Below are positions 1 through 64,000 of a DNA stretch of 64,000 bases, one piece after another. The number at the start of each line of letters is the position of its first letter. Within the stretch, counting starts at the first letter, position 1. Below the pieces are notes generated by a model, which saw only the letters and a list, made by a program, of their open reading frames with translations, was not told where the DNA came from and did no database searches. The stretch is taken from the NCBI GenBank assembly GCA_050084515.1, contig CM114271.1, forward strand, positions 34,224,001 through 34,288,000. The letters are read 5' to 3'. This DNA is from Blasia pusilla (taxonomy: Eukaryota). Position numbers and translations under genes: made by a program.

Positions 1-480
1 TATTTCAAGGATGGAGACCATTCCTTCACCTGAGGAGAAGCTTTAGTGAAAATTACATTCCAAAAAATAATTTTTTCACATGTTAATTCCCATTGGAGTT
101 TGTTACGGCCCCTACAAGAAGTCAACTCCAAGTGCAGAGCTTGAAGAATGCAAGTTATTATGCACGCTTCTGGACCTTAGGATATGAGTTTTTAACGACC
201 CGATTCGATTTGTGTTCTCAGTGTTCTCCGACCCTCCAAACATATGGGGGCGCCGTATTACTCAAGATCTCAATGTGTATTACTCCCTATCCCTATTTCC
301 GAATCCGATTCGTGTTGTGTTACTCCTGACTATTAGTGTTTCCAAACTCCTCCATTATAAAATTCAAAACCCTAAAAAGGACTCGCACTGATTTAAATAA
401 GAAATATGTGAAATATTATTAATTATCAAAAGAAATTTGGAACATGCTAAACGGTAATTTACTTACAAAACATTTGTCGA

Positions 481-1040
481 ATATATAAATATCCCCCGTG
501 CATGCACCGCCATCCACGTCAGCACACAAGGACATTTGTCACTGTCCAAAGGCCGACAGCCGATCGAAGATATCTTGTATCCTACGTCCGCCGTCCGTCC
601 ACGGCAGTGGTAGCCTGGGACACAGTAGCGGGGAGCACTGTGTCCTCGAATCCCACTGGAGCGAGAGAGCGAGAGAAAATACGACAAGAATCCACACTAA
701 CGACGTGGAATGTGACCACGTAGCACGTGAGGCACACGTGCTGGAAGATCGGCCACGTCGCAGTGCCTCCCCCGACCGGGTTCTCAGTTAGTTCGTGTAC
801 AAACGGAATGTCGGACTTCCGTGACACGTCACCACCCGTCATCCCAGCGACCTTCGTCGTACGGGTGAAGGTCGCTTGACGCGCCGCGTAGCCCGTGCTA
901 CATTCGGAAGAAAGAAAGGAGGAAAGAAAAAGACAGAAAGATCTTGCTGCTGCTATCTTTACAGTTTCCAGCTCGGGCTGACTCTGACGCGGGCGTAGGA
1001 GCCGCACACACGTGGCTTTTCCAATCACAAAAAAGATATT
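481..1040. promoter_or_regulatory. CpG-rich island with a dense ACGT/G-box (ABRE-like) cluster
   Basis: ACGT cores at 516, 584, 703, 718, 725, 736, 755, 826 and 1010. Full CACGTG at 724, 735 and 1009; the last is CACGTGGC followed by CCAATC at 1021. TATA-like ATATATAAAT at 481. Flanks are AT-rich and CpG-poor. No gene could be assigned. Confidence 0.45.
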
Positions 1041-1599
1041 CTTACTCGCAAAGTTTCTCTTAACTAATCATTTCGACCCGTTAAGAAGTGTCTAAACGGA
1101 ACAAGATGTGGAATTTGTATTTAGTAAAGAAGGGATGTCCATTTTGTTATGTAAACAAAGAAATCCAAAAACAAGAAATGTGAAAATATAATGGTATTTA
1201 ACCAACGTAAAAAACAATTTGTGTATTTCATGATTAATAGTTTAAAACAATTTGGCATGAGTATTAGTGGTCGGTCATATGTGAATGGATGACAAAAAGA
1301 GTGGTCACACATCATTTCGGTGCATCGTGTCAACTTTAGTACTTGTAAATATTGTGATGCCACCAATATATATTGTTGATAATAAGTAGTGAAAGCGGAA
1401 AGAGATGGATAATTCTCAAGGGAATGGTAAGCACATATTTTTATGACAACATCAAAAGATACATGTGAGTGCCCAAAGATTCCAATGCATAAGGGGTAAA
1501 TTCATTGATTACATGTCTCACCACATCACTGAACTCCTTCATTCTTGTTGCTACATCAATTCGGGACTTATAGTATGTGCAACTTGAGACACCAAGTGA

Positions 1600-4330
1600 G
1601 AATTTATAGGATTAGAAACCATCACATCACTAATAGAAAAAAGCCACCTCCAGAGATAACTTGGTGAACTTCTTGGCGAGAGGTTGCTTTTGGTGTAAAA
1701 TGTAGGATATCTAGTTGCTCTTGCCCAAAGGTGTCACATGAAGTACGAGTCATTGATATTATATCCTCTCTATCTGAATCTTCTTGTAAGACCCCTCTTG
1801 TTGAGTCAACATTTTTCACTTGTCAAATGATCCATATTAAGGGGAAGGATCTATTATTCCAAGGATATTTGAGATCTCCTCAAGCCCTTCTTCCACTTAC
1901 AACACAAGCAGTTCTATCCCTCATTCCCCTTTCAATCAATTGATTACATAAGGTCCTAGTCGACTTCAAGAGCTTATCTTTCAGAATTTGCACCAACATA
2001 ACTTTTCTAGCATTATCTCCGAGGCAACCTTTGATACTCGTTGAGCTTCTCTACATTCATATGCGGATACAAGAATGTGGGTGGGGCTTATTTTGTACCC
2101 TCTTATTCTTCTATTTTGTCTTCTACAATGTATACTTGTGAGATCACTACATCTACTCCTTGGAGATCCTCATCCTTTTATCTTTTCTAGGTGTGCCTAA
2201 TTGTATATGTGAGGAGCCCATTTATGCAAAGGATATCCACATTCTCTAAAGTACACATAGTGGGAAAAAAATAACGACCCAAAATTGAAAGATTCATGTT
2301 GCCTTATATATATATAGTGGCGTTCTCATCCTTATAATAAAAAGAAGCGACCAAGTATGGAAAGAAATTAGCGAGCCCATCTTTGAGGCACAATCAGAGT
2401 TTCACTCGGTCAAAGTCCATGTCCATACACTCATGTCCATCTTAGGGACGGACATATCTATACGGGAACTATTTTTATGCTTGGGGGTAAGATGGCATGT
2501 CCATTTCCGTGCAAACTTGGGCCAAAATAGATTTTGGATCTATAAGAAAAACCCATCTCTTCACCCAATATAAATACATCATTGTTCTTGTATTGGGTGA
2601 GAAGATGTGTTGAAAGTAGATATCTCCTTTCAACACATATCGTATTAGGCGCATGTCTCTCTTCTAGCTATTGAGAATATATATCCATTAGAGATATGCA
2701 CCCCTCTTCCTTCTAGATTCATGTGGTGTCCTAAAGAGCATGCAACATTCTTTAAGCACTAAAACGAGGAAGATTATGATTCATATGTAGAATTTTGGAA
2801 TCAAGCACTCTGCATAACAACAAGCATAATTTAATTAATCGCGCATCTCACATTCATTGCAACTTTTTCATAATACCTCAACATTTTTTGCAATACTTTA
2901 TCCAAGAATGAAATCTTGACCAAAGCCCTTTCATCACAATTGAGTGGGCTTTGGTCAAATTTTCATACTTGGACATATTCTTGGAAGCTTATGGAGGTAT
3001 ATGTGTCGAGTTCCATGATCTATCCAAAATTCACAAATATAATATAGTTATGAATCATCATGATAGCAAAATTCATCAACCACCTACCCCCAGCAATTAC
3101 AAGTAAGGGAAATAGTAATTCAATGGTGAGTGTATAAATAACAAATCTGATGGGTTTAATCAAACATAATCACAACGAAGCAAATACGTAGGTTACTTTC
3201 ATTCTTGTGTGCATGATATCCAATGCTCAAGATGATTTTTTTTCAAGGGGACCTCCAATCTTAGAATTCTCCCCCATTCAAGTTTAGATTATTCACTACA
3301 TCCATGGTAGTCTCTTAGATATAAAGGGCAGTAATCACTTGGGATACAAGATTTGGAGTGTATGTCTAAAGCTCCTCAAAGGCCTTTGACTTAATTATAT
3401 AAAAATCTTTCTTGCATTTTGAGTGATGGAAATTTTGATAGGGGTGATAGACCAAATGGTTGAGTTCATGACGGAAAATATATACTTTCAATTGTAAAAC
3501 CCATTTGTCGTGAAGATTGATGCATTCAAATTTTACAATGGGTACGAGTATCATCAAAAATTTACAGTAAAACAAGTAAAGTTTAGCCAAATTCAACACC
3601 CTATACATGCATTTACCCAAACTCAATAGATATTTTTCTTGATAGTTTTCCATCCATACCACTTTTGGTTAATATATCTTCACATCATATTTGGCATTTG
3701 ATAGTCGAGAAAAGCAACAATTTAGTTGGTAACAATCCTTAACTTAAGATCTTTTTTAGTTCAAAACTTCATGCACTTCTTAATGATCATTTGACAAATT
3801 GGAGAGTAAAGTTGTTTTATTCATTATATACCTATTTATCTATCTAGTTTACACCCACTTGGATAAGAAGAGATTTGTAGACATTGATCACATTCAAAGA
3901 GTCATCCGAATCTATATCTTTTTTTCACCATACCACACTCTATTCATATGTTAAGTCCAAGGTTGCACATAGACAAAGTGTCATGTCCATGTTTGCGAAC
4001 ATGTCCATTTCAATCCCTATGACGAACATGTCCATGCAGACGCAGATATCTGCGGCCCACACCCGAGCTAGGCGCCCACCCCCGCCGCACCACCCACAAC
4101 ATACACCTATGCTCTGCCAGCCCGCACCCAGTCTAAGGACATGTCGCCCGTCTTATAGCCTGCACCCGCCCTAAACTGGCATTGACTCGCAATTGGCCCC
4201 CGTAGGGCGGGCCAATTCTTGTCCGCCTCCCTTAATCTAAGCCCACACCCATTCTTGCATCGCAATCCTACGCAGGCCACTGGGGTACTCAAGAAACCTG
4301 CGTGGGGCACCCATTGGACATATTCGTTTC
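1600..4330 (-). mobile_element. Possible highly decayed DNA transposon (hAT-like) remnant
   Basis: A minus-strand fragment near 2215-2260 reads TLENVDILCING, reminiscent of the hAT dimerisation region. Repeated ATGTCCAT motifs at ~2415-2505 and ~3980-4040 resemble subterminal repeats. No intact ORF or termini were identified. Confidence 0.25.
2901..2973. repeat. Inverted repeat with 28-bp arms and a 17-nt loop
   Basis: TCCAAGAATGAAATCTTGACCAAAGCCC (2901-2928) pairs with GGGCTTTGGTCAAATTTTCATACTTGGA (2946-2973) with 3 mismatches. Confidence 0.85.
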
Positions 4331-6085
4331 TATGCAAGCACTTTTCCCCATCCTTACCTCCATCTATACTATTATAGGAGGATCACTTCCCGAATGACAA
4401 CACCTCTCTAGTAGACATGTGGTTTCAAATTTTACATACATGATTTAACCTCACTTGTTATATACACTCGGCATATTATATACCATGCATCACTTGCGTA
4501 CTTTATTAGTTCCATATAAATTGAAAGTGCATTATAGCCCAAAGTCTTTTCCACACCGTCATTATTAACATCCCAAGGGCACGCCTTAGGTTGTATCCGT
4601 GCCCAAACTTACCCACACCCAAATTTAGGGTCATTAGGTTAGCTTAGAATCACACACCTTGGATGTGTTATGTTCTATCTTTGCCTCGGTGACTTGGATC
4701 GCCATCCCGACCTCAGACCAATTTCCTAAAGATGGATCCACATTCAACACCAGGTGGACATTGTCATAACTGGATAGCTCATCACTCTGTTAGCAAGTGG
4801 CCTTAAGGCATAATATACTACCCAATCTCTTCTGCCTCCCTCGTGTGGTGAACAGACTTTAGATCTTACAAAATACTCTTTGTTGGCATCAAGTTGAGCT
4901 TTTGTTTAGATAAGGAGCTTAATATCTTGCAAACTAGTGTCTGAACTATCTATCCCGGTCTGGCTGATCCATTTTCTTCTGACATATATAGTGTAAATCT
5001 ATTCTAAGAAATAAGTCTTGCAGAAAGAAAGATATCCCTCCTCCTGAGCTGCACACTTTTGTAGGTGTCCAGCTCAAAACTGTGTTCTTCCGTTGCTGAG
5101 ATTATTTGTTGATACCTGCAAGAATTCTGCATATTCTAGTGAGTTTCACTAACTCGTGCAGAAGGATGAATTTGCATTTGAGGCGAGTTTCATTGTGTAT
5201 TTTCCCAGGGCCTAAACTCCTAATCACCAAATTATGAATTAAATATGACGGTGACCACGTACCTGGGGAAGAAAAACTCGAACAATGGAAGATCAAAGTG
5301 GAATTCATGTTACAAGTGAGAAAATCCATGTTGAAAAGCCATGAGTTATGGTCTTTCAGGAAAGTCGACAGATGGCAAGAGAGGATCACATGTCACGATG
5401 AGGGTGTAGAAAAGAACCCTTCTTATAACTCAAAATTATTAAGAGTAAATTGGATTCCCAACTGCTCACTCCAAAGCAAAATTGAGATAAGTCGCCTCAC
5501 TCTTTCTTTTGAGTAATGTACAAAATCATCAATGAAATTGTGACCCACACTTGTGCTCTGAATAAAACAGAGCACCTGTGGCAGATTGGGTTCTTCTGAC
5601 CCTCCGTAGAAAGATTCGAAACTTTGCCCAGAGTCTGTATCTTTCTCTCTTATCATCCAACCGGCAAGCAAGTTCTATGGTCCCAGGACTACAACAGGCA
5701 CTTTGGCAAGGCAAAGACAGCATACGACAGGCACTACTTAATGAGTACAGTCTCTCTCTTGGACAAGGGCGCAGAGTCTACGGTTGGACAACAACTACAG
5801 ACACTGCTTAATGAGTTTTCTCTCCTTTTCTATCCTCCTTTTCTTTTATAAAGGTAAGCTCTTTACTTCCTCTTTATCCCAGTCTCTAGCACTGTCCAAC
5901 CAGGGCTTATGTGTGGCATCCAGTTAAATATTTGCTTTTTGGAGCAGACATTGTGGATATGGATGTGCGATCTCTTTCTAGTCACCCACTTTCTCTGGTC
6001 ATGTAGAGGGTGTCAAAAAAACTCACTGAACTCTCATGTTAAATGTTACACATACTGCTGGATTGTGGTCATTGGCACAATTTCT

Positions 6086-9000
6086 TCACTTTTTGCTTAA
6101 CAGCATTTTTCTGAATTCATCATTTGATTTGGGGGCCTCATCGCCAGTAGAAGCTTGTTGGCCAGCACCCCAACCTAGTGGTCTGACTACAGCACGTGGA
6201 ACTGCAAATGTGTTGTTGCCTGTCACACCTACTTTGCCTCCACGGCGATGACCAAGACCGAGTCCCCCACCTCTACTTCGGCCACCCCCGACACTGTGTC
6301 CGGCATTCTCCTCACCCCGTCCACCACTTTGTCGACCACCATGATATCCCAGACCACCTGCCAAAATAGATCCATTGTTCACTCTTGCTCCATGAAGTCG
6401 CGAGAGCCACTGAAATTTGACGAAGAGAACACGCAAGGAAGAGATGATAGAATCTCCCTTTCCATGGATCCATTGCTTAGACCTAGCTATCTCTTTACAT
6501 CCCCTTTCTCATGCATTACTGACTAGAACATCTACAAGAATTGCACATGTAAGCAAGCAACATCACTTGAGGGAGTGAATAGGCACCTCGACCAATCCTC
6601 CCACTACTTGATCGACCACCGCCACCAGCTCCACGGCCACCCTTTGGAGCAGAACGAGCTACTCTTATTGACTGTCCACCAAGCTCCTCATTGTCTTTAG
6701 AAATTGCAGCCACCAAAGAATCCTCATCTTCAAACTCCACATATGCTAGACCCTGTAAAATGCAAACAAATCACATGTGATCTACCCCTCTTCTCTACTA
6801 TGATTTCACCCCTCTTCTAGAATATTCACAAAAGCGGAACTCAAACTGGAGTCCCCTTGAGCTCTGCAAGCATAGATCTAGAATACAACCTTGCTAACGA
6901 GTTGAGAATGCTACGTCGAGTTTTGCCATTGTGACGATTGAAGTGGGCACTGCCAGAGATGGGTGAGGTGACTCAAATATGTCCTTTGATTGGTTGGATT
7001 AAATTACTCATAATGCAAATACACTCCATGTGTCCTTTAAGAATGATCCACTACTTCATATACCCTTCTCAAACTTGGAAGATCGGATCTGAAACAATAA
7101 CCTCTAGCAATGTGATAGACGAAAAGATGAAAACGTTCACAAGAATGACCAGTACCACTTCCAAACCCTGTTCATTATTCATTTAGACCTTCAGCAGCAG
7201 GTTCAAACCAGCAATCCAGAATCAGGGCCCTCTCAATCATGGACTCATTCATTGCTGAGCAGTTGCCTATGTATGGACTTCCAGGGATGCTGTGGAGCTC
7301 CTTCTAGAGATCTACCAGAGATAAGAATTTCTGGCATTATGGAGCTCCTGTGAAATAGATGCCGACTGTACATTCTCATGATCAAAGCTTGCCACAAGCA
7401 CATACCCTAGACTGGCCTGAAACTCGATCCCTTAAAAGCCGAACTTCCTTCACTCCCGCCACACAAGAGAAAAATTCCCTAAGCTGGTCCTCAGAAACCT
7501 GCATTCATTAACACGGATGGTTCAAATAGGAAGATAGCACCAATTGTGTGCATGCACATTGCAAATATGATAATGAATTTGTGTGATTCTGTCTAGACTA
7601 ATTCATGCAAGAACATACACACGTGCTGAGAATTCATTTCAGGTACACCTTTCATTAATTCAGGCTCATATCTACTAGATTACTTCTGATCCACACTCAG
7701 CAATCAGACATTGCCAGTCAGCAACTGACTCCCCCATGCCTGGTATGCCTCATCCTGCTAACCTCACATTCAGTCTTTTCACAGTTCCTAATATATCTGT
7801 ACTCAAGTAGACAAAATTTTGAGTTCTTATAAAGGCCAATTCAAATACAAAACTAATCCAAGCTTCGTTCAGGAAGAACTTTCAGACTGGCTCAAGACCT
7901 GCTTAGTTAATGGCTTACTCGCCAGACAGATAAACTGCGGTGAAATTTACGCACCTCATGAGAGATATTCCGGACAAATGCAGTACACTCATCAGTGTAC
8001 TGTTTAGGAGATCTTGGCTTTCGAGATAATTCTGCAGGAGCATTTTCTACGTTACCTTCACCTCTTGAGGAGCTCGCAGAAACCTCCGGAGTGGCTTTCT
8101 TTCTCTCGTTTTGTTTAGTACCCTCCCTTTGGGGTTCATTGGCTATCTTGGTGGACTCATTATGTCCACTGACTTTGGGCCGCTTGGCCAGAGCCTTGGA
8201 ATCTTTTGGTCCACTGTCATTACCAAGACCCCGCTTTCTCTTGGATGACGCAGACTCAAGGTTTAGGTTGTTAGTTCGTCCTCCCTTCACATCCGGGTCT
8301 CTTGTTTTGTTCTTCACATCTGGTGCTCCATGTCCAAATATGTGCTCTGCAGAGGGTTGAGCAGATTTAGCTTCCTGTTGCATTTGCATGGATTTGACCT
8401 CTGCAAGCCGTGGAGCTACCTGCAAGAGAATACATTAAACTATAGACTAAGAGATGAATCGATCTGATCTATTCCCCCAGCTTTGCAAATTACAGCTATT
8501 AATAGATCATGATTCTACTAGCTCTATACGAATCATTTGACCACAAATCATCTCAAACCATGAACCGTTCTTGATTACCCACAGTTCTGATAAGGCCATG
8601 ATTGCTTTTTTAAGAAGTAATTAAAAGTCATGAGTAGAGACCATCAGAGAGCATCCACTCAACTCACCCTAATGATGGATTCTTACAAGCTTTCGCTCAC
8701 TTGGAGAAGAAGCTTAGCAACGATCAAAAGATACTGACTTGACCAGCAATCCTACCTTGAAACTCTAGCAATCACCCGATTCAACTAAGGATGATGCCTG
8801 ATTTTAAGGAAATAAATATACAGTGGTGATCCATGTGTACCTTCATAACAGCTCTGTCATAATCTTCAAGAGACCCATGCTCACGCTCAAAACGCAACCA
8901 TGCTGAGCACATCAACTGTTCAAGAAAGAGGGAATTGTTACCAGAGCACCACATTCAAGAAGCTAACCCCAGAAAATCCAAAAATAGATACATTGATCTA

Positions 9001-12000
9001 GGCAAACAGCTTGGAAGCTAAAGCATAAGGTAAGTTATTGACATCTGGATAAGTACAGAAAGGGATCCATGAGACTCAATTATATTCTATAAAATAACTG
9101 TATGATTTGAGACAGAACAGATTTTCTGGATGTCAGAATTGAAAATTGCTGAAAGGAAGATTACCTCAGTCCCGTTGCCCTCTAGCCTTCTGCTGTAACA
9201 ACTTCTATAGATGGCACGTGCCTCCTTGATGTTCCTCAATGAGAGCTCCATTGAGATGTACCCTTGCCAAACTTCAACCATCCATCCACTGCAATCACAA
9301 CTATTCACAGCTGAGAAAACACATTCAATCATCCATCCGCTGCAATCAAAACTATTGATATCTGAGAAAACAATGAGAAACAAGAGGGCACATACCCAGT
9401 AACACTCAATCCAGAAAGTTCAGTCACATGACAAGGTGTGCACACACAGATATCTGATTGATGCACCCTGAGGACGATGGATTTAAAAGGAATCATGAAT
9501 CCCTTAAAACATACCTTGACTTGATGAGATTCTCCCACACACCACGAGCTGCTACCAAATCCTTGGCTACATGAGCCTCAGTATGAGCCCAGTAACTGTG
9601 CAGCTGCAGAGTTCGGTCTACAAAATCTGGGTAGTATGTAGACATAAATTGAGAGGCCCGCTGCAACATTAACCATGGTCAAGCGTTTGTGCACAATCTT
9701 CCATTCTATACGATTCAAAGATAAACAAGAATTTTGGGAGTCTCAATAACTAAGGGTTGCAGCATGAAGGTGAGTACAGGACTAGTTAGATAGATACTGA
9801 CAATGAAATAGATCAAAATCTCTCATGCGTGGTTAAAATTACACAAAGGTTTCCACATCTTTGCTGATTGCCAGGCTAGAAAAAGTGCATGAAAAGACAA
9901 AAGCGAGTAGTGAAGAGGAGTCTAGCAGCAAAAAGGAAGAGGTTTGATGGAGAGGTGTGGCTCACATCAAATGTTTCATGCAGAAGAGAAACATCAGACT
10001 GTTTACTTGCACTCTCATCCAATGTCATGATCCGGCGTCGTATTCCATCACAGCGAGTAAGAAATAACTCCAGATACTGCAGTCATTACAATGTGTGGTA
10101 GAGTTGTGAGGACCATAATGGTGAGTAAATCTCAGTCATGCAATTTCCAATAAACTCCGGCGAATAACAAATTCCTGGGCCTAACTACAAACAATTGAAC
10201 CCATTGTAGTTCTTCATGGAGGTCTTGAACAATGGAATAAACATCTGAACTGCTTTGAAACAAGGATGCTTCTAACAACCATGAAACGTAGCAGGGTCCC
10301 CTGTAGATCAACCAATTCCCCAAAGATCACAGCCAGGTTTGAGTACAAATACAAAGACTCTCATCTTTTAGATGAATATTTGAAAGGAGACAGTACCTCT
10401 TGTGAGGTTGGAAATCCACCAAGTAGAGACTGCTCAAATACCTGTTACAGTACAAAAGTTGGTCTTTATATCAATTTCACAAGATCCGACACCCTACAAC
10501 CAGCTCCTGGGCTCACCTTCTCAATACATTAAATTGGTGACACGGAGAAGCTAAGAAGACATTCTCCAATTGCAATACGTTGCAACTGTGAAAAGGGCCC
10601 TTGAACATACAGGAGGAGGAGGAGGAGGCTCCTTGAAGTTTCTAGATGATTAGTGCATAGTTTCTCTGAGCCGCAAGAGGTTTCCAGCATTTCACTTCTG
10701 AGGTTAGAACATAGCTGCGTGATAAATTTGATACAGGGAAGAAGTCGTGCAAACATATGCTTTGCAGAATAACTAGATATGCAACATCACTTACTGCAGA
10801 AAGATCACTTTCAGGAGCATGGGACCTCTCCAGTGCCAGAAGGTAGTTTTTCCATAAGATCTGCACCCATGGACAATTTCGGGTAGCCCTAGCATAAACA
10901 CCCTTGAGTACAACGGCAACCTGCATGACACTTTCAGATTAATGACAATATTACCCCACACAGCCTAATTACTGAAAAAAAATCCGGTTGGGTTCCCTTG
11001 AGAACATTTACATTAACCCTTGGAAGCTACCAAGCGAAAGATTAAAATAACACTGAGATAAATGTTGAGATCAGCTGGAAAGCCACTACTATTGACAGAA
11101 TGTGAACAATGGTCTTTTCTTTTGTAACTGTCAATGTTTCTGAAAGGCACTTTGCCGATGTACCAAAGAGACATTTATCTCCTGCTTCTTCAACATTTTC
11201 TACTTGTTTGTTCGCATAGGATTTCAAAAAGCTGAGAAAGGTGTCATCTGCCCCACAAGAAACCAGACAATTTAGTCTAATTCTACTATGATTGGTGTCT
11301 TGGTTCTCCATCATTGTGGAAAACTCTCAAGAGCACTGGGTGAACATACCTTCAGATTAGTCTCCAGGTACTGTGTGTACCTCAGCCAGACATCCTGACT
11401 TATGGCGAACTCTGAAATAGTCCTTTCATACAAAACCTGTGCCCGGGCAGGCTCTCCAGTCGCCTCCTCTATGGTTATATATTCCTGCAATCAGGCATGC
11501 AACAGCCAGTGACAACATGTGGTAAGACTCAAAACTAACTTCCATACAATAAATGAACACCAGGGTGAGGACATCACAAAATAGGGATAATGACTCAAGA
11601 GCTGTCCCAAACCTACCAGATAATTTTGGAGTAGTCCAGCATCTCCAGGTTGACCCTTACTGATTTTCTCTTCAAGTGTATCACGACTGGAACACATCAG
11701 CAGGGCTTTCTTGTATGCAGATGACACACTCAAGGGTATTCCAGCCAATACATCATTTTCGTCACCAATATGATTCCCTTGCTGTTCCTCCCACTCTTTG
11801 TACTGCACCAATGTTCCGGCTAGATCTGCTAAAGGTACTGTGAGCTGCCGTCTGTATATGCTTCTTACAGTTTCAACCTGCTTTGCCTTGCCCTGAAAGG
11901 TATCGCACAGACTAATCAAAGAGCTGATCAATGATACAAGTGTTCACAACTCTGCCATTCATGAGGTCCTTGAAGAGTGTTCACACTGCATGTCATACCT

Positions 12001-13602
12001 CTGAACCAGCTTCATTGAGTATCACCAGTACTGCCAGTTCAAAATCACGATACGCTTCCCAGACCTTTCCACCTTCTGCAAAGTGAAGCCCGACTGCAGC
12101 AAGTGCTTGCTCATAGAGTCTCCTCATCTTTGACACTCCTTCTGGTTTACCTTCCGCAACAGCAGGATCGTACACCTCCACAAACTTCAGGAAGTCCAAC
12201 CACAAGGAGACCGACTGCAACATTGACATGCATCGAAATCAATCATAGTAGACGCTGCAGCAACAACCACCAGTCAAGTCTACTTCATTCCAACAGGCTC
12301 CATTTGACATGTAATGAACACAAACTACTGGCTGCAACAGAAACAGAAACATCAAACTTTCTGAAGAAGGGATGGTAGACTCCTCCTTTTCGAGCAGGAC
12401 TCAGTAAATTCAAGTGTGTGAACCCTACCTGGTAATCCTTGATGGCTCTTTCATACAAGGCTTCCACAGCAACTACGTCTTCTGGCCTGTGTCAGCCAAG
12501 CATCAGGTACTAAGAAGTACAAACTTGAAAGATAGCAGGTCTGCAAAGTAGGACCAGAAGTGAGTGACCCGATATCAGGAGAATCTTTTCATATCTTTTC
12601 ATAACATAAATTTCGGCAACTACTTCTTCAGCTGAAAGGATACATGCATGAATGACATATAGAGTGAAGTGATGAAGGAGCTCGTTGTCCAATGCCTTCA
12701 CAATGAGGCTAAAGTCCATGCTACATGACTGAGTTTCTCGTCCGCTCTATCTCGATTCTAACTAAAGACAGTCAGCAACATAACGGTACAAACCATTTGA
12801 ACTTGTACGATTCTGGTAAAAAGACGCATAGCGTGCGAAATCCATCAGAATTGCTACTGGCTCTACCACATCAAGACAACTAAGTATGCTGTGGAGCCGT
12901 GAAGGGCTGTAAAAGGCGTCACCTCGATGCAAGGCGAGCTTCATCCTGTGCCCATTCTTTCCACATTGTAGGAGTGAGAGGGTACAGGGCACTCATGGCC
13001 TCCCTCGCGGCACGCAGCTTTTCCAGCAGGCCGCACTTTCTCAATGTGAAAATCAACTGCATTCAGAAGCACACCAAACTCCATCACAGCCACATACAGC
13101 CATCCATAGTCTCGAAACATTGAAAACATAGACCAAGCTTCCACACGGTGTCACTTTTGTTCTACAAGAACCCCATCACAGCCACTAGTCTAGAGACGAC
13201 GACGAAACCAACAGCAACAACAATAATAAAACAACAAGTTGCCCACCCCACTCTGGGACAAAAACCCCAACTCCCCCTATCTTCTCCTCCACTTCACCAG
13301 ATTCTATCACAAGAATGAAGGACCGTCCTATGAAGAGATCTCTCGACACGCACCTCGACATGGGCCTCATAATTGTACGCATTCGCAGCAACAGCTTCCT
13401 CTAGCTGCTGAATTCTCCGACCACTTTCACCTTCACCGTCTTCGTCGTCATCCGAATCCGACTCAGAACTCGACTCCTTCTCCGCTTTCTCATCATCTCC
13501 TCCCGCTCCTCCTCCTCCATCGTTTTCTTCTTCTTCCTCGTCTTCTGCTTCAGACTCCACCATAACGTCTTCCACCGTCGCCTCCTCATCCTCCACCCCC
13601 AT
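6086..13602 (-). CDS. SART3: SART3/PRP24-like U4/U6 snRNP recycling factor (HAT repeats, RRM, C-terminal Lsm-interaction motif), 16 exons
   Basis: Exons joined by GT-AG in consistent phase: 13602-13354, 13056-12923, 12486-12429, 12214-11999, 11892-11617, 11484-11350, 10920-10795, 10441-10397, 10076-9966, 9660-9515, 9288-9165, 8915-8841, 8419-7955, 7498-7406, 6752-6587, 6357-6086. Acidic N-terminus; HAT motifs (YERAIKDY, YARATRNCPW, WLRFEREHGSLEDY); RRM (TAFVRNI...SRGLAYVEF); C-terminal KSNDEFRKMLL. Confidence 0.92.
9273..9371 (-). repeat. 51-bp tandem duplication spanning the exon 11 splice acceptor of the SART3-like gene
   Basis: Two copies of TTTTCTCAG..AATAGTT.TGATTGCAG|.GGATGGATG.TTGAA give exon starts at 9339 and 9288. 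Confidence 0.85.
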
Positions 13603-16600
13603 TGCTCCTCCCCAACGCCCACCCGCGCAGTCAACGGATTCTGCCTCCACCCCAAGAACCACTCACGCAATCAATCGCACCGCCTCGTTCCTAACGCACT
13701 TCGCGAACTCTCCTCCTCTGCTCTCCGAATTTTCCCAGTCGAGCTCCCACGCCCATCCACATCCACTTCCCGATCCCGATCCCCCGAGCCAACTCCGCAA
13801 TGCACAACTTTTCGCCATCGGAAACCAAACCATTTCCGAAATTGCTGAAACCCCTTGAATCAGATGGCACTTCGGAATTGACTACACAGATACGCATGAA
13901 CCAGTTTTGAGTTTATTATGTGAATTTGTTGGGTTAAATCATTTTTTAAATGAAATAAGATATTTTAAAAAAAATTGGACAAGTAATTCATAAGTACAAG
14001 GGGAGACCTAATTTTGGCACTTGGTACCATAAGGGACATTCAGGCTTGACAATTTGTAGCATGGACTTTTAGTTTTAGAGCATGCTTTTGTGTTTGTTTC
14101 ATGCATTAGGTGAGAAGGACCTCTTCGGAGAAGACCCAATTGTTTTCGTAATTCTAGAGAAGGGACTCCATAGGATTCTATAGGTCCATTTGAGATGGGA
14201 TTACTCTATATTCTATCGAGAAGGGAGGAGACTCTATGTTCTCGATAGACCATAGAATCATTCCATTCCGAATGTTCTAATGCCATCCATGTACCAAACT
14301 CATTCTCAATTTGTATCATATTGATTATCTTTTAAGGAATGGGTAGGGTACATCCCTACCTACCCTCTCTCTAATGGTGTATGCCCTCCTTTCAACCCCT
14401 ATTTTCTCCTACAAGAGGGTAGGGACAAAGATGTGAAGACAAATATTTTCCTCTCCTTTTGAATCACTAGAAACTAATGGGCCTCCTACAATCTTTGGGG
14501 GATGCTTGTTTGTCTCTATCCCTCCAAATAGATACAAATAGACCTCCCTAGCTTCGTCTCTCCCTCCCTTAATGGAAGAACACTAAAAAAATCCCTTTAT
14601 TCCCTCTATTACTAAAAATCACACCTTTCTCTCTATCCTTCCAATGTTGAAAATGAATCTATTCCCCTCCCGTATTTAAAATTTTAGTTCTCATTCATTG
14701 TTATGGTAACAATTTTGTACTTCAGCGATGCCCTCAATAAGATAAATGGAGATGAAAATTGATGAAAATCATACTATTATGGGCGTTACTTGCAAAAAAA
14801 ATCAAGCTTCCAAATCATGCCACGTGGCAAGTAATTTATAGGTGTCTATTTATCATTCGTTGCAAATTTACAACCACAAGAGAGTAGCTTTTGTGTTAGC
14901 CACTCTATGTTCGATTTCAAAAGGAGGAATAGGCTTCCCAAATATACAAAATTTTCCTAATTATGGATCCATATTTGGGCTCTTACACCCTCTTGGGTTT
15001 TGAATGTATCAAAGTCAAAATTTTGACAGACCATACTCACAAGAGTGGAATCTATATATCAAAGATCCTTTCAGAGCAATGGAGGTTGTCAGCTCGCACT
15101 CACAAGTATGGATTTTGTATCTCAAAGATCCGTTCAAAGCAATGGAGTCTGTCATACACTCGTTTACAAAATCAATCATATAATCTTTTATGGGAATTTG
15201 GAGGTAAATTAGGGTATACTTTCATTTTTTTTCATTGAACCATTCAATTAACATTGAAAATCAGCGGCGCTTCAGCTTTTTCCAACCACGATATAGTCGA
15301 ACTGAATTTGATCTAAATTATACCAACACTACAACGGAAGCGCATTTACTCTCATGTTGAGGAGTGCAATGGCGCATTTACGCTTGGTTTGAAATGACTG
15401 CTACAAGAATTCAATATAAAATGTGTTTGGTCCATGGACGGCCTCAGTAGTACTTAAAGTTTCCCAAGTCCAGATTTTATTCAGTGTCCCACATTTTGAG
15501 AGTTGGGGGCTCTTCCACAATTCACATAGAGAAGACTCACAATAGAGGCTTCAACAATAAACAAGCAATAGGTGGACCCATCCACAACTATCGCAAAGGT
15601 ATCTCTTTTAGAAAATATCATCTTTATACATTGGACAGTAGTAGCAAGAATGAAGAATCTACAAAAAAAAAAAATTCAATCCATTCCAACCATATGCATT
15701 ATATATGTTATTCATTCAAGATTTTCATGTTTGTACATGAGGTTACAAAAAAATTGTCATTTTTTTTTTCTCGAATGCAAGAGGACACACGAGAATCAAC
15801 TCACGATATGTAAGCGCTTCTTCGATTCCACATCATTACTTCTCGCCAAACCGCTCAAAAGTCTACCATTTCCAAGGGAAAGAACATTTGCAACGTGCAA
15901 GCCTCGCCAATATTCAAATGTAACCAAGAGAAGAATGAGGAAGGACCATCCATCAGGCTTACTCCATGAATGCTTTTCAATCTACTTGCACACACCTCAA
16001 GTGCAAATCACCAATCTCAAACAAGGACAGACAATCCAAATCTAGAGCTGATTCCTATGAACAAGAGACATCATTTCAGTGGCACTTATGGAAATTGTTC
16101 CTACTCGATAGAGTGCGCCTTCAATCTAGCCGACAAGCATCATCATTTGAAGATGACGATGAGTATTACCCTATGTCTATTCTCTTGGATGCAAAAGAAT
16201 GCAAATTATTATGTGCTGGTTCCTTGGATCTTTGAATTATATCAAAGAAATGACATCTAGGATTGACAAGAAAAAGGTCTTTGAAGCAAGCCCTAACACA
16301 GAGTCCACCCATCCATCTCCAGATAGTAGATAGTTTTGGAGCCAACATTTTGGGCCTTATCTCTTCTCCAAAAAATCATATGCAAGTTCAGATGACTCAA
16401 CTTCTCATGACTACTTCATCAACCAAAATGAGATTGACATTGATAAATGCTCATCAGTCTGCACTCTAACATGAAGTTGTCATGTTGGTAGCTTTCTTCC
16501 CAACCTTCATATTGGACATGTAAATCATTTCAAGCATCAAATGGATATATGAGAAATTCAGTCTATTTCACACCTGCAATTCTACTTTGTAGTACTCCTA

Positions 16601-16796
16601 CATTGCAATGTAACCTTTAGTAGCATGCATCAGTTCATCTTGGAGAATCGCACTTTCATGTGTACACTATTTTTGGGGTACACACAGAAGTGTGTTGTAT
16701 GCACACACTCATAATAATCACTGGATGCATAAATCCACTCCCCATGAGGTGGTCTACTTGGATTTTCTCTCTCACATGTAGGTTCTATAAGAAGTT

Positions 16797-16800
<4 letters not shown>

Positions 16801-16852
<52 letters not shown>
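16801..16852. repeat. (TC)26 microsatellite
   Basis: Read directly from the sequence. Confidence 0.97.
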
Positions 16853-16858
<6 letters not shown>

Positions 16859-17031
16859 CTTGCAGCCTTTGTACGAAATTAGATTGGTGAGGGTTGTGGC
16901 TGCATGCAGATCTACTAAAAATGATTTGGCTCTATTCCCATAGAAACTAAATTCAAGCTAAGAGTTACTACAAGGATACGAATTAAAAAACCAGAAATAC
17001 CTATACCTACCTACCCATACCCTCTCAAGTG

Positions 17032-17083
17032 CTCTCTCTCTCTCTCTCTCTCTCTCTCGAGAGAGAGAGAGAGAGAGAGAGAG
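17032..17083. repeat. (CT)n directly abutting (GA)n, forming a perfect ~50-bp palindrome
   Basis: CT tract 17032-17058 is joined with no spacer to GA tract 17059-17083; the centre is TC|GA. Confidence 0.95.
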
Positions 17084-18273
17084 TTGACAAGACAAGTGAG
17101 GCTATCTTCCCACCTCCACGCATGCTTTAGTGATTTCTCGCCAATAAGACCTCCCTTTACCGGCCCTAATAGCAACGAGCATTCCCAATTGACAATGATG
17201 TGCCATAAAGTGCACCGCAGCTCGCACAACCTTCGTAGGAGGCCGCATGCCAACAACGTGGTTACCCATAAGTACGTGGCTCATGTGTCGTCGAACTTAG
17301 GTCACTTATTTATGAAAATATCCATAAATCTAAATTTCCAATAACTACTTCAAAAAAATTGAGAATATCTAGTTGGGAATTTTCTAACTAGATAATAATA
17401 CTTGAGAAATTTTATGCTTGGTTACTTTCGACAAGGAGTTTCCAAAGATTCAACTATAATTAAGAAAAAATATCTAATGGTAGGAATCTATCATGATTTT
17501 TTTCCTATTGCATTGGAATTTTTTTCATAGCACTTTTAACAACGATGATCTAACTTCAAACATCCCCAATTAGATGTTTTCAGTTGAATCTTTCCTACAA
17601 AAAAAATTTGACCTAAGAAACTTATGGTTGGATATTTGAGATGAGTTGAACAAACAAAACCTTACTCTACATGTTAAAATTCCAAAAATAAAATGTGAGG
17701 TATTGATGCAAATAATATTATGATATAATAATTGAAAATCTATCACTTTGAAACAAAAAAGCAGTACAAAACTTGTTCCTGTTGAGAAATCATCCTTTTC
17801 TTTCTTTCCCTCTCTTAATAAAAATCTCACCTTTTCTCTCCTCCAATTTTTTTATAACATCTAGTATGTATAAGTGATAACCTATATGAAAATAAAATTT
17901 TTAATGATAATGTATGGAATGATTTTTAAAATTTTAAATTATAAAAATTTTACTTATCCTTTTTAAAAGTTAAGGAAAAGATAAATTGTGCTAATACATA
18001 ACTTTACATCCCTTAATATCTCAAATTTATAATAATTAAGGTAGTGGTTCAATATCTCAAAAAATCCCTTAAAACATATTTTTGTTATAAGTAATAGGAA
18101 GAAAACATACATAGACACATTATGCTATAAATATTAAAAATCGACCATATGGAAAGTCCTAGTAGCATATGGTAAAATCCATGTTGAGTTAATTTAGCAT
18201 CAAATCCTAAACCTATGGCAACTAACTTAGTGAAAAAAATACACCTTATAATCCAAAAGTGCTTCACTAGCTA

Positions 18274-18889
18274 TGTCACATCTGAGTAACCGATAGGCTG
18301 AGATCTATCGTAGATAGGGCGTAGGAGCCAGCGGACTATCTTGAGTGTAACTTTGTCCCACAGTGTCGGATGAGGTTGAGGATAGGTCCATTGTGTCAGG
18401 AACATCGTTTCTGACGACTTTCATGTTGAGGTCTTTTACATCCGGGTGACTTGTTGACCAGGTCACCTGCCCCTGGTAACCTGTGCGCGCAGGTTACCAA
18501 GGGAAGGGCTATTTCTAGGGTTTGAGCCTTTTGGCTCTTCCCAACCTATATAAGAGAGGAAGATGGCTTAGGAAAGCCATCTTTCTCATGTTGGGCCGTT
18601 GGAGCACCTCCTTATATGTGTGTGAGCTAGGACTAGGGTGCTAGCGTCCGGATTCCTTGATAGCACAAGGTGGACGAGGCTCGATATGCCGATGTAGATT
18701 GAGGAGTGGAGTTTTAGGCCGGGTGTGCCGTTTTTACTACTCTTTATTTTTGTTGAGTGATCTCCATGTATATGTATGAGTTGATTTTTGTACATGTGTG
18801 GATCGACCCGTGTGTGGGGAAGATCGGTGTTGTGTGGTGTAGATGTGACCAACGATGTATGTTGTGTAGCGATATGTATGCGCACGACA
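18274..18889 (+). mobile_element. Probable solo LTR
   Basis: GC-richer block in AT-rich DNA. It starts TGTC, ends GACA and has an internal CCTATATAA (~18545). Flanks GCTA/ACTA are an imperfect target-site duplication. Confidence 0.5.
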
Positions 18890-18919
18890 ACTAATTTACA
18901 TGTATTTTTATATAAGATA

Positions 18920-19001
18920 GAAGAATCCATCAATTGACAAAACTAATGAAACAAAGTGGGATGGAAGAATCCATCAATTGACAAAACTAATGAAACTAAA
19001 G
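18920..19001. repeat. Short tandem duplication (period 44 bp)
   Basis: GAAGAATCCATCAATTGACAAAACTAATGAAAC occurs at 18920 and 18964. Confidence 0.85.
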
Positions 19002-19276
19002 TAGCAAAGTAGTTCAAAACTACAAATGCTTGCAATAAAAGAAAAAATTGAATATTAAACACAAAATTTGCACATTGCTATACTATAATTGGAGAGCTAG
19101 TTGGAGAATGATCCTTTGATTTTTGAGCATTTCTTGTATTGAAATTTGGCCCTCTTAGCCAATTGGATCTCTCAATCTTTTCGCCAATCAGTTCATTTAG
19201 AGTTGATTTAAGAATCAGCTCAATTTAGAATTTTGGGCGTTAGTTAATCATCAGTCACAAGGTAATTCAATTTACT

Positions 19277-19306
19277 CCGTGCATTGCACAAGTGTGCAAT
19301 ACTAGT
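19277..19306 (+). mobile_element. Helitron-like 3' terminus (non-autonomous element)
   Basis: CCGTGCATTGCACAAGTGTGCAATACTAG|T: a subterminal hairpin followed by CTAG and T. Confidence 0.45.
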
Positions 19307-21911
19307 TTCTTTTACAATGGAATGGTAAGTATCTACACAACACATCTACGGAGACCAAACATAGAACCCAATGTATCAAGGATAACCTACCAGGCATGAG
19401 GATAACCTTTGAGTCCACATTCCCCTTTTGTTTGAGTTCATTTAGAGCTTGCTTGAATAACTTTCTATTTCAAGAGACTTGCCTTCCTATTTGTAGAAAG
19501 TTCCCCTTGATCCATGCATTATTGCAAGTTATGAGTTAAGGAGATGATTTATGCGCACAAATCATCCAAAAGATTGAGAGAGGGTATTCCTCGAGGGAAG
19601 ATAAATTTTGGGATTTATTCTATATTTGTCGAACCTTCTTATTTCATACAACATATCTATGGTTCTCCTTGCTTTGTAAATAACCAAAATCTATTATCAT
19701 AAGAGTATGTTTGGTTTGAAGAGAGAGAGAGGGAGATGAGTTTCTATTTCATTGGAGATAATTTGGTTGCTACTCGCATCCATACATGTTTGGACTATAT
19801 GCTTGAGCATGTGAGTCTAGTGTTTTGTGTGTTTGAATGATGACAATTATGTGTATGTGCACGCCAACTAACATGTCTACACAAATATTCTATTGTGGTG
19901 CCTATCCAACATTCTACCTCTTTCTATCATTAGAATTGTTTATGCCTTGATTAAAAAAATGCAAGTATGTGATCAATGTATGTCTATCTTTTCCCATCTT
20001 AAATTTTGTCTCTCCATAGTACATATTAATTTCTTGATTACAACATATCTTATGGATATATTTAATTATATTTCATCATAGATTACAGATAGTATATCAA
20101 CTCAGATCATCGAAATTTTGAGGTCAATCCCATGTCATTTTGAGAGTAGAACACCTAGCTTTAACCCTCATGGATGGATTGTGGGATATCAATCTACTTT
20201 ACAATCAACGCATAACATGAATTCTCACTAAAAATATATTATTAATATTCTAAGTTTTGCTATGATTTTCCTCAATGGCTTGTAAACTTGTTTCTCTTCT
20301 CGATTAAATATATATTGATAACTTTTCAATTTTTTTGGAAAAATTTGACATGGTTTTTAATTTTTTTTAATTAATTTTTTTATATTTACACTTAAAAATG
20401 AAGAAATTATGTGCATATTTTTATTTGGGAATAGAAAAGTAAAATTAATTTTTGAAATTTTCTCCTTATAAAATTTCTTATTATATTATACTTGAAAACA
20501 AGAAATAGCCTTCAATTCGATAGTGGAAACTATGGATAAAAAAATGAGAATGCAGTGTAATCTTTTAAAAAAGTTAAAAAATTAATGTATGGAGAAAAAT
20601 ATGAAGTGTGACTCTTATATTAATTGGGCTTTGACTTAGTACAAAACATAGATTCTACTTATCATGATAATAATTGTTAAATTCATTTGCAAAATGTATA
20701 TTTTTAGCAATAATTCTTGAAAGTAAGAGAAATTCATCTCTCTTGAATATTAAATCTCCTTCCTTCCTCCTATGCTTCTAATGAAGAATGCTTTCTATTC
20801 AAATGATTCCTTCCTCCATTCCATGGCTTGAGAGAGTTTATCATCATGAAAGCTCAAAAACTCAACAAAATTAATTTATTCTTTTAAAAGAGGATAATTC
20901 ATTGATTTGTAAGCCACTTTTTGTCCCACATGAAAGGGAGAAATTTTGGAAAATTTTTTTGGTTCAAGGGCATCAAGATGATTGGTAACGAGTATGATAT
21001 ATAAAATTAGTTTTTCTTATAATACCTACTAGTAATATCCCCATTCAATGTATGCAAGAAAATTTAATGATTGAGATGCTTTCTTCCAATCATATTTCAT
21101 GGAAACCAAACCACCATTCAGTATACTAATATATATCCCCTGCTATGCACAAGACCAATAATAATATTTTCCAAAAATAAAAATCTTATATCTCATGTTA
21201 CTAAAATATTTCCTTGTAATATATGGCATAATAATAACAAGATTTGGATAAAATTACAGATAATATGCATATGGCTACTCATTTATGCCGCCGTTGTGAG
21301 GAGAATGAGTTTGAGGTTGGGGACGGGAACATGGACGGAAGAAGGAATTTCAACAAGAACTCTAGAACAAAGATGGACATGAATGATGCGTGCACACCTC
21401 ATCGGTGCACTCCAAACTGCAAAGAATCGTAAATCAAAACTAATATGATGCCCCTGCTATGCATGGATGAGATGTTTTTTTCGTCATTCCTTAAATTTTT
21501 GTCCGCTTAATTTTATTATTATTACCTATTAAATCTGAAAACAACAAGTTTCTGACCCCATCCCTGAAAATAATCTAGGATGGGTTTAAAGAATCCCTCG
21601 TCCTCACTAATGTCTTATGGGGTTTTAGTGGTGTTAACACTAGAAAATTAAATGCAATAAAAAAAAGGAAGAAAATGATAAAGATTTTAGTTCATCCGTG
21701 AATAACACGGGCAACGCTATGGTATATGTGGACAGAGACATTTACGTCCGAGACTACGGGGTAGAGTTGAGACGCCCTAGTACGATCAGCTCTCTGGAGT
21801 CCGTCGAAGAGGAAAGGAGAGGCTATTCCTCGTAACGGAAGGGGGAATGAGAGGAATTGGGAGGTAGGGATTGTATTTGTACTGAGGAAGACGGAGAGGA
21901 GGAAGTTTGAT

Positions 21912-23190
21912 ATGGTGTTGTGCGAGTCTATGCTGCTGTCTTGTGGTAACGGAGTGGTGCAATTCTCGAGGGCAGGGAGTTCGAGGGGTAGAGCGGCGGC
22001 GAGCTTGCGGACGAGCGGGGCTGGTAGGGTTCACTGGAACGGTTGCGGGGGTCCTCGTGGTGGTGTGATCGTGAAGATGAGTGCAGCGGCGTCGGATGGA
22101 GAAGGTCCCACCGCTGCTGTCACCAAGGGCGCTGCTGATGATATCAAAACGGTCTCTCTCTCTCTCTCTCACACCAAGTTCAGATTGCTAAATTCGTGTA
22201 CAGGTGTGGGGAAGCTTGGAAGCTAGAGACGATCACCAGCATTAGAGGAGGTTGTCAGACCTCTTTGATAATGTCTCTTGTTTGAACCGTCGCACACTTT
22301 GCAAATCAGACTCCCATGTCCCAATTGGGTCTCCGCTGATAAGTTCTGGCGTCTCTTTGTGTTTGTCGGTTTGGAACCAGTGTCGTATCCACCTGCTCAA
22401 TTTGGTCTCACCCTGTTTGCACATCAACAATTTGCAGAATCGATAACTCTATCGACTGTATTGAAGGTCTGCATAGACGGATCGGGGTGTTTAGACTTCG
22501 ACATGGGAAACTTTCCATCCGTGACCCTCTTGTGGCCGGTGTTTACGTTCGCCGGTCAGAAACTTTTGAGCTAGAGGACCATCACAATCCTACTTTTCAC
22601 CTGTAGGGGTTCGCAGCCAAACTAAGGTAGCAGGTCTCGTTCAAGGGTAGAAACCTCTGAGTTATTGACATTTGATGGGGTCTCCTGTTATAGCAGGATG
22701 ATCTCAGTTCCATCAAATTGTTTTGTTTGATTCTTCTCCCTTGCATAGTCAATAGACTTCATGGATTTCATGTGTGTGTGGACTGCGTCAGCTGAAATCC
22801 TTCTGGTGAGAAGATCAGACTATCAAAGGTTTGTGATGGTGATGATAAGGAATTATCAATCTAGGAGTGTGGGACTGCAAGAGTGATGGTGTCACTGAGA
22901 CAATTTGCCAATCCCACCAGGTGAGCGTGCGCATTAAGGGGAAAGTTCAAGGGGTTTTCTACCGAAACTGGACTGTGGAATCAGCAAAGCAGCTGGGTGT
23001 GAATGGATGGGTGCGAAACTGTAAGGATGGCTCAGTGGAAGCTGTGTTTTCTGGGAAACCCACTTCTGTGGATACACTGATTGACAAGTGTCATGGTGGA
23101 CCCTCCGCAGCCAGAGTCAGCAGGGTGGAAGTTTCTGCCTGCAATGATGCCATTCCCCAAGGATTCGAGCGCAAGCCTACCATATGGTGA
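21912..23190 (+). CDS. Acylphosphatase with probable organellar transit peptide, 2 exons
   Basis: Exons 21912-22151 and 22921-23190 with a phase-0 GT-AG intron. Signature GKVQGVFYR...GWVRN.KDGSVEAV. Ser/Arg/Ala-rich N-terminus. Confidence 0.92.
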
Positions 23191-24491
23191 CCAACCAGCT
23201 GCACCCAGCTCCCTATTCTGAGCCTCTCTGTCCAACCAAAAAAACTCTACTGGCTGCCACTCCTTTCATTCTCATTGTTTATAAAATGATTGCATGATCT
23301 CCCACCATACTTACATTTTGTATGGCTCTGGAGTTCTCATGTGGTAAAATTTCCTCAAACCTTTTCCAAATTAAAGCATCCCTAACCACAAGGAACCATA
23401 TTTTTTTTCTGAGACAACTTTTACTTTGTGTTGGTAGATGCCTCCAAAATATGTTTCCCTCTTGACAAAGTGGTGGACATCATCAGTGTCAGATGCATTA
23501 CCCCTGCTGCCACCAGGAGAGGCTGTGATGCTCACATGTTACTCCCAGCACACATGGCTTCCTGCCTGGTGCAGGAGGTCCAGATTCTCCAGAAAATTTC
23601 AACTGTTCTTGTCAAAGTAACACCCATTGTAACATGATAAATATTTGCTTATCAGATTACTTTGTGATATTTGATTATCTGGTGAGCTAAAGTAGCCATT
23701 GGCATGACTGTAACTGCAATAAAGCTTCTCAGTTTCTCTCTGACATTCTTGCCCATAATGTCATGGGGTGTATCCAAGAGTTTTCCAATAACGTTGGGGA
23801 AAGATAGCCTAAGGAGTTGGTTGTGGGTCAAGATCTCTCTCTGCAATTTTGAATGCTTTACTGCAAGATAGAATTTCGCTTTTCATGACCAATGAATGTG
23901 ACGTTGCTTTGAAAGAGTGAAGTGGAGAACTACATGAATAAGTTGTGGTCTGATTTTGTAGAAGAGTGTACCCAACAGCGGTCATCAGACTCGTTAACTA
24001 CTTGTATATGCTGCACTTCTCATGACGCACATTATCACCCTTGCTGTCTGGACCTGGTGATGGGAAGTGGCCCCATTATTGTGGGGTAACAATTGACTTT
24101 TTGTATGTTCTTGAGGAGACACTGCAGCAAGGTGGACACAAGTTGTTAGGGTAGGAGCAAATGTGTAGTTGATGTGGGCCTTCTCATCTGGGCATGCAAT
24201 TTTGTGTTGGGATGATAGAGGGTACTTTTGGTTTAGTGCGCTTATCTTTGCTTCGGGTGAAAACCCTAAACCAAAGAAAAAAGTGTTGTAACAAAGGGAA
24301 AAAGTTTCCCTCATGGGCAATGACAGCTTCCGGAATTGTGTATTCAAGATTCATCTCTACAAGGAATGCGTGACTTAGTGCGGAGGATATTTGGAAACTG
24401 GATGAGATGGGGAGAAATTTTTGTAGTGTACTGAGATGGACAATTTCAGGTGTGAGGCGCATGTGAGTTGTGGAAAGCAGTGCCCGTGGTG

Positions 24492-27488
24492 ATGGATGCC
24501 CTCCTTGCTGCGTATGTTTCTGGCTCTGAGGACGAGGATGATGGCCTCCATGAAAACTGTGGTGGGAATTCCACTGAAGCTACCAAAATTTCTCTCGGGG
24601 ATGAGAAACGAAGGAAGATGATGGGAGCGGAGACAGAGGTGAACTGCATTCCTTCGGTGTCTTTCTGTCCAAAGGATCCATCTGCAGGAGATACGGTGGA
24701 GGAATCTTTTGCTCCCGGAAAAATTATGTCTGTGGAGCAGCATAGGCAACATGCCAACAGTGGCCTTTCCTGCTCAACCGGGCGTTATGTGTCCAAGAGA
24801 GAGAGGGCTGCTGCTGCTTTAGCTGAAGCTATGTCCTCGCCATCTTCTTCGGTCTCTCCATCACCTGGTTCTTTATCTCCCAATTGCTCTTTTCTGTTCC
24901 AGTTGAGATAATTGATGTTGAAATTATTATATTCATACAGACTCACTCACTATGAAGTCGCATCTATATAGATCTTCTCTTCATCATTTTTGTGAAGAAT
25001 CCTGTCAGCCGAACTGGGCGGCTCAGGAGAAGATGTGAATTTTGAATTGGTTTCAAGAATTCAGTCATATGATGGTGTGTGTGTTTGTAGATTGGAATCC
25101 TATTTGAATCCCAAGTAGAATTTGTAGTTCTGGAAGAGATTTAACTAATCATGGCCGAGTTCCTCTTGCATCTGAATCAGATTGTGGGAATTGAAAGCAT
25201 AAGGACAGGGGGCTTTCCTCATTTTAAAGAAATAAAGTGTCACCCACAAATAATGTAGATTGAAGCAAATTGTCATGACCATGACCATCAGAGGTTTAGG
25301 ACATGGTTGATCAGAGTTCAAGTCAAGACCTTTGCAAAAGCTTGGGGAGGTGGCTCCTCTCCTGCCTCAAATTTCTCAGCCAGTTGAGCTTTGCATGCTG
25401 TTGGCCTTTGTAGTCCCAAGAGTTTGTTTAAGAGAGCTGGTGCTCATGATCCTTATGTGGTAACGAATGCAGTGGGGAAGAACGTTTTGAGTGCACAACT
25501 GCCATATTACATCCAAAAGAAGCTAGAAAATATTGATCCACATGCTGTAAATTTCAACCGGCTTCCTAAATGTCTTGTGTTCAAGCTAGAAGGCCACACT
25601 AAGGGTGTCAATGCTGTGCGCTGGTCTCCAACTCACGGTAAGTGCATTTCCTTGGAGCTGTAAGAAAAGAATTGAGAATGCTGAAGATTTGGGAAATTTT
25701 TACACTTTTCATGAGAAATGGGAATTTTGGTAGCTTTTGCTTCCTGAGACTGTAGAACACCAGTTAAGTCGTGGCAAGTGACAGTAGCAGTTCTACCACC
25801 AGGTGTTACTCACAGCCTATTGGGTTTAGTGGTCAATGTGTTGAACCAGTTTGGGAAGTATTTATTAAAGACTCGTAAGTGCAGATCAAACATTGGTTGT
25901 TATTATTTCATGCCTTCTACTATTGCAAAATCATTGGAACATAAACCAGCACATGATTGTCCACCACTTCGTTATAATGGGATAAATAAGTTGACTAGAA
26001 CAATAGTAGTGGGTCAATCCGGTTGTATGATCTTGAGGAGCTTGACGGCCCCTTGTGGATGTTTTGGTTCATACTTCCCAGACCTCGGCAGGTTCTCCGT
26101 ATTGCCTCAATAGTACATCAGTCATGTGGGATTTGATTTGATTGAAATCTGAAGTTGGCTGATAAAAATGTTTCCTTCATTCCAGCCTCTTTGCTTGCAT
26201 CAGCTGGAATGGATCACCTGGCCTGTATCTGGAATGTCTGGAATGCACCAGGCCAGCAAATGGTGCAAAAGATTAGTTCTCACACTGCAGCTGTGAAAGA
26301 CATACAATGGTCCATCCATGGCACATCTGTGATTAGCTGTGGATTTGATAAGACAGCCAGGCTGATAGATGTTGAGTATGGAACAGAAATTAAGGTCTTT
26401 CCAGATGAGCAATACATGAATGTTGTCAGGTTTCACCCCCTGGAAGATGGAATTTTTCTGTCCGGAGGATCTAGGGGTGCTCTCAAATCATGGGATATTC
26501 GAGTTGGAAAGCCTGTGAAAGAGTTCTCTAAAAGCCTTGGACAGATCATGGATTTGGATTTTAGTATGGATGGGAAGCGGTTTGTTTCTACTTCAGACAT
26601 TGCAAAGCGGAATGCAAGTGACAAAGCAATTGTTGTGTGGGATTATAGTACACAAATTGCCCTCTCGAATCAGGTATTTCTGAAAGTGCTATGACCCATG
26701 CATGTGCTCTGAGTCAATTTCTGAACTTGTTCAAGAATGCCTTGCTGTATTGTTTGGTGACATGCAGTGCAAATAATTCACTATTTACCTAGAGTGGGCA
26801 GTCTCGCTGCTGTAGAGCTGGTTACATTTGATGTCCCTTAAGTGAATGTATTGTAAGCAGCTTGTGTAGGTTAAGTTTCAATTAAGGGCAGTCTAGAAAT
26901 GGGTTTCCTAGGATTACAGGAGCCAGACAATTCAATTTGTTACTCCTCACCTCTGGCAATATATTAGCCAGGTAGTAGGACTTGCTATGGCTTATGTGCA
27001 GAGTACTCTACCCAACCTCACTAAACCATACTCCAGGCATGATATGATCTAACATTAAAAAAGGTGTGCAGAAATGAGACAGGTGCTGAGAGTAACTAAT
27101 ATCTTGGATTGCTCAGGTTTATCTGGAAGCGTACACATGTCCTTGTGTACGATATCACCCCTTCGAAGATAGCTTCATTGCACAGTCAAATGCCAACTAT
27201 ATTGCAATATTTTCTGGTCAATCGCCTTTCAAGATGAATAAATATAAGCGCTTCGAGGGTCATCAAGTTTCAGCATATCGCATTCAATGTAATTTCAGCC
27301 CTGATGGAGCATTTGTTGTGACAGGATCTGCAGATGGATCTGTTTACTTTTACAGCTATGGATCTTCCAAACTCCTGAAAAAACTTGAAGCTCACCACCA
27401 AGTCTGTACAGATGTGTCCTTCCATCCTGTTTTGCCCTCTGTGATGGCTTCTTGTAGCTGGGATGGACTCATTAGCATATTTGAATAA
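24492..27488 (+). CDS. WD40-repeat protein, WDR25-like, 4 coding exons
   Basis: Exons 24492-24867, 25473-25637, 26186-26673, 27117-27488. Begins MDALLAAY and contains GRYVSKRER. WD repeats include GHTKGVNAVRWS, LLASAGMD, HTAAVKDIQWS, YLEAYTCPC and ASCSWDG. Confidence 0.88.
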
Positions 27489-30309
27489 AGGACAAGAAAA
27501 TTCAAGGGAGTTGATTGCCTAGTGTCTACACACATCTTTTGGTTTGCATAACTTTGTATTCCTGATAATTTCGAGCTCGTACAGCCTTCAGAACAATGCA
27601 GACAAAGAAACCTACAAAATCAGGCAGGAACCCAAGAAATGAATAGACTCTCGCATAAACCATGTTCTAACTACAGCTCTCTGAGAGTGACATTCATGAA
27701 TTAAACCGGATGGATAGAAAGAGATGAGACCAAAACATCTCATCTCATCTCATCTCTTGAACCCCCTCTTGGCCTTAAGCTTGTAAACTATTTCTGCCAG
27801 ATAAATCTGCCAAGAGCAGGACTCTGAGATATGTCATTCCGGGTAATTTACAGATGAGTCATTCGGGGTAATGAAGGAGACTGTTGATAATATGTACCCA
27901 CCTGGCAATGTCTGCTTTTCCTCGACAACAATCTTACATTCAAATGTCACCAGCTGGATGGCGATGTAAGGAAGCATGCCACCCAATCTGCGACGTAATA
28001 AGAGGAATTGCTTTCTACCTTCGCAAAATTTCTTAGTTTGAGAGTATTATCTTGTACTGAATGGATGCAAAAACCAATTCGTGGTAGAGACAAGACCATG
28101 AGAAAAGTCAAAGAATCTCTTCTTTGAACGAGGCCCTTGCTGTTTGCAAGGGAGAACAACCTGATAGAGGCATGATCGTGAAACAATCATCTTTACTCCC
28201 AATTAGAAAACCAAAAATTTTGTGGTTGATATGACTCACTCTGGTGTATTGTGCCATACTAGTTGACGACTTAGAACTCTTTGGGCAATGTCTTGTGAGA
28301 GTTGTTGCACTTCTTTCCTTATACTTGTATATAATGTGCATTCACATTTTTTCTTGAGAAATAGTTTCTCCTCACTTTCATGTGATTCTCTTCTCATTCA
28401 CATCCGGAGAACAATTCACTTTTTCAATACAAGCTTTGGGAACAAGGGAGTTCACTTGGGTAAGATCATGTGTACATTTTCGCTCTTTCTGATTAGAATT
28501 GGATGGAACTCTCCACATGAAATGTAGAGGTTGTAGGATTTCACATTTCTATGACACAAAGATCCCTGTCAGAAGTGACCTCATCCATATTTGAACTTGC
28601 AGATTGTGTTTAGATATTGGGTATATGTGGGTGAGTTGCAGGTCTTTGTCCGGGTTGGCCATTGTCATTGAAGGTATTGGTGTAGGTCCAATCTTTGGAA
28701 TCACTCATATTGTCAACTCATAATTATAAACTTTCTTTTGCTAGTTATCTATGCCGCTATATACATAGCTTCAATTCCTATGGAGTACCCTCATGAAAGT
28801 TGACATTATGAGAGGTTGCAAAGATTGTACCTACATTAGCACCTTTGATGAAAATGGCTGATAATCTCTCTCGCCTATGAAGGTTGGACAAAGAGGAGAG
28901 AATTATTTACGTATTATTAATGAGTAAGAATACTTAAATCCATCTAAAATATGCATATATAGAATGATACACTCTTATGCAAAACTTGGAGTTTCGCAGC
29001 ATTTCCACCTCCATATCTAATTTCTTCCTTACTTAACGTGTGCAAGATCTGACTTGTTGTTGTCGAGGTCCTTTCACACCTTGGCGCTTACCATCGCCGC
29101 AAAAGTTTGCAAAAAATCAATTAGTCTCGTCGTCACAAGAGTGGAGGATTTCAAAGCCTTTTGCATTAGTGTTGCAAATGGCTTAGTCTATGGCACTCAT
29201 GCTAACGAGGACCCATAAAGTGATCCATCATCGTAGGTACAAGGAGGAAAGACCTTGGTGTGACCTTTCAAAGTTGGAACCTAGACTAGGTAGTTGCAAG
29301 ACTAGGAATGACAACAAAATTAAATTAAACCAGCTTCGGGACTAACACTAGGCGAAACACGCAAACGATACTGACCTTAGACGGGGAGTAGCTCTTCGCA
29401 AGGATAAGGGCAAGGCAAGCAAGGTGTGAGAACTTTGAGCTAAGATCCAAATCAAAGGCGAGAAGTAAGGAACATGTGAGTAGATAAGACGCGTGAGATG
29501 CCATAAGACTAGTTATGAAATGCAATGGATTGTAAGAGAACCACCACTCGCCGAATGGCAGGAGTTAAGACGGGTATAAGTCATGAGACACATGAAACAC
29601 GGATCCAAGCTCCAAGATGCATTTCAATAGTTAAGAGTTGCAGAATCTATAAGAACTCTCGCCCAAGCTATCTTGAGAGATAGTTAGGCAAACGTGGATG
29701 TATGGGTCGCTAACCACATTTGGGTTGAGGGCCAAAATCAATGGCCTCACGAGGATAATACAGAAAGCGTGTTTCCCGTGGAAATCTCCTGAAGTATCTA
29801 TAAGGGAGACACTCTCCCTCTCTACCCGCTCAAATCCATGAAGAAGGAGCTAATTGTAAAGCGTGTTTGGTTGTATTTTAGGTTTGAGCTAAGGGACCGT
29901 TTGGAGTATACCTTGAGGGATAAACAAACATGCTCTCGTATAGACGAGTAACTTGAGGAGATTGGTTGAGGCTTGGGGAAGAGGCTTCCGAGGGAGATGG
30001 TAAGCACTTGAAGAGACTTGATTTTATTAGCTATAGGGGGCTTCTTGACTACCTTAGAATGAGTAATCAATTACGTCTTTGAGACTCAAACCAAAAATTA
30101 TGCTTATAAAGCTTAAAGTTGGACGTGCTTCGTGCAAAAGCAAGGAGGAGTAGATGTTGAACTCAATGACGAGTGATATCCAAACCAAGGTTACTCAGAA
30201 ACAAACATGTGCACGGACATGCCCAACGAATCCTCCGTCCAGGTTTTTTCGATACCACGTTGGCCTGTGCGAGCTTGGGACGAGGAAATGGGTGCGGGCT
30301 TCGATTAAG

Positions 30310-32378
30310 GGATAAAGAAAACTGCTAAAGAAACATAACTGATGGAATACGACTCTCACACTCATACACCACCATGGAGAGCAAAATTTTGCAATGAAAG
30401 ATGTGAGTGGAGGGTGATGCTCTTTTCAATTATATAGGGTATGTATAAGCAACCCTAACCCTAACCCTAACCCTAACCCTAACCCTAATCCTAATCATAG
30501 ATATGAGTTAGACTAACTGTCATTAACTAATCATTGTTAAGATAATCACACTTAACTTATTAACTAAGATTAAGCTTTCCTACTTCGTGTGAGTCCTAAA
30601 TGTAATAGTTCGGATGTTCGATGAGCTTCACTATAACTCAGTCTTCAATACTCTCCCTCAAGCTCATATCGATATCTCTAACACCTAAATCATTTCTAAA
30701 CATCCCAAACTTATCTTTAGACAATGCATTTGTAAAGATATCAATAATTTGTTGATCTGTACCTTTTTACACAAGATCAATTTCTCCTACAAGCACTTTT
30801 CTCTAAAATGATAGTGCATCTTAACATGCTTTGTTTGAGGAGGAAACACAAGGTTGTTAGCAAACTTGAAGTTACTAATATTATTTTCCTATATTATACT
30901 AGGTCTTAAGTTACTAGCACCAATCTCAGCAAGTGATCGATGAAGCCACACCAACTTAGATGCTACATTTGATGTTCCTCTATACTTAGCCTCTTTTGAA
31001 GGTAATGCAACTGTAGGTTGCTTCTTTGTAGCCCAACCTATAACTGCGCTTCTCAAGATAAATGAATAACCAAATATGGAGAGTCTATCAGATACGTTTC
31101 CTACCCAATTAGCATCTATGAATCCATCTAATTATAGAATCGGGGAAGGTTCAAATTGAAGCCCGCATTGAGCAAAAAATTTCACATATTGCATAATTCT
31201 TCTCACAACATCAAGATGAGGGTTTCGAGATGTTTGCATAAATTTGCTCAATAGGCCAACTGCATAGCTCACGTTTGGCCTTGTTATAGTTAGATAGACT
31301 AAACTTCCGATCATGCGCGTGTACATATTAGAATCTGCAAGCAACTCTCCTTCATCCACTCTTAACTTCATACGCTTGTCCAATGGTGTAGAGATTGGCT
31401 TACAAGCCGTCATGCCATATCATGTCATACATCCTACAAGCCGTCATACAATATGCCGTGAAGAGCATATTGTCATTGTAATAACCACATTCTCTCTCCA
31501 ACTCTGATAAACTCAACACCAATTAAGGAAATACTTGAGTTCTTTCAAGTCCTTCATATTAAATTCTGCCTATAACTTTAGCTTGAGTTATTGTATTATA
31601 TCTTCAATACTCCCAAAAATCAAGAGTTCGTCAATGTACAACACAATGATAACTATATGACTTTGTCCTCTCAAGACATACATGAAGAGTTAGAATCACA
31701 TATCCTAAAGTTCTTGTACGACGTACACAATCTTTGTCATACCAAGCTCTTGGAGCTTTCTTAAGCCCGTGTAGAGATTTCTTTAACCTACATACACGGA
31801 ATAGAAACTCTTGATGCTTATATGTAGGTGGTTGAATCATGTATACCTCCTCATATAGATCTCCATTCAAGAAGGCATTCTTGACGTCCATGTGATGTAA
31901 TCTCCACATCTTACTTATTACAACTGCAACCACTATTCTTGTAGTCGCCATCTTTGCAACAAGGGTAAATTTCTCCTCATAATCAATGCCATATTGTTGT
32001 GCATAGCCATTGGCTACCAATCTAGCTTTGTATTTGTTTACTATATCATCTTGATTACGCTTGACTTTGTAAATCCATTTGCAACAAATAGTTTCCTTGC
32101 CGGAAGGTATATCTACTAGCTCCTAGGTCTATTGATGTCCTAATACAAAAACCTCTTCCTCCATAGTTTCAATCAATTTCACCTTGCTTACAACTTCTTC
32201 AAAATAACTTGACTCATGTTCTTGAAGGGTGGTTATCATACATGCATGATGTGTTGCAAGGAATCTTTCATTTATGAATCTATGAATAGGATGTGTGACT
32301 CTACTTGATGTATGAAGTTGTTGTTCACAAGTAGATGCCTATGACATTTTACTCAAGCTTTAACTAGTGTCAACAAAT
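30310..32378 (-). mobile_element. Decayed Ty1/copia retrotransposon, 3' part (RT, RNase H, PPT, 3' LTR)
   Basis: RT motifs KARLVANGYAQQYGIDYEE, HHMDVKNAFLNG and LKKAPRAW; MIGSLVYLTITRP; RNase H KKQPTVALPS...AKYR. Polypurine tract TGAGGGAGAG at 30660-30651, with the LTR starting at 30650. The left LTR boundary is approximate. Many stops and frameshifts. Confidence 0.9.
30453..30494. repeat. (CCCTAA)6 + TCCTAA telomere-like tract inside the copia LTR
   Basis: Read directly; hexameric TTAGGG-type unit. Confidence 0.9.
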
Positions 32379-35300
32379 GTACGTATCGTAGAAGCTTCTT
32401 CAAAGCAAGAGAACACTTTCCTATCATCCTCAAGAAGACCCAGTTGGATAGCAGCCTCCCTGAATGTTGGATATAATATCCCATGAATACTTCTCAAGCA
32501 TTCGTATGTAGTTGCTTGTCGAACAAGATGTAGGATTAATCTCAACCAATGACGTTCTCCTTCACCTACAAAGAAGTAAAATAGTTTAGCTCATCCCAAT
32601 ATAAATACATTGCTTTAGAGGATGGTAAATAAGCAAATATATATACAAAGAACTTTTGAGTATTTACCTGGATGAGGAAGGTATAAGCGGCCAATGGGAT
32701 GACCACAACCATTTATATTTTGTACCCTACAAATCCATGTCTCGTTACTCCAACGATAATATGTCGGAAAATCTGTACATAGATATTGTCGAGCATTGGA
32801 CTCAAATAGATTGGTTTCAAACCATTTGGTCAAAGTTATCTCCCTTTTTAGTTGCAAAATATCTTGAGGAGCGTCAACATCATTGAAGTACACTAATTGT
32901 TGCTCCGGAAGATGAATTGCTTATCGCACAATACTTGAAAGTTCAACATTTAGACTAAACTTGAAGAGACGCCAACATATTGCAGAAGAAGATATAAACC
33001 TGGAAAAAATAAGAAGTCCAAGTATTAGAGTATGGAGAATGAAATGAAGTTCATAAATAAAATATTAGAAGATTGCATCAATTAGAAGAATCATACCTCG
33101 CATCAAGAAATGATGTTGTCTCGTCAATAACGTCAATTGCGTTGGATGTATCCATATCCTTTGACAACTTAAGGGACACTACATCAAATCCCTTATAAAC
33201 AGATTTGTATAAGAACTTCACTTCGGAAATATTACATGTGATTTCCAAATTAATGTGACAATCGATGAGGGTGCATAACATAGGATTGTAAGGCACAACC
33301 CAACGATTATTGAATGAATGTTGGGACTTAATAATCGCCCTTCCATTCTCCAATCTACAAAAATACAATAAAGAATCATGAATACATTGTCATATTACAA
33401 ATAAGCCATTGATATTGCCTTATTATAGATAAGCCAACATAAAAGGATCCTTACCTGTGATAAATCGGATAGCCATATTCTGTCTCTATAATGATCGTCG
33501 CAAAAGCTTTAGGATAGCCTTTTGTACATTTTTTTGTTTCCTTGTCCAAACATGGGGCATTTGGATTTAATGGTCCACATGGCCCATGAACCATACAATT
33601 AGCAACCGTAGCATATAGCCTTGGATGGATAGATTGATCAGGGATTTCGGTTGAAATAATACGATCATAATTAGAAGTGGTATGTGGTTTATCCTCACGA
33701 CCTAAAATAATAAGTGCATGCACATGTGGAAAATCTATTTTTGGAATTCCACCACATTGATACATCCTACAATTCGACCCAATATCTACTTCTTGACGAT
33801 AAGTCCTAACAACTCCTTCTTTTTCTTCTAAAAAACCCGCACAACCCAATCAAGTCGGTGTGCAGCAGTTTGGCCATGTAATAAGGCGGATGTAATCTCC
33901 TCCCACTTTGGATTGCATGTCATGGTCAAAAAGTAGTCTGGCTTCCCCAAATGTCTTACAATTGCCATCGAATCTTGATATCATTGATGCATATGACGTG
34001 GCCATCCAATAAAAAAAGAAGATAATATAATGCTTCTCCCAAACCTTCGACTATCAACATCATAACAATGCATGATATCCTTTACACCTTGATATAATTC
34101 AGCCCTCAACTCCTTCAGATTTACGCAAACCTATGATAATTTTTGCATCTCTACATTGGCATAGAGGTCAACCATATATTCTTGAGTAAGTCAACCAAAC
34201 CCCTATAAGCGATTTTCATCTTGTCCTCCAATTTGTGTTTGAATTCGAAAACATGCAAATTACAAGGCCGCAACACTCTTTGTTCTTCTTTCCTCAACAA
34301 TATCACCATCACATTTTCCTCATCCATCCAATCCTCCAATATCTCCTCCCCACGAACAATATGGCCTGGTGGTTGGGATTCTCTGTAGCCTTCGATTCTC
34401 TCAAAGGATATTCCAAGATGCCAACCTGCTTCACGATAGATAAATAATAAAACAAAGTGTAATGAAATGTACACTTCATTGAGGTCAAATATACGCCTCA
34501 CTCTCCTCCGTGTAGACGCACAATTATATCACGATGGTCGACATGTTCACTTTCATACCCGGGAAAAATAGCAGCAACTCTAGAAGCAACTGGTAAGTTT
34601 TAACGCTTGGCATCAAGACCTTTCTTACTTGCCTTGAAGATGATCCGCATACTTAGATCCCTTGCTTCATATGCCATATGACGAAAGATCTTAACATATG
34701 GATTGCATTCATGTAACATGTCTTATAGACCTTTCAAAATATCTATATTAAGATCAGAAGATCTAGACATACATCTACCACGATTCTCCAGTTCATTTGC
34801 AGTATCATGATTATAGAGTTGAGAAAATTGGGGATGCCCCCCTATATCATGATGTAAGAGTCCAATTGAATGATAGATCCCGCCTTGGACCCTAAAATGT
34901 CCAATGCCACCAATTTGTTCATTGACATGCACTCTAGTAGATGCAAATTGAAGTGCATAATTGTAAGCTCGAGCATGTCTTAGAAAATGAAGACTTCTAG
35001 GACCAACACCCGAAATCAAGGACTTTAGGAATGGTAAATATTTTCCCATGGCCACAACACATGCCATAGGGTGAGTCACTAAACTTTGTACCTTTGACCA
35101 TTTCGCATTTCTAATGTAAAGCACGGCATGAGGAGCATATCTCTGTCATGGAACCCAATGTATGACGTCCATTGGTACGATTCAAACTCCTTTGTAATCG
35201 CAACTTCCTAACATCACTTTCTTGGAAATTTAGTCTCCTTGCAAGATTGAGGGATGTATTTAATCTTGTGATCCTATTAACAATTATACTCGTCTCGTAA

Positions 35301-35400
35301 CATTATGTCCCAAGATTTTTTAATCGTCGATAATCTTGAAAATTCCCCTTTTCCTAATATCATCTTGCCATTTCCTTGGAAGAATTCCCATTGCAAACTT
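32379..35400 (-). mobile_element. Helitron RepHel pseudogene, 5' half (Rep/HUH domain) with introns
   Basis: RHARAYNYALQFAS, FRVQGGIYHSIG...PQFSQLY..DT.NE, IAIVRHLGKPDYFLTMTCNPKWEEI, PHVHALI (HUH), MVHGPCG..NP.APC, NRWVVPYNP, KFLYKSVYKG, TFREAAIQLGLLEDD. GT-AG intron-like gaps, e.g. ~33454-33356. The 5' boundary is approximate. Confidence 0.9.
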
Positions 35401-35757
35401 ACCACTTACTGATACGCTCTACAACAAGTCAAGAAGGAAATTGTTAAATATCATTCTCCTAACTGCAAATGTATTCACTTGTAAAGATTAGTCTTGTAAC
35501 AAAAAAAGTAAAACTGACCTGAAAATTCATGAAGTTCATAGAACATTGGCTTAAAGTTGCTCCAGAGTGGCTTTTTGAAACTTACTTATTGAAGTAGGAA
35601 TATTTGTGTTAGGGTAGTTACCAGACTGTCATGAACCGTCAGCTCCAAACAAGCTAAAAACTCAATTAGTCTAGTCATCATCATTAGAGAAATAAAGAAG
35701 ACGTGCTAGTAACTTCCCATTGCTCGCCATTGTAGAAATCTGAAACGAACATAAATA

Positions 35758-36350
35758 CTATGATAAATGAGACAAGGTCTTGAGAACCTTAACTATGTAC
35801 AAAAAAATCTCTTGGTACCCTAATATCCTCAAGTTCATTCTACATGATATTCTAGACAACATACCATATGTAAGGTCATATGTAAAAGAACTTTTCAACA
35901 CAACAAGGCATGTGCCAACTATAGTGTTGCCTTGAGACTTATGTGTTGTTATAGCATATGACAACATGAGTGGAAAAGTGTTCTTTGTGTAAATGAACTG
36001 AGATATTCATCTATTGACTTTAACTTAAGTATTATTGCAAGCTAATTGAATGACTCTAGTTTTTACACTACCCTTGTGCAACAAGATTTCTTTTACAAAA
36101 CCTAAACAACCATTTGTTGCTCCTTTACTTACTTTAGGTTGTTAGTTAAGACTACCTTACAGCCTATTGCTAAAAAAGGTATCTGATGGAAATCACCTTC
36201 TTCAATCCAATATTGTAAACCCTCCACACTATATGCATCAGACTCTATAGAGATAGAAATGATGTCCGCCTCGCCAAAAAATCATCTCAAACATATAGTG
36301 TTGAATATATATATATATATATATACTCCATGTGAACATTTAATTGTAGT
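35758..36350 (-). pseudogene. PIF1-type SF1 helicase C-terminal fragment, distinct from the Helitron helicase
   Basis: VGCKVVLTTNLKVSKGATNGVVGFV...FPLMLSYAITTHKSQGNTI...TYGMLSRI; contains in-frame stops. Confidence 0.75.
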
Positions 36351-38099
36351 ATCATTATTTATAAAGTCTAAAGCCAGGTCATTGAAACCATGCATACTTT
36401 TTAGCATAGGTCAATGTCTTCTTAAGAGGGTAATGCGGATGGCAGAGTTGAAGACCCATCACGACATCAAAAGCAAGATGTGAAGCTAATAGTGCTCTAG
36501 GCTCCAACTCCATTCTTGTTAGGCTCACGATCGTCGTAGTGTGTAGTATCCTTCCAATCAGGTTTTTAAAATTGACTACGGAGGAGAGCAAAGATACAAA
36601 CTACGCAGGTTTACCATAATGCACAAATAAATGAACACAAAAGTCTAAAAGCTAGCTAACCTTCCAAAATGCAGACACCAAACGATGATCACGGAGAAAA
36701 CCAAAAAAAAAATTTGCAATAACAAAGCAACAGAGAAGACACTACACGAATATGCAAAAATCTATGAAAGCTAAAAGTTGTTCAGATGGCAGAGTCACAG
36801 ATTGAGTAGTGAGAAATAGTGATGAAGTTTTCCAATGAGTGTAGCCAAGTACTGAGCAAAAAAAGTGCAAAAATGCAACAACGTGCTAAGAAATCAGGAG
36901 GGAATGTTCATGCAACACGACTAGTGATTGAGAGCACCACGCAAAGAACTAAAGGTAGTATAAGAAACACAAGTAAAGTCGTAACATCGCTCGAGATAAA
37001 ACATATCAGTTTACTATGACGATATATCAACTTGAACACTAAGACACGAGGTCCGCATAGACTCGCGAATAGAGATGGAAACGCAATGATGGTGCTTCAT
37101 GGGTCTTATGGAGTTTAGAAAAGTCAGAAATAGAGCATCTGCAACCCGCCTTATGCATGGGTGTAATGAGATTGTATTTTTGCATGTTCCCCCATAGATG
37201 TCTACTACTTCGAATTCTGAGCTACAACATCACAAATACTCAAAGCTCCAAAAGTAAATGGATTGTCTAAATAGTCCCATTTACACTTTACATAAAGGTG
37301 GATGTAAGACATCAGCAATTCGAGAGGCTAACCAAGAAATACTATTAATGGTCATGGATGTGACTCAAGTGAGGATGTATGAAGCTACTCCTTCCTTCGG
37401 ATGAAAAGAGAATACATCCATAGTCTAATCAATGTAGATTCACAAAATAAGTCAAAGCATCGGACAAGAGTTTATAAGGCCACAAGGGATAAGGTGGAAC
37501 AATGTCAGGTTTGCCACAAGATTTGATGAATTCATCCTAATCTATTGAGGTGTGTGTCAGTGTTTGACTAAGTCACTTAAACAAGAAAATTTTAGAGCTT
37601 TTGAAAATGAAGATGGATTTATCTTCATTTCTATAATTGTTCATTGCAGTTCGATTGTGGGGTCCTATACCTTATTTGAACTCACATACACAGGTTTGTT
37701 CCAACCACAATCATTGTAGTGGAGCTTTGGTACTATAACATCGCCAAAGCCACAATGAACGTAGAACCTAAGTCTAGTGACCGGCCGCCAATCGAGGGCA
37801 TTGGGAAGTTTTGGTGAGAGAGCATGATATCCAAGTTGAAGTCCATCCTCACACAAGGGTTTACAGCTCATACAAGCAAGTATTAGAAGCGACCGCTCTT
37901 ACCTCTTACCTTTGCCATCTCTTACCTCTACCTTGATGGGATAATGCAAAGGCAGAGTTGAAGACGTTAACGTTGCTGCCTATGTTGACAGTTACTAGAA
38001 ATGCATCTCCAAGCTATTACACAAACAAAGGAATCAATGAGTTAAGTGACGTGAAGCTAGGCTACATGTGTTTCATGCCAATCACATGAACCGCCACAC

Positions 38100-39440
38100 G
38101 ATCGAGTTGTTGATTAAATATCTCCACACATCCGCCTATCTGTCCAATTGTCATGCACATCCTTCTTGGCAAGCATGTGACATCTCCACCAATCTTGTGT
38201 CAACCAAGTCATGGATCCTACTCAATCACCCTCTCCATATCATTGTACATTTGAGGGTCGTCAAAGATTGTGTCGCTAGACAACTCTATGCGAATCCCTG
38301 GTCCCTTTAGTGTACCCAAATCATGCATACTAAATGCAAAATAGCTCTTATAACTCCTCATGAACTTATGTATCCGGTGCCGCTCTCCTCTTGTCAACTT
38401 AGGTTCCATATCTATCTCCCAAGTCTTCATCGTGACTACGGTAGGACTCTCTAGCGGGTATAGGTCATTGCTATGGTACAACCTCGTCTCGCATAAAGAA
38501 ATGGACTCCTTCCCTACAACCAACTCCAAAATTCCGTCTCCTCCATGTGCAGTACCCAAAACTATGCTCGATGTTGTGGCTATAATCTCTCGATGTACTC
38601 GCAAAACATCCCAAGAAGTCCAAGGGTGTCTCTCTTGATCATCCCCGACATGTTAACCTCCTCAGGTCTCGCCCCTCGTCACTATCTCAATAAGCATGGG
38701 GCTCACCAATGCAGCAGTTGTGACCTATCGCAACCTCATCTGACGTTGCTCAACTACTCCCAAGTTGATGATCCATGTCAAGCAGTTCAGGTCCATTGCT
38801 TGACCCAAGACATGACGTCGTGATGCCTCTGATAATGATGGTACGGCATCATCCCTTTGGGAAATCCCATTGCTTCATCGGCGTTGGGCTCCACCAACCA
38901 TTGCATCTAGTCATCCCAAACCAAGAACCGGCTTCCTTGTATGCATAAGAACGGAAAACACACAACGTGAGAAAGTGGCATGTTGATTGACCACATTCAA
39001 TAGCGTTCGATCATCGTGCCTCACTACTTGTGATCAACGATCTTGATCTAGAATGGAATCCACCAACAAATAGGAGGGGCGCTCCATTCTCACATATGCC
39101 ATCGAAACACCTCATGTGACATCAAGTTGGTCCACCAAAGACGTGGGCGATGTGCTTGTGAACCTACACTAGTCGACCGTTCCATGCATACATGATGTGC
39201 ACTTGTCACCACCCTTGATATGGAATCGCCCAAAATTGGTACATTCTCCACAATGTAAGCTAAATATCGGAACTGATGCTCCTGCAATTGTTGCAAGATC
39301 CTCATTATCTCCGAAAACAACATGGATTGAGTGTTAGCTAACTCACGACCTCGTCTAGCACTCAACTTGCCCATACATGGCCAACCAGCAACGACCAAAT
39401 CAATGGTCCCTAATTGTAGGAGGCTCGAGGAATCGCAAGA
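38100..39440 (-). mobile_element. Ty3/gypsy-type pol relic with a C5-cytosine DNA methyltransferase domain upstream of the RT
   Basis: MTase motif IV IDLVVAGWPCMG, VI YIVENVP, VIII GSQAHRPRLWWTN, IX EPNADE/AMGFPKG, X RRHVLGQAMDLNC. These are followed on the same strand by pre-RT/RT start YKSYFAFSMHDLG...IRIEL, DLVDTRLVEMS and AKKDVHDNWTDRRMCGD. Frameshifted and truncated at both ends. Confidence 0.82.
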
Positions 39441-39519
39441 GCACAGAATTACATGAATGAGTACGAGAATCGAACACAATGCCTACTGTTACAAACTAAA
39501 CCTTTGCACAAATCCTAAC

Positions 39520-39617
39520 GATGGCGGAAAGTGCCTACAAATTTCCCAAGTACTAGTGGTTGATTAGGAGAGGTTCTAGATTCTTTAGTTAAATCTGTCA
39601 ATCCATGGTCAAGAAGA
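39520..39617 (+). mobile_element. Displaced upstream piece of the copia element (other side of the inversion)
   Basis: Reads KSVNPWSRRV up to GTAC at 39618. It would join the copia sequence left of 32379 if the inversion is reversed. Confidence 0.5.
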
Positions 39618-41963
39618 GTACGTCTTCACTTTGTCCTCTATTTGCAATTATTCTAGCATACAATACACCCGCTCAACCTACTACACTATGGAGTTAATTT
39701 TTGGCTCCATTGGTAGAAGATCTCTTATATGAACGACGTCAGGTAAGAATTCTATATTCACACTTCTTACATTATTTCGTTTCTTCCTAATAGTATCTTG
39801 TATTAAGCATTCAACATACTAACCATGATTTGAACACTTTTTGGAACTCTTCCATCGCAAAAACAAGAATTCGTTATCTTATTGTTGATGTTGCCATCAT
39901 TAATATGACATTGTTGGAAGTCCATTATTATTTATAAGATCAAGGAAAGAGACTATATGACTTTCCGGACATGCCCCAAGCTAATTTCCAAAGCCTTCAT
40001 TCACAATCATATTTAGAGGAGCTATTATATGATGGTGTGCGCCCTCAAGAGGGCCTTGAAAGAGGCCGGAAGGAAGAATTATTTGAGCAAATGCAATTGG
40101 AAAAAGTATATTTGAATGAAGGACAACGTATTATTTGGGACGCTATACATGATGAGCTTGATCAAATAATTGTGAATGCTCCTCCATCTCCAAAAGTGTT
40201 TTTCATCGATGGTCCAGGTGGAGAGGGGAAAACATTTTTATATAATTTTCTCCTTGCAAGTGTAAGGAGTCCAAGAGGAATAGCTTTGACTGTAGCGTCA
40301 TCTAGAATAGTTGCTTTATTGTTAGATGGAGGATGTATTGCTTACTCGCGCTTCAAGATCCCCATTAATCTTCATGAGAGCTCTACTTGCAAGTAAGTTC
40401 CATTAGTGATTGCAAATAGCTCCAATTAATATGTTGATACGTAAAATTTAATTACCCAAAGTTTTACAATTTCCTTTTTTTTAATTTGTGGTTTATTAGT
40501 CGATAATGATGGAGCGCGCTTAATCCGTGATGCGATGCTCATTATATGGGATGAAGCCCCTATGGGTCATTGTCATGTGTTTGAGGCCGTGAATCAAACT
40601 TTACAAGATATTATGGGAGTTGTTTAGGATGATCTACGGCAAATTACCATTTGGTGGAAAATTTTGGGTATTTGGTGGTGATTTTCGTCAAGTGTAGCCA
40701 CAAACAATCCAATCCACCATAAAGCTGTCATCTCTTTGGTCTTATGTAAAGGTATTGAATTTGATAACAAATATGCGAGTTCAAAGGTTGGAAGGTCATT
40801 TGCGTAGTGAACAACAAGGATTTGTTGATTGGTTATTGGAAGTGGGAGAGGGTGTGTACCTTTGCACCCTCATCTGGGAGAATACTTTATACGATTACCC
40901 ATCAAAAATTGTCACTAAAAGTAATAAGATATGTGATCTTATTGATTTGATCTATGACAATTTTCCTAGCTAATTCTATGACATTGATTTTTTGAGAGAT
41001 ACGGCAATTTTAACTATGCAAAATAGAGATGTGGATGACATTAATGCAAATGTTATGTCTTGGTTTCCTGGAGAGGTAATCCTTCTAATATATATACAAT
41101 TTTTTTCTTATGGGAGCTTTCTTTTTGGGAACAAGGGTGGATAATAATATAGTAGATCTCACCAATTCATTGCATATTGTGTACATGAGCATATTTACGT
41201 CAATGTCGACTCTATTTCGAATGAGGGGATGAGTCATATCTATCCAACTGAATTTTTGAACAAATGCTTGCCTTTCGGACTTCCTCCTCATTGTTTGTGT
41301 TTGAAGATTGATGCACCAATAATGCTCTTACAAAATATGAATGGATCACATGGACAAGTAAACGAGATGAGATTGGCGATTCGTGGATTCATGCAACATT
41401 GCATAGATGTTGAAATTATCCCAGGGAAGAATATTGGAGATCGAGTATTTATTCCACATATACCATTGATTGCATCGGATTCTGGTTTGCTATTTGATCT
41501 ACGTAGGTTTCAATTCCCTATTCGTCCAACTTTTGCTTTGATTATTAATAAGTCTCAAGGTCAAACATTGCAAAAGGTTGGCATTTACTTGTGTACTCCT
41601 GTATTTTCTCATGGTCAATTATATATAACATTATCTAGAATAGAGAAAAAATTCCATCCACGTTATTATTGGAAGTGATGAACATTCAAATAAAAAAAGT
41701 GACCAAAAAATATAAGATATAAAAAGATACACAAATGAAATAAATTCTGAAATAAAAAAGGTGACCAAAAAATATAAGATATAAAAAGATACACAAATGA
41801 AATAAATTCTGAAATTATATATTACTACAGTGTCTTCTTGATTTGTTTGCCTCGAGTGTTGCTAGAGGCAAACAACTCTGTATTTGACGATAAGAAAACA
41901 AATTTATATTTATTAGCATCAGGCTCCTCAAACACTTTTTTATCTCCACAGGCACCTTACTAG
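39618..41963 (+). mobile_element. Helitron RepHel pseudogene, 3' half (PIF1-like helicase) and probable 3' terminus
   Basis: LFAIIL..TP.QP..LW; Walker A FFIDGPGGEGKTFLY; IIWDEAPM; GGDFRQ; NMRV; QFPIRPTFALIINKSQGQTL; PVFSHGQLY. Intron-like GT-AG gaps (~39742, ~40393-40499). Possible end CACAGGCACCTTACTAG|T at 41963. Confidence 0.9.
41688..41815. repeat. 62-bp tandem duplication in the Helitron 3' region
   Basis: GACCAAAAAATATAAGATATAAAAAGATACACAAATGAAATAAATTCTGAAAT occurs at 41701 and 41763. Confidence 0.92.
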
Positions 41964-42274
41964 TGTAGATTATTTTTAGTTCAAAACGAGCTCCGAAGGG
42001 CACGCTGCAGCAGCTACACACGACAGAGGCGAGGCATAACCGCAGCAAAATGTGGGTGGATAGCGAGCAGGGTACTGTGTCGGATGCAGCAGACGAGCTC
42101 CTCTGTACAGAATCCCACAGTGCACGGCGAGGAGAGAGAGAGAATTAGGAGGGACGGAATTGAGTTGGAGAACCTCTGGTGCAGAGAGGAGAGAGAGGAT
42201 TAGAAGCGACTATAGACGTTGAAACCAGCAGCAGTAGCGAAGCTCTAAGCGGTGACTGAGTGATCTCAGGAACA

Positions 42275-45272
42275 ATGGTGACAGCAGTAGGAGCAGTCGC
42301 GCATGCGGCGATGGTGGCCTCGCCCATGTCCTGCGCCACCAACAGCTCGCCGGCTCAGAAGCGCGCGTCCACTCGTGTGTCGAGCTTCATCTCCGGCTCG
42401 AGCTCCAGCTTCCGCGGGCAATCTGTGTGCACTTCTCTTCGACCTGCGGAGTTCCAGTCCAGGAGGACGACGCAGAACTCCAGGCCCTCTGTCAGGACGG
42501 TGAGGGCTGGGGGCGCATCACCCAGCTCGTCGTCGTGGAGCGCACAGGACTCTGTACGAGAGCTCTGCCTGAAGCAATTCGGAGCTCGCAAGGCTCTCAA
42601 GGTACGCAGCTCATTGGATCTCGTCTCTCGCATTTGCGTTCGCCAGATTGCTGCCCAATCCAGTCAGTTGTGGTCGTCTGTGCGTCCTCTGCTGACAGAG
42701 AAGGAGGAGTGGACTCATGTATAGCGTCCCGCCTACAGGTCATTGCAGGGCTCCACAACTTCAATCGCGAGAACGTTGCAAATGTCGTCATTGCTGCTGA
42801 GAAGGTATGCTGCCATATCTATGAAGTGAGTGAAAGACCAAAAAAGAGTCCACTTAGTGGAGAAACCCATCAAGGAAAACACTGTGGGGACGTGATGGAC
42901 CATAGAGGAAAGACCACGAGCAGCCGAAATGGGGAGGGGAGAGTCCCCTAAATAATAAACCCTCCCAACAGCAGTAGGCAATGTGTGAGAGTCCTAGTTA
43001 AGCAGAGCTACCAAGAAGACTATCCTAAGCTAGAATCCAGAGCTTTTGAGGGTGCCTAAGAAGCCTACATTATGAATCTTCACTTCGTTAATGTGGAGAC
43101 TTTTTGATGTAGCGAAGTGATTGATTGTCCATGGGGATCCAAGAAGGATGTGGAGCCTGAAATTTTCAGAATCTGCAGGGAGGGACCCTGCTGAGGTTGT
43201 TGATCAGTCGGACGGAATCTGTTGATTCTTCTTCTTCTCAGAAATTGGTTGGGGAGGTGGAATTTATGCAGCTGGCAGTATCAGATTCTGATGGAAGGCT
43301 GTGTGTCTGGCAGGGAGGTGCTACACATGTAGATATTGCATGTGATGTGGATCTAGTTAGACTGGCGGCAAGTCTGACCAACCTGCCGGTAAGAAAGTCA
43401 AAAGATTTGCTGCCTTGAGGGATTTGTTTACAAGGCTAAAGGTGTTCATCTTGAAATTCTGTTGCAGGCGATGTTTGTGTGATGTATGTGTTGACTAGTT
43501 GCCCTGGAAAGAAAGTCGAGCTGTGGCCCTAGGATGGAATTGCAAATTTTGTTTGGAGAAGAGTAACTCTTGTCTTGATAATACTCTGCTCAATGCTTGG
43601 GTAGTTGATCAATTTGTTAGCTTGTTACCCTCCAAAGGAAAGTGAGCTGTGGTTAACAATGAAAATTGCAAACTTTGTCTGGAGAGCTCTAACTCATCTT
43701 ATTTGAGAGCTGATGAACACATGGGTGGTTGACCCTGAAATCAGATCTGCGTGTCCTCGGTGGAGCCTGAAGCTTTTGTCCCAGCCGTTGAAGCTGGAGC
43801 TCACATGGTATGCTCTTGGCCTTTTTTACGTCCTAGTAGTCCATATGGATGCAGATGCAGTCCAGTGATGAGCACTGATGTACACTTCAAGGGACCATCC
43901 TACATCAATGATATCTACTAGACTTTTTTTGCAGACAAATTTAGGCCTTGACTGTCAATGGCAATTTTTTTCGATAGTTCAGCTGTCTGGTTAGTTACCA
44001 CTCTTAAGTTGTGTCCTAAATGTCTGCCACTCTTTCACTTGTTCAGGTGGAAATTGGAAACTATGATGGCTTCTACAGCACTGGTCGTGTGTTTTCAGCA
44101 GAAGAGGTGAGGTTACCATTGAAAGCCATACAGTTTACTCCAGAAACCGTCTCTTCTTTTCGACAGAAGAGTTGCTAGAACTCGAGAGTAAACGTGGATA
44201 GAGAACTACTCAAATAGAGTTTTATCATGAAATAAAGAAATAACAAATGTTTGTGCTGCTTTTCTTCTGCCAGGTTCTCAACCTCACCAGAAGAACGAGG
44301 AACTTGCTACCTAACGTGGTTCTCTCAGTGACAGTTCCCCACACCTTGCCTCTTGATGCACAGGTATCTTAGCTAGCTAGTACTTCATCCGTAGCTTTGC
44401 GTTTGGACAGTCTCGTTTATTCTGAACTACAATGCTAAGCTTGGAAATTCCTCCCACTGCAGATCTTTTGTTGCGATACCAATATTTGGGATCAGTAGCA
44501 AAGACTAAGTGGAGGTTATGGTAAAAGACTTTGTACTGAACAAATTCACTCTTGTCGTGATACTGACAGGTTTGTTTTCATTGATATTCAGGTTAGTCTT
44601 GCAGAGATGCTAGAGGAAGCAGGTGCAGACTTGATCCAGACAGAAGGTGGGACAAGCTCTGCACCCTCCGCACCTGGTGTACATGGCTTGATTGAGAAGG
44701 TATGGGTTCTTCGAAACGTCTTATGAAGGGGGGAAAATGAGGTCATGTCTTATTAGCTGAATCTGCAGCATCACAGGACTAGCTTGAATCCCCCTTAAAT
44801 GCATGCACCTGTCTAAAATGTTAAAAAACTCCAAGCTGTGGTTGAATTGGCACTGTGGACGCATGGTAACATTGGCTTGTGTTGCAGGCTGCTCCAACTT
44901 TGGCTGCAGCATACTCCATCTCGCATGCAGTGAAAGTTCCAGTCATGTGTGCCTCTGGTCTGAGCGTGGTAACTGCCCCAATGGCCATTACGGCTGGTGC
45001 TGCGGGTGTGGTAAGTTCTCTACTCGTCTCTTATGGTATTCAAGGCGGCATTGTGCCTCAACTTGTAATAGATATGAGGGGTTCGCTTTTATACCGTTGA
45101 TCATCTTCTAAAAAATGTTGATGTGTATTGCTTGCAGGGCATCGGCTCCGCTGTGAACAGACTAAATGACCAACTTGCCATGATAGCAGCTGTTCGAAGT
45201 ATTGCCGACTCGTTGGGCCTACCAGCAAGGTCTGTGGAATCTACAAGTGTTTCTTCAGCGGTAGTGAACTAA
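42275..45272 (+). CDS. ycf23: Ycf23/DUF561 family protein with plastid transit peptide, 9 exons
   Basis: Exons 42275-42601, 42739-42804, 43314-43388, 43745-43807, 44047-44106, 44274-44363, 44592-44699, 44888-45010, 45138-45272, all with phase-0 GT-AG introns. Motifs ALKVIAGLHNF, GGATHVDIAC, ICVSSVEP, VEIGNYD, SVTVPH, DLIQTEGG, CASGLS..TAPMA, GIGSAVN. Confidence 0.92.
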
Positions 45273-47044
45273 GAGAAAATTCTAGTTCTGATGCATCGAG
45301 AAGGTGCGTTGTATCAACAGGTAGTGAGTGATCATGCTCGTTCAGCAACACAGCAAGAAGTTCTCCCGGATGGAATGAGTTGTAGAATTTGGAATTATGC
45401 TCCGGGGAGATGTCAGATGGAGTGCAGTGATTTGAGAGGTTTCTGTTTCATATGGAGACTCATACATGTATGTTTCCAGAGACCTAAATGTTGAAATCTT
45501 CGTGCTCTTATGGCAATTTCCAAAGCTTTCCGCACATCCTCCAATGTTAGAGACATTTAAATCTATCATGTTTTCTATAGAAAGGCTCACTCTTTTTCTG
45601 TGGGTTTGATGGTATCTAATAATGGACTACATATTTCATTCAATCCTGGTTTTTAAATTGACCGGGTCCTTAGTTTTATTTAAATTGTACTTGGTATTTT
45701 TTATGGTTTTTGCTTTTTGGGTAGAAGTGGCAAATTATCACTTTTGGCTCAATCCTACATTTTAGCAATCAAATGGTACATTTTTGCAATAATAAATGGG
45801 AAAGTGACAACCCAGCGACCTCCTGGGTAAATGATTTCTATCAAAATGGTTGCTAAGGGAAGGTCTCAATTGGTAGGTGGGTTCTCTAGCTTGGACGAGT
45901 TAGCCAACCTGGACACAAACCTGGACACAACCTAGTGGTAGATGGGGATGGAAAAACAAAAACCTTTGGCAACACTTGGCATGGCAAACTTTTAGAGTAT
46001 GCATGTCTGGTGGTTCACACTTATATATAACTTCCCAAATTTTAAATATACTTTAGAAATGTGTTGCATTACACACGTACAGGAATATGTCAGCAAAATG
46101 AAATGGTTTTTTATGCAGCTAAATCAAAATTCTTTTTATTGGTGACACTTCACTAGTAGAATTATGGAAAATGGAATCCATATGATTATTAAAGGTAGAA
46201 ATGTGATAGTTTTCATTGGATCCTTATTTGAAAAAAGGAAACTTATCAGAAATACTTATTTCAAAACACTTCAACTCTATAATTCTGAAAATAAATTACA
46301 GTTTGATCTTTCTTTGTAGAATACTCAAGAAAATATCAATAATATAACTACTTCCAACTAGATCTAAAATTATTCATGACAAACTGATGTCAATTTGGTT
46401 TTAGAATCTTATCTAGACCTAAGATAAGAGGAGGTAAAATTCAAATTTTGCATTCAAACCCAAAGGGTTTTATGGCCTTGGCTTCTTAGACTAACTCATC
46501 GCACAAGCACTAACTAGCATAGATTGGCTAATTGGGATAGATGTCAAGAGGAGAGTTGTTCCAAAATAGAGAAGGGGTTTTGCAATTATAATGCAGATTA
46601 AACAAAATAAAGATTGTAGGCAACATGATGAGTCCAATGTGAGTATTTGTACATGAGCCTAAGTCAAGTGTCTAGTAAAGATACACTAATGATATCATTA
46701 TGAGAAGTGGTAAGGACCTATGGGGGGATTAGGTTTTTTAGAATATCAAAGTTTTTTTACAACCTAGCTATTACAAAGCACACTCAATGCAATAGCAACC
46801 ACTCAGGTTAGATTGTAGAGGAAAGCACTAGACAACATGTATCACCTGACAACCCAGCATTCTCAAGCACACTTAGTGCAGTAGCAACCACTCCGGTTAG
46901 AAGCAATAGACATCTCAATATCAACCACTCAAGTTAGTACTACTAGACACCTTGCATCACAAGACTCACTCAACCCCTCAAATGAGTAGACCTCTCAGTT
47001 TGTAAGCAATAGCACACTCAATGCTACTCAATTAACTCCTTTGG

Positions 47045-47420
47045 ATGTATGGGGCTATGGGGGAGAGGTTCGACTCGTTCCTTACGGATTGCGCCCATCA
47101 TCTCCACTCGAGAAATGGGTTGTCCTTAGCTCTGCGATCTCATTGACAGGGCTGGTCTCCATAGCGTTGCGGCGTGCCCAGGCTAATGGGATTTTGCGGC
47201 GGGCTCAGGTGTGGGAGACGCCGGCGCTAGAGGCCCACTTAGTAGTAGTCATAGCTCTCTTGTTGTTGCCGATATTGTCTCTGCTTGTTGGTGAGTTTAA
47301 ATGCGTTAGGGGGAATGCCCCCTTCTTCCTTTTCTGGTCCTGTTGTGGCCTTCAGGTTTTGACTCTTTGAGTCCCCCTCTTTTGTACTTCCGATGGGTTT
47401 TCCATCACTCGTTTTTATCG
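47045..47420 (+). mobile_element. CRE-like non-LTR retrotransposon 3' end remnant
   Basis: VSIALRRAQANGILRR. DNA similar to 50180-50480 (TTCGACTCGTTCCTTAC, TCGAGAAATGGGTT, TGGGAGACG..CTAGAGGCCCACTTAGTA). Confidence 0.6.
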
Positions 47421-48369
47421 AAGTGCATCTTCGTTTTTGCTCAAAGAGTTATGTACGAAAAAGGTGTAAGAGAATGTAATTTCGCAAGGCACCCTTAGAG
47501 GGTTATATACAGCCAAGAGAATGAGTTTTTAGGTTTTCGGGTTTTAGGGTTAGGGCCTGCAGCCCCGAGTAATTCTCAGAATTACTGAGGTAAATTTATG
47601 AAACGAGAAATTATTATTTATTGTGATAAATCACTAAGTTACTATAGTAATTCTATTAGTTACTTTTCACTATAGTAAATTCCAAGTTACTTTGTTTTAC
47701 AAGAGGTTTTAGTATAGGTTTTAGTTATTGCATTTATATTTACTCTAGAAATAATATTAAATATTATAAAATTTAAAGTAAAGATTTCAACCACCCTCTC
47801 GTCTAGTATATTTTTTTCCATTTATTGAAAAAATAAAATTTTCCAGTGCTTATGTAGAGAAAATTTTAAATTTTATAATTTCAATTTTAGTTTGGAAGGA
47901 AATTTGCATATTAGATATTTTGAAAAAAATGAAAAGGGATGATAATTGAAAATTAAAAAAAATAAAAAATTTCAAAAGGATGAAAATTATTTTGAATTAT
48001 GGATTTTAAAATTTTTCAAACTTGATTATGAAGGATTTCTAAAATTTATTTTTAAAAGTTAAAATATTTTTGATTTTCCTTCATTGATTCAGAGTTAAGA
48101 ATTGGGGGTTGGAAAATAGATGATGAATAATTGGCTCTTAAATTAATAATGAAAATAAATTAAAATCGAAAAATTAAAAATCAGAATTCCAAAATTATCA
48201 ATATATTAAAATTTTTTTAATTTGGAGATGTAATCTTACATGGTCAACAGGTATTTGATAATATATTTTCATTTTAAATTATCAATGTATAACATACAAA
48301 ACTGAAATTAATAATTCTAAAATTTGGAAGAATTTAGAATTGCGAATCACTTGGGAGTATTCTCTAATC

Positions 48370-48397
48370 ACTAGATGGCATGCCTATGCTTGCGCAC
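48370..48397 (-). mobile_element. Possible Helitron-like 3' terminus in AT-rich DNA
   Basis: Minus strand reads GTGCGCAAGCATAGGCATGCCATCTAG|T, with a degenerate hairpin. Confidence 0.3.
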
Positions 48398-49566
48398 TAA
48401 AATGATTTAGGGTTTAATAATACCTTCTCCTCCCCCTCCACTTCTTCCATTAAAGTAAAATTTATTAATCAATATTAATTAATGTTATTTTAATAAAATT
48501 ATTTTCTCTTTCATCAAATCTATATTATAGTGGGCGACTCGATTTGCAAATTAGACAAATTAGTGGGATAGTGAGACAAAATAGCAATATGCTTGAATTT
48601 AGTCCATTGATTAAATTAGATGGGTGATTCAAAGGGTAGAAAATGAATTTGAATGGAAGAAGAAAATATTTTTATTAATTAAAAAATAATTAAAAAAATT
48701 AATGTTTTATGTGTGATCCTTGATATACAATAAGAGAAAATAATGGGATAATAAGAAAAACTAGCCAGAAAATTAAAATTTCTCCCTTAATTCATATTTA
48801 ATGGGAAGGGAAAATGAATTTTAATGGAGAAGGTGTAGATACTGTTGGAATTATACGGAAGGGTGGAATTATTTAGGGGATTGGAGTATCATTTAAATTT
48901 GAATTCAAGAGAGGAATAATGTACTTAGAAGAGTGGAATGTTATTATTCTTCTTAGATTTAAGAAAATAGAATTTATGTTTAAATTTTGATATGAAATTT
49001 TGATTTTGATTTTTAAATAGTCATGTTAATTTGTATTTGATATTGTGAGAAAGGAAAATGAAATTGAATGGAAAAATGAAATGCTAACTAATTAAAAATT
49101 ACATAATAATCTTATTAATGAATGTTATTATGGTGGAAAGAATGGAAGGAGAAGAGTAGGTATTCTTTAAAATTTGGAAGAGTGAAATTATGTAGGGAAG
49201 TTTTTTACTTCTTATATTTTAATTGAAAAGTAAAATAAATATAAAACTGAATTGTTTTTGTTATTTTAAAATTTATAAAAACAAGAATATATTTAGTTTT
49301 GAAAAAAATCATGAGTAATGAGAAAGTCAATTTCGTGCGCAAACATGCAAATTAAGTAAATATAGTTTGAATTAAGTAAAAATAAGAATTTGTAACTATT
49401 TTGTTACATTGCCCTTAGAGGGTTTCTCATGTACTTAAACCACTTTTTCTTGAGTGACGGTCCTAGGTTGAGGATGAAATGTTCTCATTACAATCTTCCC
49501 TTAGAGCATGGAGAGATTCTCCTCTAGGTGAGGCTAGAGCCATTCTCCCTACTCTCTCTTCCTTAG

Positions 49567-50490
49567 TTACCTCCGGTGAGTCTGGACTCCAATCTTCTTT
49601 GATGGAAGCGACTTAGAGGAAGTTTTTAGAGTCATTATGTCAGACGGGGATATTCCCATGGCGGTTCGTGCACATATTTGCTTTTGCTTCAAAAAGGGAG
49701 CTGACTCATGGATGGGGGCTCCTCCCCTCATACTGACTTTCCGTATCGCACCACTCACCTATGCCACAACGATGCGGTTTTGATTGGGCCTCCCCCAACA
49801 TCAATGGTTCATATGATACACTATGACTCTCACCGGAGTCTGAATCCACCTGGTGTGCATGAGGGGATTGCCGTTCATGATGATGTGCGGGATATCATGT
49901 TTAGTATTTTTCGTTTAGTGGCTTCTACGTGTAGAGAGAGAGACACTACTCCATGGGGGATTTCCTTGTCCATGCTAATCTTTATATGACACGAGAGGGT
50001 GAGGTGGTGGTGGTGGACATTGTAGTGTCAGATCCTACGCGGGAGGCTGTGCGAGCCGAAGTGGTAGCAAAAGGGAGATTGCTACAAGGAATAGCGGCGG
50101 CGGCGACGGTGACATAGAAGACCCATCTCTATAATCGACTTCACTATGGACATCGATTCGTCCCCCTAGCCATAGAGATGTATTCGGCAGTGAAGGAGAA
50201 GTTCGACTCGTTCCTTACACATTCCGCCCATCATCTCCGGTCGAGAAATGGGTTTTCATTAGTTACTAGGATTCATTATGGTAGGCAACGGATCTCCATA
50301 GTTTTGCAGCCAACGGATTTTTGGGAGACGTCAACCCTAGAGGCCCACTTAGTACTGCTTATCTTGTCTTTGCTGTTGGTGAATTTAACCAATAGGGGAT
50401 TACCCCTTTTCTGTTTCCAGGCCTTCACGTACTCTACTTTATGAGTTTCTTAGAAAAAAATTATGAAGGTTTTCCATCACCCGGTTTATG
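49567..50490 (+). mobile_element. CRE-like non-LTR retrotransposon fragment (restriction-like endonuclease region)
   Basis: GIAVHDDVRDIM, VVVDIVVSDPT, K.HLY...RFVPLAIEMYS, GRQRISIVLQ. This order matches the H-D...D-V.V..P...K..Y...F.P.A.E layout of RLE domains. Contains stops and frameshifts. Confidence 0.65.
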
Positions 50491-50705
50491 GACACCCCTT
50501 TATTTCTCATGTACATAGATGACTAACGGGAATTTGGGATATTCGAAACCCCTGTAAAGTGTGAAGTCGAGGCGAACCGACTCTACGTGCATGCCCACTA
50601 GTGATTTTGGGTGTGTCTGGTGAAGCAGAGCAGCGATTCCTGTGAAAGTGCGTTGTGCTCGACATCGATTAGGTTTATTCGCAATTGGGAATTGGAGAGC
50701 TGAAG

Positions 50706-53700
50706 ATGACGGACGAAAATTTGAAAGCGGCCAAGAAGCAGCCCTCAAAGTAGGATGGGTCATCTGCACTCGCTCCAGGGTCGATGGAATTGTGGTTGCT
50801 CGCAGTCGCAGAGCTCATGTTCGTTTGAGTCGATTAGGGGGGTCTCGGTGTATCCCATGGCGGAGCTCAGTCTGTTGAGGGCTCCCGGTTTGGTGGGAGT
50901 GCTGTTGGGCAGAGTGATGGTCTGTGCGGGCTAGATTGCTGGCCAATTGATAGTGAAAGCGTGTGTGCGTGGGGTGGCAGGAAAAAGCGAGAGCTGGGAG
51001 AAGGCGATCTACTGAAGGCCGTGATCAGGTCTGGAGAGGAGTCTGGGACGCCCAAGGATGGTGATCTCGTCATCTTCCACTGCACGACGTACAGTGAGGA
51101 GGGGGCGATCATGGACTCGACCAGAGCCGAACATGGAGGTTTGTACATGTATTTTTTCATCGCCGATTCTTACTGTGAAAGTGATTTGCAGTTGCGGAGG
51201 AGCATGGGATCCCAGGGAAATAGTCTGGGCTGTCATGTAATCTTGGTTGTGGGATAATCTGTAGGTCTTCCAGTGGAGCTCAGTTGGTACATTACCTTTT
51301 AAGTGCCTATCTCTACTATGAAGTGCTGTACAGAGTGGGGGAGGTACGGGATCCCAGAGACACGAGTTTCGCTTACATGCAATCTTAGTCCCACGAAATT
51401 TGTAGATACTCGCAGAGCTGAACATGGAAGTTATATCTGTCCTTTTAAAATGCTTGTCTCGACAAAGAACGGGGTGTACACAGTGGAGAAGCATTGGACC
51501 TCGGAGATATGAGGTTGGCGCCGTGCTTTCTCATTCTCAGGATAGTTTCTAGGTCGTTGAGTCGATGGGAACCAAACATGGAATTCAGTACAATTTTTCT
51601 TGTTAGAACGATTTGTAGCTTGGTATTCATTATTCGACGTTGTGTACAGGAAATGGTCGTCCCCAAAAGTTGGTGCTGGGGAAAAGCAAAATGATTGCAG
51701 GCTGGGAGGAGGGACTCCCAACCATGAGCAAGGGAGAAGTGTCCAGGGTAAGCTCTCAGTTGTTAGCTTACGGATTTATTACGTGGAACTGTTCAAAGAT
51801 CTGGACTAATCACCAAGGACCAGTTGGTGATTATGCTAGTGTGAGGTCTTGGAATTGGCATGAATAGAAGGTGAGTGAGTGCTTTTCCTTCCTATGAAAG
51901 TTGACATGAAACTCATGTTTGTTTGCACAGTTCAAAGTGAGAGCGAAATTGCACTACGGAGATCCAGAGTGCCCTGTTCCCGTGCCTGAGAGTTTTCCTA
52001 CATCTGGTGATCTGCAATTCGACATTGAAATGATCAACTTTTTTAAAGTGAAGGTGGGCAGCTTCTTCTTCTCAATCTAACCTAATGCGGTGTTGCTTAT
52101 CTTTTTGTGTGTTGCAAGTCTATTAAAATTTTTGCTCATGGAATCAATTTAGAGCACAGTAAGTACCCAGTATTAAAGTCTGTGTTAGTGCAAGGCGATT
52201 CAATTTCGTTCCAATGGGTTAAAGGTGGAGTACACTTATTTTCAATGTATATCAACCACTTGCTGTCTTACCAAGTACAGTTCTGATCCAATAAAATGCT
52301 ATAATGTGGTATTGGGACGCCAATGCCGTCCATGCTTGTGTTGTAAAAGTGGATGCTGTGTGAGAATTCTTGGATTGGAAGTGGACATTGGATGATTCAT
52401 GGCCGTTTGACCCAAGGCTCAGACAGTGATTTTAACTCTCGGGATGGTTCTCTAGGTGGTCACAGATGATTTTGGCGTTTTGAAGCAGGTATGCTGTTTC
52501 TATAATTAGAACCCTTGTTGACATGAGCTGCATATGTACCTCCTTGAACAAACAGTGAAGGAGAATTTGGCTCACTTGAGTTATCTTCTGTGCCTGCCCT
52601 ATATTTAAGATCATACTGTCTAGAACAGAATTTCTAGCATCAGCAGATGTTGGAGTGAGATGATATAGCTAGCTCATGTAAGGGTTTGCTGTTCTTCGAG
52701 TTGCGGTGGTTGCATGACTACACAGATCTCATTGTGAGTTTCAACTCCTTTCATACCCTCTTCAGGTGCTGACAGATGGAGAGGGCTGGGAGACTCCAAG
52801 GGTGCCTTACGAAGTCAGAGTCAGGTTTGTGAAATACTCTCTTTTCTCTCATTCTTAGGCCATACCAAGTATAAGTCTAATATGACTCGTGTTCCACCAG
52901 TGCCATGCACAGGACTAATCCTGCAGCACACATTAATTTTTCTGTTCTTGCTGCCTGTGGTATGAGAAACATTTTCTTGCTGTCCGGTTGCCAGTGTCAA
53001 GCAGATAGGTATGTGCAAATCAAGAAGCCACTCTCCAATAATAGTATAGATGTCAGGTGAAGAGTTTATGGATATTTATGAACATATGTTTCAACCAGGA
53101 CCTAAAACTCGAGTGGTAACCTCTTTCAACATCGGAAGACAGATGCAAATGTGAAGAGGGCCTGAACAAGTCAGGAAGCAGCTCTATTGATTCTCTAGAT
53201 TTTATAGTTTTTATTCTGTCATTGTCATACCTATGTGTTACTTTTGCAGAATCACCGGACAAATACCTGGTGGTGCAACTTTCTTTGAGCGCAAAGAGGA
53301 ACCTCTACACTTCAGGTTTGGCAACAAAGAGGTGCGATGGTTTTATGTCTGACTGGTCACTTTGTGAGTTATAGTTACTGTCAAAGCTCTTTCTCCTTCG
53401 ATTTCTAGCGTAATTACCAGATCTGACAAATCTTATTCGTTTGTACTCTAGCCATGCTTAGGACATAACATCACACCTTAAGCATGATTGTGTCGGTCTC
53501 AACCTATGTTCCACAGGATGTGGAAAGTGTGGGAAAGAGAATATCTTATTTACCCTTTTCATACCATCCATGTGAGGGAGCATTTGAGCTTGTCCTTAGC
53601 TTGACAAAAGAGTGAAAGTTTCAGGTGCTTGTCCCCAGGCAAAACTTTCGACGGGTAAGCTTGTGAAGCCGGTTTTGTTTTTCACTTGTATCTCGGTGAA

Positions 53701-56700
53701 TGAATGCACTCAAGTTTCACTGTATTTTGCAGTTACCAGACGGTCTTGAGCAAGGAATTGGAACCATGACTAAAAGTGAGAAGGCCATCATATATGTCTC
53801 TCGTTCTTACATCACGGAGGCATCAGCCATTCCAGAACTACCAACCCAAGCACAAGAGATAGAATTTGAAGTGGAAGTGCTGCAGGTTATACAGGTGGGT
53901 TTCTTTGGCTCACTTATGACCTCTATTTTGTACTTCCATGTAAGGATTGTTTATGGCTTCTTGTTTTGCAATGTATTTGTCCTTTTGACATGGCGCCGTC
54001 CATGAATGTACACGCTATTTTGCGGGTTTGTCTGTCTTTAACAGGTACGCGATATGCTGGGTGATGGTAGTGTTATGAAGCGGCGCTTGCGAGATGGTGA
54101 AGGTTGGAATTTCTTTAAAATATGCCACCTTTTTTAATGATCTAAAATACCCTGAAAGGTGTTTAAGGTCTCAAGGGTTTCTAGTTTAAGAGGAGATGAG
54201 ATATATTGTTACAATGCTGGCATTATTCTCGCAAATGAATAATGAAACAAGGAAGCAGAAGTAGTGTGTGGTATGGATGTCTAAAACAGTGCCCACCTTC
54301 AAAGAGGACTCCTCCAGGATTTGGTCACCATGAAAGTACGAGCTTTTGAGTTTAAGTTTCTGCTTACAGTTCTAAAGGAGTTTACTTAGTAGGCTGCCCT
54401 TGGTCATGGGTATGTTTCTCCCCTTCTTGGCCCATTAGCCACCAGGATCTAACCAAATTCACTTTGATTCCTTTCATCATTCCTTGAACCTCTGATGAGT
54501 GCTCTCGATTGGGATACTAGATACTATCTAGATTTTAACAAGTTTCTGATATTTTCCTATTGGCCAACTCTATCCAGGTGAATTTCCTGTTGATTGTCCT
54601 CTCCATGATAGCACATTGCGCATACACTACAAGGGTAGACTGCCAAGTGAAGGATTCAAGGTTTTTATTGACACTAGAGAAAAGGATGGTGGCAAACCTG
54701 TTGAGTTTAATTCTGGAGAAGGCATGGTATGTCTCTGCAATGATATTATCTTTCGGAAGCAGGGATAAAACGGAATTGTGGCAAAGTTTCTGCGTCAAGA
54801 ATTTTGTCCTAGTGCAAGAGATGATCCTGTAAGGTTGTGGATTTGAGAGATGTCAAGGTCAGAGAGTTTTATTAAACTTTGACTTGCTTGCCAGATCTTT
54901 GCATAGCATCACTATCAGTGATGCTACGCTAAAGATCTGGCAAGCAAGTCAAACTAACTGCTACTTACTGCCATCTGTGATTGACTAGAGGGGTCTCTGA
55001 CATTTATTTTTTCCATGTCATGAAGGTGCCAGAAGGTTTGGAAATGTGTGTTAGGCTCATGCTTCCCGGTGAAGTGTCTGTCGTCAACAGTATATCAAAA
55101 TATGCCTATGATAAGTTTACCAGGTAAAGCAAATTTGGAGTGGGATCTGAGTGCCTGGCCTGTGTGAGTGCTTTAGTTTTGTAGCCAAAGCTTTTTCCTT
55201 TGTAGTGCAAAAGTTCTGCCAAGTGCAAGGAGTTAGTTGGAGGATTCAAGGGAATCTACTCGCTGTTTATTCTAAAACTTAATACCTGTACAGAAGTATG
55301 ACATGTGCCATGCACTCCTGGTACAATGTGGATGTATCCCTTGGGTCCTTGAGTGTGAAGTGTATTGTGGCTCTCACAGGAAAATAAGTTGTTGCAGTGT
55401 GCTTTCACCACTGAAGCAAATAACTCCTGGAAAATCTATAACTTTGGCTTCTAACTTGACCAGTTCATGTGGCTGCGATTGTGTATGCCTCTGACATTAT
55501 GCCAGAATTGAACTTTTGAAAGCAGTTCTTCATTCCATGCTAGATTCAGTGCCGTCCTGTTCTATCAAAGTTGTATATGTGTGCTCTGTCCATGGATTTG
55601 AACCCTTGAAAGCAAAGTCTCAATGTATCATAGTTACTGTTGGTCCATCAACCACAACAAAGATTAAGTTTGTTCATCTGTGAGTTCTATAGAAGACTTT
55701 CCTAAATTTGTGATTTTATGGTGTGAGATTTTTAGGCCCCCACTAGTGCCTGAGGGAGCATCTGTGCAATGGGAGGTGGAGCTGGTTAGCTTCGACAAAC
55801 GAAAGGTAAGGTTGTGCATCCTCTTCTCTTCACACTTGCAATGTATCTAGCTGGCTGTCACGGATCTGAGAGCAGAAGTTTAGTGCTGTACCAGCCTTGT
55901 TGTGACCCTTAGTCACTAGGGCATCTCAATAAGGAGTTATGGTCACTACTGTAACTTAGTGTTACAGCAGTAGTTTCAATCATGAATGGGGTACATTCCT
56001 AGGTACCCGGTTTGAGGTCATGGCTGTTGGTTGTCACCTGTGGAACAAGGACGTTGTTCTCTATCCACCCATAAATTCTTTTGTTTCAAGAAGAGTTTTT
56101 TGAAAATAAAAATCAGTATGAGCCACACTTGTGGATTCTTACTGGAACAAAAAGTTTTACGTCCAATCCTTGATTTCAGACGTCCTGTTACCTTTCCTTG
56201 GATATTTAGTTGGCCTCATAAAGATGTCCAACATGTTATGTTTTGTGACAGGATTGGACGGGTTTCACTTTCAAGGAGATAATGGAAGATGCTGAGAAGC
56301 AAAAGGCCACGGTATGCATGGCTCTCCCCCCATCACTGTCAAAGTGTCAGGGCTCCTCAGTGGCTTTGGTGCAAAGTGATTTTTTAATTCTCTTCTGTGC
56401 CAAATTCTGTTCGGTAGTACATGTTTTCTGTATCATAAAGCGAGAGAATGGTCTGTCAGTTTTTGGGGTGTAGTCTTGTGCTGCACTTACACTGCCGAAA
56501 CTTCCGGTTCTGAATGACATGAAGGAGTAATTATTTATTGAAAGTGTAATTATGGTTCTGGCATAGGAACCTCTTAAACTCGATTATTATGTAATTTTTC
56601 AACTTTTGCTAGAAGATGTGTCCAGTTTCGATTATCTACTCAAGCATTCAGGAGTTGACTGGGATCAGTTGTCGTGCAGGGGAATAGATTGTTCAAGGAA

Positions 56701-59432
56701 GGAAAGATCGAGCTAGCAAAGGCCAAGTATGAGTTTGTATGTATCAGAAACCCAATTCAAGTCTCAGTTGTACGCTGACATTTCTGTGATCCTGGTGATG
56801 GACGAAGAGATATTGTTTAGGAAATTTGATTGAGCTGTGCCAGCTATGATACAAAGAGAACCTTTGAAAATCAACTTGTGTAAATCCCTGTGGTCCAAAG
56901 CAGTTTCAATGCATTGTTGCACTAACCGTTCCATTTGGCATTTCCCAGAGCCTTTTGTGCATCATGGCGGTACCAACCTTGGAAACAAGCCAAGAAAGTC
57001 CGATCAAGAATGTCATGACTTTGAGCATTAAAATGCCGCATTGTTTCTTGCAGATTTTGAGGGAGTTTAAACATGTAAATCCTGATGGTGAGGACGAGAC
57101 CAAGGAACTCAGCAATGCACAAGTATGTTTTGTTAAAAATATAGTCCTAGATGGAAATTCATTAGCTTAACTTTGGAGTAACTATTGTCTGTGTTGGTGG
57201 TAAGTGGAATACTTCATGGTACTAATTTCAAGGACAGTGTAGCAGGGTGCCTTCACTGGCCTGCTCTTGAAATTAGAGTTGAAAATTTCGTAATTTATAA
57301 AACTGTGATGGAGGTACTCATCTCAAGAAAGGGGCCAAAGGTTGTGGTATCTATGTATTGATAGACTTTCTCGTTCTTGGCAAACTTTTCCCCTCCAGAT
57401 ATGGGATGTAGAATTAATTTGGAGGTTTTCAGAGACCAGGTGACAAGAGATGGACAAAACTAGTACAGTAGAGCCCAACCAGTGGCCAACTCCCAAGTGC
57501 AATACACCAACAAAGCAGAGCCAATCCTGAGCATGACTCCTATCTCCATCCAGTGATATCTGAATGTAGAATCTCCTTCCTCTATTAAGCTTTTGCCATT
57601 TCTGATCAGGACAGTTGAGAAATTTAACATAGGTTTGTCCATCTATTAATGGACAGGAATATCGTCCTCTTATCTCACAAGTAGATTTTGCAGAGGAAGA
57701 GTACAGAGCTTTAATCTTCTAATGCATGGCATGTAGTGGTGGAATCAAGCCATGAGCCTCACAGCACCAGGCTAAAGGAACGCTACGACAGGCCTACTTC
57801 TGAAAGCATCTAAAGACCGTAGACCCAAATCAGAGTATGTATCTGATTCAACCCTCGTGAAGGTCAAGCACCAGCACCTTAGTGGAAAAGACTCAGAAAC
57901 CTGGGAGGCTTACCAGAGAGAAAAAAACAGTATTTGACGCCAACAAGGTTGACTGAGTGGACTTGGTTGGTTTTCTGGTTCTAATAGTTTCATAAAGATT
58001 CATCAGCTTTTTTGAATGCAAAAAAAAAGAGCTTTGGAATTATGCAATTGGTTCTAATTTCAGAGGTGGATTCAAGTCTTTATCTTTTGATAATGAATGC
58101 TTCATGGGGTTCTTACAAAGATTAACTAGTTCTTGCAATTGCAGATCTCCTTGCAGCTAAATGTCGCTGCGTGCCATCAAAAACTGGCAGACCATGTGAA
58201 GGCTATTGAGTTGTGCAATAAAGTACGTGACTGTTCGAATGTTCTAGCAGACAACTTCCCATTTTGATCCATATTTCTACCAAGACCTGACTTGCAAGTC
58301 TTGGAGATTCTGCTATAGGTCCTTGATGCAGGTCAGACTAAGCGGGTGTAGTTCCACGTAGTACTCTGCATGCACTTTGAGGCTAACTCATGAGTCTACT
58401 ATAAAGGTGCTAGAGGGAAATCCTTATCATGTGAAGGCGCTGTTTCGTCGCGGCACATCTTATACTGCCTCTGGAGACTTCGAAGAGGCTCGTAATGACT
58501 TCAAGCAGGTGAAATGCTTGCCTACAGAACCATTATTATTACTCGAGCAAAACTTTCAGTTCCTAATATTTGAACAAACTTGAGAGGTGAAATTCTTAGG
58601 ATTGCTATAGATTTCATTTTGTTCATCAGTAAATTGATCAGTTTTGTGAAAGTCGTCCATGTCCTCCCTTGGAACTTAGGTGCTTGGAGTTTTGATTAGT
58701 GTGCCAAAATACTTTTGCTCCGTTACGTAGCTAATGCCAAATCTGAATAAAGTGCAGGCTTGAAAAGGATTTTGAAGATGGCTTCTGTAGGCTAATATTG
58801 GGTGTGGATAATGTATGTACAACCATGCAGATGATGAATATTGAGAAGTCGTCAATACCAGATGCAACGGCAGCCTTGGCAAAGCTAAAAAAAGCAGAGA
58901 AGGTTGGTTGGTTGGAACTCGTCCCACCTTGTTTTTCAATAAAATGGGGATATGGGTCATGTTTGGCTGCAGTCAATGACAGCATGAGCTGGACTAAACT
59001 CCAAAGATTATCCTTTCTGTTATCTGCAGTTTTTAGATACCTGTACCTTCTGACTAGTTGTTTGTTTACGAGTGGTCTATTCTATATCATCTCAGGTTAA
59101 GTCATTGCAAAGATCGATGGCCATATTCTGTTGGGTTCAGTGGGGCAACTGGGCACCTGAGACTGCAATTTGTTGTGCAGGAAGCGGAGATGAAGGCACG
59201 AAAGCAATTCAAGGGACTATTTGATAAACAGCCTGGAATTTTGTCCCAGCCGGAAGAGGAGACTTCAAAAGAGAAACTCACCAGTGTCCAGCAAGATGTT
59301 GACGAAGAGCATGATGCAGTGAGAAAGGATGAGGAAAATGTAGTGAACTCTAGCTATACCCCATCCAAACTTCAAGAGGCAGGGATCAGGCTCATTAGAC
59401 GATTGACTTTTGGGAGGTGTTCGATATTATAG
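50706..59432 (+). CDS. PAS1: PASTICCINO1-type peptidyl-prolyl isomerase (3 FKBP domains + TPR), 19 exons
   Basis: Exons 50706-50749, 50981-51138, 51650-51747, 51931-52053, 52456-52488, 52766-52824, 53250-53331, 53733-53894, 54045-54102, 54578-54726, 55026-55123, 55736-55805, 56252-56311, 56680-56736, 57054-57122, 58145-58222, 58407-58508, 58831-58902, 59181-59432. Motifs LLKAVIRSG, LVLGKSKMI, GEFPVDCPLHDS, VPEGLEMCVRLMLPGE, GNRLFKEGK.ELAKAKYE, ARKQFKGLFDK.PG. The first exon is the least certain. Confidence 0.92.
54878..54953. repeat. Near-perfect 76-nt hairpin in PAS1 intron 10
   Basis: TTTGACTTGCTTGCCAGATCTTTGCATAGCATCACT-atc-AGTGATGCTACGCTAAAGATCTGGCAAGCAAGTCAAA: ~36-bp arms, one mismatch, one 1-nt bulge. 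Confidence 0.92.
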
Positions 59433-60399
59433 CTGGTACTCTGTGACTTCAATCATATGCTAAATTCTGCCCATAACACGTCCTCAGCCAGCTTGAGGCG
59501 GAGCTGCACCAGAGGAGATTTGCTGACCCTAGAAATTTTGAGCAGAGGTGGTTCAATTCTGTAAATTGGGAAATTTCATTCCCTTTGTTTAAGATACAAA
59601 CCATTGTAGCAATGCATTATTCTCCCGTCTTAATTAAGGGATTGGTAGGCTATGGAAGACTGCTCTCACTGGGATCCAGGCCCCAATAGCTGTTGTCTAG
59701 ACCGTCACTTAGACTCCCCCGTTCTTAACTGTCTTGACTCTGTTTATCCTTCTTGGTCCCACTCTTCTTTCATCTATTTTTATGCCACGCACAATATGTT
59801 CCCTCTATCTTAGGGTTTTCCATTTTGTTAGGATATTTTGTGTATCTTTTCCAAATAGAAAATTTTCTCTTCATCCACTTTACTTTTACTACCCCCACAT
59901 AATTTCTAAAACAAAATTAATTTAGGGGAAAAAGTTAATATGCTTTAAGAATTTCATTTCTCCCACATCTTTGACTATAAAGCAAACTCCTCGGCTTAAG
60001 ATCCAAACAATATGATCTTGATTAGATATGGGAGCATGTTATATATAACTTCCTATGTCATGGGGTTCTTTCCCAGTATATCTGGTTCGAATATATTTGA
60101 GGGAGATGGAGTATTAGATTCAAGAGAAATTATCATACTTATTTCTTATGGAGGTGTAGAGTTTTCCTCTCAGCCAAATCTGCACCAACTTAAGGGAAGT
60201 TTGGCTTTGGTTCATCGTATCTTGTCCCAATGAAATTTGAGATCTTCTTGGGTTCTTCCATTCACTACAAATGCAGTTCTACCCCATTTCAGTAAATTAA
60301 TTAAGGGAGCCAATCTTTTTAAGGCATCTTCTCACACTCATTGCATTCATCTACTAATATACGGGCGGGGGTATGGCTAATTGGAAATCCGTTATTCTT

Positions 60400-61230
60400 G
60401 CGTTTCATCTTCGTCATAGTATATTCTTGTCAACTCTATGATTATGTTTTGAACCTTCTCACACATCACTTCTAGACGAGTTGAATTGTGAATGGGGGAA
60501 GCCCATTGATGCAAAGGGTATCCACATTCTATGATGTGTACGTGGTGGAAAATAAAAGATAACCCGTGATGCAATGAGAGAGGAGGCAACATTGTTGGCT
60601 CTTACTATAAGATACACGGTTGGGCAAGAACACTTACATGTCTTATGTTCTACTATATAAGCAATGTCTCATTAAAGAGTTGATCTTGTCATATCTCAAG
60701 GTGGCTTTCGTCTTTTGGGTGATGTGGTGTCTTGTGATCCAACACGTTTAGACTTGGTGAGTGGGGTTCTATATACTAAAGGTGTGAATGTAGCAACAAG
60801 AATCAAGAAGTTGAGTTATACGATGATACTTAAGAAGTTAAGTTATGCCGTGATATATGCACCGATGGAATTATTCCTTTTCCAATAAAAGTATTTGGGC
60901 ACTCACATGTGTCTTTTGATGCTTTCTTCTATAATTCCCTTGGAATCTGAGAATCATCATATCGCACCTTCTTATAGTCCTGCTCTCTCTATAATCACTA
61001 CTTATTTTTGGCAATGTGCACAAGGATTGGTGTTGACAGGTCAAGCCAATGTGGTTAGGGCCCACCTTCCTTGTCGTAGATTCACGTCTGACAAACTGCT
61101 AATTTTTTGGTCATATTTGTTTCAAACTATCAATCGTGTAGCTCATCCAATTACTTGTTGTGTTGGCGTTTTCCATCTTCTTTTTGCATTTTATGCCTCC
61201 TTACCTCATTGGGATGTTATTACCTTTCTT
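60400..61230 (+). mobile_element. Third, more diverged CRE-like non-LTR fragment (zinc knuckle + RLE)
   Basis: LNCEWGKPIDAKGIHIL*CVRGG (C-x-C...H...C relic), then RVDLVISQGGFRLLGDVVSCDPTR and FPIKVFG. Confidence 0.55.
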
Positions 61231-61334
61231 TAAGGTTTGCTTTTATGATAAAATGGGCTTTTACCTGGTCTAAAATTCGTACTACTATTGGGTCGTTCTC
61301 GTATTCGACTTAGGCGCGTCACTAAGTTTACTTA

Positions 61335-64000
61335 TGTAGCCACAAGTAAGATCACCCCAAGCCCCAAGACAAACTTCATCTGCCCCGCCGACGCTAGGGC
61401 AAGCCCGAGTGTAATCCAACACAAGGTCATGTTCTAGGTGCCTATCCACATACGAGCTCTCACCTCAAATACTCCTTATCTGTCCTCTTGACTTACATCC
61501 TAAGCCTATGATGAACGACTCATAGCCATGCACTACCACATATAAATTGCAATCAACTCTGGCATCGAATCTTCAAATCCATACACTCCTTTATTGCAAC
61601 ACTAGCATATTCTAGTTACAACGGCCTTCGGCCCAAGATTCCAAAGGGTACAAGTCATGTCTCTAGCTTCTCCTCGTACTAACGTATGTGCTTTGCTTGC
61701 GTTTGCTTGAAGTCTCGCAACAACTCTTGCGCGTGTTCCAAATCCGCCTCCGCAATCCAAGTCGCCTCCTTCACATGGTAGCCCTTCCATTTAACCAAGT
61801 ATTCACACTTATTGGCCCGACGCCTCGAACGTAAGATGGTCTCCACCTCAAACTCCGGCTCTTCATTTATGATCACCGGGTGCGGCCTCACCACCTGTCT
61901 CCGCTCGAAACGTCCATTATCTTGAAGATATTTCTTCAACAATGACACATGAACAACTCGATCGGCAGCCCCAAAGTATACACATCCTCAAACGGGTTTG
62001 CCACAATCACATACGGTCCAGCAAACTTGGCAGACAGCTTCGCAGACAACTCTTTCGGAAGAGTGAGATTCTTCACACTCAACCACACTTGCTCTCCAAC
62101 TTGGAATCACATTTGGCGCCGACTCTTGTTAGCATGCTTAATGTACCTCATTTGAGCCTATGCAAGACTTTACCTTGCTCGCTCTTCCCGTTCTCGCATT
62201 TCTACCAACAAACCTTTTGCCATCGCTTGTCGTGTTCGTGCCAATTTAGTACCCTTCGAAAGGGCTAGGTCAAGAGGCCCTTCTGGCTCTCGTCCATTTT
62301 CCAGGAGAAACGGAGATTCTACAGTTGCAGAATGCTTGGTCGAGTTGTAGCAGTACTCCGCCATGCTCAGCCACTTGACCCAATCTTGTTGATCAGCACT
62401 GACATAATTCCTTAAGTAGTGATTCACGATTGAGTTTACCTTTTCAGTCTGTCCATCCATCTGTGGGTGAAAAGCCGTACTGAAACTCAGCTTGGTCTTA
62501 AACCTCCTAAACAAGTGCTTCCGAAAAGCACTGGTAAACTTTGGATTTCGATCTGAAACAATGCTCCTCGGAAAACCGTGAGCCCGCCACCAGCTATCGA
62601 GAAACAGTTGCGACGTCGTATAAGCCGTTGCGGAAACCACCGTCGGCACGAATCTCGCCAACTTGCTAAACCGATCAACAATCACAAGTATAGCGTTGTA
62701 TCCCTCAGATTTCGGAAGACTCGTGATAAAATCCATACTCATACTTTGCAAGGGTCTTTCTGGGATCGGAAAGGGATGCAGCAAGCCTTGTTTCTTATCA
62801 TAAGAAACTCTATTCGTTGGGCAAGGTCAGAGGTCTTCACATATTGAGCAACATCCTCTTTCATGTTGGGCCAAAAGAATCGCTTCGACAAAACAGCCAG
62901 CGTAGATTTCTCTCCTTTATGTCCTGCCAAGGGTTTGTCGTGACACTCCGCTAACACTTTGGTTCGCATCCTGCCTTGCCCTACATAGATCCTACTCTGC
63001 TTGAACTTTAGTAAACCGTGCCTCAAACTTATGTTGGCCACCTTCTCACCCTGCTTCAACTTCCTCAGGTACTCCCCTCCGTGAGCATCCTTCATATATC
63101 CTTCACGAATCCTTCTTTCCAGGTCTGTTTCTTTAGGGAACATTGCTCTCAAGACCTGTGTCGTCGATGGCATGTGTTCCTCCTTGCGACTCAACGCATC
63201 TGGAATCACATTATCTTTACCTGGCTTGTGAATCAACTCAACATTCATCAGCGCCAAGGTATCATGCCATCGCAGTTTTTTTGGTGTCACTCGATTCTGG
63301 GTCTCAAAATACTTGAGTGATATATTATCGGTGAATACTCGAGTCCTGTGGAGCCCTAGATAATGCCGCCACTTCCTCAAGCAATGTACCACCGCGAACA
63401 ACTCTTTCTCGTTAGTGGGCCATCTCCTTTCAGTATCGCTAAGCTTCTTGCTCTTGTACGCTATGGGTCTCCCTTCTTGCACCAACATTCTTGCAACCGC
63501 GAAATCACTAGCATCGGTATGCACTTCGGACGGTTTGTCAAACTCCGGCAGCTTCAATACTGGTTCCTGCGATAGAATCTGCTTCACTCGGCTGAATGCC
63601 TCGTTAACTTCCTGGGTCCAAACCGTGTTGGCAAACTTTGTTGTCCAATCCGTGAGAGGCCTCATAATTCCCGAAATTTTTTTCACATAAGTGCGATAGA
63701 ACTGCACCGCACCTATGAACCTCCTCATCCCCTTTACAGTGGATGGGGGTTCCCACTCGACAATCGCTTTCACCTTCTCCATGTCTGGACTGACGCCATC
63801 TGCACTAACCACGTGACCCAAGAATTTGATCTTGCTCAAACCAAATTCGCTCTTCTCTACATTCGCATACAGCTGATTTGCCCTTAGCTTAGACAAGACC
63901 GCTCTCACATGTCGAACGTGCTCCTCTAGTGACTTCAAATAGATAAGTATATAGTCAATATAGATGATAACATACTCATCCATTTCCTTGTGAAAAATGG
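61335..64000 (-). mobile_element. Ty3/gypsy chromovirus retrotransposon, 3' part (RT-RNase H-integrase-chromodomain, 3' LTR 61335-61620), running off the window
   Basis: RT YIDYILIY; RNase H VHTDASDFA and EKELFAVV; integrase H..LAGH and SMSMDFIT, FHPQMDGQTE; chromodomain FEVETIL...EYLVKWKGY..EATW. LTR bounded by TGTAAC...GCTACA on the minus strand. Frameshift near 62800 and stop at 62170. Confidence 0.95.

Follow-up and report, generated by a model that had tools for sequence, protein, structure and literature searches.

The window analysed here is a stretch of 64 kb from a liverwort genome, and each of the 2795 pieces of its six-frame translation was searched with profiles. It contains, on the minus strand, a ~1.4-kb internal fragment of a Ty3/gypsy-type retrotransposon with the order gag-PR-DNMT-RT-RH-INT (PR, protease; RH, RNase H; INT, integrase), truncated at its 5' and 3' ends. 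By blastx, homology to the closest relatives runs from 39431 to 38099 (minus strand), in agreement with the 38100-39440 of a preliminary description of this DNA, and the match to one Closterium protein, P0020, reaches up to 39536. The features of this relic are given below, all on the minus strand; each motif is placed by its first base, i.e., its highest coordinate.

38099-39536, minus: whole relic (DNMT motifs IV to X, linker, RT motif 1), from blastx, a library match and profiles
39090-39482, minus: 130-aa open frame with DNMT motifs IV, VI and VIII (family profile, E 2.6e-22)
39386, minus: motif IV, GWPC, catalytic Cys kept (conceptual translation)
39248, minus: motif VI, ENV (conceptual translation)
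39149, minus: motif VIII, RPRLWW(TN) (conceptual translation)
38850-39108, minus: decayed target-recognition region into motif IX, with frame changes and stops (blastx chains)
38891-38859, minus: motif IX, EPNADEAMGFP, with EPNADE at 38891 and MGFP at 38870 (conceptual translation)
38728-38874, minus: motif X piece, VLGQAMDLNCLTW (family profile, E 7e-6)
38805, minus: motif X, VLGQAMD (GQAMD) (conceptual translation)
38218-38652, minus: 144-aa open frame, the DNMT-RT linker, HPWTS...TWEI...FAFSMHDLG...RIELSSD (linker profile, E 4.6e-6)
38628, minus: linker HPWTS (conceptual translation)
38340, minus: FAFSMHDLG, within the 144-aa open frame (conceptual translation)
38099-38221, minus: start of the RT including motif 1, AKKD...RRMCGD (linker/RT profile, E 0.053); homology ends at about 38099
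38170-38120, minus: RT motif 1, with AKKD at 38170 and RRMCGD at 38137, after a frame change

The C5-methyltransferase motifs run in the canonical order IV-VI-VIII-IX-X, spread over three frames, and no intron-sized gap interrupts the reading of the relic; the order and the lack of evident introns, both noted in the preliminary description, are borne out by the motif positions and by the family profiles. A DNMT-gypsy polyprotein profile run against the 2795 pieces matches 39482-39093 (E 2.6e-22) and 38874-38728 (E 7e-6). The two best pieces for the linker profile, 38652-38221 (E 4.6e-6) and 38221-38117 (E 0.053), adjoin each other and are collinear, the third-ranked piece of the window standing at E 1.9. 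The start of a gypsy-type RT on the same strand, also described before, is thereby recovered by the linker/RT profile and again by collinear tblastn matches. The proposed PF00145 search succeeded in part: the 130-aa frame matches this Pfam family at E 2.9e-4, but its 20.8 bits lie under the cut-off of 22, and a Pfam scan of the other four pieces of the relic returns no family.

Motif I had been reported missing through truncation of the copy, and this holds, both ends being cut and neither of two profiles detecting the motif. Upstream of 39482 the more distant profile (N-terminal, Closterium and ENA sequences) gives only E 0.15, beside motif IV, and the best value of a close-clade profile on read-through tiles is E 4.5, elsewhere in the window and at noise level. 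A likeness to motif I seen by eye at about 39600-39700 is supported by neither profile and was rejected. Motif I is kept in relatives such as P0003.

Decay is advanced throughout. The blastx chain of the relic against a close relative, locus L007, crosses six in-frame stops and at least five frame changes; chains to P0005, L003, L007 and L010 switch frame at 38850-39108, with one to six stops per HSP. Profile searches detect no gag, PR, RT beyond motif 1, RH or INT of the DNMT-gypsy family in the 64 kb, and no second fragment of this family lies in the window (a different gypsy element occupies 62-64 kb). Neither LTRs nor long direct repeats are present within 30000-46000, and split direct repeats of the form A-internal-B-A-B do not surround the relic. 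CpG values show nothing out of the ordinary (0.69 for the relic, 0.52 across the window) and were not used as a mark of past methylation. The window copy is dead and inert, as the preliminary description had it; it does nothing now, because its other parts are lost and what remains is full of stops and frameshifts.

The relic lies in a transposon-rich patchwork of truncated elements, and the following features are found elsewhere in the window.

22849-23190, plus: 113-aa open stretch, acylphosphatase-like by eye
26146-27488, plus: WDR25-like WD40 gene, intron-bearing (exon 26146-26694 compared)
31631-32122, minus: Ty1/copia-type RT fragment, 163-aa open stretch (by reading only)
33451-36281, minus: Helitron Rep and helicase relics, outside the element (ORFs read by eye)
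39938-41678, plus: Helitron/PIF1-type helicase relic, outside the element (ORFs with P-loop and C-terminal helicase motifs, read by eye)
41688-41811: A-rich 62-nt unit in two tandem copies (98% identity), immediately following the Helitron helicase relic of the plus strand
62173-63998, minus: Ty3/gypsy RT-RNaseH-integrase, largely open (frames of 419 and 218 aa), running off the window end

The idea that the last of these is the missing half of the relic was considered and dropped: with only 29-32% identity to the RT and INT of the DNMT-gypsy family, it belongs to another lineage. The Helitron relics on the two sides of the DNMT-RT relic have opposite orientations. A Helitron PIF1 ORF also adjoins the DNMT-gypsy copy in a related locus, L003 (4490-5449).

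Helitrons can capture gene fragments, and the relic, cut at both ends, lacking a terminal repeat and having Helitron helicase relics on either side, might be a DNMT-gypsy piece that was carried in by a Helitron rather than the eroded remnant of a local insertion. This origin is unlikely, as the flanking Helitron pieces point in opposite directions and are each truncated, and nested insertion with deletion gives the same picture; the family of the source element is unchanged either way.

Relatives of the relic were collected from proteins and from metagenomic loci. An exhaustive HMMER search of a protein library with the 130-aa ORF yields 158 proteins at E<=1e-3, 13 of them at E<=1e-10; P0009 (3868 aa, 10 stretches) is a false match, being a bacterial Ig/cadherin repeat protein. 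The named relatives of the relic's DNMT are P0005 of the liverwort Calypogeia fissa, whose contig measures 13 Mb, and a number of Closterium proteins. The nearest atlas cluster to P0003 has 57 members and carries PF00145, and its commonest recorded taxon is Streptophyta, which is taken as no more than a lead. In a look-up of sequencing runs, five entries contain 6-11% of the sampled words, none of them listed as RNA.

Retroelement domains are present in 19 of the 26 long library matches scanned with Pfam, in two layouts. In layout A the DNMT lies between the protease and the RT. The arrangement foreseen in the preliminary description, gag-PR-DNMT-RT-RH-INT in one ORF, is seen in P0085, P0157 and P0162, each of which reads CCHC zinc knuckle-PR-DNMT-RT-RH-INT in 2138-2327 aa; P0027 comprises DNMT-RT-RH-INT, and P0035 and P0037 comprise DNMT-RT. 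In layout B the order is RT-RH-DNMT-INT(-PHD), with the DNMT after RNase H and often a PHD finger at the C-terminus (P0066, P0069, P0071, P0086, P0097, P0103, P0112 and P0148; also loci L072, 398-6496, and L073, 4860-11405). Layout B resembles the relic in carrying a related DNMT (against the window ORF, E 1e-3 to 1e-6) within a gypsy Pol, but differs in its position, since the DNMT of the relic precedes the RT. Layout B has intact reading frames of 2033 and 2182 aa, borne on contigs rich in GC (0.53-0.65). An uninterrupted frame of 1775 aa is also found in P0011 (a JGI record); it opens with a start Met and continues across gag (CCHC at 429) and protease (DSGA at 1027) to a complete DNMT (1276-1610). 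This protein, of the clade next to that of the window, may stand for a member that is intact or was active until recently.

The segment between DNMT and RT is itself a family character. It can be aligned across the Closterium and ENA polyproteins and the window, and the unusual RT motif RMCGDYR is common to all six polyproteins aligned, the window keeping RRMCGD. Homology of the linker is detected only by profiles, those of layout A being built from four Closterium proteins and two from ENA assemblies, and by tblastn on fetched loci; when the 144-aa linker ORF was searched by word matching, 125 candidates came up, none at E<=0.01.

Metagenomic loci extend the comparison. A first scan with P0003 alone gave 45 pattern matches, none confirmed; a second, run with alignment A1 of the closest proteins, brought up 186 stretches that were confirmed as related, from which 80 loci were kept. 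The DNMT is present in all 80, and tblastn with the four pieces of the window (130-aa ORF, motif X piece, linker and RT start) matches 80, 47, 45 and 42 of them, respectively, collinearly within loci. The 130-aa ORF reaches 47% identity at best (E 2e-32), the motif X piece up to 78% over 37 aa, the linker about 41% over 134-139 aa (best E 6e-25; 57% over 72 aa against L002), and the RT start up to 89% over 19 aa. In L007, for example, the four pieces lie at 1711-2061, 2326-2460, 2551-2931 and 3016-3072. Loci of layout A are mostly decayed, the longest frame across a DNMT being 847 aa (L023).

Host plant DNMT3 and DRM genes are multi-exonic and not fused to an RT, and the arrangement in the window could in principle have come about by chance, through a processed pseudogene of a host DNMT3 that came to lie beside a gypsy RT fragment of other origin. 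Unrelated pieces of truncated transposons do abut in this region, and Pfam support for the DNMT piece by itself is weak. The preliminary description had named unlinked methyltransferase and RT in other copies as the observation that would count against a composite element. Among the loci with at least 1500 nt of downstream sequence, however, linker and RT start follow the DNMT directly on the same strand in 45 of 48; of the remaining three, L037 carries an internal deletion, and L072 and L073 are of layout B. Upstream, gag/PR lies just before the DNMT in 47 of the 61 loci with at least 1500 nt on that side. The four pieces thus recur in the same order and spacing on the same relatives, across a linker that is itself homologous (E 6e-25) and into an RT with a family-specific motif, and together these observations effectively rule out chance juxtaposition, to which we assign a very small probability. 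The DNMT and RT of the relic are best read as parts of one element.

Split direct repeats occur in three of the six long relatives examined, L023, L036 and L045, each of which has one repeat A (~290 nt) upstream, and B-A-B downstream, of a ~9-kb gag-PR-DNMT-RT-RH-INT element. The A copies are ~8.8-9.6 kb apart and 91-92% identical. The repeats lie at the following positions.

L023: 5711-6002 and 14382-15035
L045: 5304-5596 and 14336-14958
L036: 4906-5194 and 14348-14997

As for the other three relatives, L076 has an A pair only, direct repeats are lacking in L044, and a tandem array is all that L064 shows. In L023, L036 and L045 a DIRS-like repeat layout accompanies elements having a DDE integrase.

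The methyltransferase class can be read from profile comparisons and motif order. For the METHYLTRANSFERASE class, a profile of the close clade searched against PDB matches DNMT3A/B/C at ~1e-19, DRM at ~1e-10, with DRM matches spanning only profile positions 15-141, and M.HaeIII/M.HhaI at ~1e-6. DRM motifs are circularly permuted, as stated in the text of de Mendoza et al. (2018; PMC5890265). The DRM-type order, VI-X before I-V, is not that of the window, which reads IV, VI, VIII, IX, X; the earlier statement that the order is canonical, not permuted as in DRM, is upheld by motif positions and profile values alike. By these profile matches, the DNMT of the relic is DNMT3-like and not DRM-like.

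A maximum-likelihood tree (LG+G4, 378 profile columns) was built from 48 rows, picked by hand from 262 sources of DNMT matches so as to cover the clades seen in a 76-row FastTree, with host liverwort DNMT3 left out. The window groups with the L003 group, L002 and P0005 of Calypogeia fissa in a clade with bootstrap 99; the rerooted tree prints no support for the node of window and L003 group alone. Closterium forms a clade of its own (bootstrap 100), as does layout B (99), and the node uniting all plant-like layout A copies has a support of only 61. The processed-pseudogene alternative raised earlier fares poorly here: the relic's DNMT is joined to linker and RT and nests among element-borne DNMTs, rather than being a stand-alone host gene copy, in a tree that does not include host liverwort DNMT3. 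This nesting also weighs against the chance-juxtaposition reading. Between lineages, DNMT identity is close to RT identity (43% vs 50% for L002 and L023; 39% vs 45% for L002 and a Closterium protein), and catalytic motifs are kept across lineage distances among the relatives. Since DNMT identity tracks RT identity and the catalytic motifs are retained, the DNMT has long been a constrained part of the element and not a passenger.

The host of the relic is best considered together with its neighbours. Named full-length relatives are algal (Closterium), and the contig or fragment might accordingly be of non-liverwort origin, either a contaminant or a very recent horizontal acquisition from an alga. 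This is extremely unlikely, because the same 64-kb window holds the intron-bearing WDR25-like gene, which is closest to that of Marchantia: the exon at 26146-26694 shares 77-78% identity with M. paleacea and M. polymorpha, 66-67% with Riccia, and 64% with both Calypogeia and a lycophyte. The liverwort of the window is accordingly nearest to Marchantia without belonging to that genus. Moreover, the relic is heavily decayed and therefore old, its nearest named relative comes from another liverwort, on a contig of 13 Mb, and Closterium falls in a separate clade with support of 100. Plant genes also lie beside other copies. From loci of at least 9 kb, 170 candidate ORFs of at least 130 aa outside the element were gathered; 60 of these, taken from the longest 120 with near-duplicates dropped by eye, were scanned with Pfam, of which 8 have a family and the other 52 none. 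They include PPR-E-DYW on L023 (DYW E 5e-40), NAC on L031 (1e-26) and MYB-CC on L055, which are gene types of land plants or streptophytes.

The liverwort window, together with the grouping of the relic with the Calypogeia fissa protein at bootstrap 99, makes the presence of the family in embryophytes hold, and the description of the relic as the remnant of a DNMT-gypsy family in embryophytes is supported. The relic, its Calypogeia relative and the many copies beside land-plant genes show that this streptophyte Gypsy-DNMT3 family also lived in land plants. No report of a land-plant DNMT-retrotransposon was found in the full-text literature, a search whose scope did not extend to subscription journals and supplements, nor was a published description of the Closterium DNMT-gypsy elements (full-text literature, without supplements). 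In the parts consulted of 2025 MBE papers, of a 2026 preprint on an adenine-methyltransferase element and of Yaari et al. (2019), the only streptophyte case given is that of Klebsormidium from 2018. What appears to be new is the embryophyte host range; the kind of element is already known.

The relic is very probably a dead fragment of a Ty3/gypsy element whose Pol carried a DNMT3-type domain between PR and RT, residing in a liverwort and belonging to the streptophyte Gypsy-DNMT3 kind. Elements of this kind appear to occur in Klebsormidium, where they were first described, in Closterium and in Calypogeia fissa, and in many copies beside land-plant genes. Within the family the DNMT would be translated as part of Pol and would travel with RT and integrase; it would most likely methylate new cDNA or the insertion site de novo, an idea put forward for DNMT3 domains in Pol in the text of de Mendoza et al. 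(2018; PMC5890265). A broader proposal is offered only tentatively and is rather doubtful: that Gypsy-DNMT3 with split repeats is an old, vertically persisting streptophyte lineage, extending from Klebsormidium through Closterium to bryophytes and amplified to many copies in one land plant or more, where some may still be intact.

If this proposal is true, transposon-encoded de novo methyltransferases act, or recently acted, beside host DNMT3, DRM and CMT in embryophytes. Retrotransposons with the class of enzyme that hosts use to silence them have been described in dinoflagellates and one charophyte alga. Two questions can be put: is an element's own cDNA methylated, or the methylome of its host disturbed, by an element-borne DNMT3, and have host and element DNMT3 genes been swapped in plant evolution? 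Both are testable, since the land-plant pathways (DNMT3, DRM, CMT and RdDM) are well studied and bryophytes are genetically tractable. In practical terms, annotators of bryophyte assemblies should be aware that an orphan gene model labelled 'DNA methylase' may be a piece of a transposon. It is the family, more than the copy of the window, that is of interest.

Several known systems invite comparison. Host DNMT3 and DRM share the catalytic fold and motifs with the relic's clade, whose profile fits DNMT3A/B/C best; they stand without an RT, whereas the DNMT of the window family is contiguous with gag/PR and RT. Retrotransposon-borne C5 methyltransferases are described from dinoflagellates as SymbioDIRS-Dnmt3 and SymbioLINE-Dnmt, independently acquired (PMC5890265). 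These differ in element class, the first being a DIRS with a tyrosine recombinase and the second a LINE, unlike gypsy; they are set apart here by the description in that paper, which also agrees, as far as its text goes, with the earlier listing of dinoflagellates and one charophyte as the prior cases.

The Closterium polyproteins P0020, P0025, P0027, P0035 and P0037 resemble the relatives of the relic in the order PR-DNMT-linker-RT-RH-INT and have, as in the window family, a homologous linker and the RT motif RMCGDYR. Their DNMT is only 36-40% identical to the plant-like L002, L003, L007, L020 and L023, and they form the separate clade noted above.

Among the closest known systems is KnitGypsy-Dnmt3 of Klebsormidium nitens (de Mendoza et al., 2018; PMC5890265), a gypsy element whose Pol ORF includes intronless DNMT3 domains; according to the legend of Fig. 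4c of that paper, its repeat layout is one of DIRS-like split direct repeats. Klebsormidium sequences are absent from the matches of all searches, and kinship to KnitGypsy-Dnmt3 is drawn from class, architecture and repeat layout, not from direct alignment; the text of the paper does not give the place of the DNMT within Pol, so order is compared only loosely. The host of KnitGypsy-Dnmt3 is an alga; here it is an embryophyte, a liverwort, and the copy is a truncated pseudogene. The relic shows the DNMT3-class domain with non-permuted motifs and, intronless and contiguous with a same-strand RT, its position in Pol, for which P0157 and P0162 provide single ORFs; the rest of the gypsy set (gag/PR upstream, RT-RH-DDE integrase) is found in relatives, the window keeping only RT motif 1. 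As far as the published account of KnitGypsy-Dnmt3 goes, it and the window family have in common an intronless DNMT3 domain with non-permuted motifs, a gypsy Pol ORF and a streptophyte host, and its A-internal-B-A-B layout with gypsy domains recurs in L023, L036 and L045.
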